Program-made: the position numbers and the translations under genes
In this document: one piece after another, positions 1 through 64,000 of the stretch
How the letters are laid out: every line of letters starts with the position of its first letter
How positions within the stretch are numbered: the stretch's first letter is position 1
NCBI GenBank assembly: GCA_947450895.1
Contig: CANFWT010000006.1
Location: 11,048 to 75,047, forward strand
Length of the DNA: 64,000 bases
From: Comamonadaceae bacterium
Lineage (GTDB): Bacteria > Pseudomonadota > Gammaproteobacteria > Burkholderiales > Burkholderiaceae_C
Direction of reading: 5' to 3'
Notes under the pieces: model-generated
The model's input: only the letters and a program-made list of their open reading frames with translations
Told to the model about the DNA's origin: nothing
The model's database searches: none

Positions 1-116
1 TGCACTACACCTTGGGCGGCCCCTTTTTCAAAGAGTTTTACAATGTTGAATATGCGCCGGAATGGTATCGGGAGCGTGATGATATGCTTCGTTGTTTGCA
101 GAGGGATCAGTCCTGA
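1..116 (+). CDS. 3' end of a glycosyltransferase-like protein (partial)
   Basis: Frame from nt 3 reads HYTLGGPFFKEFYNVEYAPEWYRE...*. The HYTxGGPxF..Y...EYA..W tail resembles GT-A (GT8-like) nucleotide-sugar transferases. Not in the ORF track. Confidence 0.6.
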   Translation, partial: HYTLGGPFFKEFYNVEYAPEWYRERDDMLRCLQRDQS

Positions 117-213
117 GATTCAGGGTCTCCTCATAGCGTTCGATATTCCTTAGCTTGTGGCAATCTAAGCGATGAATTCGTGGCTCAAGTAAGTAATGTT
201 CAATAGGATTTAG

Positions 214-1356
214 ATGGCACTAATTCTGATTACCGGGGGTGCAGGTTTTATTGGTTCTCACCTGACCAGACACTTGCTCGCAGCGAGGCACACCGTTCGA
301 ATTCTGGACTGTTTGGCTCCTCAAATTCATGGTCAGGTTCCAACCGGCTTGGATTGGTTGAACGGTCCTGGTGTCGACTTCATCCATGGTTCAGTGACCG
401 ATGAATTGGTGGTCCGTAAGGCTTTGCAAGGCGTGACAACTGTTGTTCATCTGGCAGCCGAAACCGGCACCGGACAGTCCATGTATGAGATTGCCCGCTA
501 CAACTCAGTCAACGTGGGGGGTACCGCCTTGCTGCTCGATGTACTGGCAAACGACCGGCATCGCAGCGTGAATCGCATCGTCCTTGCATCCAGTCGCTCC
601 ATTTACGGCGAAGGCGCGTATAACTGTCCAAGTTGTAATAACCAAAAGCGCCACTATCCGGATGGCCGCAATATGGCCCAACTTTCAGAGCACCGCTGGG
701 AGCATTCCTGCCCGACTTGTGGTGACAACCTTGAACCGGTAGCGACCCATGAAGATGACCCGGCCAAACCTGCTTCAATCTATGCGGCCACCAAGTATGC
801 ACAAGAGGATCTAGTGCGCGTGGCTTGTTCCGCGCTGGGTGTAGATTATGCTATTTTGCGTCTACAAAATGTCTATGGGGAAGGGCAATCACTGAACAAC
901 CCCTACACAGGCATTTTGTCGATCTTCTCCACCCGCGTCCGTCGCGGCCAGCATCTGCCAATCTTTGAAGATGGTCATGAGACGCGTGATTTCGTCCATG
1001 TTCAAGATGTCGCGAACAGCTTCCTGGCCGCCGTTCAATCCCCGAGTGCGCTTTCTGCGGTAATTAATGTCGGAGTCGGTACCAAAACATCAGTTGCCGA
1101 AATTGCTGCCCATTTAAGCGTGTCTTTTGGAGTTTCACCTGATTTACTCATGACAAAGGAATATCGACTGGGAGATATACGCCATAATTTTGCAGATATC
1201 AAAAGGCTGCAAAAAATACTTGGCTATCAACCAGAAATAAATCTAGCGACAGGTATGCAACGATTTGCTCGCTGGGTACAACGGCAGGTCCTGCCTGAAG
1301 ATAAACTCAACCAAGCAAATTTTGAATTGAAATCGCGTGGCTTGATGGGGGAATGA
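214..1356 (+). CDS. NAD-dependent epimerase/dehydratase (extended SDR, WbiB-like)
   Basis: ITGGAGFIG Rossmann motif, YAATK (YxxxK), CPSC...CPTC insertion; RBS-like AGGA upstream. Confidence 0.9.
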   Translation: MALILITGGAGFIGSHLTRHLLAARHTVRILDCLAPQIHGQVPTGLDWLNGPGVDFIHGSVTDELVVRKALQGVTTVVHLAAETGTGQSMYEIARYNSVNVGGTALLLDVLANDRHRSVNRIVLASSRSIYGEGAYNCPSCNNQKRHYPDGRNMAQLSEHRWEHSCPTCGDNLEPVATHEDDPAKPASIYAATKYAQEDLVRVACSALGVDYAILRLQNVYGEGQSLNNPYTGILSIFSTRVRRGQHLPIFEDGHETRDFVHVQDVANSFLAAVQSPSALSAVINVGVGTKTSVAEIAAHLSVSFGVSPDLLMTKEYRLGDIRHNFADIKRLQKILGYQPEINLATGMQRFARWVQRQVLPEDKLNQANFELKSRGLMGE

Positions 1357-1359
1357 TCC

Positions 1360-2088
1360 GTGAAACGCATATTTGTTTTTGGGGACTCGCATACTAGAGC
1401 GTTGAAAGACGCTCATAAGGATTTCAAATTGTTAGAGCCATCTTTGAATTTTGAAATTCACTGGATGTTATCGGAAAAAAATGGTGCAATTCGTGGCGAT
1501 TTGAGGTACGAAGATGCATTAACCACAGCATCGGACTTGCTCGAAAGTGATTTGCTGGTTATTTCCCTGCTAGGTACAGGCCACAATATATTTGGATTGA
1601 TAGAGCACGACATTCCTTTCTACCTCTGGGATGATTATCAGAGCGAGCACAGCGCCCCTGGAAAAGACCTGATACCAATCAACTTAATATATGATATGTT
1701 TATTGATTTTTGCAAAAAAAATAAACGAATACTAGAGTTAAAAAAAGGCACAAAAGCAAAAGTGGTACATTTGATGACACCGCCGCCAAAGGGTGAAAAT
1801 GACTATATCAAGTCAAAGATCAGTCGATACAGGGATAAAGTAATTGGAGATTATGCTATCAACCCTCCTAAAATAAGACTGAAACTTTGGCAACTTGAAA
1901 TGAAGGCGCTGCGGGATATATGTGAAGACTATGACATTGAAATTTTACCACCGCCAGAGTGTGCAATTGATGACGCAGGATTTTTGAAGATTGATTATTA
2001 TGGCAGCGATGCGACGCATGCAAATATAAAATATGGGAAACTGGTTTTGTCGCAACTTGAAAAATTGATTAGCTATTGGCCAAAATAG
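1360..2088 (+). CDS. Hypothetical protein, SGNH/GDSL-like
   Basis: N-terminal VFGDSH and C-terminal DATH (DxxH); AT-rich coding sequence. Confidence 0.55.
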   Translation: MKRIFVFGDSHTRALKDAHKDFKLLEPSLNFEIHWMLSEKNGAIRGDLRYEDALTTASDLLESDLLVISLLGTGHNIFGLIEHDIPFYLWDDYQSEHSAPGKDLIPINLIYDMFIDFCKKNKRILELKKGTKAKVVHLMTPPPKGENDYIKSKISRYRDKVIGDYAINPPKIRLKLWQLEMKALRDICEDYDIEILPPPECAIDDAGFLKIDYYGSDATHANIKYGKLVLSQLEKLISYWPK

Positions 2089-2104
2089 GTTTAATTAAAA
2101 TCCT

Positions 2105-3166
2105 ATGAACTTAATTGATTTGATCACCAGAAAAGACAGGAACTTGGTTCGTGTCGGCCATGACTTAGAAATTATTCGTTTGGAGTGGGAAAGCTCTTGG
2201 AGGGCAATCAGGATACAAAGAGACGAGACTGCACAGTTGGTTTTGGGAAACATTGAATCTCACTATTTCATGCGATCAAGGCCATCGGATATTGGTTGGT
2301 TTGCTGCGATATCAGGTCTATCAGGTTCAGGTGAACTGGTTGTATCGATTCAACAAGGGAGAATAAAGCGGACAAATATAGTGGCGCTTACTGCAATCCC
2401 GGTGCCAGTCTTCTTGCCTTGGCCAGATAATTCTGATTCAATAATTGGTGATGTTCGTATTTCATTTCATTTTATATTGAAACATGGTGAATGTGCGAAT
2501 ATATTAATCCATCAGCGTCTCGAACGCAGTCATATATTAAGATATGCTGTAGGTAATGGCGTTGAGTTAGGCCCCGGCCCAAAACCACAAGTTCTTCCTT
2601 CCGATTCTGTAAAAGTAGAGTATGTTGAAGAATCTCCAATGGAAAAATGGGTAGAAAGCTATGATCAAAATGGAAAATATGGCGCCAAATCAGCTGATTT
2701 TTCAAATTATACTATAGGGACTGCGTGGGATTTACCTCAATATGATAACTCCCTTGATTTTATTTTCTCTAGTCATGTTATTGAACACTTGGCCAATCCT
2801 ATTGGTCATTTTGTCCGTTGGAAACAAAAGCTCAAATTAAATGGTGCGATTCTTGCTGTAGTACCTGATATGTTGGGGACAAAAGACTACCTGGCCACAC
2901 CTTCTACTATCGACGAGTTGGAAGAAGAATTTAGAGCTGGAATTTCTGCGCCCTCCAAAAGGCATTATGCCCGATGGGCAACAATGAAAAAAAAAGGTCG
3001 CGAAGTAGATGATTTGATTGCAAAAGGTGTTTCAATTCATGCACATTTTTACAATCCGAATAGTATGGCCGATCTGCTCGGACGGTGTGTAAATGATCAT
3101 GGCTTTAATCATTACTCAATTATCCAAAGAAGAAACCACAAAGACTTTTATTTTATTTTAAAATAA
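2105..3166 (+). CDS. Class I SAM-dependent methyltransferase-domain protein
   Basis: VELGPG motif I; SLDFIFSSHVIEHLANP typical of Methyltransf_11. Confidence 0.75.
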   Translation: MNLIDLITRKDRNLVRVGHDLEIIRLEWESSWRAIRIQRDETAQLVLGNIESHYFMRSRPSDIGWFAAISGLSGSGELVVSIQQGRIKRTNIVALTAIPVPVFLPWPDNSDSIIGDVRISFHFILKHGECANILIHQRLERSHILRYAVGNGVELGPGPKPQVLPSDSVKVEYVEESPMEKWVESYDQNGKYGAKSADFSNYTIGTAWDLPQYDNSLDFIFSSHVIEHLANPIGHFVRWKQKLKLNGAILAVVPDMLGTKDYLATPSTIDELEEEFRAGISAPSKRHYARWATMKKKGREVDDLIAKGVSIHAHFYNPNSMADLLGRCVNDHGFNHYSIIQRRNHKDFYFILK

Positions 3167-3167
3167 T

Positions 3168-5121
<1,954 letters not shown>

Positions 5122-5122
<1 letters not shown>

Positions 5123-5860
5123 TGCCCGCGATGACAAGACCAGGAAGCGTACGTTGCGTAATTGTTATTCCTGCCATTTTTTGATTCGACCCGGCTGCCG
5201 GTAAGTCTTTGTGGATATTTTCGGTAATTCGTTGATCTGGCTTGCAGTCGAGTGCGCCGGAGAAGGAGTCGGTATTGCTGCGATGATCTTGGCTACCTAT
5301 AATGGAGACGTATCTCCGGCTGTCGAGGCTTTCGGTGGGCAGCGCATCATGATTTAGCCAGATCACCTATCGCATACGGATTGTCTGGCCGAGGTCTTTC
5401 GACAACATTTATATTAATTTGCAGGGCGATGTACCCTTGGTGCTGCTGAGGGCGTAGAACTACCAGTCGCCGGCATGCTGATAGAACGAGGTATCAATTT
5501 GGGCAAACTGTGTTGTCCCCTCGCGGCAAACGAGGCAAGCAGGCCCAACAGTGTCAAGGTGGTGTCGACAGCAACTGCAATGCCAGGTGTTAGAGCCGTA
5601 GTGACCTGCCTCTATTCTCCATACGCGCGATGCCACTCGATTCACCTATGGCAATCGTGTCGGCGGCTATGCTTATCGGCGCATGTACTGGATAGTTTTG
5701 GCGAGCTGCCCCGGCCCACTCTGGAAAAATCTGAGAATCTAGAACAACTAACTTGTTGTCGGCTAACCTATCCGTGCCTTCGAGCTCGCGCCGATGGCGC
5801 TCAGTGTGGGTACTAAGGGATGTCTTGTCCGACTGATAGCCATTCTCTGGTTAACCCGGT
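5122..5860 (+). pseudogene. kdsB: Decayed CMP-Kdo synthetase (kdsB/kpsU)
   Basis: Pieces across frames: VIVIPA.FDSTRLP(G)K, VEAFGG...*PDHLSHTDCLAEV, IYINLQGDVPLV, PNSVKVV, PTLEKSENLEQL; several frameshifts and in-frame stops. Confidence 0.85.
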
Positions 5861-5879
5861 TCCGCTTTTTGCCACCTTA

Positions 5880-6345
5880 GCCTTGCTCAGTTCGAGCGGG
5901 TGATTATCGATATGGATCGCGTGTTGACTGGTGTGGCTTATACTGTCTTTACGACTCCAAATCATTTAAGCGCCCTTGATGCTTTCGATGGTTTCGGCGT
6001 GCACATGCCGGAGGAACGTAGCGGCCGTAATTTAGTGGTTTCCGCGCGAGGCGCACCAACGCTGCAAAAGCGAGTGGAAGACCTCAAGGACTCGTTCGCG
6101 ATATTTGGTAGAAAGACAAATTTTTTCCGTTAAAGCGCTGATCGAGCAACCAGGCGTCAAAGCTGTTGCAACCACTGTATTGGCGCTGATTGTATCAATT
6201 TGCCGGAATTTGAGGTGTGTGGAGTCTCTTTTTCGGTTGTAGATGCACAGGATCATGTGAAGCGTTTGGCTGGCAGAATTTTTTCTTTGGGTAAACGGTG
6301 CGGGGTTTTTCGCGAGATGCTTGATTTGATAAGGAGAGATAAAAT
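5880..6345 (+). pseudogene. kdsC: Decayed Kdo-8-phosphate phosphatase (HAD family)
   Basis: IIDMDRVLTG (cf. DVDGVLTDG), FDGFG, VSARG; after a break IGADCINLPEFEVCGVSFSVVDA...GVFREMLDLI (cf. IGDD.NDLP...GLSFAVADA...GAVREV). Split between ORFs 5900-6133 and 6200-6478. Confidence 0.8.
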
Positions 6346-6471
6346 TAATAGCAAACCAGTTAAAAAAGTTGAATATTATTGCTCAATAATAAAAAAATTA
6401 TACCAATGGCTATTAAGCTCATCATTCATGGGCGACCATTTCAAGCAAAAAATAATTTATGGGTGGCTTAA

Positions 6472-7077
6472 ATGGTAAGAGTTGGTGTTGCTGATTATCT
6501 AAGAAAACATGTGCACAAAGGAGGAATTGTTGTAATTCCAGATAGTAAAGTAATATACATGAAGGCGTGTAAAACTGCTGGAACCAGTATTTACAGAGGT
6601 GTATTAAAAGATGTATTTAATAATGTGTTAAATGTAAAAGATTCACCTGTCGAATTTTACGCTTGGCTTGGCAGTATTAGTGACGATGAGTTGAGTTCCT
6701 ACTATATATTTTCCGTGGTGAGAAATCCTTATGAAAGATTGTTGTCGGCTGCGACCCATTTTAATTTACATTTAGATGATCTTTGCAATAGATTTCAAGA
6801 TATCACGAGTGATAAGAAAATAAGAACGCATACGTTGCCTTGCAATTTATACACCCACATCGACGGCGTGCAATTTGTTGATGATATTATAAAGTTCGAA
6901 GCACTGGATCCTGATATATATAAGGTATTCTATCGCTTGCGCATTCCGGATGCAAAATTACCTCATATGAACAAGACTAATCACCTAAGCTACCGTGATA
7001 TTTTTGATAAAAAATCAGTTGATTTTGTGAAGAGCCATTACGAGTTGGACTTATTTTATTATGAATACAGCTTCTAG
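6472..7077 (+). CDS. Sulfotransferase family 2 protein
   Basis: KACKTAGTS (5'-PAPS loop) and VVRNPYERLLS (3'-PB motif); very AT-rich. Confidence 0.8.
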   Translation: MVRVGVADYLRKHVHKGGIVVIPDSKVIYMKACKTAGTSIYRGVLKDVFNNVLNVKDSPVEFYAWLGSISDDELSSYYIFSVVRNPYERLLSAATHFNLHLDDLCNRFQDITSDKKIRTHTLPCNLYTHIDGVQFVDDIIKFEALDPDIYKVFYRLRIPDAKLPHMNKTNHLSYRDIFDKKSVDFVKSHYELDLFYYEYSF

Positions 7078-8035
7078 TTGCTCTTATCAATCTCCAATAT
7101 TGGACTTGGCGCGAAAAGTTATTTCTAATGAAATTGACGAATTGCAGGTGATGCGTAATAGCATTAGCATTACATTCTGTAGTGCTGTAGAAATGGTGAT
7201 GGCAGCTCGGGGTCGTCTCGTAGTCGTAGGCATGGGCAAATCCGGCATCATTGGCCGCAAGATTGCTGCCACTTTGTCATCAACCGGTACAGCCTCGTTT
7301 TTCGTTCACCCCGCCGAAGCCTTTCATGGTGATTTAGGCATGATCCATGCCGATGATGTGGTGTTGATGATTTCAAACAGCGGCGAAACGGAAGAGCTCA
7401 TCCGGCTGCTACCGTTCATGAAACACCAGGGCAACAAGATCATCGCTATGAGCGGTCGCATGGATTCGACACTGACTCAAAATGCGGATGCCGTCCTGGA
7501 TGTCTCAGTTTCCCAAGAAGCCTGCAACAACAATCTGGCACCTACCAGCTCAACGACCGCCACATTGGTTATGGGTGATGCCTTGGCAGTCGTGTTGTCT
7601 ACTTTAAAGAACTTTCAGCCCGAGGACTTTGCCCGCTTCCACCCGGGGGGCAGTTTGGGCCGCCGCTTACTCACCAAGGTTTCGGATGTGATGCACAGAG
7701 ATAATCTGCCTATCTGTACGCCGAGTGCACCCTTGCGCGAAGTAGTTGGGGTTATTACCAGAGGCAAACTGGGCGTGGCGCTAGTGATGGACGCTGGGCA
7801 AATGCGGGGCATCATTACCGATGGAGACCTCCGTAAGGCGTTTGAGGATGTCCCTGATCCACTCAAACTCATCGCAAGCGACTTTATGACGCAAAACCCA
7901 CGGGTTATTTTCGAGCACGAAAATTTGGCTGAGGCAGAAAAGAAGATGAAAGAACTTACCAAAAGACTACTGGTCGTCGTTAACTCACACTCCGAGCCGG
8001 TCGGTGTGTTGCAGATTTTTGATGTCGAGGAGTAA
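7061..8035 (+). CDS. kdsD: Arabinose-5-phosphate isomerase (KdsD/KpsF/GutQ family, SIS + CBS)
   Basis: VGMGKSGIIGRKIAATLSSTGT, HPAEAFHGDLG, LAPTSST, FHPGGSLG, CBS pair. Confidence 0.93.
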   Translation: MNTASSCSYQSPILDLARKVISNEIDELQVMRNSISITFCSAVEMVMAARGRLVVVGMGKSGIIGRKIAATLSSTGTASFFVHPAEAFHGDLGMIHADDVVLMISNSGETEELIRLLPFMKHQGNKIIAMSGRMDSTLTQNADAVLDVSVSQEACNNNLAPTSSTTATLVMGDALAVVLSTLKNFQPEDFARFHPGGSLGRRLLTKVSDVMHRDNLPICTPSAPLREVVGVITRGKLGVALVMDAGQMRGIITDGDLRKAFEDVPDPLKLIASDFMTQNPRVIFEHENLAEAEKKMKELTKRLLVVVNSHSEPVGVLQIFDVEE

Positions 8036-8040
8036 TTCAG

Positions 8041-9681
8041 GTGAGTCCGTCGACAACAAGCTTAGCTGTGAAATGCATTTTTGTATTGGGAATGCACCGC
8101 TCTGGCACTTCCGCATTCACAGGCTTGCTTTGTCGCTTCGGAGTCGTCCCTGGACTGGATTTACTGCCTGCGAATTACTCTAATCCAAAAGGATTTTTCG
8201 AGAGTAAGGCGGTCGTGGATATAAATAACGCGATTTTGAAGGCGCTTGGTTCATCTTGGGATGATATGAACGCATTGCCAATGGACTGGCAAATACACCC
8301 CGCTATTCAAGCGCTACGTATTGATATTGCTGCGTTGTTTTCATCACTTGCTGTTGCGGCGACCCCGCTGGTTATCAAGGATCCGAGGTTGAGTAAGACC
8401 TTGCCGCTGTGGCTCGGTGTGCTGCGGGATTTCGGCGTCCAACCTGTGGTGGTGATTTGCGTCCGGGAACCGAGTGCGGTGGCGCAGTCTGAAAAAATGA
8501 TGAAGGGATTTCCCCTGATCAAGTCCCTGCTACTGTACTTGGATTACAACTTGCAGGCGGAGCGTAATAGCCGCGATATCCCTCGAGCGATAGTGACATA
8601 TTCAGATCTGCTCGCAGATTGGGAGGCGGTATTACGGAAAGTCGATAGAGAGCTGGGTCTTGGGTTGCCGCTCGAAGTAGCCGGGTGGGAGAAGAGGGGT
8701 GCTGATTTCATAAGCCCTGAGCTTGATCGCTCTAAACCCGAAAACGGTGAATTTGAGCGTTGTGGCACTGCGGGCGATATGGCGACTTCGCTCTATAAAG
8801 CGTTGCGGTCATACAGGGTTAATGATGTCGAAGGGCTAATGCAGCGATTTGTAGCCTATCAAGAAGACATTAAACCATGGGGCGCCATCCTGCAATATGT
8901 TCAGAACATTGAGGAACGTTTTCCCACTTTGGATCTGGGTCCGCGTTTGGGTTACTCGCGAATGCAAAGCAGTCTTAGCTGGGCTGACGGGACGTCAGCT
9001 GAGTTTGACACGAGAAACATTGTTACGACCAAGTGGGTCTATGGCACTGAACGGAAGACTATTCGCCTCGCGTTTGATCGCCAGTGCATAGCTTACAAAT
9101 TTCGCCTGACGTTCGCCAATCGGCCTTGTTATGTAAAGTTGCACTCGTTGGTGTTGCAGCGAAGTGAGAATGTAGTCGGTCAGTGGAATCATGTGCATGA
9201 TTTATTGATTGGACATTCGAAGTCATGTGTTAATTTTTCGCAAAAAAAGGTTGATGCAGTTGACGCGTGGATTTTCCTAGACAGTATAGGGTATTTTGAT
9301 ATTAAGTTTCCAGGCGATTCTCCACTTGCTCTTGGCTCAGATTGTCATTTGGACCTTGAGATCGAAGTTGCTGATGTCTCTGCCGCTGTAAAGCCACTTT
9401 TGGCTAGTCTAACTCTCTCGCAAAAGGATGCACGCAAACTGCGGGACCAGCTTCAAGCGGTTACCACCAAGCAGGTCGACGAGAGCCGGGTTTCTGGGTT
9501 GTTGGAGGAAATAGCCGACCTGAATGGGTTACTACAGACGTCAATAGAAATCCGCGATCAAAAAATTGCTTCTCAGAACCAAATGCTTGACCGTACGCGA
9601 GTAGAACTATTACGTGCTGAAGCACAACTGGATATTCTAAAGGATTTGATGATTGGGTGCTTGAACGAAGAGCGCTTATAG
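8041..9681 (+). CDS. Sulfotransferase-family protein with C-terminal coiled coil
   Basis: VLGMHRSGTS, NPKGFFES, IKDPRL, ICVREP; heptad-like C-terminus. Confidence 0.75.
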   Translation: MSPSTTSLAVKCIFVLGMHRSGTSAFTGLLCRFGVVPGLDLLPANYSNPKGFFESKAVVDINNAILKALGSSWDDMNALPMDWQIHPAIQALRIDIAALFSSLAVAATPLVIKDPRLSKTLPLWLGVLRDFGVQPVVVICVREPSAVAQSEKMMKGFPLIKSLLLYLDYNLQAERNSRDIPRAIVTYSDLLADWEAVLRKVDRELGLGLPLEVAGWEKRGADFISPELDRSKPENGEFERCGTAGDMATSLYKALRSYRVNDVEGLMQRFVAYQEDIKPWGAILQYVQNIEERFPTLDLGPRLGYSRMQSSLSWADGTSAEFDTRNIVTTKWVYGTERKTIRLAFDRQCIAYKFRLTFANRPCYVKLHSLVLQRSENVVGQWNHVHDLLIGHSKSCVNFSQKKVDAVDAWIFLDSIGYFDIKFPGDSPLALGSDCHLDLEIEVADVSAAVKPLLASLTLSQKDARKLRDQLQAVTTKQVDESRVSGLLEEIADLNGLLQTSIEIRDQKIASQNQMLDRTRVELLRAEAQLDILKDLMIGCLNEERL

Positions 9682-9964
9682 CATCATATTGGTTTGGTGA
9701 TTTCTTTATTATTCATACAAGCGCAATTTTAATTGTTTATATCGGCCATATTTATGGTCTGGGAGTAATGCAGATGTACGCTGAAACTGACCTGACTGAC
9801 TCCGTCCAAATTTGGCAGACCCTGTTCAACCGGGATCATCACGCACACTTATTCGTCCTTGAAAATTAATTTATCAGGGACGAATAAGTAGTTTTTGACG
9901 CCAAGCTTTGTTTGCTGCATGACTTTAATTCCTACCTTCTCAATATTTTGTGCAAAATTAAGGC

Positions 9965-10273
9965 ATGCCCAAATCTTCCGCCCACATTGATTTTTTGCCG
10001 CCGCTGGCATTGCAGTCCTTAAAGACTTTGGGTGAGGGTTTGGCGCTGGCGCGATTGCGGCGAAAAGAGTCCTTGCGCAGTTGGGCCTTGCGCATGGGGG
10101 TGGCGGTGTGCACTGTGCAACGCATGGAGAAGGGCGATCCGGGTGTGGGTATGCGCATTTATGCCTTGGCTATTTGGCTGATGGGGCGCGCCCAGGCGCT
10201 TGCCGAGGTGTCAGCCCCTGAGCACGATATGGCCGCCTTGGACCCAGCTGGTTGGCCCATGGATTTAGCTTGA
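9965..10273 (+). CDS. XRE-family HTH protein (HipB-like antitoxin), 3' end probably altered
   Basis: LARLRRKESLRSWALRMGVAVCTVQRMEKGDPGV HTH; precedes a HipA-like fragment. Confidence 0.7.
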   Translation: MPKSSAHIDFLPPLALQSLKTLGEGLALARLRRKESLRSWALRMGVAVCTVQRMEKGDPGVGMRIYALAIWLMGRAQALAEVSAPEHDMAALDPAGWPMDLA

Positions 10274-10599
10274 GCGAAGGCCTGCCACTCCACAACGCTG
10301 AGTTTTTTCCCGTTGCACCAGATGCTGCGGCAGGTGCCACAGATGACGCGCGTCCAGACCGGTGGGGGGACCGGGTGATTCGCTTCGTGATCAAGCCGCA
10401 AAGGTTGTCCACCTTGGACTATCTGTACTTTGCGGGCAACAACCCGGTTGGGGCCTTGGGTGCATCTGCATCTGCAGACGTGTATGCGCCCTACCGGCTT
10501 GGTGTGTTGCCAGAATTAGCGGATGTGCAGCAGATGCACGATGCCATCCGTCGGGGGATTGGTGAGATGCGCCAAGACTACCAAACGGCACTGAAATGA
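10252..10599 (+). pseudogene. Truncated HipA-like toxin fragment
   Basis: HGFSLSEGLPL, DDARPDRWGDRVIR, LDYLYFAG..GALG resemble a HipA N-terminal region; kinase domain absent. Confidence 0.65.
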
Positions 10600-10621
10600 T
10601 TCTTTATAAGGCCATACACCG

Positions 10622-11485
10622 ATGAGCCGCTCAATTGGTATTTGGCAAATTTACTACCAAGCGGCTCAAGAGTCCAAGCTTGATAAGGCGTTTATCCCCC
10701 TGGACAACAGCCAATTTCCCTCAGAAACCCATGAGTTTGCTGTATTTCAGCGCCTGCTGGCCAGTGGTGCAGCAGATACGCTTTCTGCCTGGGGGGCATT
10801 GTCATGGCGCTTTGCGGAGAAGACAGGGCTTTCTGGCCAAGAATTGTTGCGCATGGTGGAGCAGGCGCCCGAGGCCGACGTGTTCTATATGAACCCCTTT
10901 CCGCATATTGAGGCATTGTTTTCCTCACCGTGGTGGCATGGCGAGGTAGCGCACCCCGAATTTTTGGAGGTGGCTAGTGCCTTTTTCGCGGCTGCAGGTC
11001 TGGACGCGGCCGAGTTGCACCGGCTGACACCGGCGCGCGAGTTTTCGATGTGCAATTATTTTGTGGGCGGGCCGCGCTTTTGGCAGAGTTATCTGCCGTT
11101 TGTAGAACAGGCTTTAAGGCGGGCGGACGAGCATATGCCCCCCGGATTGCGCGCAAAAATGCATTCAGAGGACGCGGACTGGCGCAAATTGCACCACGCT
11201 TCTACCTATGTGCCGTTTATCGTAGAGCGTTTGTTCACTGTTTATTTGCGTACCCAAGGGCGCCATCTCAAGGCGCATAAAATATCGTCACCGCGCGGCG
11301 AGGACAATATGAACAAGGCCCTGATCGAATTAATATCTATGAAAGATATGGCGATATTGACCCGTTCAAAAACAATATTAGCACTGTGGCAAAAAGAGCG
11401 TGCAGCGTATTTTCGCCAAACCAGCAGCGTGTGGTGGTGCGATCGCTATTTGGGCCGCTTATTGGATGCACCAGTTAGCTGGTGA
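10622..11485 (+). CDS. Hypothetical polysaccharide-locus protein (possible glycosyltransferase fold)
   Basis: IWQIYY start, GALSWRF, PFIVERLF; in operon with the GT2. Confidence 0.5.
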   Translation: MSRSIGIWQIYYQAAQESKLDKAFIPLDNSQFPSETHEFAVFQRLLASGAADTLSAWGALSWRFAEKTGLSGQELLRMVEQAPEADVFYMNPFPHIEALFSSPWWHGEVAHPEFLEVASAFFAAAGLDAAELHRLTPAREFSMCNYFVGGPRFWQSYLPFVEQALRRADEHMPPGLRAKMHSEDADWRKLHHASTYVPFIVERLFTVYLRTQGRHLKAHKISSPRGEDNMNKALIELISMKDMAILTRSKTILALWQKERAAYFRQTSSVWWCDRYLGRLLDAPVSW

Positions 11486-13947
11486 ATGTAAAAGTATTTT
11501 TGGTGATGAATGAAAAGCAAAACAACAGTCCTTTAAGGGTGGGTAATCTGGCGCTGAACAGTGGGCAATTTGCAGAGGCCTTGGCGCTGTATGCAGACGC
11601 GATTGCGGCGTTTCCAGGATTTGAAAAGTCTCTGGCGGTGAACATTCAGCGTGCACACGAAGGGCTGCGAGCCGCTACGGTTGCGCAAGAGAAGCTGCCG
11701 CATGCGCTGGACGTGGTGCCCCTTGCCCAATTAACGGCTGACGCGCACCGCGCCAGCACCTGGCATTCAACGGGCGGAGACCCTTGCTTTGAAGTGTTGC
11801 AGCCAGACAGACAAGCTTTGTCGGCGGGATGGTACTTGCTGAACCTGGTCATTGAGACGGATGCGGCCCGCAAGTGTGCCAAGTTTTATTTGGACTACGG
11901 CAACGGTTACTCGGAGCCTGATTCAGCCAGTCTGCCCTACAAGTCCAATCAAGCGGCTTCGCGGGTGATGCGCGCCACCGCAGGGTTGAAGCGCCTGCGC
12001 TTTGACCCGCTGGAATGCCCTGGCGCCTTTCGCTTGGACCAATTGAGCTGCCAGCGGCTGGACGAAGAGCAGGCGCTGCAATGGATGCTGGATTTTCTGG
12101 CCCAAGAAAGCCTGGACCGCACGCCGCAAACGCCCCAACAGATACGCGAAACGGTTCGCACGCAGGCCGTGGCCAGGGGTCAGCCCTTTGCCGAAGAACT
12201 CTTGGCGGTCTATGAGGAGAGCCTGGTGTACCGGCCGGGTTGCGCCACCTACACGCAGTGGATCGAAAATGTGGAGCAACCCAGCCTGCCAAGCCGGACG
12301 CAAGCGGTGGATATGGTGGAGGCAATGGCGCACAAACCGTTGGTGTCGGTGCTGCTGCCCACTTACAACACCGATCCGGTGTATTTGCGCGCCTGCATTG
12401 ACTCTGTGCTGCACCAAAGTTACCCCCACTGGGAGTTATGCATTGCCGACGATGCCTCGCCGATGCCGCACGTGCGTGAGATATTGAGCGACTACGCGTC
12501 GCAGGACTCGCGCATCAAAGTGTGTTTTCGCCCAGAAAACGGCCATATTTCTGCGGCATCAAACTCTGCGTTGGCGCTGGCCCAGGGCGAGTTTGTGGCC
12601 CTACTAGACCATGACGATGTGTTGCCGCAGCACGCCTTGTTGTTTGTCGTGCAGGCCATCAACCAAACGCCGGATGCGCAAGTGCTGTACAGCGACGAGG
12701 ACAAGCTCAATAAAAAGGGCGAACGCTTTGACGTGCACTTTAAGAGCGACTGGAACCCGGACCTGTTTTTCTCGCAAAACTATGTGTCGCACTTGGGCGT
12801 TTATCGCAGGGCTTTGTTGCAGCGCATTCATGGGTTTAGAGTTGGCTTGGAGGGCAGCCAAGACCAAGACTTGCTGCTGCGCTGTCTGCCGCACGTCAGC
12901 GTACAACAGATCGTGCATATTCCAAAGGTGCTGTACCACTGGCGCGCTGTAGAAGGATCTACTGCGTCGGGCGCCAATCGAAAAAATTACACCACCAGTG
13001 CCGGTATAAGGGCCTTGCGAGATTATTTCGCCCAGCAGGGCCCCGCAGGAATGCGAATCGCCGCGGGTGCGGTGCCCAATACTTACAAACTAAGCTGGCC
13101 TGTCCCTCAACCAGCACCCTTGGTAAGTTTGCTGATACCTACACGCGACAGAAAAGAAGTCACCGAAGTGGCGGTGTGCAGTATTTTAGAAAAAACCAGC
13201 TACACGAATTTTGAAATTCTTATACTTGACAACGGCAGCATTGAGGAGGAAACACTCCGATGGTTCAATGCGATACAGCGCCAAGACGCCCGCGTACGAG
13301 TTTTGCGGTATGACTACCCATTTAATTATTCAGCAATTAATAATTTCGGAGCAAGAAACGCACGCGGCACCATATTGGGCTTGGTAAATAATGATGTAGA
13401 AATTATCAGCCCTGACTGGCTGACCGAAATGGTGGGACACGCCAGCCGCAAGGACGTGGGCTGCGTGGGTGCAAAACTGTATTATGAAAATGACACTTTG
13501 CAGCATGGCGGAGTCATCATCGGCATCGGCGGCGTGGCTGGCCACTCGCACAAGTACGCCAAACGCCATGCGCCCGGCTACTTCAGCCGCTTGCTACTCA
13601 CCCAGACGTTGAGCGCAGTGACCGCCGCATGTCTTGTAGTGCGCAAAGACGTGTACCATGAGGTTCAAGGACTGGATGAAAAGAACCTTTCGGTTGCTTT
13701 TAACGATATCGACTTTTGTCTGAAAGTATTGCAAGCCGGCTACCGCAACCTTTGGACCCCCCACGCCGAGCTATACCACTACGAATCCATCAGCCGTGGA
13801 ACAGAAGACACCCCGGAAAAGCAATTGCGGTTCCAAAAGGAAGTGAGATATATGAAAAAGAAGTGGGGAAATACATTAAGTCTCGATCCGTTTTACAGTC
13901 CACATTTGAGTCTGGAGCGTGAGGATTTTAGTATTGCTTTGGTTTAA
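11482..13947 (+). CDS. Multi-domain GT2 glycosyltransferase (TPR + two GT2 domains)
   Basis: VSVLLPTYNT, DDAS, LLDHDD, YSDEDK, GSQDQDL; second domain LLIPTRD, FNYSAINN, LVNNDVE, FNDIDFCL. Start may be 11506. Confidence 0.9.
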   Translation: MNVKVFLVMNEKQNNSPLRVGNLALNSGQFAEALALYADAIAAFPGFEKSLAVNIQRAHEGLRAATVAQEKLPHALDVVPLAQLTADAHRASTWHSTGGDPCFEVLQPDRQALSAGWYLLNLVIETDAARKCAKFYLDYGNGYSEPDSASLPYKSNQAASRVMRATAGLKRLRFDPLECPGAFRLDQLSCQRLDEEQALQWMLDFLAQESLDRTPQTPQQIRETVRTQAVARGQPFAEELLAVYEESLVYRPGCATYTQWIENVEQPSLPSRTQAVDMVEAMAHKPLVSVLLPTYNTDPVYLRACIDSVLHQSYPHWELCIADDASPMPHVREILSDYASQDSRIKVCFRPENGHISAASNSALALAQGEFVALLDHDDVLPQHALLFVVQAINQTPDAQVLYSDEDKLNKKGERFDVHFKSDWNPDLFFSQNYVSHLGVYRRALLQRIHGFRVGLEGSQDQDLLLRCLPHVSVQQIVHIPKVLYHWRAVEGSTASGANRKNYTTSAGIRALRDYFAQQGPAGMRIAAGAVPNTYKLSWPVPQPAPLVSLLIPTRDRKEVTEVAVCSILEKTSYTNFEILILDNGSIEEETLRWFNAIQRQDARVRVLRYDYPFNYSAINNFGARNARGTILGLVNNDVEIISPDWLTEMVGHASRKDVGCVGAKLYYENDTLQHGGVIIGIGGVAGHSHKYAKRHAPGYFSRLLLTQTLSAVTAACLVVRKDVYHEVQGLDEKNLSVAFNDIDFCLKVLQAGYRNLWTPHAELYHYESISRGTEDTPEKQLRFQKEVRYMKKKWGNTLSLDPFYSPHLSLEREDFSIALV

Positions 13948-14120
13948 TTTGCGGCGCTAAGGTTTTTTATTGCACTAATATTTAGTTATTGGGTGTAAAA
14001 AATTAATTATTAAACTATTCGGCAATATTTATATAATATCTATCATGGCTAAATGTTAATTTTCTATCCTCGTTAAAAGTAAAAAAATTAATTTAAACGT
14101 ATCAAAAATGGGGTAAGGTT

Positions 14121-15233
14121 GTGATAAAAAAGTGGTATTTTGCCATCAATGATTCGGGAGTTGAGGGATACGAATATATGATTAAGGCGGCTGTTTTGTC
14201 TGCCCAAAAATATACTTCGTTGTTGCCGCACTGTATTTACTATGGACAAGATGCCGCGATTATGGGTTGGTTGCGTGATCATGATGTGAGGATCATTAAT
14301 AGAACATCCTCTTTTATCGATGAAATACACGCTACTGCTGACAATGGTAATTGGACAAAAGCAATTGCGACCGGCGCTTACCTCAGGTTGGACATACCAA
14401 TCATAGAAGTGGAAGATGAATATGTTCTGTACACGGACTGCGATGTCTTGTTTACTGAAAATTTTTCCGCTCCGGAGGACCGCCCAGAATATTTTTCGGC
14501 AGCGCCTGAAAATGAAATCGATAATTGGAGTTTTTTTAACACGGGGGTAATGGTAATTAATGTCCCCGCCATGCGCGGTGAGATGCAGCGGATTCGAACT
14601 GAGACTCGCGGGCGGTTGAATGGGCTATGGAAAACTGGGCGCGGGACCTATGATCAGGGCATATTAAATGAAACATTTAAAGACGCTTGGAATAGGCTGA
14701 ATCCTATTTACAACTGGAAGCCTTATTGGGGGGTTAACCCTGATGCGAAAATAATCCATTTTCACGGGCCTAAGCCGGCGCACATATTTAAAATTATTTC
14801 AAATAATACCGACCGAATTCCAAGCTTATATCAAAATATGGTTGCTCGGTCACCTGTATCGATGTCTCATTATTTAGAGGTTTTTGATGAATTCAATACC
14901 AGAAACGTCCAAGTTATGTACAGGGGGTTTATAGATGGCTTTTCAGTGTCTGGTGAAAATTTGGTAATTGGTGGATGGATTTGTGTTAATGGTCGCTCCG
15001 TTGATGGCTTGAAGGTTTATTTGAATGGGTGTCTTGCTGTTTGTGATAGTTTTGTCAAGATTGAGCGAGAACACGTTGCCAATAAATTTAATTTGTCTGA
15101 CACGATGCTTGGTTTTGAAGTGCGGGTCTCTGTAAAACAAACTAAGTATCCAATTCATTTTTCAGTGTTTAGCAGCGATGCTCGATTTAGGCTGCCTTCA
15201 TCGCTAGGCCAGGATTTAACGGTGGCTAATTGA
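14121..15233 (+). CDS. GT8-family glycosyltransferase with C-terminal extension
   Basis: AYLRLDIP, YTDCDV (DxD), FNTGVMVIN, DQGILN, IIHFHGPKP; low GC. Confidence 0.8.
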   Translation: MIKKWYFAINDSGVEGYEYMIKAAVLSAQKYTSLLPHCIYYGQDAAIMGWLRDHDVRIINRTSSFIDEIHATADNGNWTKAIATGAYLRLDIPIIEVEDEYVLYTDCDVLFTENFSAPEDRPEYFSAAPENEIDNWSFFNTGVMVINVPAMRGEMQRIRTETRGRLNGLWKTGRGTYDQGILNETFKDAWNRLNPIYNWKPYWGVNPDAKIIHFHGPKPAHIFKIISNNTDRIPSLYQNMVARSPVSMSHYLEVFDEFNTRNVQVMYRGFIDGFSVSGENLVIGGWICVNGRSVDGLKVYLNGCLAVCDSFVKIEREHVANKFNLSDTMLGFEVRVSVKQTKYPIHFSVFSSDARFRLPSSLGQDLTVAN

Positions 15234-15506
15234 TTTTGGTATGAGAATTTGCACTGATTTGACGTTATAGCCACGCACTAAGTTGAGACGACTAGGTGGA
15301 TGGTCTTTGCACCGTGTAATTAGGTCATTTTCAGGTGAGGCGGCTCAGCGCCCGATATTCTTCCTGGTAGGTGGTCTCTTTTGGGAGCCCTTTTGGGCAT
15401 TTAGCGACGGTTCTCGCGCGATTGACCTCACCAATTTCAGCGCTCCGCGCATGCCCAACTCGTCCTAGCCCCGGGCCGACAGCCCGCGCACTAAGCCCCA
15501 ACCAAG

Positions 15507-16280
15507 CTACGGCATAAGCAGTGGTTTGACCAGCATCCACACTGCGGTGGCAAACACCATGCAGGCGAAGGCGGTGCGCATGCCTTGTTCTGGCAGCCGG
15601 TGGGCCAAGGCCACCCCCGCGGACACGGTAAACAGGCCTCCGACGGCCATGGGCAAACCCACGGCCCAATGGACGCGGTGGGCATGGCTGTAAGTGATGA
15701 GCGCGATGATGGAGCTGGGGGCCACCAGGGCCAGAGACAGGCTTTGCGCCACCGTTTGGCGCTGCCTGAACCAGCCCTGAAAGATGGGGGTGGCGATCAA
15801 TCCGCCGCCCACACCCAGCAAGCCCATGCTGCTGCCACCGAGTACGCCCACCAGCGGCATGTAGCGCAGGTCGCGTGCTTTGTGCGGCAGTGCGGCGCCA
15901 CCCACAGAACTTTGCCTGAGCATGCGCAGGGAAACGGCCAGCAAGAACAGGCTGAATACGCTGCGCATCAGGTCCGAAGGCAGCCGGGTGGCCAGTTGCG
16001 CCACCAGCCAGGTGGTGGTGCACGCGATTGCGCCAATTTGCAGTGCCAGCTTGGGGGCCACGGGATGGCGCTGGCTGTAGCGCAGCCACGCTATCAGCAG
16101 ATTGGGCACCATCATGACCAAGGCCGTGCCTTGGGCCACTGCCTGGTCCAGGCCCAAGCCCAGAACCAGCAGCGGAATGGCGATGATGCCTCCGCCAATG
16201 CCAAACAGGCCGCCAAAAAAGCCAAGTGCTGCGCCCAACCCCAGCATTTCTAACAGTTCAAGCAGGGAAACATCGGGCAT
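15507..16280 (-). CDS. Sulfite exporter TauE/SafE (TSUP) family
   Basis: GLFGIGGGIIAIP repeated as GLLGVGGGLIATP; about 8 TM segments. Confidence 0.88.
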   Translation of the reverse strand: MPDVSLLELLEMLGLGAALGFFGGLFGIGGGIIAIPLLVLGLGLDQAVAQGTALVMMVPNLLIAWLRYSQRHPVAPKLALQIGAIACTTTWLVAQLATRLPSDLMRSVFSLFLLAVSLRMLRQSSVGGAALPHKARDLRYMPLVGVLGGSSMGLLGVGGGLIATPIFQGWFRQRQTVAQSLSLALVAPSSIIALITYSHAHRVHWAVGLPMAVGGLFTVSAGVALAHRLPEQGMRTAFACMVFATAVWMLVKPLLMP

Positions 16281-16395
16281 GGAGTGGGCGCCGCACAGGC
16301 GCAAAAAGGGGCGCAAAAAGGGGGCAAGTGTACGCAGTGGCCGGCAGGGGTGTATGGCCAGTGGTTGCGGCGGGTATTTACGGTATTCTTAAGCA

Positions 16396-17826
16396 ATGCC
16401 TTCTGTTTCATCATCCATCCACAGCGCGCTGCGCGGTGTCGCACCCTTGGTGCAATGGGCTGGCGTGCGCCACAGCCGCGAGCTAACAGCGCACCGGGTG
16501 GTGCGCAATGGCTTGCCGCAAACCAATGCCAGCGCGCTGGACGAGGGCGCCATGTGCGAGGTGCTGGTGGACGGGCATTTTGGCCACGCGGCTACCGCCG
16601 ACCTCAGCGCGTCGGGTTTGCAGCGGGCTTTTGAGCGCGCCGTGGCGACTACCCAGGCCACCAGTGCACGCGGCGCTTACCGATTTGAAGCGCGCCACCG
16701 TCCGGCAGCGCAGGGCAGCTTTCGCAGCGCGCGCGTGCGCGATCTCGACGCCACCGGTTTGGCCGAAATCACCGATTGCCTGGTGGCGGCCACTGCTGCC
16801 ATGCAGCTGTCTGACTTGCTGGTGACCCGTGTAGCGCACGCGATGCTGGTGCAAACCCAGATTGATTGCTACGCCACCAACGGCATGCAGACGCAGCAAA
16901 ACTTTGACCTGGTGTCCCTACAGCTTGCCGCCACTGCGGCGCAGGGCAGCGAGTCGCAGACCCGCACCTGGTCGCGCACGGGGCAGTTTGGTGGCGAGGT
17001 GTTTGCGCGTGAGGAAGTGGTGGCGCAGGCCGCCCGCGTGGCGCACGATGCGCTGGACTTGCTCCAAGCGCCCAATTGCCCCAGCGGCGCGATGGACCTG
17101 GTGTTGATGCCCGACCAGATGATGCTGCAAATCCACGAGTCCATTGGGCACCCGCTGGAGCTTGATCGAATTTTGGGCGACGAGCGCAATTACGCGGGTT
17201 GGAGCTTTGTCAAGCCCGAGGACTTTGGCCATCTGCGCTACGGCTCGCACTTGATGAACGTCTGCTTTGACCCGACGCGGGAGCACCAATTCGCCAGCTA
17301 CGCCTTTGACGACGGCGGCCACGCCGCACGCAAGGAAATGCTCATTGAGGACGGCTTGTTGCTGCGCGGGCTGGGCTCGATCGAGTCGCAGGAGCGTTCG
17401 GGCCTGCCCGGCGTGGCCAATTTTCGTTCAGCGTCTTGGAACCGGGCACCCATCGACCGCATGGCCAACATCAACTTGGTGCCGGGGTCTTCGACCCTGG
17501 AAGAGCTGGTGGGGCAGGTGGAGTATGGCATTCTGATGGCGAGTAACCGGTCTTGGTCCATCGATGATTACCGCAACAAGTTCCAGTTTGGGTGTGAGCA
17601 CGGCCAATTGATTGAAGACGGTCGCCTGGGCGCCGTGGTGCGCAACCCCAATTACCGGGGGGTGACGGTGGATTTTTGGAGCCGCTTGGCGGGTGTGGGG
17701 CGCGACGATGAGGCCCATGGCACGCCTTACTGCGGCAAGGGCGAACCCAGCCAGGTCATTCGCGTAGGCCACGCCTCGCCGCCCTGCCTGTTTCGTGGCA
17801 TCGATGTTTTTGGCGGCCAGGCATGA
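16396..17826 (+). CDS. tldD: TldD-family metalloprotease
   Basis: HESIGH (HExxxH), FDDGG, RMANINL, CGKGEPSQ..VGHASP. Confidence 0.9.
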   Translation: MPSVSSSIHSALRGVAPLVQWAGVRHSRELTAHRVVRNGLPQTNASALDEGAMCEVLVDGHFGHAATADLSASGLQRAFERAVATTQATSARGAYRFEARHRPAAQGSFRSARVRDLDATGLAEITDCLVAATAAMQLSDLLVTRVAHAMLVQTQIDCYATNGMQTQQNFDLVSLQLAATAAQGSESQTRTWSRTGQFGGEVFAREEVVAQAARVAHDALDLLQAPNCPSGAMDLVLMPDQMMLQIHESIGHPLELDRILGDERNYAGWSFVKPEDFGHLRYGSHLMNVCFDPTREHQFASYAFDDGGHAARKEMLIEDGLLLRGLGSIESQERSGLPGVANFRSASWNRAPIDRMANINLVPGSSTLEELVGQVEYGILMASNRSWSIDDYRNKFQFGCEHGQLIEDGRLGAVVRNPNYRGVTVDFWSRLAGVGRDDEAHGTPYCGKGEPSQVIRVGHASPPCLFRGIDVFGGQA

Positions 17827-19169
17827 GCCAGCACCACTTTTCCAGCCAGGTGCGTGCGCTGTTTGACGCGGTGTGCGATGACTTGTTCTCCCGCCTGCAG
17901 GCTGGCGAGGACCTGACGGTGAATCTGGCGTCGGAAGACACGCTGTTCATCCGCTTTAACGGCAACCGCGTGCGGCAAAACACCGACGTGACGCAGCACG
18001 TGCTGACATTGACCTTGCATGCCAGAGGCAGCAGCGTGGAGCTGGCGCTGAGCCTGAGCGGGCGCAGCGGCCATGACTGTGCGGCCGCCGGTGCTGCGCT
18101 GCTGCGCTGCCGCGCCGAGGCGGCGGTCTTGCCGCTGGACCCCCACCAGGTACCCATGCAAAACAATGGCCGCAGCGAGGAAGAGTTCCGTGGCAGCCTG
18201 TTGTCCGCACGCGCGTTGGTGGACGCCATCACCGGGCCAGCCAGCGGTTGCGACCTGGTAGGCCTGTACGCCGGTGGCGCGATCGTGCGTGCCAACCGCA
18301 ACTCGCAAGGGCAAAACCACTGGTTCTACAGCGAGAGCTTCTTTTTTGACTATTCGCTCTACCACGGGCCGCAGGCGGTCAAAAGTGTGTATGCCGGCGC
18401 CGTCTGGGACCACGCCGACTGGGCGGCCAATGTACTGCGCAGCCAAAGCCTGCTGGCCCTTTTGGCCCGGCCGCGCCAGGAGATCAAGCCAGGCGCCTAC
18501 CGCAGCTACCTGGCGCCTGCAGCGTTTGCCGATTTTGTGGGCATGTTGGGCTGGGACGCCTTGTCGGCTGCAGCGTGGAAGCAAGGGCGCAGTCCCTTGA
18601 AAAAGCTGGTCGACAAAGCGTTGTCTTTGTCGCCCTTGCTGACCGTTGAAGAAAACTTCGGCCTGGGCCTGAGCCCGCGCTTTAACGACCAGGGCGAGGT
18701 GGCAGCGGGACGCTTGCCGCTGATTCTGGGTGGGGAATTGCAGCACTTGCTGGTGAGCACACGCAGCGCCAAAGAATACGGCCTGGTATCCAACGGCGCA
18801 GCCCAGAGCGAGGCGCCACGCGCCCTGGACGTGGGCGCTGGCAGCCTGGCTGAAGCCGATATCTTGAAGAGCTTGGGCACAGGCCTTTACCTGTCCAACC
18901 TGCACTATTTGAACTGGAGCGACCCGGTGTCGGCCCGCATTACCGGTATGACGCGCTATGCCTGTTTTTGGGTCGAAGGCGGCGAGATCGTGGGCCCTAT
19001 CAACAACCTGCGCTGGGACGAGAGCGTGTTCAGCGCATTGGGCAGCAAACTGATGGGCTTGAGCAGCCAGCGTGAGATCGCGCCCGCGGTAGGCACCTAC
19101 CACGAGCGCGCGTTGGGCGGTGCGCGCACGCCGGGCGCACTGATCGACGCGTTTGGTTTTACCCTGTGA
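17823..19169 (+). CDS. TldE/PmbA-family partner subunit
   Basis: Overlaps tldD (ATGA); no HExxxH; ITGMTRYACFWVEGGEI..PINNLRWDES. Confidence 0.85.
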   Translation: MSQHHFSSQVRALFDAVCDDLFSRLQAGEDLTVNLASEDTLFIRFNGNRVRQNTDVTQHVLTLTLHARGSSVELALSLSGRSGHDCAAAGAALLRCRAEAAVLPLDPHQVPMQNNGRSEEEFRGSLLSARALVDAITGPASGCDLVGLYAGGAIVRANRNSQGQNHWFYSESFFFDYSLYHGPQAVKSVYAGAVWDHADWAANVLRSQSLLALLARPRQEIKPGAYRSYLAPAAFADFVGMLGWDALSAAAWKQGRSPLKKLVDKALSLSPLLTVEENFGLGLSPRFNDQGEVAAGRLPLILGGELQHLLVSTRSAKEYGLVSNGAAQSEAPRALDVGAGSLAEADILKSLGTGLYLSNLHYLNWSDPVSARITGMTRYACFWVEGGEIVGPINNLRWDESVFSALGSKLMGLSSQREIAPAVGTYHERALGGARTPGALIDAFGFTL

Positions 19170-21280
19170 GTCGGTGGTGGGCATTGCTGGCGGCCTTGTG
19201 GTGCGCGCCACTTTGGGCCACCGAAATACCGTTGGCGGTGCAAATCTACCCCACGGTGCAACGCCCCGACGGGCCCTGGAGCACACTGAATTTTTGGGTG
19301 GATGGCGACGATTTGGTGGTGGACGCGCTGCTGCTGGCGCAAGGAGGCGCGCTGCAATCGGTGCGCACTGCGCCCGACGGCCTGGGCGAGTCGGACACGG
19401 CGCTGACGGTCTACATTGATGTCAGCGGCCAAGGCAAATATGCCTTGCTGTTTGCGGTCAATCCCGAGGGCTCGGTGGTGGATGGCAATTACCAAGAGGC
19501 TGCCAACCACGACGGCCATCCCTTTGGCAACACCGGTGCGGACTACCGCTGGCGCGTGCAGACCCAGGCACAGGCGCAATCCTGGTCGGCCCAGATGCGC
19601 ATCCCGTTGCGCGAACTCGGCTTGGTGCCGGGGCTCCTACCGAAGGTGTATGTGGAATACAAGGCGGTCAGCGACACAGTGCGGGTACTGGCCTCGGGCG
19701 ATTCCCTGGCCCAAGGGGGCTGCAAGCTTTGCGCTGCCCAGGCGCTGCCCGAGCTCTCTGGCCTGCGCGTTGCGCGCCAGGCCTGGCGTCTGGAGCCCGG
19801 TGTCTATGCGCAGTGGCAGGCTGGCGGTGGCGCTGCGCCAGGCGCCACGTCGACAGACCACAAAGCCAGCCTGAATGTGGCCTGGCAAGCCAGCGACGCG
19901 CTCGAGGTGCGGGCCACCATCAACCCTAACTTTGTGGAACGCGCGCCGGACCTGCCAGTGCTGGGCTACGCCGAGCAATTCACCCCCGAGCGCGAAGAAA
20001 CACGGCAGTTTTTTGCCGCCGCCACAGACTTGCTGCAAAGCCCGGGGCTCAAACTGGTGAACACCCGCGCCATCGGCATGCCCAGCGCAGCCGCAGCGGC
20101 GCAGTTGCAAACCACGCAGTGGCGGGCGCTGGCACTGGTGGCGCAAGAGGAGCCGGGCGGCCTCTTGCTGCTGCCGGGCCGGTTTGGCAACAGTTTTGTC
20201 ACCTTGGGCCAAACGCAGACCACCCTGGTCAAAGGTGTGCAGGCCTTGGCGCAAGGCGAGGTCGCCTGGACGGCGGTGGACCGCCAGTACACCGGCATAG
20301 GCGCTACGCAGCTGCTGGCAGCGCACGCCAATGTGCGCTGGGAGGGCGGCAACAGCGTGTTTGGCCAATGGGCGCAGAGCCAGACCAACGCCTGTGCCTC
20401 CGCCCCGGACCTGGTGTCTTGTGACCCGCGCGGCGGGCAGGCGGCCTACCTGCGCCTGAACCACGCCAGTGCCGAAAGCGGGTGGAGTGTGGAGCACTTT
20501 TCGCTGGACGACGACTTTCGCGCCGATGTGGGCTGGGTCAGCCAGGTGGGTGTGCGCAAGTGGCGCCTGGATGCATTCCGGCAATGGGAACACCCTGCGG
20601 CGGGCCTGGAGAGTCTGCGCGTAGCCCCATTTTTCAGCGCGCGCAAGGACCAGTCGGGCCAGCCGCTGAGCACCTTTGCCGGGACCGACGTGGTGCTGGT
20701 GGGCGCGAATGGTCTGGAGTACTACCTCACGCTCATGCCCGTGGCCAGTGGGCGTTTGCAAGCATCCGCCCTGTCCGTGCCGCAGCGCCAAATCTGGCTG
20801 GGCTTGTCCGCCTATCCGGGCGGCGTGGTCAGCGCCTGGCAGCTCAATCTGGGCCTGGGCGAGTTGCCAGATTTTTACCATGCCTTGCCTGGCCAGGGTT
20901 TCAATGCCAGCGGCAATGCCAACCTCAGCCTGGGCAAGGCGATCCGGCTGCAGGTTAACGCCCAGGTGTACAGCACCCACGCCGACAGCGCAGTGGCCTA
21001 CACCGGTCCGTCGTACCAGGCGGCAGCGGCGCAAGTCAGCGCCAATTGGCAGTACCAGACCTTTGCGCGCTGGCGCTATGTGCTCACCCACAGCTCCGAG
21101 CAGGTGCTCGACTGGGTGTCCCTGCAAAGCCCGACTTCTCACCAGTGGGCGCAAAGCCTGCTGTGGGAAGAGGCGCCACGCCAAGGCTGGGGCCGCACCG
21201 TTTCCTTGACCCAAAGCCACAACGGGCAGGACGCGGAAAACGTGCTGTCCGTGGTGGCCCAGCTCAAGTACGCGTGGTAG
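19166..21280 (+). CDS. DUF5916-like exported protein (CBM9-like N-domain plus probable beta-barrel)
   Basis: Signal peptide; WSAQMRIPLREL; ATINPNF...EETRQFF...NTRAIG; C-terminal aromatic (YAW). Confidence 0.65.
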   Translation: MSRWWALLAALWCAPLWATEIPLAVQIYPTVQRPDGPWSTLNFWVDGDDLVVDALLLAQGGALQSVRTAPDGLGESDTALTVYIDVSGQGKYALLFAVNPEGSVVDGNYQEAANHDGHPFGNTGADYRWRVQTQAQAQSWSAQMRIPLRELGLVPGLLPKVYVEYKAVSDTVRVLASGDSLAQGGCKLCAAQALPELSGLRVARQAWRLEPGVYAQWQAGGGAAPGATSTDHKASLNVAWQASDALEVRATINPNFVERAPDLPVLGYAEQFTPEREETRQFFAAATDLLQSPGLKLVNTRAIGMPSAAAAAQLQTTQWRALALVAQEEPGGLLLLPGRFGNSFVTLGQTQTTLVKGVQALAQGEVAWTAVDRQYTGIGATQLLAAHANVRWEGGNSVFGQWAQSQTNACASAPDLVSCDPRGGQAAYLRLNHASAESGWSVEHFSLDDDFRADVGWVSQVGVRKWRLDAFRQWEHPAAGLESLRVAPFFSARKDQSGQPLSTFAGTDVVLVGANGLEYYLTLMPVASGRLQASALSVPQRQIWLGLSAYPGGVVSAWQLNLGLGELPDFYHALPGQGFNASGNANLSLGKAIRLQVNAQVYSTHADSAVAYTGPSYQAAAAQVSANWQYQTFARWRYVLTHSSEQVLDWVSLQSPTSHQWAQSLLWEEAPRQGWGRTVSLTQSHNGQDAENVLSVVAQLKYAW

Positions 21281-21301
21281 GGCGGGCGTGGCCCTGCTTG
21301 G

Positions 21302-22492
21302 GTGACAATGCCCGCCATGCAAAAAAAGATACTGGTCGTCGGTGGCGGCATTGGCGGCCTGGCATTGGCGCTGGCCTGTGCACGCCGGGGCATGCCGGCA
21401 CAGTTGATCGAGAAAAAAGCGGTATTTTCCGAGGTGGGTGCGGGCGTGCAACTCAGCCCCAATGTGGTTCGCCTTTTGGAGGGCTGGGGTCTGGGGCGGC
21501 GCCTGGACGCGCTGGCCTGCTTTCCGGCGCTGCTGCAAGTGCGCAGCGCGCAGTCCGCGGCGCTGCTGGGGCAACTGGCGCTGGGCGCTCGCGCCGTACA
21601 GCGCTATGGCGCGCGCTACGCCACCATCGCCCGCGCTGATTTGCACCAGCTGCTGCTCGACGCCGTCCAGGCCCAAGGCCGTACCCAGCTGCTGCTGGAC
21701 AACGCTTTGCAGCTCATCAGCCAAGACGCCAACGCGGTGCAAGTGACCACCGCCGACGGCCACCAGCGCCGCGCCAGCGTGGTCATTGGTGCCGACGGCT
21801 TGTGGAGCCATGTGCGCGACTTTGTGCGCACCGACGCGCAGCCCCGTTTCAGCGGCTACCTGGCCTACCGCGCCATGGTGCCGCAAGCGGCGCTGCCCCA
21901 GGCCTTGCGCAGTGAGGTCATCACCGCCTGGCTGGGGCCGAAGTTCCATGCGGTGCAGTACCCGGTGCATGGCGGCGAGTGGCTCAACGTGGTGGTGATC
22001 GTGCAGGGCGAGGCGCCCCAAGACCTGCACCACTGGGACCATGCGGCCAATACCCAGGACCTGCAGGTCCACCTGCAAGGTGCCGCCGGGGCGCTGCAAG
22101 ACCTGGTGGGCGCTGTCACCGCCTGGCGGCTGTGGCCGCTCAACGGTTTGCCGCACCTGCGCAGCGCCAAAGAGCTGGCCTTTGGCCGCATCGCCCTGAT
22201 GGGCGATGCCGGTCACCCCATGCTGCCGTTTTTAGCCCAAGGCGCGGGCATGACCATTGAAGACGCCGCCAGTCTGGCATCCGTGTTGTCTACTCCCGCC
22301 TTGGGTGATGTGGCCGCCCTGGAGCGCTACGCCCAAGCCCGCTGGCGCCGCAACGCCCGGGTGCAGGCGCGCGCCCAGCGCAACGGCACCATCTTTCACG
22401 CTGCGGGTTTGCAAGCCTGGGGTCGTGATGTGGGCATGCGCCTGCTGGGCCAGCGCCTGCTGGATGTGCCTTGGCTGTATGCAGCGCCATAG
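21302..22492 (+). CDS. FAD-dependent monooxygenase (salicylate/3-hydroxybenzoate hydroxylase-like)
   Basis: VVGGGIGGL, VIGADGLWS (DG motif), LMGDAGHPMLPFLAQGA (GD motif). Confidence 0.9.
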   Translation: MTMPAMQKKILVVGGGIGGLALALACARRGMPAQLIEKKAVFSEVGAGVQLSPNVVRLLEGWGLGRRLDALACFPALLQVRSAQSAALLGQLALGARAVQRYGARYATIARADLHQLLLDAVQAQGRTQLLLDNALQLISQDANAVQVTTADGHQRRASVVIGADGLWSHVRDFVRTDAQPRFSGYLAYRAMVPQAALPQALRSEVITAWLGPKFHAVQYPVHGGEWLNVVVIVQGEAPQDLHHWDHAANTQDLQVHLQGAAGALQDLVGAVTAWRLWPLNGLPHLRSAKELAFGRIALMGDAGHPMLPFLAQGAGMTIEDAASLASVLSTPALGDVAALERYAQARWRRNARVQARAQRNGTIFHAAGLQAWGRDVGMRLLGQRLLDVPWLYAAP

Positions 22493-22579
22493 TGGGACAC
22501 CGCCCAGCATGTTGCCAACCGGGTCCAAAGTCAGGAGGGAGATGGATGTGATCCACCCTGCCCACATTTGCGCCACCCC

Positions 22580-23488
22580 ATGAACCACCATCCCTCCAAG
22601 GGCATTTTTTACCTGTGCCTGGGGGTGCTGGTGTTTTCGCTGCAAGACGCCATCGTCAAATACGTCAGCGCGGGCTATCCCCTGACCGAAGTGGTGTTCG
22701 TCCGCTCCTGCGTGGCCGGGCCGATTTTGTTGCTGTTGGTGCAGCGCGTGCAGGGCTGGCGCGCGATTTTTGCCGCCCGGCTGGGGATGCTCACGCTGCG
22801 CGCCTTCATCATGCTGGGTGCCTACACGGCGTATTACATGGCCTTCCCGGCGCTGCCGCTGGCCGATGCGGTGGCGCTGTATTTCACCGTGCCATTGTTC
22901 GTGACAGCCCTGGCCGCCCCCGTGCTGGGCGAGCATGCGGGCTGGCGCGTATGGGCAGCGGTGCTGCTGGGCTTTGGTGGGGTGATGGTGATGCTGCAGC
23001 CCGGCAGCGGGCTGTTTGAGCCCGCTGCGCTCTTGTCCTTGTTGGCCGCGGCCCTGTACGCGCTGGCCATGCTGATGGCCCGCAAGCTGGGCCAAAGCGT
23101 GTCGGCGGCGGTCATGGCTTTCTTCCAGAACGCATTTTTCTTGATCGGCGCGGGTGTGGCCGCACTGCTTTTGCACTGGCTCGGTCCGGTGCAGGCCACG
23201 CACCCAAGTTTGTCGTTTTTGGTACGGCCTTGGGTGGCACTGCCCCTCTACGACGGCTTGTTGATAGCGCTGTGCGGCGTGGTGGCCGCCATGGGCACGC
23301 TGCTGCTGACCAGTGCCTACCGCGTGGCGCGCGCCAGCGTGGTCGCGCCTTTCGAATACACCGGCATCTTGTGGGCGCCGTGGTGGGGATTTTTGTTCTT
23401 TAGCGAGGTGCCGCGCGCCACGACTGTGGCCGGCGCGGCGGTGATCGTGGTGGCGGGCTTGCTGGCGCTGCGCATGGCCAAGCACTGA
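22580..23488 (+). CDS. DMT/EamA family transporter
   Basis: 10 TM, two EamA repeats, VVAPFEYT. Confidence 0.88.
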   Translation: MNHHPSKGIFYLCLGVLVFSLQDAIVKYVSAGYPLTEVVFVRSCVAGPILLLLVQRVQGWRAIFAARLGMLTLRAFIMLGAYTAYYMAFPALPLADAVALYFTVPLFVTALAAPVLGEHAGWRVWAAVLLGFGGVMVMLQPGSGLFEPAALLSLLAAALYALAMLMARKLGQSVSAAVMAFFQNAFFLIGAGVAALLLHWLGPVQATHPSLSFLVRPWVALPLYDGLLIALCGVVAAMGTLLLTSAYRVARASVVAPFEYTGILWAPWWGFLFFSEVPRATTVAGAAVIVVAGLLALRMAKH

Positions 23489-23560
23489 GCGCGGAACCAT
23501 AGGGGTGGGTTGGACTGATTTTTTGGTTTTTGCTACATTTAACGAAATTTAACGCGTTTT

Positions 23561-24088
23561 TTGCCTTTGGCGAACGCACCGAAAGTTTCGTTGAAACCCA
23601 ATATTCCCTCGGCCATTGCCGTCTTGTTTTGTGTGGGCGCGCTGGCGGGCGACTTGCCCGATAGGCGCATGACGCCGGGTGCCCTGAACCCGGATGTGCG
23701 CCAAGACAATATCGCATCCACGGTGTGTGTCAGAGGCTTCACCAAGACCATACGCCCGCCGGCCTATGTGACCAACAAGCTCAAACGCCAGCAAATTGCC
23801 GACTACGGCTACGCCAACGCAGACCCCCGGGACTATGAAGAGGACCATCTGGTGGCCTTGTCCATCGGCGGCGCGCCGGCAGATGCGCGCAACCTGTGGC
23901 CGCAGCCCCGCAAAAGCCAATGGAGTGCCGCCAAGAAAGACCAGTTGGAATCTGTGCTTTACAAAATGGTGTGCGCCCACGAGATTTCTTTGGAGCAAGC
24001 GCAGCTGGCCATGGCCACCGACTGGATTGCGGCCTGGAAGACCTACGTCCACACCGGCACAACACTGCGCCTGCACGCGGTGGATTGA
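23561..24088 (+). CDS. Secreted hypothetical protein with HNH-like motif
   Basis: Hydrophobic leader; TPGA.NP; YEEDHLVALSIGG...NLWPQ. Confidence 0.55.
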   Translation: MPLANAPKVSLKPNIPSAIAVLFCVGALAGDLPDRRMTPGALNPDVRQDNIASTVCVRGFTKTIRPPAYVTNKLKRQQIADYGYANADPRDYEEDHLVALSIGGAPADARNLWPQPRKSQWSAAKKDQLESVLYKMVCAHEISLEQAQLAMATDWIAAWKTYVHTGTTLRLHAVD

Positions 24089-24156
24089 GCGCCGCAGGGC
24101 GGACTTTGGCCTGCGCGGGCGCTGCGCCTGTGGGCCGCACTGCTAAGCTAGGGCGC

Positions 24157-25368
24157 ATGGAAAACCCTGATTCGTCCGCCCTGTTTGCGCAGGCGCCTTT
24201 CGTGCGCTTTTGGCTGGCGCGCCTGAGCGGCATGCTGGCCAACCAAATGCTGATGCTGGCCGTGGCCTGGCAAATGTATGACCTGACCTCCAGCGCCTGG
24301 GACTTGGGGCTGGTGGGCTTGTTCCAGTTTGTGCCGGCGCTGCTGATGACCTTGCCCGCAGGCCATCTGGCTGACCGCTTGCACCGCGGGCGCATTTTTG
24401 CGGCCTGCATGCTGGCGCAGGCGCTGGTGGCCGCCTTGCTTGTGGTCAGCACGCAGGGCGACTGGACTACGCGGGGCCTGATTCTGGGTTTGTCGGTGGT
24501 TTTGGGCATGGCACGCGCGTTTCAAATGCCCGCGCAGCAAGCGCTCACCCCCTTGCTGGTGCCTGCGGCCTTGTTGCAACGCGCTATTTCTGTGAGCTCG
24601 GTGGGCATGCAAATGGCCATTGTGGGTGGGCCAGCGCTGGGCGGCGTGCTGTACGGCGCGGGCGCCAGCACGGTCTACGGCGCCTGTTTGGCGCTGTCCG
24701 TCGTGGCCGCCGCGTTTACCCTGACGGTGCATTACCGCCATGTGCCGGCCCAACGCGCGGCTACGCTGGCCTCGGTGTTTGCCGGGGTGGCTTTTGTCTG
24801 GCGGCGCCAGGTGTTGCTGGGCGCCATGTCGCTCGATTTGTTTGCGGTGCTGCTGGGCGGCGCCACGGCTTTGCTGCCCATTTACGCCCGCGACATTTTG
24901 CATACTGGCCCGCAAGGCCTGGGTCTGCTGCGCGCCGCGCCCGCCGTTGGCGCTTTGCTGATGACGCTGCTGCTGGTGCGCTTTCCGCTGCAGCGCCACG
25001 CAGGCCACAAATTGCTGGGCGCGGTCGCCGTGTTTGGCCTGGCCACGCTGGTGTTTGGCTTGTCGGACCACTTCGCCCTGTCCATGCTGGCGCTGGTGGT
25101 CACGGGTGCCGCCGACAGCATCAGCGTGGTGACACGCCTGACGCTGACGCAACTCGACACGCCCGACGATATGCGTGGCCGCGTGTCCGCGGTGAACTCG
25201 ATTTTTATCGGCGCGTCCAACCAGCTCGGCGAATTTGAGTCTGGCGCCACTGCCGCGCTGCTTGGGCCGGTGGGCTCGGTGGTGCTGGGCGGCGTGGGCA
25301 CGGTGCTGGTTGCGCTGGCCTGGCTCAAGCTTTTTCCTGACCTGGCCCGACGCGACCGTTTGTCTTAA
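24157..25368 (+). CDS. MFS transporter (MFS_3/EntS-like)
   Basis: 12 TM; GHLADRLHRGR loop motif. Confidence 0.88.
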   Translation: MENPDSSALFAQAPFVRFWLARLSGMLANQMLMLAVAWQMYDLTSSAWDLGLVGLFQFVPALLMTLPAGHLADRLHRGRIFAACMLAQALVAALLVVSTQGDWTTRGLILGLSVVLGMARAFQMPAQQALTPLLVPAALLQRAISVSSVGMQMAIVGGPALGGVLYGAGASTVYGACLALSVVAAAFTLTVHYRHVPAQRAATLASVFAGVAFVWRRQVLLGAMSLDLFAVLLGGATALLPIYARDILHTGPQGLGLLRAAPAVGALLMTLLLVRFPLQRHAGHKLLGAVAVFGLATLVFGLSDHFALSMLALVVTGAADSISVVTRLTLTQLDTPDDMRGRVSAVNSIFIGASNQLGEFESGATAALLGPVGSVVLGGVGTVLVALAWLKLFPDLARRDRLS

Positions 25369-25391
25369 ACCCTTGGACCCATTTCATTGCC

Positions 25392-26207
25392 ATGAAAACT
25401 GTGATGCGAACCACTTGCGCACTCGCGTGCGCCCTTGCTGTTTGCGGCCAAGCCGCCCTTGCCCAGTTGGCGAGCCCCGCCACGTTCGAACCCTTGCTGT
25501 CTGGCGCACATCGCTCGCCGGGCAACGTGGCGCGCGACCCCTACCGCCATCCGGCGCAGACGCTGGCGTTTTTTGGCATTCGCGACAACAGCACGGTGGT
25601 GGAAATATTGCCGGGCAGCGGCGGCTACTACATGGAGCTACTGGCCCCGTGGCTCAGGGACAAGGGCCTGTACATCGCAGCCAACCGCGACGGTTCTCAG
25701 CCGCAGTACCTGTCTGACCACCAAAAGCTCTTAAAGCGCCTCCAAGACGAACCGGCCTTGTACGGCAAGGTCGTCGTCACCGAGTTTCGCGCCGACCACC
25801 ACGCCATTGCGCCCCCAGGCAGCGCGGACGTGGTGATCAGCTTTCGCAACCTGCACAACTGGATGGACCAGAACGAGCTCGAGCCCTCGCTCAAGGCGTT
25901 TTACCTGGCTTTGAAGCCCGGTGGCGTGTTGGGCATCGTGGACCACCGCGGGCGCACCGACCAATCCCAGGCCCAGCAGACCGCCAGCGGCTATGTGCGC
26001 CAGGACGTGGCCATTGCACTGATCGAGCAGGCCGGCTTCAAGCTCGACGCCACCTCCGAGGTCAACGCCAACCCCAAAGACACCAAGGATTACCCCGAAG
26101 GCGTCTGGACCCTGCCGCCAAGCTACCGCATGAAAGACGTGGACCGCGAAAAATACCGCGCCATCGGCGAAAGCGACCGATTTACCCTGCGTTTTGTAAA
26201 ACACTAG
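25392..26207 (+). CDS. Signal-peptide-bearing class I SAM methyltransferase (COG4798-like)
   Basis: RDPYRHPAQTL.FFG, VVEILPGSGGYY, FRNLHNW, LKPGG.LGIVDH, ESDRFTLRF. Confidence 0.8.
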   Translation: MKTVMRTTCALACALAVCGQAALAQLASPATFEPLLSGAHRSPGNVARDPYRHPAQTLAFFGIRDNSTVVEILPGSGGYYMELLAPWLRDKGLYIAANRDGSQPQYLSDHQKLLKRLQDEPALYGKVVVTEFRADHHAIAPPGSADVVISFRNLHNWMDQNELEPSLKAFYLALKPGGVLGIVDHRGRTDQSQAQQTASGYVRQDVAIALIEQAGFKLDATSEVNANPKDTKDYPEGVWTLPPSYRMKDVDREKYRAIGESDRFTLRFVKH

Positions 26208-26286
26208 GCATATTACAAGCCCCGCAGATTCGGACGTGCTGTTGCAACTGTCCCCTCTAACCTTCTATCTACCAAGGAGTATCCCT

Positions 26287-26565
26287 ATGAAAGCCGTTTG
26301 GAAGAACACCGTCATTGCCGAGAGCGACGACACCGTCATGGTCGAGGGCAACCACTATTTCCCCGAGTCCTCGCTCAAGCGCGAGTACATCAGCTTTAGC
26401 AACCACAAAACCAGTTGCCCCTGGAAAGGCCAGGCCAGCTACTACTCCATCAACGTCAATGGCGACCTGAACCCTGACGCCGCCTGGTACTACGCCGAGC
26501 CCAAAGAGGCCGCTGCCAACATCAAAGGCCGGGTCGCGTTTTGGAAGGGTGTGCAGGTCAGCTGA
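26287..26565 (+). CDS. DUF427 domain-containing protein
   Basis: VEGNHYFP, TSCPWKGQASYY, AAWYY, IKGRVAFW. Confidence 0.92.
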   Translation: MKAVWKNTVIAESDDTVMVEGNHYFPESSLKREYISFSNHKTSCPWKGQASYYSINVNGDLNPDAAWYYAEPKEAAANIKGRVAFWKGVQVS

Positions 26566-26600
26566 CCCGCAGCGCTGCTTGGCTGCTGCAGGCGCCAGCC

Positions 26601-27404
26601 CTATGCCGCCAGCAGTACCGGAAAGCTCTCTGAGTCCATCGCCGCGCCGTTGTCCGGCCCGCCACTTGGCGGCGGAGGTGGCGACATAAAGCCGCTGCGC
26701 AGCACAAAGCGCGCGTCGGCGCCGGTAAAGCGCGCCGAGAACGCGCGCCTGCGGTGGGTGCTGGCGTTTTCGGGTGAACCGTGCACCGTCAGGCCGTGAA
26801 AGGCCACGCAGTCCCCAACGTCTAGCGCCCACTGCAGCACTTGGTGTTGGGCGCGTTCGGCCTCGAAGTCGGGCGGCGTCTCAAAGCGGCTGTCTTGCGC
26901 GCTCGCGTGCGCCTTTTGGTCCACAAAGCGCGCGGGTGTAAACCAACGGCCCCAGGCGTGGGAGCCTGCAATGAATTCAATCGACGTGTCTTTTGCCACC
27001 GGGTCCAGCGGAATCCACAGGCTCACGATGTCCTGGCCGTCAATGGGGTAGTAGGGCTGGTCATGGTGCCAGGGCGTACGCTCTTTGGTGCCGGGCTCTT
27101 TCACCAAGACGTGCTCGTGGTAGAGGTTGACCTTGGGCGAGCCCATCAGTTCAGAGGCCAAATGCTTGGCCGGGGACTCAAAAAAGAAGTCGCGGTAAGC
27201 GTCGATGCGCTGCCAGTTGCAATAGTCGCCAAAGAACATGCCCGGGTTGCCTTCGGGGGTGTAGCGCTTGGCGTAGGGGCCGGGCTGGCTGAGGTTTTCT
27301 TCTACCCCCTCGCGCAAGCGGGCGATCCACTCGGCGCTGATGACATTGCGCAGCGGCACGGCGCCGTCGCGTTGGTAGTCGGCGATGGTTTGGGAGTCAA
27401 GCAT
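26601..27404 (-). CDS. PhyH-family Fe(II)/2-oxoglutarate dioxygenase
   Basis: TPWHHDQPY (HxD), VSLWIPLD, FHGLTVHG, RRRA; AAGGA RBS before ATG 27404. Confidence 0.88.
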   Translation of the reverse strand: MLDSQTIADYQRDGAVPLRNVISAEWIARLREGVEENLSQPGPYAKRYTPEGNPGMFFGDYCNWQRIDAYRDFFFESPAKHLASELMGSPKVNLYHEHVLVKEPGTKERTPWHHDQPYYPIDGQDIVSLWIPLDPVAKDTSIEFIAGSHAWGRWFTPARFVDQKAHASAQDSRFETPPDFEAERAQHQVLQWALDVGDCVAFHGLTVHGSPENASTHRRRAFSARFTGADARFVLRSGFMSPPPPPSGGPDNGAAMDSESFPVLLAA

Positions 27405-27450
27405 GGGCGAGGTCCTTGGGGCGTCGGCAGGGGTGTGGGGCGGGTGTTTT

Positions 27451-27471
27451 AGTTGTATAGACAACTATACT
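27451..27471 (+). promoter_or_regulatory. HutC operator plus TATACT -10 element (copy 1)
   Basis: AGTTGTATAGACAACTATACT; dyad TTGTATAGACAA matches the known HutC box; exact reverse complement of 37665-37685. Confidence 0.85.
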
Positions 27472-27536
27472 TTAAGCCACTGGCTTTGTTCAGTGGCGCG
27501 CCGGGCCACAATCGGCTTTTCACAGGAGAGTCCACC

Positions 27537-28607
27537 ATGTTTTTGCGCAACACCTGGTACATCGCCGCCTGGGACCGTGAGCTGGCCCAAGCGCCCTTGG
27601 CAGTGCGTGTGTTGGGTGAAGACATTGTGTTGTACCGCAAGGCGGACGGTAGCGCCGCCGCCCTGGAAGACGCCTGCCCGCACCGCAAGCTGCCGCTGTC
27701 CATGGGCCGCATTCAGGGCGACTACTTGGAGTGCGGCTACCACGGCCTGACCTTTGACTGTGCGGGCACCTGCGTCAAGGTGCCGGGCGCAGACCGCATT
27801 CCTGAGGCGGCGCGGGTGCGCGCGTACCCGCTGGAACTGCGCTACGGCCTGTTGTGGATCTGGATGGGTGCGCCTGAGCGCGCCGACCCGGCCACCATCC
27901 ACCAGATTCCCCACTGGGACGACCCCGCCTGGGGCTGCAACCAGGGCGAGGCCATCGACATGGCCTGCAACTACCTGCATATCACCGACAACCTGCTGGA
28001 CCCCTCGCACGTGTCCTGGGTGCACCAAAGCTCGTTTGGCAGCGCCGCCTGCGAGGACACGCCGCTGGACACCGCAGTGGCCGCCAACGGCGTGACGGTG
28101 TCGCGCTGGATGCGCGACGTGGAGCCCGCGCCGTTTTATGTGCCGTTCTTGAAGTTCAAAGGCCACTGCGACCGAAAGCAGCAGTACGAGGTGCGCTTTC
28201 CCAGCCACGCCTACATCAAGGCCATCTTTGTGCCCGCAGGCACGGGCGGCGACGACCAGCCGCTGCACCCGGACGGCTTCATCATGGACAGCTACAACTT
28301 CATGACGCCAGTGGACGCCACGCACACGCGCTACTACTGGTTCCAAATGCGCAACTTTGCGCCGGGCGACGCCGAGGTGTCGCGCCAGTTCACCGAGTCG
28401 GTGCGCTTTGCTTTTGGCGAGGACAAGCGGATTTTGGAGGCGGTGCAAAAAGGCATAGACCAAGCCCGCGTGCCGCCCATGGGCCTGAAGATTGACCTCG
28501 GCCCGGCGCGCTTTCGCCGCGCCATGGCGCAATTGATTGCCGACGAACAAGCGCTGGCCCCGGCCACAGCGCGCACCATTGCCATCCACCCGGAGACTGC
28601 CGCATGA
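27537..28607 (+). CDS. Rieske non-heme iron oxygenase alpha subunit (VanA/demethylase-like)
   Basis: CPH-x16-CGYH Rieske ligands; DNLLDPSHVSWVH and ED Fe triad; RBS AGGAGAG. Confidence 0.92.
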   Translation: MFLRNTWYIAAWDRELAQAPLAVRVLGEDIVLYRKADGSAAALEDACPHRKLPLSMGRIQGDYLECGYHGLTFDCAGTCVKVPGADRIPEAARVRAYPLELRYGLLWIWMGAPERADPATIHQIPHWDDPAWGCNQGEAIDMACNYLHITDNLLDPSHVSWVHQSSFGSAACEDTPLDTAVAANGVTVSRWMRDVEPAPFYVPFLKFKGHCDRKQQYEVRFPSHAYIKAIFVPAGTGGDDQPLHPDGFIMDSYNFMTPVDATHTRYYWFQMRNFAPGDAEVSRQFTESVRFAFGEDKRILEAVQKGIDQARVPPMGLKIDLGPARFRRAMAQLIADEQALAPATARTIAIHPETAA

Positions 28608-29722
28608 GCGCCACCCCCCACGGCCTGACTTTCAACCCGCATGTGGCGGCGCTGCCGCCCTACAACGCGGGCACCAACGTGGACATTGCCCGAGACGCCT
28701 CGGGCCGCCACGACATTGCCCGCCTGGCCAGCAACGAAAACCCCGAGGGCTGCTCGCCCACAGTGATGCAGGCGCTGGCCTCTGCGGCGTTTGAGCCCTG
28801 GCGCTACGCCGACCCGGCCTGCACCGCCTTGCGCGCGGCGCTCGCTAAGCGCCTGGGTGTGGACGCGGCGCAGATCGTGGTGGGCAATGGCTCGGAAGAA
28901 ATGATTGCCGCGGTCTCGCGCGCGCTGTTGCTGCCCGGCAGCCAGGCGCTGACGGTGGTCCCCAGCTTTGGCCTGCATGAGATTGAGCCGCTGGCGCTGG
29001 GCGCCACCGTTACCAAGCTGCCCATGACCGCAGACTTTGGTTTTGACCTGGTCGCGATCGAGCGCGCCATGGCCAGCGCGCCGCGCATCGTGTTTTTGTC
29101 CTCGCCCTGGAACCCGGTGGGTCCCGCGCTCAGTGCCGCCGATTTGCAGCGCGTCATCGCTGCGGTGCGCCCCGGCAGCCTGCTGGTGCTCGACGAGGCG
29201 TATTTTGAATACGCCGACCCGGGCAGCGTGGACGGCCTGGAGGCGCTCAAGGCCAGTGGCCTGCCCTTTGTGGTGCTGCGCACTTTTTCCAAAGCCTATG
29301 GCTTGGCGGGCCTGCGCGTGGGCTACGCCGTGTGCTCGCACCCCGAGATTGCGCGTGTCATGGCCTCGGCCAAAACGCCGTTCAACGTCAACGCCGCGGC
29401 CCAACTCGCCGCCTTGGCCGCGCTCGACGACGAAGCCTGGATGCACGCCTCGGTGGCGCGTCTGCGCACCGAGCGCATGCGCGTGGCCGCTGCCCTCAAG
29501 GCGCTGGGCCTGCGCGTGGCCGATTCGCAAACCAATTTCTTGTTTTTCGAGTGCCGCAGCGACAGCGCAGAACAAGCCGCTGCGCTCCTGCGCCAGGGCA
29601 TCATCGTCAAGGCCTGGCGCGAGGCGGGCTATGAGCGTTTTATGCGCGCCACCATTGGCAGCGCGCCGGACAACGACCGCTTGTTGTCGGCGCTGGCAGC
29701 GCTCAACCCCGCCGCAATCTGA
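28604..29722 (+). CDS. HisC-like class II PLP aminotransferase
   Basis: LASNENP, GNGSEE, LDEAY, RTFSKAYGLAGLRVGY. Confidence 0.9.
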   Translation: MSATPHGLTFNPHVAALPPYNAGTNVDIARDASGRHDIARLASNENPEGCSPTVMQALASAAFEPWRYADPACTALRAALAKRLGVDAAQIVVGNGSEEMIAAVSRALLLPGSQALTVVPSFGLHEIEPLALGATVTKLPMTADFGFDLVAIERAMASAPRIVFLSSPWNPVGPALSAADLQRVIAAVRPGSLLVLDEAYFEYADPGSVDGLEALKASGLPFVVLRTFSKAYGLAGLRVGYAVCSHPEIARVMASAKTPFNVNAAAQLAALAALDDEAWMHASVARLRTERMRVAAALKALGLRVADSQTNFLFFECRSDSAEQAAALLRQGIIVKAWREAGYERFMRATIGSAPDNDRLLSALAALNPAAI

Positions 29723-29739
29723 CCGCAAAGGAAGCCCGG

Positions 29740-31137
29740 ATGCACGCATTGACTGGTGAGTTCTTAGACGCCCTGCGCACCGCTGTTGGCGCAGCCCATG
29801 TGGCCACCGGCGAGGCCGTGGCGCTGCTGGACGTGGGTTGGAACCCGCACAACCTGGATGCAGGCGTGGTGGTGTCGCCCGCCAGTACCCAGGAGGTCGC
29901 CGCTGTGGTGCGCCTGTGCGCGCAGCACGGCGTGCCACTGGTGCCGCAAGCCGGGCGCACCGGCTTGGTGGGCGGCAGCATTTCGCACCCCGGCGAAATC
30001 GTGCTCTCGCTCTTGCGCCTGAACCACGTTGAGGCCATCGACCCGCAAGAGCGCGTGGCCGTGGTGGGCGCGGGTTGCACCCTGCAAGCGCTGCAAGACG
30101 CTGCTGCGGTGCACCAGTTGGAGCCCGGCATTGACCTGGCCGCACGCGGTTCGGCCACGCTGGGCGGCATGGTGTCCACCAACGCGGGCGGCGTCATGGC
30201 CTTTCGCAACGGCGTGATGCGCCACCGCGTGCTGGGCCTGGAAGCCGTGCTGCCCGACGGCAGCGTGTTCCACGACCTGACCCGGGTGGTAAAAAACTCG
30301 GCGGGCTACGACCTCAAGCACCTGTTCATAGGCGCCGAAGGCACGCTGGGGGTGGTTACGCGCGTGGTGGTCAAGCTCGACCCGCTGCCGCAGGCCACCG
30401 CCACAGCGCTGTTCGGCCTGCCTTCGGTCGAGGCAACGCTTGACGTGATTGCGCTGGCCTTGCAGGCCAAGGCCGGGCACTTGCGGGCTGCTGAAGCGCT
30501 TTGGCGGGACTTTATGCAGCTCAATGCCCAGGCCTTGCACTGGTCGCAAGAGGGCTTTTCGCTGGACCAGCCGATCTTCTTGCTGCTCAAGCTGGGCGGC
30601 GCGGACGAAGCCGCCTTGCAGGCCGCCTTTGAACAACTGTTTGAGAGCACCCTGGCGCGCTACCCCAGCAGCACCGGCATCATCGCCAGCTCGCAGCGCC
30701 AGGAAACCGAGCTCTGGCACCTGCGTGAAGACACGGACATTGTTTACCGCGCCTACCCGCAAGCGCCCTCATTTGACGTGTCGGTGCCCTTGTCGCGCAT
30801 TCCCGCCTATGTGGCCCAGGTGCAAGCCGAACTCGCTGCGCTGGACGCCACGCTGCAACCCTTTATTTTTGGCCATCTGGCCGACGGCAACCTGCACATC
30901 ATCCTCAACGTGCGCGGCCCCGTGGCGCCCGAGCGCGCGCAGGCGGTGGAGCACATTTTGTACCGCCACTTACAGGCCTTGGGCGGCTCGTTCTCGGCCG
31001 AACACGGCGTGGGCTCCAAGCGAATTGGCGCCATGAACGACACCACCAATGCCACCAAACTCGCCGTCATGGCCCAGGTCAAGCGCCTGCTGGACCCGCA
31101 GGGGCTGATGAATCCGGGGAAGGTGTTTCAGGCCTGA
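29740..31137 (+). CDS. FAD-linked oxidase, D-2-hydroxyacid dehydrogenase family (GlcD/D2HGDH-like)
   Basis: PQAGRTGLVGG, GGMVSTNAGG, KNSAGYDL, GAEGTLGVVT, GHLADGNLH, SAEHGVG. Confidence 0.9.
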   Translation: MHALTGEFLDALRTAVGAAHVATGEAVALLDVGWNPHNLDAGVVVSPASTQEVAAVVRLCAQHGVPLVPQAGRTGLVGGSISHPGEIVLSLLRLNHVEAIDPQERVAVVGAGCTLQALQDAAAVHQLEPGIDLAARGSATLGGMVSTNAGGVMAFRNGVMRHRVLGLEAVLPDGSVFHDLTRVVKNSAGYDLKHLFIGAEGTLGVVTRVVVKLDPLPQATATALFGLPSVEATLDVIALALQAKAGHLRAAEALWRDFMQLNAQALHWSQEGFSLDQPIFLLLKLGGADEAALQAAFEQLFESTLARYPSSTGIIASSQRQETELWHLREDTDIVYRAYPQAPSFDVSVPLSRIPAYVAQVQAELAALDATLQPFIFGHLADGNLHIILNVRGPVAPERAQAVEHILYRHLQALGGSFSAEHGVGSKRIGAMNDTTNATKLAVMAQVKRLLDPQGLMNPGKVFQA

Positions 31138-31158
31138 GCGCCGCAACCCGACGCCGGG

Positions 31159-31968
31159 CTACACCAGCATGGCCGCGCCGCGGTCCAGGTAGGTGTCCAG
31201 GAACTGGTCAAGCCGGGGGTGGCGGGGTTTGCCAAACACTTCGCTGGGCGTGCCTTGCAGCAGCAAGCGGCCTTGGTCCAAAAACGTGATGCGGTTGGCC
31301 ACTGACGCGGCAAAGCCAATCTCGTGCGACACCACCACCATGGTCATGCCGTCGGCGGCCAGGTCGCGCATCACTTTGAGTACTTCGCCCGTTAATTCAG
31401 GGTCGAGGGAGGACGTGGGCTCGTCAAACAGCATGATCTTGGGCTCGCAAGCCAGCGCGCGCGCAATGGCCACACGCTGCTGCTGCCCGCCCGAGAGTTG
31501 CGATGGGTAGTGGCCCGCGCGGTCTTCCAGGCCCACTTTGCGCAACTGCGCCAAAGCGCGCTCTTCTGCTTGTGCCTTGGGCATACCACGCGCGGTTTTC
31601 AGGGCCTCGCTCACATTGCCCAGCGCCGTCATGTGCGGCCACAGATTGAATTGTTGAAAGCACATGCCGATGTGCGAGCGCACCTCACGGATGCGCTGCG
31701 GGCTCAGGCGCACGCGCTGGCCGCCACTTTCTTGCGAGAAACCCAGGGGCTCGCCATTGATCAATATGGTGCCCGCCGTGGCCTCTTCCAAAAAGGCCAT
31801 GCAACGCAAGAGCGTACTTTTACCCGAGCCCGAGGGCCCGATCACGCAGGTCACCTGGCCATGCGCGATGTCCAGGTCAATGCCGTGCAAGACCTCGGTC
31901 TGGCCGAAGCGCTTGCTCACGCCGCGCACCGAAATGGCGGCAGCGGGGGAGGTGGTTGCAGAGCTCAT
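31159..31968 (-). CDS. Polar amino-acid ABC transporter ATP-binding protein
   Basis: GPSGSGKST, LSGGQQQR, FDEPTSSLDPE. Confidence 0.93.
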   Translation of the reverse strand: MSSATTSPAAAISVRGVSKRFGQTEVLHGIDLDIAHGQVTCVIGPSGSGKSTLLRCMAFLEEATAGTILINGEPLGFSQESGGQRVRLSPQRIREVRSHIGMCFQQFNLWPHMTALGNVSEALKTARGMPKAQAEERALAQLRKVGLEDRAGHYPSQLSGGQQQRVAIARALACEPKIMLFDEPTSSLDPELTGEVLKVMRDLAADGMTMVVVSHEIGFAASVANRITFLDQGRLLLQGTPSEVFGKPRHPRLDQFLDTYLDRGAAMLV

Positions 31969-32633
31969 GTGTGTGAAAACGTGTATTTGGAGAGTCGTTT
32001 TTCGGCAAAGCTGCCAATGCGTCCTGCCAGCGACACCATGGCCCAGTAAAAGCAGGCCAGCACGGCCATGGCTTCGACAAACGCGTATTGCTGCGAGCCA
32101 ATGGCCTGCATCAAAAAGGTCAGCTCTGGCACCGTGATGATGGACAACACCGCCGTTTCCTTGAGCAAGATGACGGTCATATTGATGACCGGCGGCAGCA
32201 CCAGCATGGTCATCTCGGGCACCTGAATGCGCCAGATGATCTGAGCGCGGGTCAGTCCCAGGCATTGCGCTGCTTCCACGTGGCCGCCGGGCACGGCCTC
32301 AAAACCGGCGCGAAAGATTTCGCTGAAGTAGGCCGCGCCGTACACGGTCACACCGAGCAAACCCGCGGGCATGGGGTCTAGCGCAATGCCGATAAACGGG
32401 CCGCCGTAGTACAGCAAAAACAGCTGGATCAAAAAGGGCGTGCCACGGATGATTTCCACATAGGCGCTGAGCAACCATCGCAGCCACCACGGTCCGAAGC
32501 GCAGCCCCAGGGTGACAAAAAACCCCAGCACCACCGCGCCAGCGGTGCCCACCAGCCAGATCATGCAGGTCACACCGATGGAGCGCACCAGCTCGGGCAG
32601 TTGCTCAACGATGTGGGTGAAGTCAATGATCAT
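31965..32633 (-). CDS. Polar amino-acid ABC permease
   Basis: RGTPFLIQL, AYFSEIFRAG, EAA loop. Confidence 0.92.
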   Translation of the reverse strand: MIIDFTHIVEQLPELVRSIGVTCMIWLVGTAGAVVLGFFVTLGLRFGPWWLRWLLSAYVEIIRGTPFLIQLFLLYYGGPFIGIALDPMPAGLLGVTVYGAAYFSEIFRAGFEAVPGGHVEAAQCLGLTRAQIIWRIQVPEMTMLVLPPVINMTVILLKETAVLSIITVPELTFLMQAIGSQQYAFVEAMAVLACFYWAMVSLAGRIGSFAEKRLSKYTFSHT

Positions 32634-33271
32634 CGGATACCCCAGCTAAACGAGCGCTCCAGCCGCCGCCCTAAGCGTGACAGCGTCCAGTTCGTCACGA
32701 AGTACAGCAAACCGGCGACCGCAAACAATTCCAGGGGCCGAAAAGTACTGGCCGCCAGGTCTTGCGCCATGCGGGTGAGCTCCACCACGCCCACCACCGA
32801 CACCAGCGAGGACGCTTTGACGATCATGATGGCCTCGCTGGTCAGCGCGGGCAGGGTCAGGCGCAGGGCGATGGGCACCTTGATACGCCAAAACTGCTGC
32901 AGTGGGCTCAGACCCAGCATATCGGCGGCCTCTAACAGTCCGCGCGGCACGCTGGTCAGCCCACCGCGCATGTTCTCAGCCTGGTAGGCCGCGTCGCACA
33001 GCGAGAGGCCCACCACGGCGGCCACCAGGCTGGGTACGTTCAGGCCCAGCACCGGCAGCAGGTTGTAAATCAGGAGCAGCTGCACCAAGAGAGGCGAGCC
33101 GCGAAAAAAACTGACAAAAGTGCGTCCGCACCAGGAAACAGCACGGTTGCGCGAGAGCATGGCGCCAGACACGCCGATGCCAATCACGAGGCCCAACACA
33201 ATGGAGACGGCACTGATGGCGATGGTCAAGCCACAGGCTTTCACGAGGAGTGCGAACAGTTTCCAGGACAA
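32630..33271 (-). CDS. Polar amino-acid ABC permease
   Basis: RGSPLLVQL, AYQAENMRGG, KASSLVS. Confidence 0.92.
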   Translation of the reverse strand: MSWKLFALLVKACGLTIAISAVSIVLGLVIGIGVSGAMLSRNRAVSWCGRTFVSFFRGSPLLVQLLLIYNLLPVLGLNVPSLVAAVVGLSLCDAAYQAENMRGGLTSVPRGLLEAADMLGLSPLQQFWRIKVPIALRLTLPALTSEAIMIVKASSLVSVVGVVELTRMAQDLAASTFRPLELFAVAGLLYFVTNWTLSRLGRRLERSFSWGIR

Positions 33272-33348
33272 ATCGGGCTCCGGGGAGTGAGAAATTGCGC
33301 CAGGAACCGCGCCCGTCGAGGGAGAAGTTCCTGGCGCAGACGCCTGGA

Positions 33349-34173
33349 TTACAGGGCGGGGTTGGTCACTGCGTCGGGTGTGTCAAACGAATCGCCAAAC
33401 CATTTCTTCTGGATTTTGGCCAGGCGTCCGTCGGCTTTGACCTTGAGCATGGCGGCCGTGATGGCTGCCATCAGCGTGGCAGAGTCGTCGTCCTTGCGCG
33501 CTACATAACCAAAATAGCTCTTGATGCCAAATGCGGGCTTGACCACTTCAAAGGTGTCGGAGCGTTGCTGCGCCACGTAAGTGATATTGGGCAGCGAATT
33601 GCCCACCGCCACGATGCGCCCTGCGGCCAGGTCGGCATAGGCTTCGTTGTTGCCGGGGTACTCGCGCACGTCGGCTTTGCCCAGGCTCTCGGCAAAGGTC
33701 TTGAGTTGCGCCAGCTGGGCCGAAGCCTTGCCGCCACCTACCGGTTTGCCGGCGATGTCTTCGGGCTTCATCACCGCCTTGTCGCCTTTGCGCTTGAGCA
33801 GGGCCACGGTGGCCTCAGCGATAGGCGGTGTGAAGCGGTAGCGCTCCATGCGGGCTTTGGTAACGGTCACCGGGCCGGTCACCATGTCGAACTTCTTGGC
33901 TTCCAGGCCGGGCAACACGCCTTCCCACGGCAGGGCGGTCCACTCGGTTTTCACACCCATTTCCTTGGCCACTTCGTTCATCAAGTCCATGTTCAGGCCG
34001 ACGTGGGTGCCGCCGTCAATGAAGTCAAACGGTGCAAAGGCGGTTTCGGTGCCGATCTTCAGCACGCCCGAGGCTTTGGTACGGGCCAGGGCATCTTGCG
34101 CTTGTGCGCCAAAGGCAAAGCCCAAGACGAGAGTGGCGCCCAAGAGGGTTTTTAGTACTAGTCGTTTGCTCAT
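33349..34173 (-). CDS. Amino-acid ABC substrate-binding protein (family 3)
   Basis: Signal peptide; GTETAFAPF, ERYRFTPP, IQKKWFG. Confidence 0.92.
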   Translation of the reverse strand: MSKRLVLKTLLGATLVLGFAFGAQAQDALARTKASGVLKIGTETAFAPFDFIDGGTHVGLNMDLMNEVAKEMGVKTEWTALPWEGVLPGLEAKKFDMVTGPVTVTKARMERYRFTPPIAEATVALLKRKGDKAVMKPEDIAGKPVGGGKASAQLAQLKTFAESLGKADVREYPGNNEAYADLAAGRIVAVGNSLPNITYVAQQRSDTFEVVKPAFGIKSYFGYVARKDDDSATLMAAITAAMLKVKADGRLAKIQKKWFGDSFDTPDAVTNPAL

Positions 34174-34338
34174 GCTTGTCTCCGGTAAAAAACAGGGTTA
34201 GAAAAAAATCGGGATCGCGGCTGCAGAGTTCTTGTCGGGCGCCGCCATGCAGGTGGTGTAAAGAGCGTGGTGGAGGGTGTTTCGGTGCGGCGTCCTTTCA
34301 AAGTATACGGTTCGGTGTCTGCGGGTTTGTACCTGTAC

Positions 34339-35889
34339 TTAGGCGGCGATCCACAGTGGCGGCAGTGCGTCCAGCGTGCGCAATATCCGCGCCAGCGACC
34401 CGTCTTCCACCAGCGTGGTGGCGTGCGCAATGTCAGATGCCAAGTAGCGGTCGTGTTCCATCTTGGGCACGTGTTGGCGCAGCAGCGCGTGCACCGCTTC
34501 GAGTGCGTGCGAGCTTTGCAGCGGCCGCAAAAAGTCGATGCCCTGGGCGGCGGCCAGCAGCTCAATGCCCAAAATGTGCGCGGTGTTGCTCACCATCGCC
34601 TGCAGGCGCCGCGCGGCAAAAGTGGCCATGGACACATGGTCTTCCTGGTTGGCGCTGGTGGGCAGGCTGTCTACGCTGGCCGGATGCGCCAGCGATTTGT
34701 TCTCAGACGCCAGCGCGGCGGCAGTCACGTGCGCAATCATGAAGCCGCTGTTGAGGCCGGCGTCATCGGTCAAAAACGGCGGCAGGCGCGACACGCTGCT
34801 GTCGATCAGCATGGCAATGCGCCGCTCGGCAATGGCGCCCACCTCGGCAATGGCCAGCGCCATGCCGTCAGCCGCCAAGGCCACCGGCTCGGCGTGGAAG
34901 TTGCCGCCCGAGAGCATGGCGCCGTCTTGCGCAAACACCAGTGGGTTGTCGGTAACGGCGTTGGCTTCTATCAGCAGCACGCGGGCCGCGTGGCGCAGCT
35001 GGTCCAGGCAGGCGCCCACCACTTGCGGCTGGCAGCGCAGGCAGTAGGGGTCTTGCACCCGGTCATCGCCATCCAGGTGCGAATGTCGAATGGCGCTGCC
35101 CGCAAGCAGTGCGCGGTAGTACTGGGCCACGTCGATCTGGCCGGGCTGGCCGCGCAGCAAGTGGATGCGCGGGTCAAACGGGCCGTCGCTGCCGCGCGCG
35201 GCGTCAATGGTCAGCGCGCCAATCACCAGCGCGGCTTCCAGCACCGGCTCAAACACCAGCAGCGCGTGCAGCGCCAGTGCGGTGGAGGTTTGGGTGCCGT
35301 TGATCAGCGCCAGCCCTTCTTTGGGGCCGAGCGCCAGCGGTGCAATGCCAGCGGCCTGCAAGGCGCCCAGGGCCGGTACCGGCGCGCCGCCTGCCAGCAT
35401 GAAGCCTTCGCCCATGAGCGCCAGCGTCATGTGCGCCAGCGGCGCCAGGTCGCCAGACGCGCCCACCGAACCTTTGGACGGCACCCACGGCACCAAGCCC
35501 GCGTTGAACACCGCCAACAAGGTGTCGACCACCACCTGGCGCACGCCCGAGTAGCCGCGCGCCAGGCTGGCCGCCTTGAGCGCGAGCATCAGGCGCATCA
35601 CGGCGGGTTGCAGCGGCTCGCCCACGCCCACGCAGTGGGAACGAATCAGGTTGAGCTGCAGCGTGGCGAGTTGCGATTTGCTGATGCGCTGGTTGGCCAG
35701 CTTGCCAAAGCCGGTGTTCACGCCATAGACCGGCGCGTCGCCGTCGGCGGCGTCTTGCACTACCTGTTGGCTGGCCGCAATGGCCGCGTGGCAGGATTGC
35801 GGCAGCTGCAGTTGCACGCCACCGGCATGGATGGCTTGGAGTTGCTCCAGCGTCAGGTGGCCGGGGTGGATGGAGAGGGTTGGCGTCAT
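34339..35889 (-). CDS. hutH: Histidine ammonia-lyase
   Basis: [20 protein letters not shown] (MIO-forming ASG), [18 protein letters not shown]. Confidence 0.97.
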
Positions 35890-35890
35890 G

Positions 35891-37609
35891 TCAGAGGGCT
35901 TTCATCGGCAGGTTCAGGCCCTGTTCGCGGGCGCAGTCTTCGGCAATGGTGTAGCCCGCATCGGCGTGGCGCATTACGCCGGTGGCTGGGTCGTTCCACA
36001 GCACGCGGCCCAGGCGCTCGGCGGCCTCGGGCGTGCCGTCGGCCACGATGACCACGCCGCTGTGTTGCGAGTAGCCCATGCCCACGCCGCCGCCATGGTG
36101 CAGGCTGACCCAGGTGGCGCCGCTGGCGGTGTTGAGCAAGGCGTTGAGCAGCGGCCAGTCGCTCACCGCATCGCTGCCGTCTTGCATGGCTTCGGTCTCG
36201 CGGTTGGGCGATGCCACCGAGCCGCTGTCGAGGTGGTCCCGGCCAATGACGATGGGGCCTTTGAGCTCGCCGCTTCGGACCATCTCGTTAAACGCCAGCC
36301 CAGCCAGGTGCCGCTCGCCCAGGCCAATCCAGCAAATGCGCGCGGGCAGGCCCTGGAAGGCAATGCGCTCGCCCGCCATGTCCAGCCAGCGCAGCAGGCC
36401 TGCGTTGTGCGGAAACAGCGCTTTCATTTTGGCGTCGGTCTTGCGAATGTCTTCGGGGTCGCCGCTGAGCGCCACCCAGCGGAAGGGGCCAATGCCTTTG
36501 CAAAACAGGGGCCGCACATAGGCGGGTACGAAGCCGGGGTAGTCAAAGGCATTGGCTACGCCGTAGTCTTTGGCCACCTGGCGCAGGTTGTTGCCGTAGT
36601 CCACGGTGGGAATGCCCATGGCATGGAATTCGAGCAGCGCGCGCACATGCACCGCGCAAGACGCGCCCGCAGCCTGGGTGAGTTCGGCGTGTTGCGCCGG
36701 GTCGGCTTGGGCGGCGCGCCAGCGCGCCACGCTCCAGCCGCTGGGCAAGTAGCCGTTGATGATGTCGTGCGCCGAGGTCTGGTCGGTCACGATGTCCGGG
36801 CGCAGACCACCCATCCGTGCGCGGCGCGCCAGTTCGGGCAGCAGGTCGGCCGCGTTGCCGCACAGGCCAATCGACACCGCCTCTTTGCGCGCCGTGTGGT
36901 GGGCCACCATCTCCAAGGCTTCGTCCAGGTTGGCGGCTTGCTTGTCCAGGTAGCGGGTGCGCAGCCGGAAGTCGATGCTGCTTTGCTGGCATTCGATGTT
37001 GAGCGAGCAGGCCCCGGCAAAGGTCGCCGCCAGTGGTTGGGCGCCGCCCATGCCGCCCAAGCCTGCGGTCAGCACCCAGCGCCCGCTCAGGTCGCCGCCG
37101 TAGTGCTGGCGTCCGGCCTCAACAAAGGTCTCGTACGTGCCTTGCACAATGCCTTGCGAGCCGATGTAAATCCAGCTCCCCGCCGTCATCTGCCCGTACA
37201 TCATCAGCCCGGCGCGGTCGAGTTCGTTGAAATGCTCCCAGGTCGCCCACTTGGGCACCAGGTTGGAGTTGGCAATCAGCACGCGCGGCGCGTCGGTGTG
37301 GGTGCGAAACACGCCCACCGGTTTGCCGCTTTGCACCAGCAGCGTCTCGTTGGCCTGGAGCTTGCGCAGGCTGTCCAGAATGCCCTCAAAGCAGGCCCAG
37401 TTGCGCGCCGCCTTGCCAATGCCGCCGTACACCACCAGCTGGTCGGGGTTTTCGGCCACCTCGGGGTCCAGGTTGTTTTGCAGCATGCGGTAGGCCGCCT
37501 CGATCTGCCAGTTGGCGCAGCGCAGTTCAGGGCCGCGTGGCGCGCGCACCGGGCGGGCCTGGGCGTTGGCAAAAGGGCTGGGTGAGGTGGGGGAGGGACT
37601 TGCGGACAT
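35891..37609 (-). CDS. hutU: Urocanate hydratase
   Basis: [58 protein letters not shown]. Confidence 0.98.
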
Positions 37610-37664
37610 GGTGTGGGCGTGGGAAAAAAGGGAGTGCGAAAAGTCAGTTGAGGGTTGCAAGAAT

Positions 37665-37685
37665 AGTATAGTTGTCTATACAACT
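37665..37685 (-). promoter_or_regulatory. HutC operator plus -10 element in the hutU/hutC divergent promoter (copy 2)
   Basis: Plus strand AGTATAGTTGTCTATACAACT, i.e. minus strand AGTTGTATAGACAACTATACT, at the canonical HutC position. Confidence 0.9.
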
Positions 37686-37725
37686 TTCAGGAGCACGGGG
37701 AAACCCGCAAGCAGAAAAACACGGC

Positions 37726-38436
37726 ATGTCCACCCCCCAGCTCCCGGCCTATGAACAGGTCAAGGCCTTTGTCAAAGGGCAAATCACCAGCGGCGCCCTG
37801 CAAGCAGGCGACACCGTGCCCAGCGAGGCGGCGCTGCAGCAGCAGTTTGGCGTCAGCCGCATGACGGTCAACCGCGCGGTCAAGGAGCTGGCGACCGAAG
37901 GCCTGGTGACAAGGCAGCGCGGCTCGGGCACGGTGGTGGCGCAGTGGCACCGCATATCGAGCATGCTGGCGGTGCGCGACATCCACGAAGAAGTGCTGGA
38001 GCGCGGCCACGCCCACACCAGCCGCGTGCTGCGCCTGGAAACTGTCGCCGCCGATGCCGCGCTGGCCCAGGCGCTGGGCGTGCCCGTGGGCGCCCCGCTG
38101 TTCCATTCGGTGATGGTGCACCTGGAAAACGGCGTGGCCATTCAGATCGAAGACCGCCATGTCAACCCGGCGGTCGCTCCTGGCTACCTGGCGCAGGACT
38201 TTCAAACCACCACGCCCACCCAGTATTTGTTTGCCTGCGCGCCCTTGACCGAGGCGCGCTATTCCATCGAGGCCGCGCTGCCCAGCGCCGCAGAGGCCAA
38301 AAGCCTGGACATTGGCCGCAGCGCGCCCTGCTTGGTCATCACCCGCTGCACGGTAAGCGGCGCCCATGTAGCCAGCCAGGCGCGCCTGGTCTACCCCGGC
38401 GCGCGCTACAGCCTGAGCGGCAATTTTCAGCTGTAA
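37726..38436 (+). CDS. hutC: Histidine utilization repressor (GntR/HutC)
   Basis: PSEAALQQQFGVSRMTVNRA wHTH plus UTRA domain; hut context. Confidence 0.95.
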   Translation: MSTPQLPAYEQVKAFVKGQITSGALQAGDTVPSEAALQQQFGVSRMTVNRAVKELATEGLVTRQRGSGTVVAQWHRISSMLAVRDIHEEVLERGHAHTSRVLRLETVAADAALAQALGVPVGAPLFHSVMVHLENGVAIQIEDRHVNPAVAPGYLAQDFQTTTPTQYLFACAPLTEARYSIEAALPSAAEAKSLDIGRSAPCLVITRCTVSGAHVASQARLVYPGARYSLSGNFQL

Positions 38437-38440
38437 AACG

Positions 38441-39013
38441 ATGAAGTGGAACACCCTGGCCTTGGTCGAGCTAGCCCCCAGCCCCTGGAAAAATGGCGGC
38501 GGCGTGACGCGCGAATTGCTGGCCTGGCCCAGCCCGGCGCACTGGCTGTTTCGCCTGTCGGTGGCCGAGGTGCAGGCTGACGGCCCTTTTTCTCGCTTCG
38601 AGGGCGTGCAGCGCTGGTTTGCCGTGCTCTCTGGCGCGGGCGTGCGGCTGCGCCTGGGCGACGGTGGGGCAGGGGAGGTGGCCATGCTCACCCCCGCAAG
38701 TGCGCCTTTTTGTTTTGACGGCGCGCTTGCCGTCGACTGCGCGCTGATTGACGGCGCCACGCAAGACTTCAACCTCATGCTGCGCACCGACCGGGCCAGC
38801 GCGCACCTGCTGCGGGTCGTGGACCGGCTGGACGCGGTGACTGCGGGCCCGCGCACCGTCGCCATTTGGGCGGGCGTGTCTGGCGCCGAGATTTGGGCCG
38901 GACAAGCCTGCACCCGGCTGGCCGGCCACAGCCTGGCCTGGCGGGCGCTGCCTGCGGGCGTGGCCCTCAACGTGCGCTCAACCGACGCTTTGTACATGGA
39001 GATAGACGCATGA
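38441..39013 (+). CDS. hutD: HutD family protein
   Basis: [30 protein letters not shown]. Confidence 0.92.
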
Positions 39014-40224
39014 GCCTGCAACTTTGGCACCACTGCACCCTGGCCACCTTGCAGGCCGACGCCACCGAGCCCTACGGCCTGGTGCCCGACGGCGCCATGG
39101 TGGTGCAAGGCGCCACCTTGAAATGGGTGGGGCCGCTGGCCGCGCTGCCCAAGGCGCTGCGTGCCCAATGCAGCCTGCAGCACGACGCGCGCGGCGCGCT
39201 CATCACCCCCGGGCTGATTGATTGCCACACGCATTTGGTCTATGGCGGCGACCGCGCTGCCGAGTTTGAGCAGCGCCTGCAAGGCGTGGGCTACGAAGAA
39301 ATAGCCCGCCGTGGCGGCGGCATTGCGTCCACGGTGCGCGCCACGCGCGAGGCCAGCGCCGAACAACTCACGGCCAGCAGCGCCCAGCGCCTGCGCCGCT
39401 TGATGGCCGAGGGCGTGACCACCGTGGAGATCAAGTCCGGCTACGGCCTGGCGCTGGCGCACGAGCGCAAATGCCTGCAAGTGGCGCGCGCCCTGGGCGC
39501 CGACCACGCGGTCGACGTGCGCACCACGTTTTTGGGCGCCCACGCGCTGCCGCCTGAGTTTGCCGGGCAGGGCGACGCTTATATCGACGAGGTGCTGCGC
39601 ATGCTGGCGCAGTTGGCTGGCGAGGGCTTGGTGGACGCCGTAGACGCGTTTTGCGAGCGCATTGCGTTTAGCACTGCGCAGACCGAGCGGGTGTTCCAGG
39701 CCGCGCAGGCGCTGGGCTTGGCGCTCAAGCTGCACGCCGAGCAGCTCAGCGACAGCGGCGGCGCGCAACTGGCCGCGCGTTATGGCGCACTGAGCTGCGA
39801 CCACCTGGAATGGCTGTCCGACGCGGGCGCTGCCGCCATGGCAGACGCGGGCAGCGTGGCGGTGCTCTTGCCCGGGGCCTTTTACTTTTTGCGCGAAACC
39901 AAGCTGCCGCCCATGGACTTGCTGCGCCAGCACGGCGTGCCCATGGCCATTTCCACCGACTGCAACCCCGGCAGCTCGCCCTGCACCTCGCTGCTGCTCA
40001 TGCTCAATATGGCCTGCACCCTGTTTCGCCTGACGCCCGAAGAAGCGCTGGCCGGCGTCACCCGCCATGCTGCCCGCGCCTTGGGCCTGCGCGACCGGGG
40101 CGTGTTGGCGCCGGGCTTGCGTGCCGACTTTGTGCTGTGGGACCTGCAGCATCCGGCGCAACTGGCCTACGCCCTGGGCGCCAACCCGCTGATCCATACC
40201 GTTTTCAAAGGCGAAGTGCGATGA
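39010..40224 (+). CDS. hutI: Imidazolonepropionase
   Basis: [38 protein letters not shown]. Confidence 0.96.
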
Positions 40225-41036
40225 CCCACCCCGAGACCTATTCCCTGCACCGAGGCAGCGCGCCGCTTTTGCTCAGCTTGCCGCACACAGGCACCCAGAT
40301 TCCGCCCGAATTGCAGGCCGACTACGTGCCGCGCGCCCTGGCGGTGGAAGACACCGACTGGCACCTGGCGCGCCTCTACGACTTTGCGCCGCAAATGGGC
40401 GCGAGCGTGCTGCGCCCGCATTTCAGCCGCTACGTGATTGACCTCAACCGCCCGCCCGACGACGCACCCATGTATCCCGGCGCCTCCAACACCGAACTCT
40501 GCCCCACGCGCTTCTTTACCGGCGAGGCGCTCTACCTGGACGGATACGCGCCCGATGCCGCAGAGCGCGCACGCCGCCGCAGCCGGTACTGGGAGCCCTA
40601 CCACCAGGCCTTGCAGGCCGAGTTGCAGCGCATCACGGCCCTCCACGGCTACGCGCTGCTATGGGATGGCCACAGCATTCGCTCACAAATCCCTTGGTTG
40701 TTTGAGGGCCGCCTGCCCGACCTGAACATTGGCACGGCCAGCGGTGCCAGCGCCGATGCCACGGTTGCCCAGGCGGTGCAGGCGGCGTGCCAAATCCAAG
40801 CCCAGTTCAGCCAGGTGCTCAACGGCCGCTTCAAGGGTGGCTACATCACCCGCCACTACGGCGCGCCCCAGCGCCGGGTGCACGCGGTGCAGCTGGAAAT
40901 GTGCCAGTCCATGTACATGCAGGAGGCGCCGCCCTTCGACTACCGCCCGCAAGCGGCCACGGCGGTACAGCCGCTGCTGCAGTCCCTGCTGGCGGCCGCT
41001 TTGCACGCCTGCGAGGTTTTGTATGCCCCGCGCTGA
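40221..41036 (+). CDS. hutG: N-formylglutamate deformylase
   Basis: [48 protein letters not shown]. Confidence 0.95.
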
Positions 41037-42432
41037 AACCCGTTTCTTCGCCCCACAGGCCTGGGTGGACGGCGCCTGGGCGCACGACGTCCTCCTGGTG
41101 GTGGACGCCACCGGCCACTGGAGCGCCATCACCCCCGGCGCCACACCGGCGATGTGCGCAGGCGCCCAGCGCCTGGACGGCCCGGTGCTGCCCGGCGTGG
41201 TCAACGCCCACAGCCACGCTTTTCAGCGCGCCATTGCCGGCCTGACCGAGCAGCGCCGCGCCAGCGTCCCGACCGCCAGCGCCCAGGGCAGCACCGACGA
41301 TTTCTGGAGCTGGCGCGAGCGCATGTACGCCGTGGCCCAGCGCATCACCCCGGACCAGCTGGAGCACATCGCGGCCATGCTTTACACCGAGCTGCTGGCA
41401 GGCGGCTACACCCAGGTGTGCGAGTTTCACTACGTGCACCACGCCGCCGCCGGCGCGCCAGCGGCCAGCCCGCTGGACATGTCCCTGGCCTTGGTGCGCG
41501 CCGCCCAGCGCGTGGGCATGGGCCTGACCTTGCTGCCCACGCTGTACATGCGCTCAGGTTTTGGCGCCAGCGGCGTGCGCGCCCAGCAGCAGCGCTTTGC
41601 CTGTAGCACGGCCACGCTGTGCCGCCTGGTGGACGACTTGCAAGCCCACACCGCTGGCCTGGCGCAGGTCAACCTGGGCGTGGCGGTGCATTCGCTGCGC
41701 GCCGCCGACCCCGCCGCCGTGGCCGAGCTCGCGCAGTTTGCGCAGAACCGTGGCCTGCCGGTGCACATCCATATTGCCGAGCAAACGCAAGAAGTTGCCG
41801 ACTGCATCGCCCACACTGGCCAGCGCCCAGTCGAGTGGCTGCTGGCGCACCTGCCACTGGATGCGCACTGGAACCTGGTGCACGCCACCCACACCACGGC
41901 GCAAGAACTCTCGGGCGTGGCCCGCAGCGGCGCCAGCATTGTGATTTGCCCCAGCACCGAGGCCAATTTGGGCGACGGCGTGTTTGATTTTTCCGGCTAC
42001 GCGGCCCTGCAAGGGCGTTGGTCGGTGGGATCAGACAGCCACGTCACCCGCAGTTGGACTGAAGAGCTGCGTTTGCTCGAATACGGCCAGCGCCTGGTGC
42101 AGCGCAAACGCAATGTGGCCGCCGCGTGTGGCCCCAGCCTGAGCAGTGCCGCCAATCTGCTGGAGGCCGCGCTTGGCGGTGGCCAGGCCGCCACAGGCCA
42201 GGCATTGGGCGCGCTGCGGTTGGGCCACCGGGCCGACTTTCTGGTGATCGACCCGCAGGTCAACGCCTTGCTGGGCGTGCCCGTGTCGCAGGTGCTCGAC
42301 GCCCTGGTGTTTTCTAGCCCCAGTGCCGCACCCCAGGCGGTGTTTGTGGCAGGGCAGCGTGTGGCGCACCACACCAGCCCGGCCGTCACCCAGCCGTTTG
42401 CGCAGACCATGCGCGCGCTCTGGCAGGGCTGA
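41023..42432 (+). CDS. hutF: Formimidoylglutamate deiminase
   Basis: PGVVNAHSHAFQRA, DFWSWRE.MY, EFHYVHH, HIHIAEQ, CPSTEANLGDG, GSDSHV. Confidence 0.96.
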   Translation: MPRAETRFFAPQAWVDGAWAHDVLLVVDATGHWSAITPGATPAMCAGAQRLDGPVLPGVVNAHSHAFQRAIAGLTEQRRASVPTASAQGSTDDFWSWRERMYAVAQRITPDQLEHIAAMLYTELLAGGYTQVCEFHYVHHAAAGAPAASPLDMSLALVRAAQRVGMGLTLLPTLYMRSGFGASGVRAQQQRFACSTATLCRLVDDLQAHTAGLAQVNLGVAVHSLRAADPAAVAELAQFAQNRGLPVHIHIAEQTQEVADCIAHTGQRPVEWLLAHLPLDAHWNLVHATHTTAQELSGVARSGASIVICPSTEANLGDGVFDFSGYAALQGRWSVGSDSHVTRSWTEELRLLEYGQRLVQRKRNVAAACGPSLSSAANLLEAALGGGQAATGQALGALRLGHRADFLVIDPQVNALLGVPVSQVLDALVFSSPSAAPQAVFVAGQRVAHHTSPAVTQPFAQTMRALWQG

Positions 42433-42571
42433 GATACCCAATCGGCGGGCAGCGCAGCAAGCGTTTGCCCCCCGGCGCCCCGTGCGCTTGGATGCGGTGT
42501 GCCGGCCACTTTGGGCCTGAATTTGCCCGAGATCAGCTTTTTGTGCACTCCAAGGCACGCCACGGTGCAGG

Positions 42572-42587
42572 TGTGACGCGCGTCACT
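42572..42587 (+). promoter_or_regulatory. CRP/FNR-family-like binding site upstream of the Csu pilin
   Basis: TGTGA-CGCGCG-TCACT, 9/10 to TGTGA-N6-TCACA. Confidence 0.55.
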
Positions 42588-42740
42588 GTTTTTTTGCGGG
42601 CAGTTGACAACACTGGCTTCGTGGCGGTTGCAGCGGGTGGGTTCCCCCTCGGTGCCAGCGACACAGAGGCATGGGCCACGCTGCACAAGGGCGTGGCCTG
42701 TGCGTTTTATCCCCTTGGTATGTCACAAAGGAAAACAGCA

Positions 42741-43253
42741 ATGCAATCGAAAAAAATGTTCCGCGGCGCCCTGGTGCTGCTCACACTGGGCACGGCCGCG
42801 TCGTTGGCGCTGGCGACGGGCTCGAAAACCACCGATGTTGGGGTTTCTGCCTCGGTGGCCAGCAACTGCGTGGTCTCTACGCCATCTACCGGCCTGAACT
42901 TCGGCGTGTATGACCCGCTGGCCAGCAGCGACTACACCACCTCTACAACGTTCAAGGTGCAATGCAGCAAGAACGCCGTCTACACCATTGGTCTGAGCGC
43001 GGGCAGCGGCCCGAGCGCCACGGAAACCACCCGCAAGATGACCAATGGCAGCGAGACGGCCATGAGCTACGCGATTTATTCGGACAGCGCCCGTACCACC
43101 AACTGGGGCGCCACTGCTGGCGCGGCCACCGGTACCGGTGCGGGTCTGAGCACTGAAAACACCGTGAACGTCTACGCCAAGATTCCCAAGAACCAGTACG
43201 ACGTGGGCGTGGGCAACTACGCCGACATCGTGACCGCCACGGTCAGCTACTGA
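42741..43253 (+). CDS. Csu-type (SCPU) fimbrial major subunit
   Basis: Signal peptide; VSASVASNC, LNFGVYDP, VQCS, YTIGLSAG, MSYAIYSD, Y.DIVTATVSY. Confidence 0.88.
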   Translation: MQSKKMFRGALVLLTLGTAASLALATGSKTTDVGVSASVASNCVVSTPSTGLNFGVYDPLASSDYTTSTTFKVQCSKNAVYTIGLSAGSGPSATETTRKMTNGSETAMSYAIYSDSARTTNWGATAGAATGTGAGLSTENTVNVYAKIPKNQYDVGVGNYADIVTATVSY

Positions 43254-43279
43254 CCCGTTTCGCACAAGGAGTGCTTCAC

Positions 43280-44002
43280 GTGAAAAAGCTTGTCACCCTG
43301 GCGCTGCTGGCCAGCGCCGCCTGGCCGCTGCTGGCTGCCACCTTCAATGTCTCGCCGATTCGCGTGGGGCTCTCCGCACAACGCCCCATCGTGCCCCTGT
43401 CCGTGCGCAACGACGGTGATGAGCCCGTGGTCGTGCAAGTGCAGGCGCTGCGCTGGGAGCAGCACAACGGGGAGGACGTTTACGCCCCCACCAACGAGAT
43501 TTTGGCCACACCCCCCATCGTCACGGTGCCGCCGCACGCCACGCAAATTGTGCGGGTGGGTCTGCGCCGCGTGGCCGACCCCGCGCGTGAGCTCAGCTAC
43601 CGCATCTACCTGGCCGAGGTGCCTGCGCCGCCCGCCGTGGACGCTACGCGGGTGCATGTGGCCCTGCGCATCGGATTGCCGGTATTTGTCACCGGCCCGG
43701 CAGCGCCCAAGCCCGCCCTGGCGTGGACGGTGCTGGGCGCCGAGGATGGGGCTGTCACTTTGCGCGTGAAAAACGAGGGCAGTGCCCACGCCCAGATCGC
43801 CAATGTGCGGCTGCTTTCGCTGGCCGATCGCGACACCCTGGCGCGCTATCCCTCTCCCGCCTATGTCCTGCCCGGCAGCGCGCGCGAATGGCGCCTGGCG
43901 CCCGAGCCCGGCAAGCGCATCGGCGCCGACCCGGTGCGTTTGCAGGCCTACGTGGACGCCGGAGATGTGGATGTCGAGCTCACACCGCAAAAGCCTGAGT
44001 AA
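43280..44002 (+). CDS. Fimbrial chaperone (CsuC/PapD-like)
   Basis: VSPIRV, ATPPIV, QIVRVG, ELSYRIYLAEVP, LRIGLPVFV, GSAHAQI, YVLPG. Confidence 0.88.
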   Translation: MKKLVTLALLASAAWPLLAATFNVSPIRVGLSAQRPIVPLSVRNDGDEPVVVQVQALRWEQHNGEDVYAPTNEILATPPIVTVPPHATQIVRVGLRRVADPARELSYRIYLAEVPAPPAVDATRVHVALRIGLPVFVTGPAAPKPALAWTVLGAEDGAVTLRVKNEGSAHAQIANVRLLSLADRDTLARYPSPAYVLPGSAREWRLAPEPGKRIGADPVRLQAYVDAGDVDVELTPQKPE

Positions 44003-46343
44003 GCGCCACCGCTGGATTGGTGTGCTGGTGTCTGCCGGCGCCCTGGCCCACGGTGCCATGGCGGCGGCCACCCCCTGGGGGGTGGAGAGCCTCTTGCAGG
44101 TGGACCTGAACCGGCAAAACCTCGAGGACAACACCCTGGTGATCCGCGAGCCCGATGGCGGTGTGCTGCTCTCGCGTGAGGACCTGCAGCGCTGGCGGGT
44201 GCGCCTGCCCGAGCAGGCGCTGGTGCAGGTAGGCGGCAAGGATTACTTTCGCCTGCAGTCCATTCCCGGTGCGGTCTTTTCAATAGACGAGGCCACGCAG
44301 CGCCTGTCCATTGAGCTGCCCGCTGCCGGCTTTCGGCACTACGCGCTCGACGGCGAGGCGCTGGCTGCGCCCACGCCCGGTGCGGCCAGCCCCGGTGCGT
44401 TTTTCAACTACGACCTGCTGGCCGAGCAAACCCAGGACAAAAGCCGCCTCTCAGGCCTGTTTGAGCTGGGCTACTTCAACCGCTTGGGCGTGGGCTTGTT
44501 CACTTTTGCCAGCGTTCCCCAAGACGAGCACAACACCACCCGGCGGCTCGACACCACCTGGACCCAGGACCAGCCCGCGCAGCGCGCCAGCTGGCGCCTG
44601 GGTGACGCCATCAGCCGTGCCAGCAGCGGCTGGGGCCTGCCCACGCGCTTTGGCGGCCTGCAGTACGCCACCAACTTTGCCGTGCAACCGGGCTTTTTGA
44701 CCATGCCGCAGCAAAGCATCAGCGCCCAGGCCGGGGTGCCGTCCAGCGTGGATGTATTCGTCAACAACGCCCTGATCAGCCGCAGCGAAGTACCTCCGGG
44801 GCCGTTCTCTATCAACAACATTCCCACCATCACCGGTCAGGGCGAGGTGCGGGTGGTGGTTAAAGACCTGCTGGGGCGCGAGCAGGTGATTACCCAGGCC
44901 TTTTTTGCCAACGCCCGCTTGCTGCGCGCAGGGCTGGACGATTTTTCTTACGAGCTAGGCCGTGAGCGCCTCAACTACGGCCAGGCCAGCAACGACTATG
45001 GCCGCTGGCTCGCCGCTGGCACCTACCGGCGCGGCATCAGCGACCACCTGAGCGCCGAGCTGCACGCCGAAAAGACCTCAGACGCCCAAACCACCCTGGG
45101 CGCCAACGGCGTCTGGGGCCTGGAAAGCGGGCCGGTGCTGAGCTTGTCCGCGGCGGCGAGCAACACCGCCGAGGGCGCGGGGTATTTGAGCGGCATGGGC
45201 GCAGAGCTGCAAGGCCAGCGCTGGAGTTTTTCTGCCCATACGCAAAACGCCACGCAGGGCTTTGCACAGATTGGCCAGGCCCCGGGTGGGGACGCAGTGC
45301 GCCAGGTCAGCAACCTCAGCGTTGGCTTTTTTGTACCCGGGTGGGGCAACTGGGGCCTGGGCTATGTGGCGCAGCAAAAGCGCGACGCCAGCCGCACCGC
45401 GTTGCTGAGCCTGTCGTATTCCCTGCAGCTCGGGCAATCGGCTTTTTTGGGTCTGAGCGCGCTGCGCACGCTCACGGGCACTCCCAGCGACTATGTGGGC
45501 GCCTTCTTGGTGGTGCCCCTGGACAGCCGCACCAACCTCAGCGCCAATGCGCAGCGCAGCACGGGCGGGGCTGGCGCCAGCAGTTCGCTCTTTAGCACGC
45601 AGCTGCAGCGCAGCCCGGCGCCTGGCGACCCGCTGGGCTACCGCTTGCAGGCCAGCGACGACGGCGCCTTGCAGGCCGATGCCAGCCTGCAAAACACGGC
45701 GGGCGACTACACGCTGGCGGCTGCACAGCGCGGTGGCAGCTCGGCAGTACGCGCCGGTGCCTCAGGTGGTGTTGCGACGCTGGGTGGTGCGCTGTTTGCC
45801 AGCCGGCGCATCTCCGACAGCTTTGCCCTGGTGCAGGTACCGGGCTATGCCGATGTGCGGGTCTACAAGGACAACCAGCTGGTGGGCCGCACCGACGGCA
45901 ACGGCAACGCCCTGGTGCCCAGCGTGCGCGCCTACGAGCTCAACCCGGTCACCATCGAGGCGCTGGACCTGCCCATGGACGCCCGGGTGGATGCCTTGCA
46001 GCGCGACGCCCTGGCCTATTACCGCAGCGGCGTGGTGCTGCGCTTTCCGGTGGGGCGCGCGCGTGCCGCCACCCTGAAGGTGCGCCTGCCCAATGGCAGC
46101 TCGCTGCCCGCAGGCGCCACGGTGCGCCTGGAGTTTCCCCACCAGCTCGACCCGCTGGACCGCGAGGACACGGTGTTCGCGGTGGGCTTTGACGGTGAGG
46201 TGTACGTCTCGGGCCTGTCCGAACGCAATCTGTTGGTCGCCCGCTGGCGAGGTCAGAGTTGCCGCATTGCGGTGGAGTTTCTCCCCTCGGACGAGCCACT
46301 GCCTTTCTTGGGCGAATTCTTGTGCCAGGGGTTGGAGCCCTAA
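43965..46343 (+). CDS. Fimbrial outer-membrane usher (CsuD-like)
   Basis: RLDTTW, RLGDAIS, RFGGLQYATNF, GPFSI, GRTDGNG.ALVP, GEVYVSGL. Confidence 0.9.
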   Translation: MWMSSSHRKSLSKRHRWIGVLVSAGALAHGAMAAATPWGVESLLQVDLNRQNLEDNTLVIREPDGGVLLSREDLQRWRVRLPEQALVQVGGKDYFRLQSIPGAVFSIDEATQRLSIELPAAGFRHYALDGEALAAPTPGAASPGAFFNYDLLAEQTQDKSRLSGLFELGYFNRLGVGLFTFASVPQDEHNTTRRLDTTWTQDQPAQRASWRLGDAISRASSGWGLPTRFGGLQYATNFAVQPGFLTMPQQSISAQAGVPSSVDVFVNNALISRSEVPPGPFSINNIPTITGQGEVRVVVKDLLGREQVITQAFFANARLLRAGLDDFSYELGRERLNYGQASNDYGRWLAAGTYRRGISDHLSAELHAEKTSDAQTTLGANGVWGLESGPVLSLSAAASNTAEGAGYLSGMGAELQGQRWSFSAHTQNATQGFAQIGQAPGGDAVRQVSNLSVGFFVPGWGNWGLGYVAQQKRDASRTALLSLSYSLQLGQSAFLGLSALRTLTGTPSDYVGAFLVVPLDSRTNLSANAQRSTGGAGASSSLFSTQLQRSPAPGDPLGYRLQASDDGALQADASLQNTAGDYTLAAAQRGGSSAVRAGASGGVATLGGALFASRRISDSFALVQVPGYADVRVYKDNQLVGRTDGNGNALVPSVRAYELNPVTIEALDLPMDARVDALQRDALAYYRSGVVLRFPVGRARAATLKVRLPNGSSLPAGATVRLEFPHQLDPLDREDTVFAVGFDGEVYVSGLSERNLLVARWRGQSCRIAVEFLPSDEPLPFLGEFLCQGLEP

Positions 46344-46392
46344 GGGTATTGCCCGGTGTGGCCTTGCCACCTCCGGCTATCGGGCAGGCGTG

Positions 46393-47529
46393 TTACATCG
46401 CCAGCCTGGGGCTGTTGTGCACGCCGTAGTTCGGTCCGGTGCCGCTGCCCCCGGTGGGCGGGCACTGGGTGCTCATTTCCACCTGCACGTACTTGGGCCC
46501 TTGTTCCGCCAGCAATATGTGCATGCAGGCGAAGCCCACAATGGGTTGCTCTCCCTTGAGCGTGGAACTGGCATTGGCGGCGACCGGGATGGTCACGTAT
46601 TCGCACTTTTTGTCGCCCCTGGCGCTGCAGTCGTTGACGATTTTGTACAGGTCGGCCTTGGCACCCGGCTCGATCCAGATCGGGTCGCCCATGGCAAGCG
46701 CGGTCGGGTTGCCGTTCTGAATGAGGCCATGGACGGCCGTGGTGCTGTTTTCATCCAGCGCAAACGAGGTGTACTGGCCGCCCTCGCAGGCTCCGTAAGC
46801 AGGCGTGCTAAACCCGAAGCGAAACACCCAGGGTTTGCCGCTGACCTGCGGCACGCCGTAGGTGTCGGGCCCGGTGGTGCTGGCGTTCTTGGGCAGGCTT
46901 GTTGTGGTGTCCCAAAAAGCGTCGTACATGCACTGGGCCATGGCAAAAGGAAACAGGCTGCCCGGACCCTCGGCGCCGGGCGAGGTGACCACGGACACGG
47001 CGGTCGCGGACATGTCGGCGGTGTGCAGCCCCAACAGGCTCGAGAAGTAAAGCACCACGCTGCCGCTGTTTTCTCCCGCCTTTCTGGCAATGGTGACTTG
47101 GATGGCCGGCGCGTCATGGGCGGTGGCGGTCATGGGCAGCAGTTGCAAGATGTGCGGGGTGCCGGTCACATTCCAATAGCCCGATGCCACCACACCGGTG
47201 ACCAGGGCCTTGCTCTGCGTCGTGTTGTTCTGTATGGCTGCGGCCGCACGGGTGTGCGCAGTGGCCCAGTCGGGCGCTGGTGTGGTGGTGTTAAAGCATT
47301 CGGCGCGCGGGTACAAGCACTGCGCACCCGCCTGTGCGGCCGAATCGGCGGCGTTTTGCAGCTCGCTTTTGACCAGCATCAGGTTGGCGATGTCGATGGC
47401 AAACGCCGCCACCATGACCAGCAGGGGTAAAAAAATCACGGCCAGGACAGCCACCGCGCCACGCCTTGCGTCGGTCAGGCGCGGGGCTGCTTCCTCGGCC
47501 ACGGCAGGCTCGGTGCGGATGGGCGTCAC
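46393..47529 (-). CDS. TadG-like pilus assembly protein (copy 2)
   Basis: RRGAVAVLAVIFL...AFAIDIANL...ELQNAADSAAQAGA Tad N-domain; Cys-rich C-domain. Confidence 0.8.
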   Translation of the reverse strand: MTPIRTEPAVAEEAAPRLTDARRGAVAVLAVIFLPLLVMVAAFAIDIANLMLVKSELQNAADSAAQAGAQCLYPRAECFNTTTPAPDWATAHTRAAAAIQNNTTQSKALVTGVVASGYWNVTGTPHILQLLPMTATAHDAPAIQVTIARKAGENSGSVVLYFSSLLGLHTADMSATAVSVVTSPGAEGPGSLFPFAMAQCMYDAFWDTTTSLPKNASTTGPDTYGVPQVSGKPWVFRFGFSTPAYGACEGGQYTSFALDENSTTAVHGLIQNGNPTALAMGDPIWIEPGAKADLYKIVNDCSARGDKKCEYVTIPVAANASSTLKGEQPIVGFACMHILLAEQGPKYVQVEMSTQCPPTGGSGTGPNYGVHNSPRLAM

Positions 47530-47541
47530 GGGCCGGGCGGC

Positions 47542-48672
47542 TTACAGGGCCAGCCGGGGGTTGTCGTGCACGCCGTAGTTGGTGCCCGTGCCGCTGCCCT
47601 GGGGGCTGGGGCAGGTCGTGTCCATTTGCACCGCGATGTACTTGCCGCTGCCGCCCGCGGCGTTCAGGATGTGCAGGCAGCCAAAGTCCAGGATGGTTTG
47701 TTCGCCTTTGCTGTTGGCGCTGGTGGTCACCGGCATGGTGACGTATTCGCAGGACTTGTCACCGGCGGCACTGCAGGCCGCGACCGTGCCGTACAAGGCG
47801 GTTTTTGATCCCGGTTCAATCCAAGTCTGGTCGCCCTTGGCCAGCTGGGTGGGGTTGCCGTTGGCGATCAGGTCTTTGATGGTGGGGACGTTGTTGTCGT
47901 CCAAGGCAAACGAGGTCCATTCGCCGCCGTCGCAGGGTGTGTAGATGGCGGCGCCCAAATGGAAGACCCAGGGCTGCCCGATGACCTGGGGCACCCCCAA
48001 AAGGGTGGTGGTCGTGGCCAATTTGGGCGTGGCCGTGGTCGAATCCCAGTACTGGTCGTACATGCATTTGGTGATGGCAAAGGGAAACAGGCCGCCTGGG
48101 CCCACCACACCGGGCGAGGTGACCACGGACACTGCGGTGGCGCTCACGTCCGCCGTGGCCAGCCCCAGCAGACCGGCCAAATAAAGCACCACGCTGCCGC
48201 CGTTTTTGCCGCTTTGTTTGGAAATGGTCACCTGGATGGCGGGTGCTTCATTGGCCCCCGGCGTGTGCGGCAGCAGCTGCAGCGTGTGCGGCGTGCCAGT
48301 GATGTTCCAATAGCCGGACGCCACCACGCCCGTGGACAGCGCCGTGCCTTGCGCCGCGTTGTTCGCCACCGCCAGCGAAGCGCGGGTCTGCGAGGTCGCC
48401 CAGTCAGGTGCTGCGCTCAGGGTGTTAAAGCATTCTGTGCGCGGGTACAAGCACTGTGCACCGGCTTGGGCGGCCGAATCGGCGGCGTTTTGCAGCTCGT
48501 TTTTCACCAGCATCAGGTTGGCAATGTCCACGGCAAAGGCCGACACCATGAGCAGTATGGGCAGCAGCATGATGACCAGCACTGCGACCGCCCCACGCTG
48601 GTGGTGCGCAGCAGGCGTAGCACAGGGCGTATCCGTGTCGTGGGGGACTGCGGTGTGGGTGTGTGCGGGCAT
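47542..48672 (-). CDS. TadG-like pilus assembly protein (copy 1)
   Basis: QRGAVAVLV...AFAVDIANL...ELQNAADSAAQAGA; paralog of the adjacent gene. Confidence 0.8.
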   Translation of the reverse strand: MPAHTHTAVPHDTDTPCATPAAHHQRGAVAVLVIMLLPILLMVSAFAVDIANLMLVKNELQNAADSAAQAGAQCLYPRTECFNTLSAAPDWATSQTRASLAVANNAAQGTALSTGVVASGYWNITGTPHTLQLLPHTPGANEAPAIQVTISKQSGKNGGSVVLYLAGLLGLATADVSATAVSVVTSPGVVGPGGLFPFAITKCMYDQYWDSTTATPKLATTTTLLGVPQVIGQPWVFHLGAAIYTPCDGGEWTSFALDDNNVPTIKDLIANGNPTQLAKGDQTWIEPGSKTALYGTVAACSAAGDKSCEYVTMPVTTSANSKGEQTILDFGCLHILNAAGGSGKYIAVQMDTTCPSPQGSGTGTNYGVHDNPRLAL

Positions 48673-48693
48673 GTTCGGACTCCCAAAAGGGGC

Positions 48694-49107
48694 TTATTCG
48701 TTGTTCATGACCGTGGTGCCGGTCAGTGTGAGCGGCCCGGTGATCGGGCTGAGCAAGGTGCCCAGGCCCAGGCCGTAGTAGGTGTAGGTCACCGTGACCT
48801 TGAGTTGCGTCCCAAAGCTGCCGCCCTGGCCGGACGGTACGGTGACTACCGGCGGGTTGGCCGCCTTGAACGACACCAAGTAGTTGCTGCAGTAGCTGGT
48901 GGCCACGGCCTGGATTTCGGCGGTGGTGGGCTTAGGGGTTTTCAAGACCACGCCGGCACGTGCGGCCTCGCGGCTGGCGTTGGTGATCACGGCCTTGTCG
49001 TACAAGATGAAGCCAAACTCAATGATGGCAAACACCAGCAGCAAAAAAATGGGCAACACCATGGCAAATTCGACCGCCGTGGAGCCGCCTTGCAAGCTTT
49101 TTTTCAT
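48694..49107 (-). CDS. TadE-like pseudopilin
   Basis: QGGSTAVEFAMVLPIFLLLVFAIIEFG...ITNASREAARAG. Confidence 0.88.
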   Translation of the reverse strand: MKKSLQGGSTAVEFAMVLPIFLLLVFAIIEFGFILYDKAVITNASREAARAGVVLKTPKPTTAEIQAVATSYCSNYLVSFKAANPPVVTVPSGQGGSFGTQLKVTVTYTYYGLGLGTLLSPITGPLTLTGTTVMNNE

Positions 49108-49175
49108 GGATATTCCTGTGCGTGTAGCGTGGGTTTGATGCTAGAGGGAGTGCGGTGCCCGCATGCGTCCGCGCG

Positions 49176-49191
49176 CATGACCCAGGTCACG
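49176..49191 (-). promoter_or_regulatory. Weak CRP-like site upstream of tadE
   Basis: CATGA-CCCAGG-TCACG, 7/10 to consensus. Confidence 0.3.
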
Positions 49192-49247
49192 CAACACGTC
49201 AGAAATTCGGGGCAGACAGGGCCCGGTGGCTTGGGCATGCACGCCCG

Positions 49248-49760
49248 CTACCAGCCCACCGTCAGGGTGATGGTCGGGTCGGTGTAAATGCCTGGCGCAT
49301 CGGCTTTGTTGGCCGCGCTGCTGTCGATGAGGCCGTAGATAGTGATGGACTGATTGCTGATATCGCTGCTGATGGCCTGGGTGTACACGGTGCCGGTGGT
49401 GCCATCGCCCCACACCGTGGCGCGGCTGGCGTCCAGGTACAGGTTGTAGGTCAGGTCGGTGGTGCTCTTTTTTTGCTTGCGCTGCGCCACCGTGCCATTG
49501 CCCGCGCTCAGCGCTATGGTGAAGCTGGCAGTGCCGCCCGAACCAAAGGTGCTGCAGCTCACCTTAAAGCTGGTGGCGCTGGTCAGGCTGCCCAGCAAGT
49601 CGGTGATGAACACCAGGGTGGGCGGGGTGGTGACGCTGCAGCTTGAAATCTTCACCGAAGCCTGCGCCTGCGGCGGCGCTCCCAGGGCCACAGCCACCGC
49701 CAGCAGCCCCAGGCGCAGTACGGCAGATTGCAAGGGGATGGGCCAATGGCGCATGGTCAA
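49248..49760 (-). CDS. Csu-type (SCPU) fimbrial subunit
   Basis: Signal peptide; SCSVTT, FKVSCS, LTYNLYLDA...WGDG, GIYTD.ITLTV. Confidence 0.85.
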   Translation of the reverse strand: MTMRHWPIPLQSAVLRLGLLAVAVALGAPPQAQASVKISSCSVTTPPTLVFITDLLGSLTSATSFKVSCSTFGSGGTASFTIALSAGNGTVAQRKQKKSTTDLTYNLYLDASRATVWGDGTTGTVYTQAISSDISNQSITIYGLIDSSAANKADAPGIYTDPTITLTVGW

Positions 49761-49784
49761 AAGCAGGGCGTCGCTTGTGCGCGC

Positions 49785-50288
49785 TCAGTACGTCACCGTG
49801 GCCGTGATGCTGTCGGCGTAGGCGCCAATGGGCGCGGTGTACTGGTTTTTGGGAATTTTGCCGTAGACGGTGATGGTTTGCTCGGTGGTCAGCCCGGTGC
49901 CGGTGCCAGTGACCGTGCCGGTGCTGGCGCCCCAGTTGGTGCTCAGGCCGCTGTTGGCATACAGGCCGTAGTTCAGATGGTTGGAGCCGCTGCTCATGGT
50001 GCGGGCGGTATCCGTGCCGCTGCCCCCCGGGCTCAGGCCTATGGTGTAGGCCAGGCCCGTGCTGCATTCGACTTTGAACGTGGTGTTGGCCACGGTGTCG
50101 CTGGCGGAGGTGGGGTCGTAGGTGCCAAAGCTCAGCCCGCTCGACGCGGTGGACACCACACACACGCCCGCAATGGTGGTGGACACGCCAAACGTGGTGC
50201 TTGTGCTGCCTGCGCTGGCCAGCAGCGGCGCCAGAGGCAGGATGGCGACCCCAGCGAGGGTATTTCGGACAGTCTTTCCTAGGCGCAT
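49785..50288 (-). CDS. Csu-type (SCPU) fimbrial major subunit paralog
   Basis: CVVST, LSFGTYDP, VECS, YTIGLSPG, LNYGLY, YADSITATVTY; similar to 42741-43253. Confidence 0.88.
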   Translation of the reverse strand: MRLGKTVRNTLAGVAILPLAPLLASAGSTSTTFGVSTTIAGVCVVSTASSGLSFGTYDPTSASDTVANTTFKVECSTGLAYTIGLSPGGSGTDTARTMSSGSNHLNYGLYANSGLSTNWGASTGTVTGTGTGLTTEQTITVYGKIPKNQYTAPIGAYADSITATVTY

Positions 50289-50429
50289 GGCGGTGGCTCC
50301 AAATGAGAGGTGTGGATGCAAACCTGGTTCAGGGGTCCGCGTTGCGCCTCAGGCCGGGCTTGCATTGGACACAGGTGGTGCCCTTCGCCTGAACGCATGC
50401 GCCAGTCTGTCGCAGGATTTTTTTATCGG

Positions 50430-50445
50430 CGTGATGTGGCGCACA
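50430..50445 (-). promoter_or_regulatory. CRP-like site upstream of the minus-strand Csu pilin
   Basis: CGTGA-TGTGGC-GCACA, 8/10 to consensus. Confidence 0.35.
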
Positions 50446-50508
50446 AGCCGACCCGATAGCCGAAAATCACGCCATGAAGCCCAGCCTTGCACCCGACCAT
50501 GCCCCCGT

Positions 50509-52083
50509 ATGAATCCGTCTGAGCGCAGTTTTTTGGCCTCGCTCGCAGCCATGCTGGGCATTTGCCTGGCCTTTATGCTGATTGCGCTGAACACCTCGGT
50601 GGTGGGCACGGCCATGCCGCGCATCGTGGCTGACCTGAGCGGCTACGCCCTGTACCAGTGGTCAGCCTCGGCATTTTTGGTGGGCAACGCGGTCATGATT
50701 CCTATCACCGGGCGCCTGGGCGACCTGTACGGGCGCAAGCCCTTTGTGCTGGCGTCGGTGATGTTGTTTGCCCTGGCCTCGATTGCCTGCGGCGCCTCGC
50801 AAACCATGCTGCAGCTGGTGCTGGCGCGCGCCGGCCAGGGCCTGGCCGGGGGCATGTTGCTGGGCGTGGCCTCGGCCTGCGTGCCCGATTTGTTTCCCGA
50901 CGCGGTGCAGCGCGTGCGCTGGCAGGTGCTGCTGTCGGTGGGCTATGGCATTGCCCTGGCGGTGGGGCCGTGGATGGGCGGCTGGTTGACCGAGCACGCG
51001 GGCTGGCGCTATGTGTTTTACGTCAACCTGCCGGTGGCGCTGGCGGCCTTGCTGATGGTGTGGGTGTACTTTCCGCACATCGTGCACCACGAGGGTTTGG
51101 CAGCGGGCGAGCCCAGCATTGACTGGCTGGGTGCGCTCTTGTTGTTGCTGGCGATGGGCAGCCTGCTGGGCGCGGCCGAATACTGCCAGTCGCACGGCTT
51201 TGCCAGCGTCCAGGCCCTGGGGCTGTGGGCGGGCACCGGCGCGCTGAGCTATGGGTTTTTCCGCCACCAGTACCACACGGCGGCGCCCATCGTGCCGCCT
51301 GAGATTCTGGACAACCGGGGCGCGCGCAAGCTCATGCTGCTGGGCCTGCTCACGGGCCTGACCATGTTCATGCTGATTTTTTACACGCCCTTGCTGCTGC
51401 AGGGCAGCTTTGGCCAGTCGCCCCACGAGGCCGGGGTGGTGATGACGCCGCTCTTGGTGTTCATCACCATCGGCAGCATCGTCAACTCGCGCCTGCTGCC
51501 GCGCCTGCGGCGCGCCGAGCGGCTGATCGCCTGGGGCCAGATAGGCACCATGCTGAGCTGCCTGGCGCTCACCCAGGTGGATGCGGCCACGCCCAACGCG
51601 CTGCTGATGGCCGTGTTTGCCCTGTGCGGCAGCAGCCTGGGCTTTCAGCTGCCCAACCTCTCGCTGCAAATCATGGCCGTGGCCGGGCGCAGCCATATGG
51701 GCGTGGCGTCGGCGCTGGCGCAGTCCACCCGCATGATTGGCAGCATGGTGGGCGTGGGCGTGGCCAGCGTGCTGGTTAACACTTTTTACGCCCGCCACAT
51801 CGCCGCCGTGCTGGCGCAGTACCAGATTGGCGACGCGCAGCTGGTGGCGCTCTTGTCTTCGCCGCAGCTCCTGATCCGCCAGCAAGACCAAGAGGCCATG
51901 CTGGCGCTGACCCACGGCCTGGGGCTTGACCCGGCGCCCCTGCTGGAGGCGGCGCGCCAGGGTCTGGTCAGCGGCACGCACGCGGCGTTTTTGCTCTGCG
52001 CGCTGATTGCAGGCATCAGCGTGCTGGTGAGCTGGCGGCTGCCGCGCTATTCCATCCGGCGCGCGTCGCCAAGCGAGGCCTGA
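50509..52083 (+). CDS. DHA2-family MFS efflux transporter (14 TM)
   Basis: LNTSVVGTAMPRI, GRLGDLYGRK, RAGQGLAGG, GP.MGGWLT...WRYVFYVNLP. Confidence 0.9.
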   Translation: MNPSERSFLASLAAMLGICLAFMLIALNTSVVGTAMPRIVADLSGYALYQWSASAFLVGNAVMIPITGRLGDLYGRKPFVLASVMLFALASIACGASQTMLQLVLARAGQGLAGGMLLGVASACVPDLFPDAVQRVRWQVLLSVGYGIALAVGPWMGGWLTEHAGWRYVFYVNLPVALAALLMVWVYFPHIVHHEGLAAGEPSIDWLGALLLLLAMGSLLGAAEYCQSHGFASVQALGLWAGTGALSYGFFRHQYHTAAPIVPPEILDNRGARKLMLLGLLTGLTMFMLIFYTPLLLQGSFGQSPHEAGVVMTPLLVFITIGSIVNSRLLPRLRRAERLIAWGQIGTMLSCLALTQVDAATPNALLMAVFALCGSSLGFQLPNLSLQIMAVAGRSHMGVASALAQSTRMIGSMVGVGVASVLVNTFYARHIAAVLAQYQIGDAQLVALLSSPQLLIRQQDQEAMLALTHGLGLDPAPLLEAARQGLVSGTHAAFLLCALIAGISVLVSWRLPRYSIRRASPSEA

Positions 52084-52129
52084 GCCGCTGACATTGGCCC
52101 CCACCCCATTTCTTTTGGAAGACACCCCC

Positions 52130-52447
52130 ATGCCAGCCCTGTACCCAACCTCCGCGCCTGAGCGCAGCACCTTAGACGCACGCCCTGGCGATGTGCTCTT
52201 GCAGTTTGGCGTGGACTGGTGCGGCCACTGCCAGGCCGCCGAACCCGCCATTGCCCAGGCAATGACGGCCTATCCCGGCCTGAGCCACCTGCGCATTGAA
52301 GACGGCGCGGGCCGCCCGTTGGGACGCTCGTTTCGCGTCAAGTTGTGGCCCACCCTGGTCTTGCTGCGCGATGGCCAGGAACTGGCCCGCCTGGTGCGCC
52401 CCACCCAGGCGGCGCAGGTGCTGGCGCTGCTGCGCGCCTTGGGCTAG
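52130..52447 (+). CDS. Thioredoxin-family protein
   Basis: WCGHC; FRVKLWPTL. Confidence 0.88.
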   Translation: MPALYPTSAPERSTLDARPGDVLLQFGVDWCGHCQAAEPAIAQAMTAYPGLSHLRIEDGAGRPLGRSFRVKLWPTLVLLRDGQELARLVRPTQAAQVLALLRALG

Positions 52448-53139
52448 AACAGGCTGGTTTGCTGGGAGGGCTGCGCCCCCGGTGCGCTGCCACCGTCACC
52501 AAGACCGGGGACGCTCGCCACCAGGTCCGGTGCCGGGCAGGCGCGAATCAGGTCCAGGCTGTGCGCCGCCGGGGCTTGCAGCCAGTCGGCGTATTGCGCC
52601 CTGGGCAGCACCACCACCATGCGTTTTTCGTCGCCCGGTTTGTGGAAAGTGCGCATCAGGGGGTGCGCATCGGCATTGATGGTGAGCATGGTAAAGCTCA
52701 GCACCTCGCCTTCGGCGCCGCGCCAAAGCGACCACAGGCCGGCAATGCCCAGGGGTTCGCCGCTGGCTTGGGCGATGCGCGTGGCCAGCGCGCGGCCACT
52801 GCGCCAGTCCGGCTCAAAAATAGCGTCCGCCGCAATGATGCAGTGCTGCGCGCGCGCCCAGGCGTCGCGAAAGCTGGGCTTCTCCGACACCGTTTCCAGC
52901 CGCGCGTTGTAGGTGTGGCGGCTCACGCTGCGGTCCTTGGCCCAGTGGGGCAGCAGGCCAAACACGCCGTTGGCCGCCTCTGGCGCCACTGCACCCCCGG
53001 GCGCAGCGCTGCGGCGCCTTACAAAGCGCGCGCTGTGGCCCGGCCAGATGTCATGCGCCTGATCGGCCACCGGCGGCGCAATGCCGAAGTGGCGCTCAAA
53101 CTGGGCGAGGTTTTTGACGGCTTGGTAATGGCTGCACAT
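52444..53139 (-). CDS. SOS response-associated peptidase (SRAP/HMCES/YedK abasic-site protection protein)
   Basis: N-terminal MC, YNARLET, FRDAW, SFTMLTINA..H, H....EKRMVV. Confidence 0.9.
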   Translation of the reverse strand: MCSHYQAVKNLAQFERHFGIAPPVADQAHDIWPGHSARFVRRRSAAPGGAVAPEAANGVFGLLPHWAKDRSVSRHTYNARLETVSEKPSFRDAWARAQHCIIAADAIFEPDWRSGRALATRIAQASGEPLGIAGLWSLWRGAEGEVLSFTMLTINADAHPLMRTFHKPGDEKRMVVVLPRAQYADWLQAPAAHSLDLIRACPAPDLVASVPGLGDGGSAPGAQPSQQTSLF

Positions 53140-53281
53140 GGATCGCCTATCCTAAAGCCACTGAGCCCCAGGCGACTGTAGGCGGGCAGGGCGGGGGTTT
53201 TTACCCATACCGACAAGCCGAGTGCTCCACCACAATGGGCCGCCCACCATGGTGGGCCCCTATAACCAGACGGAGACCAGC

Positions 53282-54607
53282 GTGGCGACTTTTTCAATCA
53301 CTTCCCTTGCCCGGCGCGCGCGCTTGGGTCGTATCACGGCGGCGGCCCTGGTCGGCGGCTGCCTCGCAGTGCCGGCGCAGGCACAAGAAACCTTCAAAGT
53401 TGGCATCGTCAGCTTTTTGTCGGGCCAGGCGGCGGAGAGTTTTGGCATTCCGGCCGTCAATGGCGCCAAGGTGCTGGTTGATGCCTTCAACAAAGGTGCC
53501 GCACCCGCGCCCTACAACAAGGTGGGCTTTGGCGGCCTGAAGATCGAGCCGATTTACGTGGACGAAAACGGTGGCGCCACCAAGCAGGTGCAAGAGCTGC
53601 GCAACCTCTATGACCGCGAAAAAGTGGACGCGGTAGTCGGTTACGTCGGCTCGGGCGACTGCCTGGCCGTGGCCCCGGTGGCCGAAGAAATGAAGAAGTT
53701 CCTCATCCTGTATGACTGCGGCACGCCGCGCATTTTTGAGGACAACAAGTTCAACTACGTGTTCCGTACCGCCGCGCACGCCACCATGGACAACGTGGCC
53801 CTGGCGCGCTACATGAAGGCGCGCAATGTCAAGGCCGAGACCTTTAACATGATCAACCAGGACTACGCCTGGGGCCAGGACTCCAAGAAAGACTTCACCT
53901 GGTCCATGGAAAAGCTTTACCCCAATGCCAAGGCGGGTGAAGACCAGTTGCCCAAATTTGGCGCAGGCCAGTACGGCACTGAAATTTCTGCACTCATGGC
54001 CAAACCGGCCGACGTGACCCATAGCAGCCTGTGGGGCGGCGACTTGCAGGCCTTTATCTTGCAGGCCGCACCGCGCGGCTTGTTCAAGCGTACGCAGGTG
54101 GTGTTCTCTGCTGCGGACCACGTGCTGCCCGCGCTGGGCGACAAGATGCCCGACGGCGTCATCCTGGGCGCGCGCGGCGCGTATGGCCTGATGTCGCCCA
54201 AGTCCGCGCTCAATGACTGGTGGTGGGATCTGTACAGCAAGGCCAACAACGTCTACCCGGTGCAAGCCCCCTACCGCATGGTGCAGTCGCTGCTGGGCCT
54301 CAAGCTGGCGGTGGAAAAAGCCATGGCCGCCAATGGAGGCAAAAAGCCCAACGCCGAACAACTGGCTGCCGCCCTGACCAACGCCGAGTGGGACTCGCCC
54401 GCGGGCAAGATTCGTATGACCCTGGGCAACGGCCACCAGGCCATACAGGAAACCGCCATTGGCAGAACCCGCTTTGATGCGGCCCAAAAAATGGTGGTGC
54501 TGGACGACATCGTGCGCTTTCCGGCCGATTGCGTGAACCCGCCCGCCACCATGAAGTCCGAAGACTGGATCAAAGCCGGCTTCCCCGGCGCCAAAGGTTG
54601 CCCGTAA
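53282..54607 (+). CDS. Branched-chain-type ABC substrate-binding protein
   Basis: Signal peptide; Peripla_BP_6-like (FRTAAH, QDYAWGQ); RBS GGAGA before GTG. Confidence 0.88.
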   Translation: MATFSITSLARRARLGRITAAALVGGCLAVPAQAQETFKVGIVSFLSGQAAESFGIPAVNGAKVLVDAFNKGAAPAPYNKVGFGGLKIEPIYVDENGGATKQVQELRNLYDREKVDAVVGYVGSGDCLAVAPVAEEMKKFLILYDCGTPRIFEDNKFNYVFRTAAHATMDNVALARYMKARNVKAETFNMINQDYAWGQDSKKDFTWSMEKLYPNAKAGEDQLPKFGAGQYGTEISALMAKPADVTHSSLWGGDLQAFILQAAPRGLFKRTQVVFSAADHVLPALGDKMPDGVILGARGAYGLMSPKSALNDWWWDLYSKANNVYPVQAPYRMVQSLLGLKLAVEKAMAANGGKKPNAEQLAAALTNAEWDSPAGKIRMTLGNGHQAIQETAIGRTRFDAAQKMVVLDDIVRFPADCVNPPATMKSEDWIKAGFPGAKGCP

Positions 54608-54622
54608 CACGGCGCCCACTGG

Positions 54623-55510
54623 ATGGTCACGATTCTGATTGACGGCCTGACCTACGCGTCATGGCTGTTCATTGTGGCGCTGGGGTTGACCTTGGTGTTT
54701 GGGGTGCTCAAGATCCTCAACATTGCGCACGGCAGCTTTTACGCCCTGGGCGCGTATGCGGCGGCCAGCTTTGTCGGCTGGGCGGGCGCCATGAAGCTCG
54801 CCCCGGGTTTTACCCTGGTGGCCATGCTGCTGGCGGCAGTGGCGGTGGCGGCGCTGATTGCGCCCTTGACCGAGCGCGGCCTCCTGCGCTTTTTCTATGG
54901 CCGCGACGAGGTGCTGCTGGTGCTGGTGACCTACGCCATGTTTTTGATGCTTGAAGACATCACCAAACTGGTCTGGGGTGCCACGCCGTACTACGTGTCA
55001 GAGCCCTACAGCCTGTTTGGCAGCATTGACGTGGGCACCCAGACTTATGTGGGCTACGACTTTGTGCTGGTGGCCCTGGCCCTGGTGGTGGGCGGCGCGG
55101 TGTGGTGGTGGCTTAACCGCACGCGCCAGGGCAAGATCACCCTGGCCGTGATTCACAACGCCGAGGTGGCCGCCAGCATGGGCGTCAATGTGTCGCGGGT
55201 GTACATGCTCGCGTTCTCCATTGGCGTGTTTCTGGCGGCCATTGGCGGGGCCTTTACCGCGCCCATGATTTCGGTGCAGCCGGGCGTGTCGGTGGGGGTG
55301 ATTATTTTGTCCTTTGCCGTGGTCATCATCGGCGGCCTGGGCAGCATCGAGGGCGCCGCTGTGGGCGCGCTCATCGTCGGTCTGGCGCGTTCCATGGCGG
55401 TGCACCTGGCACCGGTGGCCGAACTTTTTTCCATTTACATGGTGATGGCGGTGGTGCTGATGTTCCGCCCCGAAGGCCTGTTCCAGCGCATCAAGGCGCG
55501 CAAGATTTGA
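54623..55510 (+). CDS. Branched-chain ABC permease (LivH-like)
   Basis: GLTLVFG...NIAHG; FAVVIIGGLGS. Confidence 0.9.
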   Translation: MVTILIDGLTYASWLFIVALGLTLVFGVLKILNIAHGSFYALGAYAAASFVGWAGAMKLAPGFTLVAMLLAAVAVAALIAPLTERGLLRFFYGRDEVLLVLVTYAMFLMLEDITKLVWGATPYYVSEPYSLFGSIDVGTQTYVGYDFVLVALALVVGGAVWWWLNRTRQGKITLAVIHNAEVAASMGVNVSRVYMLAFSIGVFLAAIGGAFTAPMISVQPGVSVGVIILSFAVVIIGGLGSIEGAAVGALIVGLARSMAVHLAPVAELFSIYMVMAVVLMFRPEGLFQRIKARKI

Positions 55511-55517
55511 CGCATAC

Positions 55518-56528
55518 ATGGCCTTAGTTTCTTCTGATTCGGCGCCCGCGACGGCTTCTGCTGCCTCCACTGCGTCTGCCGCCTTGGCCACGGTTGGGCG
55601 CGGTACTACGGTGGCCTGGGCCGCGGCCTGTTGCCTGCTGCTGGTGAGCGGCGGCGCGCTCTTGCCCAAGTGGTTCACATTTTTGCTGACCATGGCTGCG
55701 GCCAATGGCCTGGTGTCTTTGGGCATCGTGGTGCTGATGCGTGGCGGCGTGGTGTCGTTTGGCCAGGGCCTGGTGTTTGCAGCAGGCGGCTATGCCGCTG
55801 CGCTGCTGTTCAACAAATGGGGCTTTCACGATTTGCTCGGGCTGGCACTTACGGGTGGCGTGGTCGCCATGCTGGTGGCCGCACCGTTTGCGCCGCTGTT
55901 GTCGCGCTACCGGGGCATTTTCTTTGCCATGCTCACTTTGGCCTTGTCGATGGTGGCCTACGGCCTGCTCATGAAGCTCGAAGTGCTGGGCGGCTCGGAC
56001 GGCTTCAACCTGGGGCGCCCGACGCTGCTGGGCTGGGTGCTTCCCGACGAGCGCGTGGGCTACATCGTCTACAGCGTGACCGTCACCCTGGCTACGGTGG
56101 TGGCCTTGCTGGCGCGCATTTACTTTGACAGCACGCGCGGCCTGCTGACGCTGGCGGTGCGTGAAAACGAGCTGCGGGTGGAATACCTGGGCGGCTCGGT
56201 GCGCCAGGCGGTGGCCATTAACTTTGTGCTGGCGGCCTTTTGCGGCGGCCTGGGTGGGGCGCTGGCGGCGGTGGCACTCGGCCACATCGAGCCTAACTTC
56301 AGCTTTTGGACCACCTCGGGCGAGTTTGTGTTTGTGGCCATTCTGGGCGGTTGGCAAAGCGTGGTGGCGGTGTTTGTGGCCAGCGCAATTCTGGAGCTGG
56401 TGCGCTCGTTTTCCAGCGCCTACTTTCCCAACACCTGGCAGCTGGCGCTGGGCATTTTCCTGCTGGTGGTGATCCGCTTCCTGCCCCGGGGCATAGGCGC
56501 GCTGTGGTCCAAGGGGGGTGCGCGGTGA
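55518..56528 (+). CDS. Branched-chain ABC permease (LivM-like)
   Basis: SFGQG.F, YRGIFFAMLTLA, GGSDG, AVRENE.R, ILGG. Confidence 0.9.
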   Translation: MALVSSDSAPATASAASTASAALATVGRGTTVAWAAACCLLLVSGGALLPKWFTFLLTMAAANGLVSLGIVVLMRGGVVSFGQGLVFAAGGYAAALLFNKWGFHDLLGLALTGGVVAMLVAAPFAPLLSRYRGIFFAMLTLALSMVAYGLLMKLEVLGGSDGFNLGRPTLLGWVLPDERVGYIVYSVTVTLATVVALLARIYFDSTRGLLTLAVRENELRVEYLGGSVRQAVAINFVLAAFCGGLGGALAAVALGHIEPNFSFWTTSGEFVFVAILGGWQSVVAVFVASAILELVRSFSSAYFPNTWQLALGIFLLVVIRFLPRGIGALWSKGGAR

Positions 56529-57280
56529 CTTCCATGCTGCAAGCCCTTGGCGTGAACAAAAAATTTGACGCGGTGGTGGCCGCCTCCGATATCAACATCT
56601 CGATTGCGGCCGGCGAGCGCGTGAGCCTGATCGGCAGCAACGGCGCGGGCAAAACCACCTTCGTCAACATGATCACCGGCTACCTCTTGCCCGACACGGG
56701 GCAGATCAAACTCGACGGCCAAGACATCACGCGCTTGGAGCCCCGCGCCATTACCCGCCTGGGCGTGGCGCGCTCCTTCCAGATTCCGCAGCTGTTTGGC
56801 GAACTCAGCGTGCTGGAAAACATGCTGGTGGCCACCGCCTGCCACGAGGCGCGCCTGAGCTTTTGGCAGCCTGCGCGCCGGCGCAGCGCCATGGACCGGG
56901 CGCAAACCCTGCTGGAGCGCTTTGCCCTGCAAGAGCACCGCGACCGCCGCGTGGCCGAGCTGCCCGGCGGCGTGCGCAAGCTGCTCGACATTGCCATGTC
57001 GCTCACCGCGGCGCCCAAGCTGTTGCTGCTGGATGAACCCACCAGCGGCGTGTCTGCCGACGAAAAATTCCCCATGATGGAAACCATCATGGCCGCCCTG
57101 GGCCACGAACAATCCACCACCGTGCTTTTTGTCGAGCACGACATGGACATCGTGCAGGCCTATGCCAGTCGGGTGATCGCCTTTTACAGCGGTCGCATCA
57201 TTGCCGATGCGGCGCCCCAGGCGGCCCTGGCCAACGACGATGTGCGCCGCTACGTGACCGGCGAGCTGCTCAGCGAATAA
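56525..57280 (+). CDS. ABC ATP-binding protein (LivG-like)
   Basis: GSNGAGKTT, RSFQIP, LLDEPTSG, VEHDM. Confidence 0.92.
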   Translation: MTSMLQALGVNKKFDAVVAASDINISIAAGERVSLIGSNGAGKTTFVNMITGYLLPDTGQIKLDGQDITRLEPRAITRLGVARSFQIPQLFGELSVLENMLVATACHEARLSFWQPARRRSAMDRAQTLLERFALQEHRDRRVAELPGGVRKLLDIAMSLTAAPKLLLLDEPTSGVSADEKFPMMETIMAALGHEQSTTVLFVEHDMDIVQAYASRVIAFYSGRIIADAAPQAALANDDVRRYVTGELLSE

Positions 57281-57292
57281 CACGGGGCCTCC

Positions 57293-57943
57293 ATGCTCGA
57301 AATTGACAGTCTTCACGTCTCCATCCAGTCCGTGGTCGCCCTGCGAGGTCTGAGTCTGCAAGTGGCCGACGGCGCCATGGTCGGGCTGGTGGGGCGCAAC
57401 GGCGCGGGCAAAACCACGCTGCTGCGCTCGGTGATGGGGCACCTGACGCCCACAAGCGGCAGCATTCGCCTCGACGGCCAGGACTTGCTGGCCCTGTCCA
57501 GCCACGCGCGCGCGGGCTTGGGCGTGGGCTACATGCCCGAAGACCGGGGCCTGGTGCCCGAGCTCACCGTGGAAGAAAACATCTTGCTGCCCGTGTGGGT
57601 CAACAAACAACTCGACCAGGCCGAGCGGCTGGCGCTGGTCTACCGCGTCTTGCCCGAATTGCTGGAAATGCGCGAGCGCCGGGCGCTGCTGCTTTCTGGC
57701 GGCCAGCAAAAGCTGGTAGCGCTGGGCCGGGCCTTGGCCGTGGGCACGCGCCTGTTGCTGCTCGACGAGCCCTTTGAGGGCGTGGCCCCGGCACTGTCCA
57801 AGCGCCTGAGCGAGGTGATTGCCGGGCTCAAGGGCAGCGCGGTGTCGGTGCTGATTGCGCAAAGCGATCTGAACCACTCCCGCAAACTGATTGACACCGA
57901 ATTTGTCATCGAGCGCGGCGCCAATGTAGCGCCATCAGCGTAA
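57293..57943 (+). CDS. ABC ATP-binding protein (LivF-like)
   Basis: GRNGAGKTT, LSGGQQK, LLDEPFEG. Confidence 0.92.
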   Translation: MLEIDSLHVSIQSVVALRGLSLQVADGAMVGLVGRNGAGKTTLLRSVMGHLTPTSGSIRLDGQDLLALSSHARAGLGVGYMPEDRGLVPELTVEENILLPVWVNKQLDQAERLALVYRVLPELLEMRERRALLLSGGQQKLVALGRALAVGTRLLLLDEPFEGVAPALSKRLSEVIAGLKGSAVSVLIAQSDLNHSRKLIDTEFVIERGANVAPSA

Positions 57944-57954
57944 ACCAAGGGAAT

Positions 57955-59157
57955 CTAAACCCGCCGGATCGGATAGCGGCGCAGCAGCACGCCAAACAGC
58001 ACCAGGCCCAGCCACAGGCTTTCGGCAGCGGCTTGCAAGGCCAGCGCAAATCCCTGGCGCGCGTCGCCGCTGCGCTGCAAGAGCACGCCGACCAGGATCG
58101 GCCCCGCAATCTGCCCCATCCCATAGGCCGCCGTCAGCAGGCCAATAAAGGCCGAGGCGTTGTGGGGACGCAGGCGCCGCACCTCTTGGAGCGCGAACAT
58201 GGTGATGGCAGTAAACGGAAGGCCGATCAAGAAGCTGCTTAAGGCAAAGCCGGCCAACGTAGGCCACCACAGGCATAGCATCACCCCCGCCGCCTGCATG
58301 GCGTAGCCCCCCATAAGCAGCGCGCGCCGGTCCCACTGCGGCGGTATCCGCAAGGTGAGCAGCGCGCCCAGGCTCACGCCCACGCCAAACAGCGGCCAAA
58401 ACATGTCCAGCCACAGCGACCCAGCCAAGGCCTGGCGCGCAATCAATGGCAAAAAAGTGGCGGTGACAATGTAGCCAAAGCCCGCCAATCCGTAGGCGAT
58501 GGTCAGTACCGCCAGTGCCCCTGCGCCGGCGCCTGCGTCGGCTTTCACAGGCGCAGTTTGCGCTGTCGGTCCACCCCGCAAGTTCGGCCAAACCACTGCT
58601 GTGAGCAACAAGGCCAGCGCTGCCATGGCCAACCAGGCGGTGGCCGCGCGCATATCCGCCGCAACCATGGCGGTGGCTGCCAGCCCGCTGACCGTGATGC
58701 CGAGCCCCGGCCCGACATAAATGACGCCGGCCAACTGCGGCGTCCCCCGCGCGGTGAGCTGCTGCAGACACCATCCCGACCCATAGACAAAGACCAAGGC
58801 ACTGGCCAGCCCCGACAAAAAACGCCACAGCGGCCAGGCCACTGGCCAAGGAAACGCCATACCCAGTGTCAAGGCCGCGGTTGCCAGCAGCCCCACTTGA
58901 ACCGCACGGGTAGGTACCACTGGGCCTAGCCATCCCCACCGCCGGCTGGCCCAGGGCTGCAAGGCGCAGGCCAATGCGCCCAGCCAGTAGCCCAGGTAGT
59001 TGGCGGTGGCCATCCAAGCACCGCCAGGCAATTGGACACTGCCGTCTCGCAGCATCATGGGTAGCAGGGGGGTGAAGGCAAAGCGACCGATACCCATGGC
59101 CACTGCGAGGCACACCAATCCTGTGGTGGCAATGGCAATCGGTGAGCGCGTGGTCAT
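57955..59157 (-). CDS. YbfB/YjiJ-family MFS transporter
   Basis: AMGIGRFAFTPLLPMM, ANYLGY, GYIVTATFLP. Confidence 0.9.
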   Translation of the reverse strand: MTTRSPIAIATTGLVCLAVAMGIGRFAFTPLLPMMLRDGSVQLPGGAWMATANYLGYWLGALACALQPWASRRWGWLGPVVPTRAVQVGLLATAALTLGMAFPWPVAWPLWRFLSGLASALVFVYGSGWCLQQLTARGTPQLAGVIYVGPGLGITVSGLAATAMVAADMRAATAWLAMAALALLLTAVVWPNLRGGPTAQTAPVKADAGAGAGALAVLTIAYGLAGFGYIVTATFLPLIARQALAGSLWLDMFWPLFGVGVSLGALLTLRIPPQWDRRALLMGGYAMQAAGVMLCLWWPTLAGFALSSFLIGLPFTAITMFALQEVRRLRPHNASAFIGLLTAAYGMGQIAGPILVGVLLQRSGDARQGFALALQAAAESLWLGLVLFGVLLRRYPIRRV

Positions 59158-59270
59158 AGATGGATTGTGCAGCTTCCCCAATCCGGGCTTTCGCCTCAAT
59201 CCCTCACCCGCTGGTGGACAAGGAATTTCGCTTAGCATGCGCCCGCAATGAGATCCAAAAGGGCCCCTCC

Positions 59271-60134
59271 ATGAAGTTGACGACCGCGGCGCAAACGGTG
59301 CCCCACGCGAAATACGCAGACAGCCGCAGAGTCGGGCCAGCGGGTACGGGCCGCCCGCCCACGCCCAGTGTGCAGCGGCCCAATCCCCTCATCGTGCTGG
59401 TGCTGGGCAGTGGCGCGGACGCCGTGCGCGCACGCGCATGGGAGCGCGCGCCGTTCACCGCCATGGTGGCCATCAACAACGCCTGGCAAATTCGGGACGA
59501 TTGGGACTACCTGATTCACCCGGAAGACTTCCCTCCCGAGCGCTGGCCTCCTTCGGTTGACCCGCGCAGGCAGACCCTGGTGACGGCGGCGGATTACGTG
59601 CCAATACAGAATGAGTTTGGCGGTTTTGTCTATGCGGGAGGCACCATGGCGTTTACCGCCGGGTACTGGGCCTTGGGGGCGCTCAAGCCCGATGTGATGG
59701 CGTTTTTGGGCTGCGACATGGTCTACCACGATGGCCCGCAAACCCATTTCTACGGCAGGGGTGCGCAAGACCCGCTGCGCGACGACGTAACGCTGCAAAG
59801 CCTGGAGGCCAAGTCGCTGCGCTTCATGGCTATGGCCAACCAGGAAAATTGTCTGGTGGTGAACCTGTCGGCCCAGGCAAGTTCGCGCTTGGTATATCCG
59901 CGCTGCGACCCCCAGCAACTTGCCCGCTGGACCGCACAGGATTTGCACACGCAGCTGCGAGAGCAGCATGGCGCACTGGACGCACAGGCACTCGACGCCG
60001 CCTTGGGCATGGAGTCTGAGCTGGGCTACATGGTCAAGTCAGGCCGCTACTGGGAAGTCCGCGAAAGCCTGGACGCAGACAAACTACGTCAGCTAGACCA
60101 GGTTTGGTTGGCCGTTGGCCAGGCGCCCATGTAG
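59271..60134 (+). CDS. Conserved hypothetical protein (possible MptE/DUF115-like fold)
   Basis: VLGSG, AINNAW, FLGCDMVY, HFYG pattern. Confidence 0.5.
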   Translation: MKLTTAAQTVPHAKYADSRRVGPAGTGRPPTPSVQRPNPLIVLVLGSGADAVRARAWERAPFTAMVAINNAWQIRDDWDYLIHPEDFPPERWPPSVDPRRQTLVTAADYVPIQNEFGGFVYAGGTMAFTAGYWALGALKPDVMAFLGCDMVYHDGPQTHFYGRGAQDPLRDDVTLQSLEAKSLRFMAMANQENCLVVNLSAQASSRLVYPRCDPQQLARWTAQDLHTQLREQHGALDAQALDAALGMESELGYMVKSGRYWEVRESLDADKLRQLDQVWLAVGQAPM

Positions 60135-60147
60135 GCGCCCGTGCAGG

Positions 60148-60411
60148 CTAAAGCTCGCCCGATGCGGGTGTGGCGTCGGGTGTGGCTGGTGCCGGCGCAG
60201 CCGCTGGTTTTGGCGGCACGCAGTCGCCGCAGACAAACATGCTTTTGCCCGCAAGCTTCTTGAACGAGCCCAAGGAGCGGGGTTTGTGCAAGCCGCATTT
60301 GGCGCAGCTCATGCTGGCGTTACCAGACGATTGTGCAAAAGGGGAGCCGGAGGCGCGCGATCGATAGCGCAGCCCGTCGGCACTGATTTTTGTGGTGGTG
60401 TTGTCGCGCAT
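60148..60411 (-). CDS. Small putative zinc-ribbon protein
   Basis: CAKC-x20-CGDC; Pro/Ala-rich tail. Confidence 0.55.
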   Translation of the reverse strand: MRDNTTTKISADGLRYRSRASGSPFAQSSGNASMSCAKCGLHKPRSLGSFKKLAGKSMFVCGDCVPPKPAAAPAPATPDATPASGEL

Positions 60412-60493
60412 AACCCCCATTTTGCCGCTTTTATGGAAAGCTGGCAAAAAGCGACAGGTTTTACCCCGCGTCCCGAGCCGTTCGGCCCATCGG

Positions 60494-62644
60494 TTAAGCG
60501 TTCGCGGCGGACGCGTGCTGGTGCGCGGTGGCGAACTGCTGGTACCAGTCCAAGCAGCCCGGATTGGCCATGGCCTCCTTATTCACCACCTTTTCCAGCG
60601 GGTGGCCCAGCAGCAGTTTTTTGATGGGAAGCTCCTGCTTTTTGCCGGACAAGGTGCGCGGAATCTCAGCCACTTGGAAGATCGCGTTGGGCAAAAAGCG
60701 CGGGCTCAGGGCGCTGCGGATGGCGTGGTGGATACGGCTGATGAGCGCCTCGTCCAACGACACGCCCGCCCGCAGTACCACAAACAGGGGCATATAGCTT
60801 TCGCGCCCCAGGTATTCCAGGTCCACCACCATGCTGTCCATCACCTCCGGCAGGGATTCGACGGCGCTGTAAATTTCGCTGGTGCCCATGCGCAGGCCGT
60901 GGCGGTTGATGGTGGCGTCGCTGCGGCCATAGATCACACAGCCTTCGCCTTGACCCTGCGCGTTGCCGATGCGCAGCCAGTCGCCGTGGCGCCACACGCC
61001 ACCGGCGTCCGCCCCCAGGTCACCGCCGCCGAGGCGTCGGCCGTGGCCTGGCGGGTACATCTCAAAGTAGCTGGCCAGGTAGCGCGCCTTGCCGGTGTCG
61101 CCCCAAAAATACAGGGGCATGGACGGAATGGGCTGGGTGCAGACCAGCTCGCCCACCTCGCCCAGCACGGGTTCGCCTGCCTCGTTCCAGGCCTCCACCG
61201 CGCAGCCCAACAAGCGGCACTGCATGACGCCGGGCTCCTGCGGCAGTTCGCGGTTGCCGCCAATAAAGGCGCCGCAAAAGTCGGTGCCGCCTGAAATATT
61301 GCACCACCAGATGTCAAAGCTTGGGTCGGGCGCCCCTGCGCGCGGCAGGCGGCGAAATTGGTCGCTGCCCCAGATTTGCGTCTCAGGCGCCAGCGGCGAG
61401 CCGGTGGTGCCCAGGGCGCGCACGCGCGACAGGTCTCCCAAAGCGGCCAAATCCAGCCCCGCTTTTTGGCAGTTGGCGTAAAACGCCGCGCCGGCGCCAA
61501 AAAAGGTGATGCCGGTCTCGGCGGCAAAGCGCCACAGCGTTCCCCAGTCGGGGCGGTCTTTGTCGCGGCCCGCCGGATTGCCGTCGTAGATGACGCAGGT
61601 GGTGCCGTTGAGCAGGCCGCTGAGTTGGGCATTCCACATCACCCAGCCGGTGGAGCTGTACCAATGAAAGCGTTCGCCTGCGCTGTTGGGGTGGTAGCTG
61701 CAGCCCACGTCGTTGTGCAAAATTTTGAGCGCCAATGCGACGATCACCGTGCCGCCGTGCCCGTGCACTATAGGTTTGGGCAGGCCGGTGGTGCCGCTGG
61801 AATACACAATCCACAGCGGATGGTCAAAGGGCAGCCACAGGGGCGCAAACGCCGCCACCGCAGCGTCGTCACGCGCAGTGGTCTGCGCCATGGACGTGGC
61901 CTGTGGCACGCCTGCTGCGCCGTCGGCAGGCTCTGGCAGGTTGTAGTGCACGATGAGGTGCTGGACGCTGGGCAGCGCCGCGCGCAGTTCTTGCACCACG
62001 GCACGGCGGTCCAGGTCACGCCCGCCGTAGCGCACGCCATCCACGGCGATCAGGATTTTGGGTTCGATCTGGCGAAAGCGGTCCAACACCGCTGCGGTGC
62101 CCATATCGGGCGCGCAAATGCTCCATATGCCTCCCAGCGACACGGTGGCCAAAAAGGCGACCATGGCCTCGGGGATATTGGGCAGATAGGCAGCCACCCG
62201 GTCGCCGGGCTCCAGGCCCTGGGCTTTGAGGTGCAGCGCCATGGACGCCACCTGGCGGCGCAACTCGGGCCAGGAGATTTCGCGGTGTTCGCCGCGCTCG
62301 TTGCGGCACACCAGCGCCGGGCAGCCTGCGGCGTGCGCCGCGTCTACATGGCGCAGCACCTGGTGGGCGTAATTGGTTTGCGCGCCGGGGAACCAGATGG
62401 CGCCTGGCATGGCGTTGTGCTGCAGCACCGCGCTGTGCGGCGTGGGCGAGCGCAGGTCAAAGTAGTCCCAAATGCTTTGCCAAAACGCATCCAGGTCGGT
62501 CACTGACCATTGCCACAGGGCGTGGTAGTCGGCAAAAGCCAGGCCCCGCTGGTTGTGCAGCCAGTCCTGGTACAGCCGGATTTGCGGCAGGTGCGGTGCA
62601 GGGGGGAAATTGGCGGCGGAAACAGGGTGTGGCGAGGGATTCAT
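60494..62644 (-). CDS. Acetoacetate--CoA ligase
   Basis: WSVTDLDAFWQSIW, YSSGTTGLPKPIVHGHGG, SGGTD, GRSDATINRHG.RMGTSEIY, TLSGKKQELPIKK. Confidence 0.92.
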   Translation of the reverse strand: MNPSPHPVSAANFPPAPHLPQIRLYQDWLHNQRGLAFADYHALWQWSVTDLDAFWQSIWDYFDLRSPTPHSAVLQHNAMPGAIWFPGAQTNYAHQVLRHVDAAHAAGCPALVCRNERGEHREISWPELRRQVASMALHLKAQGLEPGDRVAAYLPNIPEAMVAFLATVSLGGIWSICAPDMGTAAVLDRFRQIEPKILIAVDGVRYGGRDLDRRAVVQELRAALPSVQHLIVHYNLPEPADGAAGVPQATSMAQTTARDDAAVAAFAPLWLPFDHPLWIVYSSGTTGLPKPIVHGHGGTVIVALALKILHNDVGCSYHPNSAGERFHWYSSTGWVMWNAQLSGLLNGTTCVIYDGNPAGRDKDRPDWGTLWRFAAETGITFFGAGAAFYANCQKAGLDLAALGDLSRVRALGTTGSPLAPETQIWGSDQFRRLPRAGAPDPSFDIWWCNISGGTDFCGAFIGGNRELPQEPGVMQCRLLGCAVEAWNEAGEPVLGEVGELVCTQPIPSMPLYFWGDTGKARYLASYFEMYPPGHGRRLGGGDLGADAGGVWRHGDWLRIGNAQGQGEGCVIYGRSDATINRHGLRMGTSEIYSAVESLPEVMDSMVVDLEYLGRESYMPLFVVLRAGVSLDEALISRIHHAIRSALSPRFLPNAIFQVAEIPRTLSGKKQELPIKKLLLGHPLEKVVNKEAMANPGCLDWYQQFATAHQHASAANA

Positions 62645-62726
62645 GGGGCTGAGCCTACCAGTGCGATGCAAGCCGCTTCCTACGGGAAATCCCTGCACCG
62701 CGATGGGGTAAAAATGCACGAAGATG

Positions 62727-62742
62727 TGGCGCACAAGTTGCT
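62727..62742 (+). promoter_or_regulatory. Sigma-54 (-24/-12) promoter upstream of the amidase
   Basis: TGGCGCACAAGTTGCT: GG and GC 12 nt apart, matching TGGCAC-N5-TTGCW. Confidence 0.6.
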
Positions 62743-62778
62743 TATGGGATGGCTATGACATTAAAAAATGGTGAAAAC

Positions 62779-64000
62779 ATGGTTTTCACTCCCATGAACG
62801 CCCCTTTATTGGGCGCAAGTGCTTTGCACGCCGCGTACCGAAGCGGGCAGTTGCGCCCGTCGCAGGTGGTAGCGCAGTCTTTGGCCGCTGCGCGCGGCAG
62901 CGAGCCTGGCCTGTTTATCTGCCTGACCGAAGCGCGCGCTATGGCCGAGGCGCGGGCCAGTGACGCACGCTGGGACGCCGGGCAGCCCTTGGGCCCGCTC
63001 GATGGTGTGCCCGTGGTGTGGAAAGATTTGTTTGATGTGCAGGACACGACCACGACCGCCGCTTCGGCCACGCGGCGCAACGCCGCCCCGGCGGTGCAAG
63101 ACGCTGTGGCGGTGCAGCGCATGGCAGCTTGCGGTTGCATCAGCCTGGGCAAGGTGGGGCTGACCGAATTTGCCTATTCGGGTCTGGGCTTGAACCCGCA
63201 CTTTGGCACGCCGATCAACCGCGCCAGTGTGGATGGTCACCGGGCGCCCGGTGGCTCGTCCAGCGGGTCCGCGGTCGCGGTGGCGGCGCATATTGCCTGC
63301 ATTGGCATGGGCACGGACACAGGGGGCTCGGTGCGGGTGCCTGCGGCCCTGAACGGCCTGGTGGGTTTCAAGCCCTCGATTGGCCACTTTGACAAGCGCG
63401 GCATCTTTCCTCTTTCCGAAACCCTGGACGTGCCCGGGCCGATTGCCAACACGGTGCAAGACTGCGCATGGGTGGATGCGGCTCTGCGCGGTGCGGCTTT
63501 GCAGCCCTTGGTGGCGAGCCCGGTGGCTGCCATGACTTTCGTCGTGCCCCGCAACCTGATGTTTGATGGCATTGAGCCCGAGGTGCAGGCCACATTCGAC
63601 CTGCTGCTTGAGCGCCTGCGCGGTGCCGGGGCGCAGATCCGATTTGAGGCGTTTCCTGCCTTTGATGAATTCACGGCATTGACCGCGCACCACGGCACCA
63701 TTGCGGCAGCCGAAGCGTATGTATGGCACCAGGAACTGGTGGACGGGCCGCTGGCCGCATCCATTGACCGCCGGGTGCTGGCTCGCCTAGCCCGTGGCAA
63801 AACCATGACCGCTTTGGACCTGCTGACCTTGCAGGCGGCACGCGCCCGGCTGGTGCGGGAATGCGCCGCACAGCTGGGGGACGCCTGGATGCTCAGCCCC
63901 ACGGTGGTGCATGTGGCACCCTTGGTGGCGCCGTTGGAGGCCGACGAAGCGCTGTTCCACAGCACCAATTTGCGTACCCTGCAAAACACCTTGCCGGGCA
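62779..64000 (+). CDS. Amidase signature family protein (partial, runs off the window)
   Basis: Translated by hand: GPLDGVPVVWKDLFD, PGGSSSGSAVAV, GTDTGGSVRVPA. Missing from the ORF track because there is no stop in the window. Confidence 0.9.
   Translation, partial: MVFTPMNAPLLGASALHAAYRSGQLRPSQVVAQSLAAARGSEPGLFICLTEARAMAEARASDARWDAGQPLGPLDGVPVVWKDLFDVQDTTTTAASATRRNAAPAVQDAVAVQRMAACGCISLGKVGLTEFAYSGLGLNPHFGTPINRASVDGHRAPGGSSSGSAVAVAAHIACIGMGTDTGGSVRVPAALNGLVGFKPSIGHFDKRGIFPLSETLDVPGPIANTVQDCAWVDAALRGAALQPLVASPVAAMTFVVPRNLMFDGIEPEVQATFDLLLERLRGAGAQIRFEAFPAFDEFTALTAHHGTIAAAEAYVWHQELVDGPLAASIDRRVLARLARGKTMTALDLLTLQAARARLVRECAAQLGDAWMLSPTVVHVAPLVAPLEADEALFHSTNLRTLQNTLPG

Follow-up and report, generated by a model that had tools for sequence, protein, structure and literature searches.

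The closest described regulatory systems are the HutC systems of Pseudomonas and Klebsiella. The locus analysed here lies within a stretch of 64,000 nucleotides from a Comamonadaceae bacterium (hereafter the window), and it resembles these systems in that the gene of a GntR/UTRA repressor is divergent from hutU, a palindrome of the TGTA-N2-TACA or GTMTAKAC form overlaps the promoters, hutC would be autoregulated, and urocanate is the expected inducer. However, its operator has longer arms (AGTTGT...ACAACT), is fused to a -10-like TATACT and is preceded at hutU by a GGGTTTYCCCG element, and the putative regulon additionally includes a Rieske/aminotransferase/FAD-oxidase operon and the gene of a PhyH dioxygenase. 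HutC regulons are usually described as consisting of the hut genes, with some weak global targets in Pseudomonas; no description of the Rieske operon or of the PhyH gene as HutC targets was found in the searchable literature.

With regard to its enzymes, the locus can be compared with three known systems. The aryl O-demethylases VanA, DdmC and GdmA and the methylxanthine N-demethylases NdmA-C, all of them Rieske monooxygenases, share with it the Rieske plus VanA_C architecture with intact metal motifs, an adjoining single-protein FNR/2Fe-2S reductase in most lineages of the cluster, and formaldehyde-handling genes nearby. In contrast to these systems, the Rieske enzyme of the window scores only about 150-170 bits against the nearest structures, the context is histidine catabolism instead of aromatic or purine-alkaloid catabolism, and no reductase gene is present at the locus in the window's clade. 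The betaine clusters (GbcAB for glycine betaine and Stc2-4 for stachydrine) are similar in that a Rieske enzyme and a reductase yield formaldehyde and feed amino-acid catabolism, and in having a dedicated activator in most hosts; nevertheless, the oxygenase described here belongs to a different Rieske subfamily, and the downstream N-methyl amino-acid oxidases are absent here. The third system, the imidazolyl-lactate route of Coote and Hassall in Pseudomonas testosteroni and P. acidovorans (EC 1.1.1.111 and EC 2.6.1.38), belongs to the same bacterial family and proceeds by oxidation of a 2-hydroxyacid followed by transamination to histidine, which would explain both the FAD oxidase/HisC-like pair and its link to hut. 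Neither for this old pathway nor for bacterial methylhistidine breakdown were assigned genes found in the searchable literature. The classical imidazolyl-lactate dehydrogenase is NAD(P)-dependent and not of the FAD-linked GlcD type; to our knowledge, the genes of the route in P. testosteroni and P. acidovorans have never been assigned.

Gene content of the locus

The oxygenase locus is formed by the following genes:

26601..27404, minus strand: PhyH-family Fe(II)/2-oxoglutarate dioxygenase, 267 aa (Pfam PF05721, 106 bits)
27537..28607, plus strand: Rieske non-heme-iron oxygenase of the VanA/DdmC type, 356 aa (Pfam Rieske and VanA_C)
28604..29722, plus strand: HisC-like PLP aminotransferase, second paralog, 372 aa (TIGR01141, 293.6 bits against a cut-off of 276.55)
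29740..31137, plus strand: FAD-linked oxidase of the GlcD/D-2-hydroxyacid-dehydrogenase type, 465 aa (FAD_binding_4 and FAD-oxidase_C)

The PhyH protein carries the HxD iron motif (HHD, residues 113-115), and its nearest solved relative in the PDB is MysH (132 bits). The motifs of the Rieske enzyme are intact (C47xH...C66xxH and D155xxHxxxxH); its nearest PDB entries are the O-demethylases GdmA (7QWT) and DdmC, and NdmA/B are also related. The start of the aminotransferase gene overlaps the Rieske stop by 4 nt, and its product falls under the PRK05166 cut-off (420 versus 540). The canonical hisC, 30% identical to the window copy, is part of hisG-D-C-B-H-A on contig C37; the HisC-like gene of the window is found in a catabolic operon and not in a his operon context. 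The FAD oxidase has as PDB relatives 3pm9, human D2HGDH and D-LDH; glycolate oxidase itself was rejected as its identity, since the protein misses the glcD equivalog cut-off (249 versus 568). The Rieske, HisC-like and FAD enzymes appear in public annotations as 'aromatic ring-hydroxylating dioxygenase', 'histidinol-phosphate transaminase' and 'FAD-binding oxidoreductase'. No gene for a reductase partner is present in the window or in loci L005-L021, and the only candidate in the genome is a generic Fer2-FNR protein on contig C15.

The hut genes of the window, and those of an ABC transporter, are arranged as follows:

31159 to about 31950, minus strand: ABC ATPase, polar-amino-acid ABC families (NCBIfam)
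31965-32633, minus strand: permease, same families (NCBIfam)
32630-33271, minus strand: permease, same families (NCBIfam)
33349-34173, minus strand: substrate-binding protein, same families (NCBIfam)
34339-35889, minus strand: hutH (NCBIfam, 682 bits)
35891-37609, minus strand: hutU (NCBIfam, 914 bits)
37726-38436, plus strand: hutC (TIGR02018, above cut-off)
38441-39013, plus strand: hutD (Pfam HutD)
about 39010-40224, plus strand: hutI (NCBIfam)
about 40230-41036, plus strand: hutG, N-formylglutamate deformylase (NCBIfam)
about 41035-42432, plus strand: hutF (NCBIfam)

The calls of hutC, hutI, hutG and hutF rest on the NCBIfam models TIGR02018, TIGR01224, TIGR02017 and TIGR02022, all above cut-off. 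The regulator encoded next to hutU is a HutC equivalog (279.8 bits against a cut-off of 220) with Pfam GntR and UTRA domains. Only two UTRA-type regulators are encoded in the genome, the second one, also of the HutC subfamily, on contig C1.

The repeated putative operator

The initial annotation reported a 21-bp sequence before the Rieske operon that recurs as its exact reverse complement in the hutU/hutC promoter. Scanning the window recovered AGTTGTATAGACAACTATACT at identical coordinates, as two exact copies, 27451-27471 (plus) and 37665-37685 (minus), with no third match in the window at up to three mismatches. A chance match had been considered very unlikely, and the counts agree: 0 matches were obtained in 100 dinucleotide-preserving shuffles, and in the whole assembly (3,133,460 bp in 141 contigs, 61% GC) the dyad TTGTMTAKACAA is found only in these two places, the best matches with one mismatch (C4:8824 and C14:42653) being unrelated. 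The elements identified around both copies are:

27451..27471, plus strand: predicted HutC-type operator AGTTGTATAGACAACT (27451-27466) overlapping a -10-like TATACT (27466-71), facing the Rieske operon
27464..27492, minus strand: sigma-70-like promoter TGAACA-17-TATAGT, facing the PhyH gene (1 found versus 0.1 expected in shuffles)
37665..37685, minus strand: second, identical copy of the operator/-10 module, within the divergent promoter of hutU and hutC, with TATACT facing hutU
37696..37706, minus strand: GGGTTTCCCCG element, preceding the hutU operator at a distance of exactly 10 nt

At both sites TTGTATAGACAA is a palindrome with a GT-M-TA-K-AC core that is TGTA-N2-TACA-like. Both the published HutC site TGTA-N2-TACA (PMC12977541) and the HutC-subfamily consensus GTMTAKAC (PMC4494728) are matched by the dyad, and a HutC equivalog adjoins it, in line with its earlier assignment to the HutC operator type. 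The second site is located between hutU and hutC, and the genome total is two sites. From its sequence, the 16-bp dyad AGTTGTATAGACAACT, of which the genome has two copies, is very probably the operator recognised by HutC, the repressor of histidine utilisation.

The TATACT half points, as had been claimed, to the downstream operon at both sites, i.e., to the Rieske gene (ATG at 27537) and to hutU (ATG at 37609, minus strand). The open reading frames noted as starting within the two sites (MSIQL and MYRQLY) are genuine entries of the ORF list (27453..28607+, 26601..27464-, 37276..37683- and 37672..38436+); nevertheless, these starts are artefacts caused by a TTG within the operator, and the real gene starts are the ATGs at 27404 (minus), 27537 (plus), 37609 (minus) and 37726 (plus).

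The divergent region between the PhyH and Rieske genes is 132 bp long and contains a single operator, immediately downstream of the PhyH-facing promoter, so that this one site can serve to block the promoters of both directions. Here as well as at hutU/hutC, the operator occupies the spacer just upstream of the -10-like TATACT that faces hutU or the Rieske gene; on the opposite strand, it directly follows a TATAGT pointing to hutC or to the PhyH gene. A HutC dimer would therefore block transcription both ways. For the plus-strand TATACT of the Rieske promoter, which is invariant among relatives, no canonical -35 was found in the window. The hutU promoters share the architecture GGGTTTYCCCG-N10-operator-TAYACT; GGGTTTCCCCG has 25 copies genome-wide, and it precedes the Rieske-proximal operator at identical spacing in 13 relatives. 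The GGGTTTTCCCG element found before the operator in most relatives is absent at the Rieske promoter of the window, and therefore this promoter may be weak or otherwise driven.

Conservation of the putative operator

The initial annotation had proposed that absence of the motif upstream of syntenic orthologs would refute HutC control. The scan found the opposite: of 15 close relatives, 14 have the 21-mer in front of the Rieske gene, with variable flanks, and in these 14 loci the distance from AGTTGTMTAGACAACTATACT to the Rieske start is about 85 nt; the exception is L015/G007, a close relative whose Rieske gene has no operator. Many related loci have a second operator copy 66 bp away, beside the PhyH gene and 54 nt from its start, and the hutU/hutC copy is also present in L006, L007, L010 and L019. 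In four genomes of the same genus the motif (1-3 copies) occurs only at hutU and, if present, upstream of the Rieske gene, and it is absent from same-genus genomes without hutU. Exact identity over 21/21 positions between the two sites is particular to this genome. At hutU, TACACT is found in several relatives, indicating that the conserved unit is an operator of 16-19 bp and not the whole 21-mer. Most alphaproteobacterial loci have no HutC-type site. Where the operator sequence of other lineages differs, the hut and Rieske sites of the same locus still agree; such common variants were found in three lineages, including L024 (AATGTATAGACAWT) and the Rhodobacterales, each with its own placement of the site with respect to the Rieske start. 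Loci L069, L070 and L084 have TATGTGTAGACATA at both sites.

These data bear on whether 27451-27471 is a working HutC operator at all. It could be left over from promoter duplication or gene conversion, or it could be bound by the second HutC-subfamily regulator (contig C1); the oxygenase locus would then be regulated independently of histidine. Palindromic GT-N-TA-N-AC cores are indeed widespread among HutC-subfamily regulators (PMC4494728) and a second UTRA regulator is present in the genome; moreover, the window site resembles a hybrid produced by deletion between two operator repeats, without the upstream GGGTTTTCCCG, and one relative (L015) lacks the site. This possibility is very improbable, however, given the 21-nt identity to the hutU/hutC operator, the confinement of the motif to hut and Rieske promoters in five genomes, the invariance of the site across species-level relatives despite drifting flanks, and, in three lineages, the agreement of the hut site with the Rieske site in its operator variant, with a position relative to the Rieske start that differs among the three.

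The earlier proposal that the four genes at 26.6-31.1 kb belong to the HutC regulon is thus supported, at the level of sequence, by the operator match, the HutC equivalog and the conservation of the site. Since the site of the hut repressor is repeated before the oxygenase operon, this operon is very probably co-induced with histidine breakdown. By analogy with characterised HutC proteins, HutH would make urocanate from histidine and urocanate would release HutC, with joint derepression of hut genes and oxygenase locus as the highly likely outcome.

Distribution of the cluster

The oxygenase locus is not a stand-alone arrangement; it represents a widely conserved cluster that is LysR-run elsewhere. 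Orthologs of the Rieske enzyme (65-89% identical) were found in 80 loci, and conservation of the Rieske/aminotransferase/FAD-oxidase trio extends over Alpha-, Beta- and Gammaproteobacteria: the aminotransferase is present in 58 of these loci, the FAD oxidase in 52 and the complete trio in 51. In 23/80 loci hutH or hutU lies within 10 kb, and all genomes without hut genes in the flank (50/50) encode hutU elsewhere. Outside the window's clade the cluster has its own LysR regulator and FNR/2Fe-2S reductase (the latter in 51/80 loci); in this freshwater Comamonadaceae clade both are absent, the cluster is located beside hutUH and HutC-type operators are present. Two other lineages combine LysR with a HutC-type site, which precedes the Rieske gene at another distance.

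In 10/80 loci, from at least four lineages (Acidovorax, Mesorhizobium/Rhizobiales, Rhodobacterales and Ensifer/Shinella), the cluster encodes co-directionally the formaldehyde-detoxification proteins S-(hydroxymethyl)glutathione dehydrogenase and Gfa, each scoring higher than its equivalog cut-off; no glutathione-dependent formaldehyde-detoxification genes are present in this window. Many hosts have a deacylase (DUF2817) and an amino-acid ABC importer attached to the cluster. Minimal units also exist that consist of LysR, Rieske enzyme, reductase and an ABC transporter of amino-acid type and lack the remaining enzymes, and in L015 a lone Rieske gene is found beside hutH.

Proposed function of the oxygenase operon

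The operon probably serves as a feeder route that converts histidine derivatives to L-histidine for the Hut pathway. Because the trio is tied to hut and formaldehyde-detoxification genes are embedded in the cluster, the Rieske enzyme is most likely a demethylase; on balance, we favour an oxidative demethylation that would release formaldehyde from a methylated histidine derivative. The first candidate substrate would be a ring N-methylhistidine, possibly freed from a dipeptide or N-acyl form, and the second the N-alpha-methyl/hercynine series. Imidazole-lactate would be converted by the FAD oxidase to imidazole-pyruvate, and this by the HisC-like protein to histidine. If the Rieske product is already histidine, that reaction does not require these two tightly linked enzymes, which may constitute a parallel branch.

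The role of the aminotransferase would be direct if the Rieske enzyme acted on the alpha-nitrogen series (hercynine, i.e., histidine betaine, and the N-alpha-methylhistidines) and not on ring-methylated histidine, either by removing methyl groups or by cleaving the C-alpha-N bond; in the latter case the resulting imidazole-pyruvate would be turned into histidine by the HisC-like enzyme. Hercynine is widespread in soil and water, the formaldehyde genes fit a demethylation, the reductase is weakly GbcB-like, the LysR protein is GcvA-like or similar to the choline-sulfate regulator, and the permeases resemble ectoine-type ABC systems. However, kinship of the oxygenase with the betaine enzymes Stc2, CntA and GbcA was not detectable beyond the Rieske domain, none of them being among the PDB matches at E<=1e-10 or the NCBIfam matches of the Rieske enzyme, and a lyase route leading directly from hercynine to urocanate already exists (bioRxiv 10.1101/2025.08.13.670108); we regard this alternative as rather doubtful.

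A linear route from imidazole propionate, without demethylation, would use all three enzymes in sequence: hydroxylation by the Rieske enzyme to imidazolyl-lactate, oxidation by the FAD enzyme to imidazolylpyruvate, and transamination by the HisC-like protein to histidine. It would be the genetic basis of the pathway in Pseudomonas (Comamonas) testosteroni, reportedly the subject of a biochemical study by Coote and Hassall in 1973. Every step suits its enzyme class, and the trio occurs together in 51/80 loci. Imidazolepropionate is reported to induce hut enzymes in Aerobacter aerogenes (Schlesinger & Magasanik 1965); under this reading HutC control would amount to substrate induction. Nevertheless, this route is unlikely: it leaves the embedded formaldehyde-detoxification genes of four lineages without a role, and Rieske/reductase/ABC units, as well as a lone Rieske gene beside hutH, occur in the absence of the two downstream enzymes; furthermore, the transporters are of the polar-amino-acid type and the nearest characterised Rieske enzymes are demethylases.

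HutC control of the locus together with a feeder function for histidine derivatives is, on present sequence evidence, quite probably the best explanation overall. More tentatively, the cluster may represent an undescribed bacterial route for methylated histidine, with a VanA-type Rieske N-demethylase that would yield histidine and formaldehyde, an FAD/HisC side branch and, in the freshwater Comamonadaceae clade of the window, a takeover by HutC accompanied by loss of LysR and the reductase.

Significance

Through the predicted operator, which is of high quality, an enzyme trio that is conserved but has only generic annotations would be linked to histidine catabolism, giving a concrete functional assignment to a cluster that hundreds of Proteobacteria from soil and freshwater possess. 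It would also provide an example of regulatory rewiring, in which a catabolic module that is LysR-controlled in most hosts has HutC-type operators instead in this clade.

A repeated dyad in two divergent promoters

The window search confirmed the exact repeat that the initial annotation had described in the two intergenic regions: the 21-mer AGTTGTATAGACAACTATACT matches without mismatch at 27451-27471 (+), and its reverse complement does so at 37665-37685. No third match in the window was detected allowing up to three mismatches, and none appeared in 100 shuffles. The window corresponds to positions 11048-75047 of contig C6 in an assembly of 3.13 Mb (141 contigs, 61% GC), and in a search of the whole assembly the dyad TTGTMTAKACAA was confined to these two sites. 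The genes that surround them are the following.

Genes and intergenic regions at the two predicted operators (window positions)
26601-27404 (-): PhyH-family Fe/2OG dioxygenase gene
Site 1: intergenic region of 132 bp between the PhyH gene and the Rieske operon
27537-28607 (+): Rieske/VanA_C oxygenase gene
28604-29722 (+): HisC-like aminotransferase gene, its start overlapping the Rieske stop by 4 nt
29740-31137 (+): GlcD-type FAD-linked oxidase gene
Minus-strand hut operon: hutU, hutH, substrate-binding protein, two permeases, ABC ATPase
Site 2: intergenic region of 116 bp from hutU (ATG 37609, -) to hutC (ATG 37726)
Plus-strand hut operon: hutC, hutD, hutI, hutG, hutF

With 280 bits, HutC exceeds the cut-off of its equivalog model (220 bits), and the catalytic motifs of the enzymes at the site 1 locus are all intact. 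The canonical hisC gene lies in a hisG-D-C-B-H-A operon on a different contig; therefore, the HisC-like gene of the window is a second paralog. The ORFs reading MSIQL and MYRQLY, which had been taken as an echo of the repeat, do exist at both sites, but as genes they are artefacts of the TTG within the dyad. For two sites with one mismatch (C4:8824 and C14:42653, on other contigs) no tie to hut was found; the latter is a half-site (AGTAGTCTATACAAAA) in AT-rich intergenic DNA upstream of a 113-aa ORF, and could be either a chance match or a weak site for HutC.

Upstream of the locus, the plus strand of 16396-26565 carries a TldD/PmbA pair followed by a 704-aa ORF with no Pfam match (19166-21280), a FAD monooxygenase, EamA and MFS transporters, a 271-aa ORF without family assignment (25392-26207) and a DUF427 gene (26236-26565) that still adjoins the Rieske/PhyH locus in the related loci L005-L007 and L015. 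Elsewhere in the assembly, a C-rich repeat (GGGTTTCCCCCCCCTATCCCCCC..CCCCCTTTCCACCCC.GCGGGGT.GAAAGG) occurs at C25:373, C36:161, C100:347, and C137:4074 and 4241; its copies are located at or near several contig ends, and the assembly probably breaks at this element because it is a dispersed repeat.

Identity of the predicted operator and promoter architecture

The dyad agrees with the experimentally defined HutC site of Pseudomonas, TGTA-N2-TACA (PMC12977541), and with the HutC-subfamily consensus GTMTAKAC (PMC4494728), in line with the operator type that had been assigned to it, and only two UTRA-type regulators are encoded in the source genome. From the sequence and from the genome comparisons described below, we infer that HutC would bind site 1 and control both the Rieske operon and the PhyH gene.

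The flank ACTATAC(T) could provide a -10 element in both directions. TATACT is directed at the Rieske gene (site 1) and at hutU (site 2), as the initial annotation proposed, the operator occupying the spacer; on the opposite strand TATAGT faces the PhyH gene or hutC, and the operator lies just downstream. The promoter scan of the window gave TGAACA-17-TATAGT toward the PhyH gene and no canonical -35 for the plus-strand TATACT. A further element, GGGTTTYCCCG, precedes the operator by exactly 10 nt in the hutU promoter of the window (37696-37706, -) and in those of its relatives; as (t)caGGGTTTYCCCG it is found at the same distance in the Rieske promoters of 13 relatives (among L006-L019), and it is missing from the Rieske promoters of the window and of L005. 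This element, with 25 copies genome-wide, several of them apparently intergenic, may bind an activator or serve as an upstream promoter element; a sigma-54 reading was ruled out by inspection, given that the GG-to-GC spacing is wrong.

Conservation of the predicted operator

A Rieske protein search retrieved 80 loci, 15 of which (80-89% identity) belong to close relatives, i.e., freshwater Comamonadaceae and Rhodoferax-like assemblies. Absence of the motif upstream of syntenic orthologs had been named as a finding that would refute placing the oxygenase locus in the Hut regulon; instead, AGTTGTMTAGACAACTATACT precedes the Rieske start by approximately 85 nt in 14 of these 15 relatives, with variable flanks, and the dyad is also present between hutU and hutC wherever the contig extends there. 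This comparative test of orthologs supports the Hut-regulon reading, and comparison across loci and genomes gives the strongest evidence that the site is a HutC operator, as predicted. A non-functional site 1, or one bound by a different regulator, is unlikely because the site is conserved and specific genome-wide.

In many close relatives the operator is repeated 66 bp away on the PhyH side, which leaves 54 nt to the start of the PhyH gene. Two copies 66 bp apart are present in the PhyH/Rieske intergenic region of L006-L009, L011, L012, L014 and L016-L018, a single one in the window, L005, L010 and L019, and the second copy of L013 is degenerate. At the single site of the window, the left flank is that of the distal copy and the right flank that of the proximal copy, as a deletion between direct repeats would leave it; the Rieske promoters of the window and of L005 look as though they arose by such a deletion between the two copies. 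The exact 21/21 identity of the hut and Rieske sites is peculiar to the source genome, since several relatives have TACACT at hutU. In L009, L012 and L018 only, about 135 bp (...GAGGAGCGCAGCGACGCGGCGATCCA...GGATTGCTTCGCTTTGCTCGCAATGAC...) are inserted in the stretch from the PhyH gene to the distal operator; the insertion looks like a small mobile repeat.

Among 12 genomes of the same genus, GTTGTMTAKACAAC has one to three copies where present, always at hutU and, if a Rieske ortholog is encoded, upstream of it; the sole exception is the genome of L015, whose Rieske gene lacks the site. It was not found in four genomes without hutU, nor in four hutU-positive ones, three of which have a more divergent hutU (81-82% identity). 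In a more distant Rhodoferax locus (L024), AATGTATAGACAWT occurs at hutH and again 42 nt ahead of the Rieske gene. In three Rhodobacterales loci it is TATGTGTAGACATA that occurs at the hut operon and, a second time, 27 nt ahead of the Rieske gene; within each of these four loci the hut and Rieske sites share one operator variant. The differing operator sequences and positions (-85, -42 and -27) suggest that the operator upstream of the Rieske gene arose more than once.

The nearest structure to the PhyH dioxygenase is MysH. In a Lichenihabitans assembly (L025:1481), a PhyH homolog of 45% identity is preceded at 80 nt by a HutC-type site and adjoins a hutC-like gene; dioxygenases of the PhyH type may have been added to hut loci repeatedly. 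Homologs at the class level were mostly uninformative, with flanks of only about 1.5 kb. A PhyH-family gene of 34% identity also lies between hutC-like and hutU genes in L134.

Distribution and partners of the cluster

The Rieske/aminotransferase/FAD-oxidase cluster is found at 65-70% identity across many genera, which include Acidovorax, Polaromonas, Steroidobacter and Povalibacter, as well as Mesorhizobium, Aminobacter, Aureimonas, Ensifer, Shinella and Gemmobacter.

Features within the fetched flank of the 80 Rieske loci
HisC-like aminotransferase: 58/80
FAD oxidase: 52/80
HisC-like aminotransferase and FAD oxidase together: 51/80
hutH or hutU at 10 kb or less: 23/80
Divergent GcvA-like LysR regulator: 60/80
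FNR/2Fe-2S reductase after the Rieske gene: 51/80
DUF2817 deacylase-like protein: 36/80
Formaldehyde-detoxification genes: 10/80

Even sampling gave almost no Rieske orthologs (400 genomes at the class level, 300 at the family level), so co-occurrence with hutU was counted in the genomes behind the fetched loci; hutU is encoded elsewhere in all 50 tested genomes with no hut genes in the flank. A reductase candidate for the close clade is located on contig C15, and outside this clade the cluster is commonly accompanied by the DUF2817 protein and by a polar-amino-acid ABC transporter. The DUF2817 domain is weakly AstE/AspA-like, of the zinc deacylase type; it is read in one ORF with an ABC transporter ATPase at L053:14733-16862, an order repeated in other Mesorhizobium loci, and at L023:8804-9943 it is encoded by a separate gene that immediately precedes the Rieske gene. 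The formaldehyde genes encode S-(hydroxymethyl)glutathione dehydrogenase and Gfa; each exceeds its equivalog cut-off and lies inside the cluster in the same direction as the other genes. The ten loci represent four lineages (Acidovorax, Mesorhizobium/Rhizobiales, Rhodobacterales and Ensifer/Shinella).

A possible route to histidine

Among solved structures, those nearest to the Rieske enzyme are two O-demethylases, GdmA and DdmC; NdmA/B are relatives as well. This kinship, the formaldehyde genes, the occurrence of modules with only Rieske, reductase and ABC genes, and the lone Rieske gene adjoining hutH in L015 support the view that the enzyme would be an oxidative demethylase of an amino-acid-like methylated histidine derivative. 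As an alternative, the substrate may be an N-alpha-methyl derivative or hercynine. A single linear route from imidazole propionate was favoured at first, and is attractive since imidazolepropionate is reported to induce the hut enzymes of Aerobacter aerogenes (Schlesinger & Magasanik 1965). It was downgraded on account of the formaldehyde genes inside the cluster and the Rieske-only modules, which it leaves unexplained together with the amino-acid transporters.

Alongside the predicted demethylation by the Rieske enzyme, the FAD oxidase, closest to D-2-hydroxyglutarate and D-lactate dehydrogenases, and the HisC paralog would convert imidazole-lactate to imidazole-pyruvate and then to histidine. 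This route was reportedly the subject of a biochemical study in Pseudomonas testosteroni and P. acidovorans.

Public annotations of the cluster proteins are all generic, and the literature search retrieved no paper giving them a function, nothing relevant on a Rieske enzyme with imidazole propionate, methylhistidine or hercynine, and nothing relevant on a methylhistidine demethylase; likewise, the supplement of the GntR regulon paper holds nothing on the Rieske cluster. Regulation by HutC through an operator of this kind is already known; the operon predicted to be under its control would encode a feeder pathway, probably a new one.

What the first reader, a model, noticed from the sequence alone, without database searches (positions are those of the whole stretch)
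27537..31137. Candidate new feeder pathway for histidine derivatives: Rieske oxygenase + HisC-like aminotransferase + FAD 2-hydroxyacid dehydrogenase
Seen: three tightly linked genes (ATGA overlap, 17-bp gap) behind a HutC box, converging on the hut ABC transporter. Known: VanA-clade Rieske enzymes often do O-/N-demethylation; GlcD/D2HGDH-family enzymes oxidise 2-hydroxyacids to 2-oxoacids; HisC-family enzymes transaminate imidazole/aromatic oxoacids. Inference: methylated histidine or imidazole-lactate-type compounds are demethylated, oxidised to imidazole-pyruvate and transaminated to L-histidine for HutH. The substrate is a hypothesis, and I cannot check whether this gene set is already described.
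Basis: inference. Interest (0 to 1): 0.78.

Follow-up and report, generated by a model that had tools for sequence, protein, structure and literature searches.

The report
Hut-linked Rieske demethylase feeder operon
Three co-transcribed genes under the histidine-utilisation repressor belong to a widespread, unnamed gene module that most likely turns a methylated or otherwise modified histidine back into histidine, a route for which I found no published genes.

Summary
A VanA-type Rieske oxygenase (27537-28607), a HisC-like aminotransferase (28604-29722, ATGA overlap) and a GlcD-like FAD dehydrogenase (29740-31137, 17-bp gap) form one operon. It sits behind a 21-bp sequence identical to the hutU/hutC operator and converges on the hut ABC transporter.

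The module is conserved. In 109 distinct loci from Alpha-, Beta- and Gammaproteobacteria the Rieske gene (57-90% identity) travels with other genes:
- a LysR regulator in 86 loci
- a dedicated FNR/2Fe-2S reductase in 77
- the HisC-like gene in 82
- the GlcD-like gene in 69
- DUF2817 with an amino-acid ABC importer in 58
- hut genes within 10 kb in 28, in at least ten different arrangements
- true glutathione-dependent formaldehyde-detoxification genes in 18, sometimes inside the operon

The importers keep the HisJ clamp for a free alpha-amino acid.

Best reading (about 0.45): an N-methylhistidine demethylase yields histidine and formaldehyde, and the other two enzymes salvage imidazole 2-oxo and D-2-hydroxy acids. 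The main rival is imidazole-propionate hydroxylation.

This lineage has lost LysR and the reductase and placed the operon under HutC. The substrate is unproven, and no paper describing the genes was found.

The parts
26601..27404 (-). PhyH-family Fe(II)/2-oxoglutarate dioxygenase, divergent from the Rieske operon and sharing its operator region
   Evidence: Pfam PhyH 106 bits; ATG at 27404 read from the sequence. It is adjacent to the Rieske gene in 15 related loci. Orthologs lie between hutH and hutU in Stella spp..
27451..27471 (+). HutC-type operator with overlapping -10-like TATACT; 21 bp identical to the hutU promoter site
   Evidence: The core GTTGTATAGACAAC is conserved upstream of the Rieske gene in L005, L006, L008, L011-L013 and L015-L018.
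27537..28607 (+). VanA-type Rieske non-haem-iron oxygenase (oxygenase component only)
   Evidence: Rieske plus VanA_C domains. Cluster ligands C47, H49, C66, H69 and iron ligands H158, H163, D296 are invariant in 121 homologs and align with the DdmC ligands. Nearest solved structures are GdmA 7QWT and DdmC.
28604..29722 (+). HisC-family PLP aminotransferase, a catabolic paralog; proposed imidazolepyruvate/histidine aminotransferase
   Evidence: Equivalents of K214, D184, Y187, N157, R222 and R335 of E. coli HisC are conserved. The housekeeping hisC is a separate gene on contig C37, 30% identical.
29740..31137 (+). GlcD/D2HGDH/LDHD-type FAD-linked D-2-hydroxyacid dehydrogenase
   Evidence: Every relative at 58% identity or more with readable flanks lies beside the HisC-like gene.
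31159..31968 (-). ABC transporter ATPase (HisP/GlnQ-like), last gene of the hutU operon, convergent with the trio
   Evidence: start choice.
31965..33271 (-). Two polar-amino-acid ABC permeases (31965-32633 and 32630-33271)
   Evidence: BPD_transp_1.
33349..34173 (-). Periplasmic amino-acid binding protein (SBP_bac_3)
   Evidence: Orthologs at 61-97% identity accompany hut genes or the module in other lineages.
34339..35889 (-). hutH, histidine ammonia-lyase
   Evidence: TIGR01225 681.7 against cut-off 539.
35891..37609 (-). hutU, urocanate hydratase
   Evidence: TIGR01228 913.8 against cut-off 375; ATG at 37609.
37665..37685 (-). Second copy of the 21-bp operator/-10 module, facing hutU
37726..38436 (+). 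hutC, histidine-utilisation repressor
   Evidence: TIGR02018 279.8 against cut-off 220.
38441..42432 (+). hutD (38441-39013), hutF (about 39010-40224), hutG (about 40221-41036), hutI (start uncertain, about 41065 or 41152, to 42432)
   Evidence: Pfam HutD, Amidohydro, FGase, Amidohydro_1; candidate starts.

Best explanation
The three genes are the local, trimmed version of a conserved peripheral catabolic module. The module converts a side-chain-modified histidine, most likely N(tau)- or N(pi)-methyl-L-histidine, into L-histidine for the Hut pathway.

Shown:
- The operon structure.
- An operator identical to the hutU operator, with a bona fide HutC encoded next door.
- Intact metal and cofactor residues, and purifying selection on all three genes.
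- Recurrent linkage of the orthologous module to hut genes, to a dedicated reductase, to amino-acid importers and to glutathione-dependent formaldehyde-detoxification genes in other bacteria.

Inferred:
1. The Rieske oxygenase takes electrons from an FNR-type reductase. In this lineage that would be a generic one, such as the BenC-like protein on contig C15. It hydroxylates an N-methyl group, and the carbinolamine releases formaldehyde and histidine.
2. The HisC-like enzyme interconverts histidine (or methylhistidine) and the corresponding imidazolepyruvate.
3. The FAD enzyme oxidises D-imidazole-lactate-type 2-hydroxyacids to that 2-oxoacid. Together these two funnel the 2-oxo and 2-hydroxy forms into histidine. 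They may also let demethylation proceed on the amine-free keto acid.
4. Histidine gives urocanate, the known HutC effector, which would de-repress both the hut operons and this operon. That is a feed-forward arrangement replacing the substrate-specific LysR activator found elsewhere.
For: Operon and operator:
-.

Orthologous family and its neighbours. Of 109 distinct loci:
- LysR 86, reductase 77, HisC-like 82, GlcD-like 69, DUF2817 58
- hut genes within 10 kb in 28, in at least ten different arrangements (Comamonadaceae MAGs, Acidovorax, Polaromonas, Lichenihabitans, Aureimonas, Aurantimonas, Geminicoccaceae, Steroidobacter, Povalibacter, Gemmobacter/Pseudorhodobacter)
- 26 of 26 carriers without adjacent hut still encode hutU elsewhere.

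Formaldehyde:
- The GFA gene of L068 scores 306 on TIGR02820 (cut-off 234.55) and the ADH gene scores 588 on TIGR02818 (cut-off 544).
- In L075, L076 and L078 these genes lie between the importer genes and the GlcD-like gene. In L068, L069 and L083 they lie between hutU and LysR. In L025 a GFA homolog (58% identity, found by tblastn) follows the GlcD-like gene.

Demethylase kinship:
- The best solved relatives are GdmA (guaiacol O-demethylase) and DdmC.

Substrate is a free basic alpha-amino acid:
- The P. fragi binding protein passes the LAO/HisJ subfamily cut-off (272 against 256).
- It and the L068-type binding proteins keep HisJ residues Arg77, Asp161, Ser/Thr72 and Thr120/121.

Minimal clusters:
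- The P. fragi NMC25 meat-isolate plasmid carries only LysR, importer, DUF2817, Rieske and reductase.
- L028 has hut genes directly followed by LysR, Rieske and reductase.

Regulation and function:
- Urocanate is the HutC effector (PMC12772324).
- All three genes are under purifying selection.
Against: - No enzyme or growth data exist for any member, so the substrate is inferred from context only.
- Simple demethylation to histidine gives no necessary role to the HisC-like and GlcD-like genes. Yet these are the most constant companions. GlcD-like relatives at 58% identity or more with readable flanks always lie beside the HisC-like gene.
- An Actinomycetes MAG pairs them with a different Rieske enzyme (33% identity). 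That suggests the three act in one pathway.
- This genome and seven sister genomes lack the dedicated reductase anywhere.
- This lineage has no DUF2817 and no dedicated importer.
- Formaldehyde genes are present in only 18 of 109 loci.
- The active-site comparison of the HisC-like protein was uninformative.
Confidence: 0.45

Rival explanations
1. Imidazole-propionate route. The Rieske enzyme hydroxylates C2 of imidazole propionate to D-imidazole-lactate. The FAD enzyme oxidises that to imidazolepyruvate. The HisC-like enzyme aminates it to L-histidine.
For: - This is the only simple linear scheme that needs all three gene products in series.
- GlcD-like and HisC-like are tightly co-inherited with a Rieske gene, including a non-orthologous one in L109.
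- The FAD enzyme is closest to D-2-hydroxyacid dehydrogenases (3PM9, human D2HGDH, mouse LDHD).
- From memory, not retrievable here: Coote and Hassall (Biochem J 1969, 1973) described an inducible conversion of imidazolylpropionate and imidazolyl-lactate via imidazolylpyruvate to histidine in Pseudomonas (now Comamonas) testosteroni and P. (now Delftia) acidovorans, which are Comamonadaceae like this genome's relatives.
Against: - It does not explain the formaldehyde-detoxification genes embedded in the module.
- The co-clustered binding proteins keep the alpha-ammonium clamp, and imidazole propionate has no amino group.
- Rieske plus reductase occurs without the other two genes next to hut or an importer.
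- As I recall it, the classical lactate dehydrogenase was NADP-linked and L-specific. This one is of the FAD, D-specific type.
- No Comamonas testosteroni or Delftia record appeared among 640 relatives confirmed in two scans, of which only the best 80 of each were listed by name.
Confidence: 0.2
2. N(alpha)-methylated histidines or hercynine. The Rieske enzyme removes N(alpha)-methyl groups, or hydroxylates C-alpha of hercynine to release trimethylamine and imidazolepyruvate. The HisC-like enzyme then aminates the imidazolepyruvate.
For: - The reductase resembles GbcB (134.7 bits), the LysR resembles GcvA-type and choline-sulfate-type regulators, and a GbcA-like second Rieske gene sits in L068.
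- C-alpha cleavage would explain why an aminotransferase is so constant a companion.
- Formaldehyde would come from N-methyl oxidation.
Against: - The binding proteins keep Asp161 and Ser/Thr72, which hold a primary alpha-ammonium, rather than an aromatic cage for a quaternary amine.
- Three successive demethylations would be needed.
- The route described in the held preprint 10.1101/2025.08.13.670108 (its title; the text was not read here) uses a trimethylammonia-lyase.
- It gives no role to the D-2-hydroxyacid dehydrogenase.
Confidence: 0.08
3. The module acts on a non-imidazole compound, for example a methoxylated aromatic amino acid or aryl-lactate, or a methylated lysine or arginine. Under this reading the hut linkage reflects shared regulation or chance.
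For: - The closest characterised oxygenases are aryl O-demethylases.
- The best NCBIfam model for the aminotransferase is PRK05166, which I recall as the HisC2-type paralog found in aromatic amino-acid operons.
- The P. fragi binding protein has Phe52, as ArgT does.
- 81 of 109 loci have no hut gene within 10 kb.
Against: - hut genes (hutH, U, I, F, G together) flank the module in at least ten independent arrangements, where chance expectation is well under 1% per locus.
- This lineage put the operon under a sequence identical to the hut operator.
- All 26 tested carriers have hutU.
Confidence: 0.1

Closest known systems
VanA-type Rieske O-demethylases: GdmA (guaiacol, PDB 7QWT), DdmC (dicamba, 3GB4), VanAB (vanillate)
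   Same: - Same two-domain architecture (Rieske plus VanA_C).
- Same cluster and iron ligands.
- In most relatives a two-component system with an FNR/2Fe-2S reductase.
- Formaldehyde-handling genes nearby.
   Different: - Only about 30-37% identical; a separate clade with a sharp break, orthologs at 57% or more and then below 50%.
- DdmC substrate contacts N230, H251 and W285 are replaced by K/R228, N254 and a deletion.
- Linked to histidine catabolism and amino-acid importers, not to aromatic ring cleavage.
- No reductase gene in this lineage.
Rieske N-demethylases: NdmA/NdmB (methylxanthines), GbcAB (glycine betaine), Stc2 (stachydrine)
   Same: The proposed chemistry is the same: hydroxylation of an N-methyl group, with formaldehyde released. 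In NdmA/B the methyl sits on a ring nitrogen (from memory). These systems are also peripheral feeders into a central pathway.
   Different: - These enzymes were weaker sequence matches (NdmA 67.6 bits, over the Rieske domain only).
- The substrates differ.
- None is known to be linked to hut.
Classical imidazolyl-lactate/imidazolylpyruvate route to histidine (EC 1.1.1.111 and EC 2.6.1.38) of Comamonas testosteroni and Delftia acidovorans
   Same: Same logic of converting imidazole 2-hydroxy and 2-oxo acids to histidine and then using Hut. Same bacterial family.
   Different: - The dehydrogenase here is FAD-linked and of the D-2-hydroxyacid type, not NADP-linked.
- To my knowledge the genes of the classical pathway were never assigned.
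- No C. testosteroni or Delftia record appeared among the listed relatives.
HutC-repressed hut regulon of Pseudomonas and Brucella
   Same: A GntR/UTRA repressor with a near-palindromic TGTA..ACA-type operator. Urocanate is the effector (PMC12772324).
   Different: Here the regulon is extended to two oxygenase loci (PhyH and the Rieske trio) by an exact 21-bp copy of the hutU operator and -10 region.

Membership tests
VanA-type (alpha3) Rieske non-haem-iron oxygenase | Rieske [2Fe-2S] motif C-x-H ... C-x-x-H | tested here: met
   C47, H49, C66 and H69 are invariant in 121 homologs and align with DdmC C49, H51, C68 and H71.
VanA-type (alpha3) Rieske non-haem-iron oxygenase | Mononuclear iron site: two His plus one carboxylate, and a VanA_C catalytic domain | tested here: met
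   H158, H163 and D296 align with DdmC H160, H165 and D294. VanA_C scores 162.6 bits against a cut-off of 23.5.
VanA-type (alpha3) Rieske non-haem-iron oxygenase | Dedicated NAD(P)H reductase partner encoded with the oxygenase | tested here: not met
   None in the operon. The best match in the genome is a BenC-like protein on C15, 26-28% identical. Seven sister genomes also lack an ortholog. It is present in 77 of 109 related loci.
Vanillate O-demethylase VanA itself | Orthology to characterised VanA and linkage to protocatechuate catabolism | tested here: not met
   About 36% identity to the gene annotated vanA in Ralstonia. Neighbours are hut genes, not pca genes.
Histidinol-phosphate aminotransferase HisC | Scores above the curated equivalog cut-off and has the PLP-lysine active site | tested here: met
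   TIGR01141 293.6 against 276.55. K214, D184, Y187, N157, R222 and R335 equivalents are conserved. It is below the PRK05166 cut-off (419.6 against 540).
Histidinol-phosphate aminotransferase HisC | Acts as the biosynthetic hisC of the genome | tested here: not met
   A separate hisC-like gene on C37 is only 30% identical. This copy is translationally coupled to an oxygenase in a HutC-controlled catabolic operon. The name 'histidinol-phosphate transaminase' given in some records is probably an over-annotation.
Glycolate oxidase subunit GlcD | Equivalog score and GlcE/GlcF partner genes | tested here: not met
   TIGR00387 249.4 against 567.9. The adjacent genes are the HisC-like gene and the ABC ATPase, so there is no room for GlcE/GlcF partners beside it.
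FAD-linked D-2-hydroxyacid dehydrogenases (D2HGDH/LDHD type) | FAD_binding_4 plus FAD-oxidase_C domains and closest similarity to D-2-hydroxyacid dehydrogenases | tested here: met
   (3PM9 280 bits, human D2HGDH 227, mouse LDHD 208). Substrate not testable here.
HutC regulon | HutC operator upstream, and a HutC protein in the genome | tested here: met
   21 bp identical to the hutU/hutC intergenic site, conserved in relatives. HutC passes TIGR02018.
HutC regulon | HutC binding relieved by urocanate | not testable with these tools
   Needs a gel-shift or reporter assay.
Classical imidazolyl-lactate pathway (EC 1.1.1.111 / EC 2.6.1.38) | NADP-dependent imidazolyl-lactate oxidoreductase | tested here: not met
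   The dehydrogenase here is an FAD-linked oxidase-family protein. The property of the classical enzyme is recalled from memory.

The most novel reading that the evidence does not exclude
This family would be the first genetic basis for bacterial catabolism of methylhistidines. These include 3-methylhistidine and 1-methylhistidine from actin, myosin and anserine, which to my knowledge animals excrete largely unmetabolised.

Under this reading a Rieske oxygenase demethylates the imidazole ring nitrogen of an amino acid. It is helped by an aminotransferase and D-2-hydroxyacid-dehydrogenase pair, which may shuttle the amino group so that formaldehyde is released on the amine-free keto acid. That would avoid the spontaneous histidine-formaldehyde cyclisation.

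The module is spread among rhizobia, freshwater Comamonadaceae and plasmids of meat-spoilage Pseudomonas. In this lineage it has been rewired from LysR to HutC control and runs on a borrowed reductase.
Probability: 0.35. Interest if true: 0.72.

Novelty: new variant of a known kind. Interest (0 to 1): 0.56.

Why it matters
- Methylhistidines and other histidine derivatives are abundant end products of eukaryotic protein turnover. I found no paper that names the bacterial genes degrading them.
- A defined, widespread module would fill that gap. More than 5,000 homologous proteins score E below 1e-40 in public data.
- It would correct the generic or wrong names now given to its genes: 'aromatic ring-hydroxylating dioxygenase', 'histidinol-phosphate transaminase', 'FAD-binding oxidoreductase', 'DUF2817'.
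- It would give a testable function to DUF2817.
- It offers a clean case of regulatory rewiring from a LysR activator to the HutC repressor, and of an oxygenase that survives loss of its dedicated reductase.
- If the rival reading is right instead, these would be the genes for aerobic degradation of imidazole propionate, a gut metabolite of medical interest.

Tried and rejected
- **Classical papers.** I tried to read Coote and Hassall 1973 (PMC1177604, PMC1177605). Neither is held, so that biochemistry is cited from memory only.
- **Literature.** Ten full-text searches covered imidazole propionate or lactate, methylhistidine, hercynine, DUF2817 and P. fragi against Rieske, demethylase and hut. 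None found a gene-level description. One search served only to identify PDB 7QWT as GdmA.
- **Source names.** Names for 120 homolog clusters were all generic.
- **HisC-like specificity.** I looked for a loss of the phosphate-binding arginine relative to true HisC. E. coli R322 is Lys in both the module enzyme and the housekeeping paralog, so this is uninformative.
- **Phylogenetic profile.** Only 2 of 400 sampled Burkholderiales genomes carry an ortholog, too few for statistics.
- **PhyH neighbourhoods.** Outside hut contexts they showed no consistent partner.
- **A Comamonas testosteroni or Delftia carrier.** I shifted the query to the Acidovorax ortholog; none was listed.
- **Rejected: the trio is vanAB-like aromatic catabolism.** Identity is too low, hut genes are the neighbours, and the operator is HutC's.
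- **Rejected: the aminotransferase is the biosynthetic hisC.** A separate copy exists.
- **Rejected: the FAD enzyme is glycolate oxidase.** It scores far below the cut-off and has no GlcEF.

Full report
**What is in the window**

Three genes lie head to tail on the plus strand.
- 27537-28607 encodes a 356-aa protein with a Rieske [2Fe-2S] domain and a VanA_C catalytic domain.
- 28604-29722 encodes a 372-aa class I/II aminotransferase of the HisC family.
- 29740-31137 encodes a 465-aa FAD-linked oxidase of the GlcD/D-2-hydroxyacid-dehydrogenase type.

The first two genes overlap in ATGA. The second and third are 17 bp apart, with an AGGAAG ribosome-binding site. The third gene ends 21 bp from the stop of an ABC ATPase on the other strand.

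That ATPase closes a minus-strand operon: hutU, hutH, a periplasmic binding protein, two permeases and the ATPase. hutC, hutD, hutF, hutG and hutI run the other way from the hutU promoter region.

A PhyH-family Fe/2-oxoglutarate dioxygenase (26601-27404) runs divergently from the Rieske gene.

**The operator**

- TTGTATAGACAA occurs exactly twice in the 64-kb window. One copy is 70 bp upstream of the Rieske start. The other, inverted, lies between hutU and hutC.
- Read out, the identity covers 21 bp, AGTTGTATAGACAACTATACT, at 27451-27471 (+) and 37665-37685 (-). In both places its TATACT end points into the downstream operon.
- The neighbouring regulator passes the curated HutC model (279.8 bits against a cut-off of 220).
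- The 14-bp core is kept upstream of the Rieske gene in ten related metagenome-assembled genomes, and at hutU/hutC in three.

Co-regulation with hut is the best-supported statement about this operon.

**The genes are functional**

- The Rieske ligands C47, H49, C66 and H69 and the iron ligands H158, H163 and D296 align with those of dicamba demethylase DdmC. They are invariant in 121 homologs.
- The aminotransferase keeps the PLP lysine and the other catalytic residues of E. coli HisC.
- Against relatives of the same lineage, dN/dS is 0.05-0.16 for all three genes.

**The module elsewhere**

Two scans of one-genome-per-species contigs gave 109 distinct loci with a Rieske ortholog at 64-89% identity. 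In the plasmid collection the family breaks sharply. Orthologs are 57% identical or more, a few Ruegeria proteins are about 48%, and everything else, including annotated vanA, is below 40%.

The usual layout in Mesorhizobium, Ensifer, Shinella, Aureimonas, Gemmobacter, Acidovorax and Polaromonas runs in this order:
1. a divergent LysR gene
2. the Rieske gene
3. a 370-aa FNR-like reductase with a C-terminal 2Fe-2S domain
4. the HisC-like gene
5. the GlcD-like gene
6. often DUF2817, free-standing or fused to an ABC ATPase, with a polar-amino-acid importer

| Companion within 10 kb | Loci of 109 |
|---|---|
| LysR | 86 |
| HisC-like | 82 |
| Reductase | 77 |
| GlcD-like | 69 |
| DUF2817 | 58 |
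| Any hut gene | 28 |
| Formaldehyde genes | 18 |

The hut linkage occurs in at least ten different arrangements and lineages. That is far beyond chance for a 20-kb neighbourhood. All 26 tested carriers whose module is not next to hut still have hutU elsewhere.

The module is patchy. Only 2 of 400 sampled Burkholderiales genomes carry it, and it is often plasmid-borne.

**Clues to the substrate**

1. The nearest solved relatives of the oxygenase are the O-demethylases GdmA (7QWT, identified through PMC12445004) and DdmC.
2. True glutathione-dependent formaldehyde genes lie inside or beside the module in several independent layouts. In L075, L076 and L078 they sit between the importer genes and the GlcD-like gene. 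In L068, L069 and L083 they sit between hutU and LysR. The L068 copies pass the curated models (TIGR02820 306 against 234.55; TIGR02818 588 against 544). In L025 a GFA homolog (58% identity, by tblastn) follows the GlcD-like gene. This points to release of formaldehyde, that is, demethylation.
3. The co-clustered binding proteins are HisJ/LAO-like. The P. fragi protein passes the LAO subfamily model. It and the L068 type keep HisJ Arg77, Asp161, Ser/Thr72 and Thr120/121, the clamp for a free alpha-carboxylate and alpha-ammonium. The residue numbering was checked on E. coli HisJ in that alignment. This favours a side-chain-modified basic amino acid. It argues against imidazole propionate, hercynine or N-acyl compounds as the imported substrate.
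4. Minimal clusters exist. A mobilisable plasmid of the meat isolate Pseudomonas fragi NMC25 carries only LysR, importer, DUF2817, Rieske and reductase. In L028 hut genes are followed directly by LysR, Rieske and reductase. So the oxygenase product can apparently enter Hut without the other two enzymes.

Together these clues make N(tau)- or N(pi)-methyl-L-histidine the most economical guess.

**What does not fit**

- HisC-like and GlcD-like are the most constant companions of the oxygenase.
- Among relatives of the GlcD-like protein at 58% identity or more, every locus with readable flanks places it beside the HisC-like gene, and beside the Rieske gene where the contig reaches.
- In one Actinomycetes genome the pair sits next to a different VanA-like oxygenase, 33% identical.

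This suggests one pathway that needs all three. The simplest such pathway is hydroxylation of imidazole propionate to D-imidazole-lactate, oxidation to imidazolepyruvate, and transamination to histidine. That matches, in outline, the classical biochemistry of Comamonas testosteroni, which I could cite only from memory. That rival does not explain the formaldehyde genes, the amino-acid clamps or the minimal clusters. No C. testosteroni or Delftia record appeared among the listed relatives.

A reconciling idea, which is pure inference:
- The aminotransferase moves the amino group from methylhistidine to imidazolepyruvate, so that demethylation occurs on the keto acid.
- The FAD enzyme rescues keto acid that has been reduced to the D-lactate form.
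- This would also keep formaldehyde away from the histidine amine, with which it cyclises readily.

My odds are 0.45 for the methylhistidine reading, 0.20 for imidazole propionate, 0.08 for N(alpha)-methylated histidines or hercynine, and 0.10 for a non-imidazole substrate. The remainder is unassigned.

**What is special in this lineage**

The freshwater Comamonadaceae genomes (L004-L018 and the window) differ from the common layout in three ways.
- They have lost LysR, the reductase, DUF2817 and the dedicated importer.
- They have gained a divergent PhyH dioxygenase.
- They have placed both transcription units under the HutC operator.

No ortholog of the dedicated reductase exists anywhere in this genome or in seven sister genomes. 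The best matches are generic FNR-type proteins at 26-36% identity. One candidate donor is the BenC-like Fer2-FAD-NAD protein at G000 C15:4334-5416.

Because urocanate is the HutC effector (PMC12772324), the operon would be switched on by histidine or urocanate, and by its own product.

**Comparison with what is known, and novelty**

- The oxygenase is a member of the VanA-type Rieske family by every sequence feature tested. It lacks the linked reductase, and it is not VanA itself.
- The aminotransferase passes the HisC equivalog cut-off but is not the biosynthetic gene. A separate copy lies on C37, 30% identical. The name 'histidinol-phosphate transaminase' seen in some records is probably an over-annotation.
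- The FAD enzyme is not glycolate oxidase (249 bits against a cut-off of 568, no GlcEF).
- Database names are all generic, and ten literature searches found no description of the gene set.

I rate it a new variant of a known kind: a Rieske-based peripheral feeder operon, here for histidine derivatives. Interest is moderate to good, limited by the unproven substrate.

**Earlier notes of this scan**

- One note reported the same 21-bp identity. I checked and confirmed it.
- One note proposed the PhyH enzyme as a second oxygenase of the regulon. This is partly supported: PhyH orthologs sit between hutH and hutU in Stella spp..
- Other notes reported Rieske genes wedged in hut loci or beside DUF2817 in other genomes. 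I did not check these.

Noticed in passing
window 26601-27404 (-); L259, L260, L268, L271, L276, L292: The PhyH-family dioxygenase that shares the HutC operator has orthologs (57-66% identity) inserted between hutH and hutU in Stella spp. and other Alphaproteobacteria, and next to hutC in an Acetobacteraceae genome. Most other orthologs show no hut linkage and no consistent neighbours. It may be a second histidine-derivative oxygenase.
   Followed up: partly
window 1-16000: A low-GC block (44-56% against about 65% for the rest of the window). It encodes an epimerase/dehydratase, methyltransferase, GSCFA protein, KdsA-like and KpsF-like (SIS+CBS) enzymes, a sulfotransferase-like protein and glycosyltransferases. 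It looks like a capsule or O-antigen polysaccharide island, possibly acquired horizontally.
   Followed up: partly
window 16396-26565 (+): A run of genes: a TldD/PmbA pair, a 704-aa protein with no Pfam match, an FAD monooxygenase, EamA and MFS transporters, a 271-aa protein with a hydrophobic N-terminus (signal-peptide-like by eye) and only a weak methyltransferase match, and DUF427. It may be a small-molecule or peptide maturation and export cluster. DUF427 is conserved next to the module in L004-L006 and L014.
   Followed up: no
L068 14698-16650; L027 14822-16861; L088 16446-18410: In Alphaproteobacteria DUF2817 (an M14/AstE-like zinc hydrolase fold) is fused in one reading frame to the ATPase of the module's ABC importer (650-679 aa). 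In the P. fragi plasmid it is a separate 370-aa gene. A hydrolase fused to an importer ATPase is unusual.
   Followed up: partly
L085 (Pseudomonas fragi NMC25 plasmid NZ_CP021134, locus 1945-9832): A 54-kb mobilisable plasmid of a meat isolate carries a compact cargo: LysR, a HisJ-like importer, DUF2817, the Rieske gene and its reductase. Near-identical matches are on plasmids of P. bubulae and P. migulae.
   Followed up: partly
G000 C31:8510-9538 (L091): A second VanA-like Rieske oxygenase (29-32% identical to the first) lies after a Bmp/PnrA-type ABC importer and also has no adjacent reductase. The genome has one orphan BenC-like reductase (C15:4334-5416) that could serve both.
   Followed up: partly
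L109 7778-11392 (Actinomycetes MAG): HisC-like (63%) and GlcD-like (67%) orthologs sit divergently from a different VanA-like Rieske gene (33%). Two GntR/FCD regulators and a DAO-type FAD oxidoreductase are nearby. This looks like an independent assembly of the same enzyme triad.
   Followed up: no
L089 (Gemmobacter fulvus plasmid p2, locus 5354-21257): The module is followed by a CoA-transferase and an acyl-CoA dehydrogenase. It is preceded by a second Rieske/reductase pair and a third oxygenase, each with its own LysR or FCD regulator.
   Followed up: no
L014 6445-10209: In one close relative (84% identity) the Rieske gene stands alone. It is convergent with hutH-hutU and has no HisC-like gene, GlcD-like gene, PhyH, transporter or HutC box.
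   Followed up: partly
window 42465-46343 (+): A SCPU-domain pilin and an outer-membrane usher (chaperone-usher fimbrial locus) directly follow hutI.
   Followed up: no
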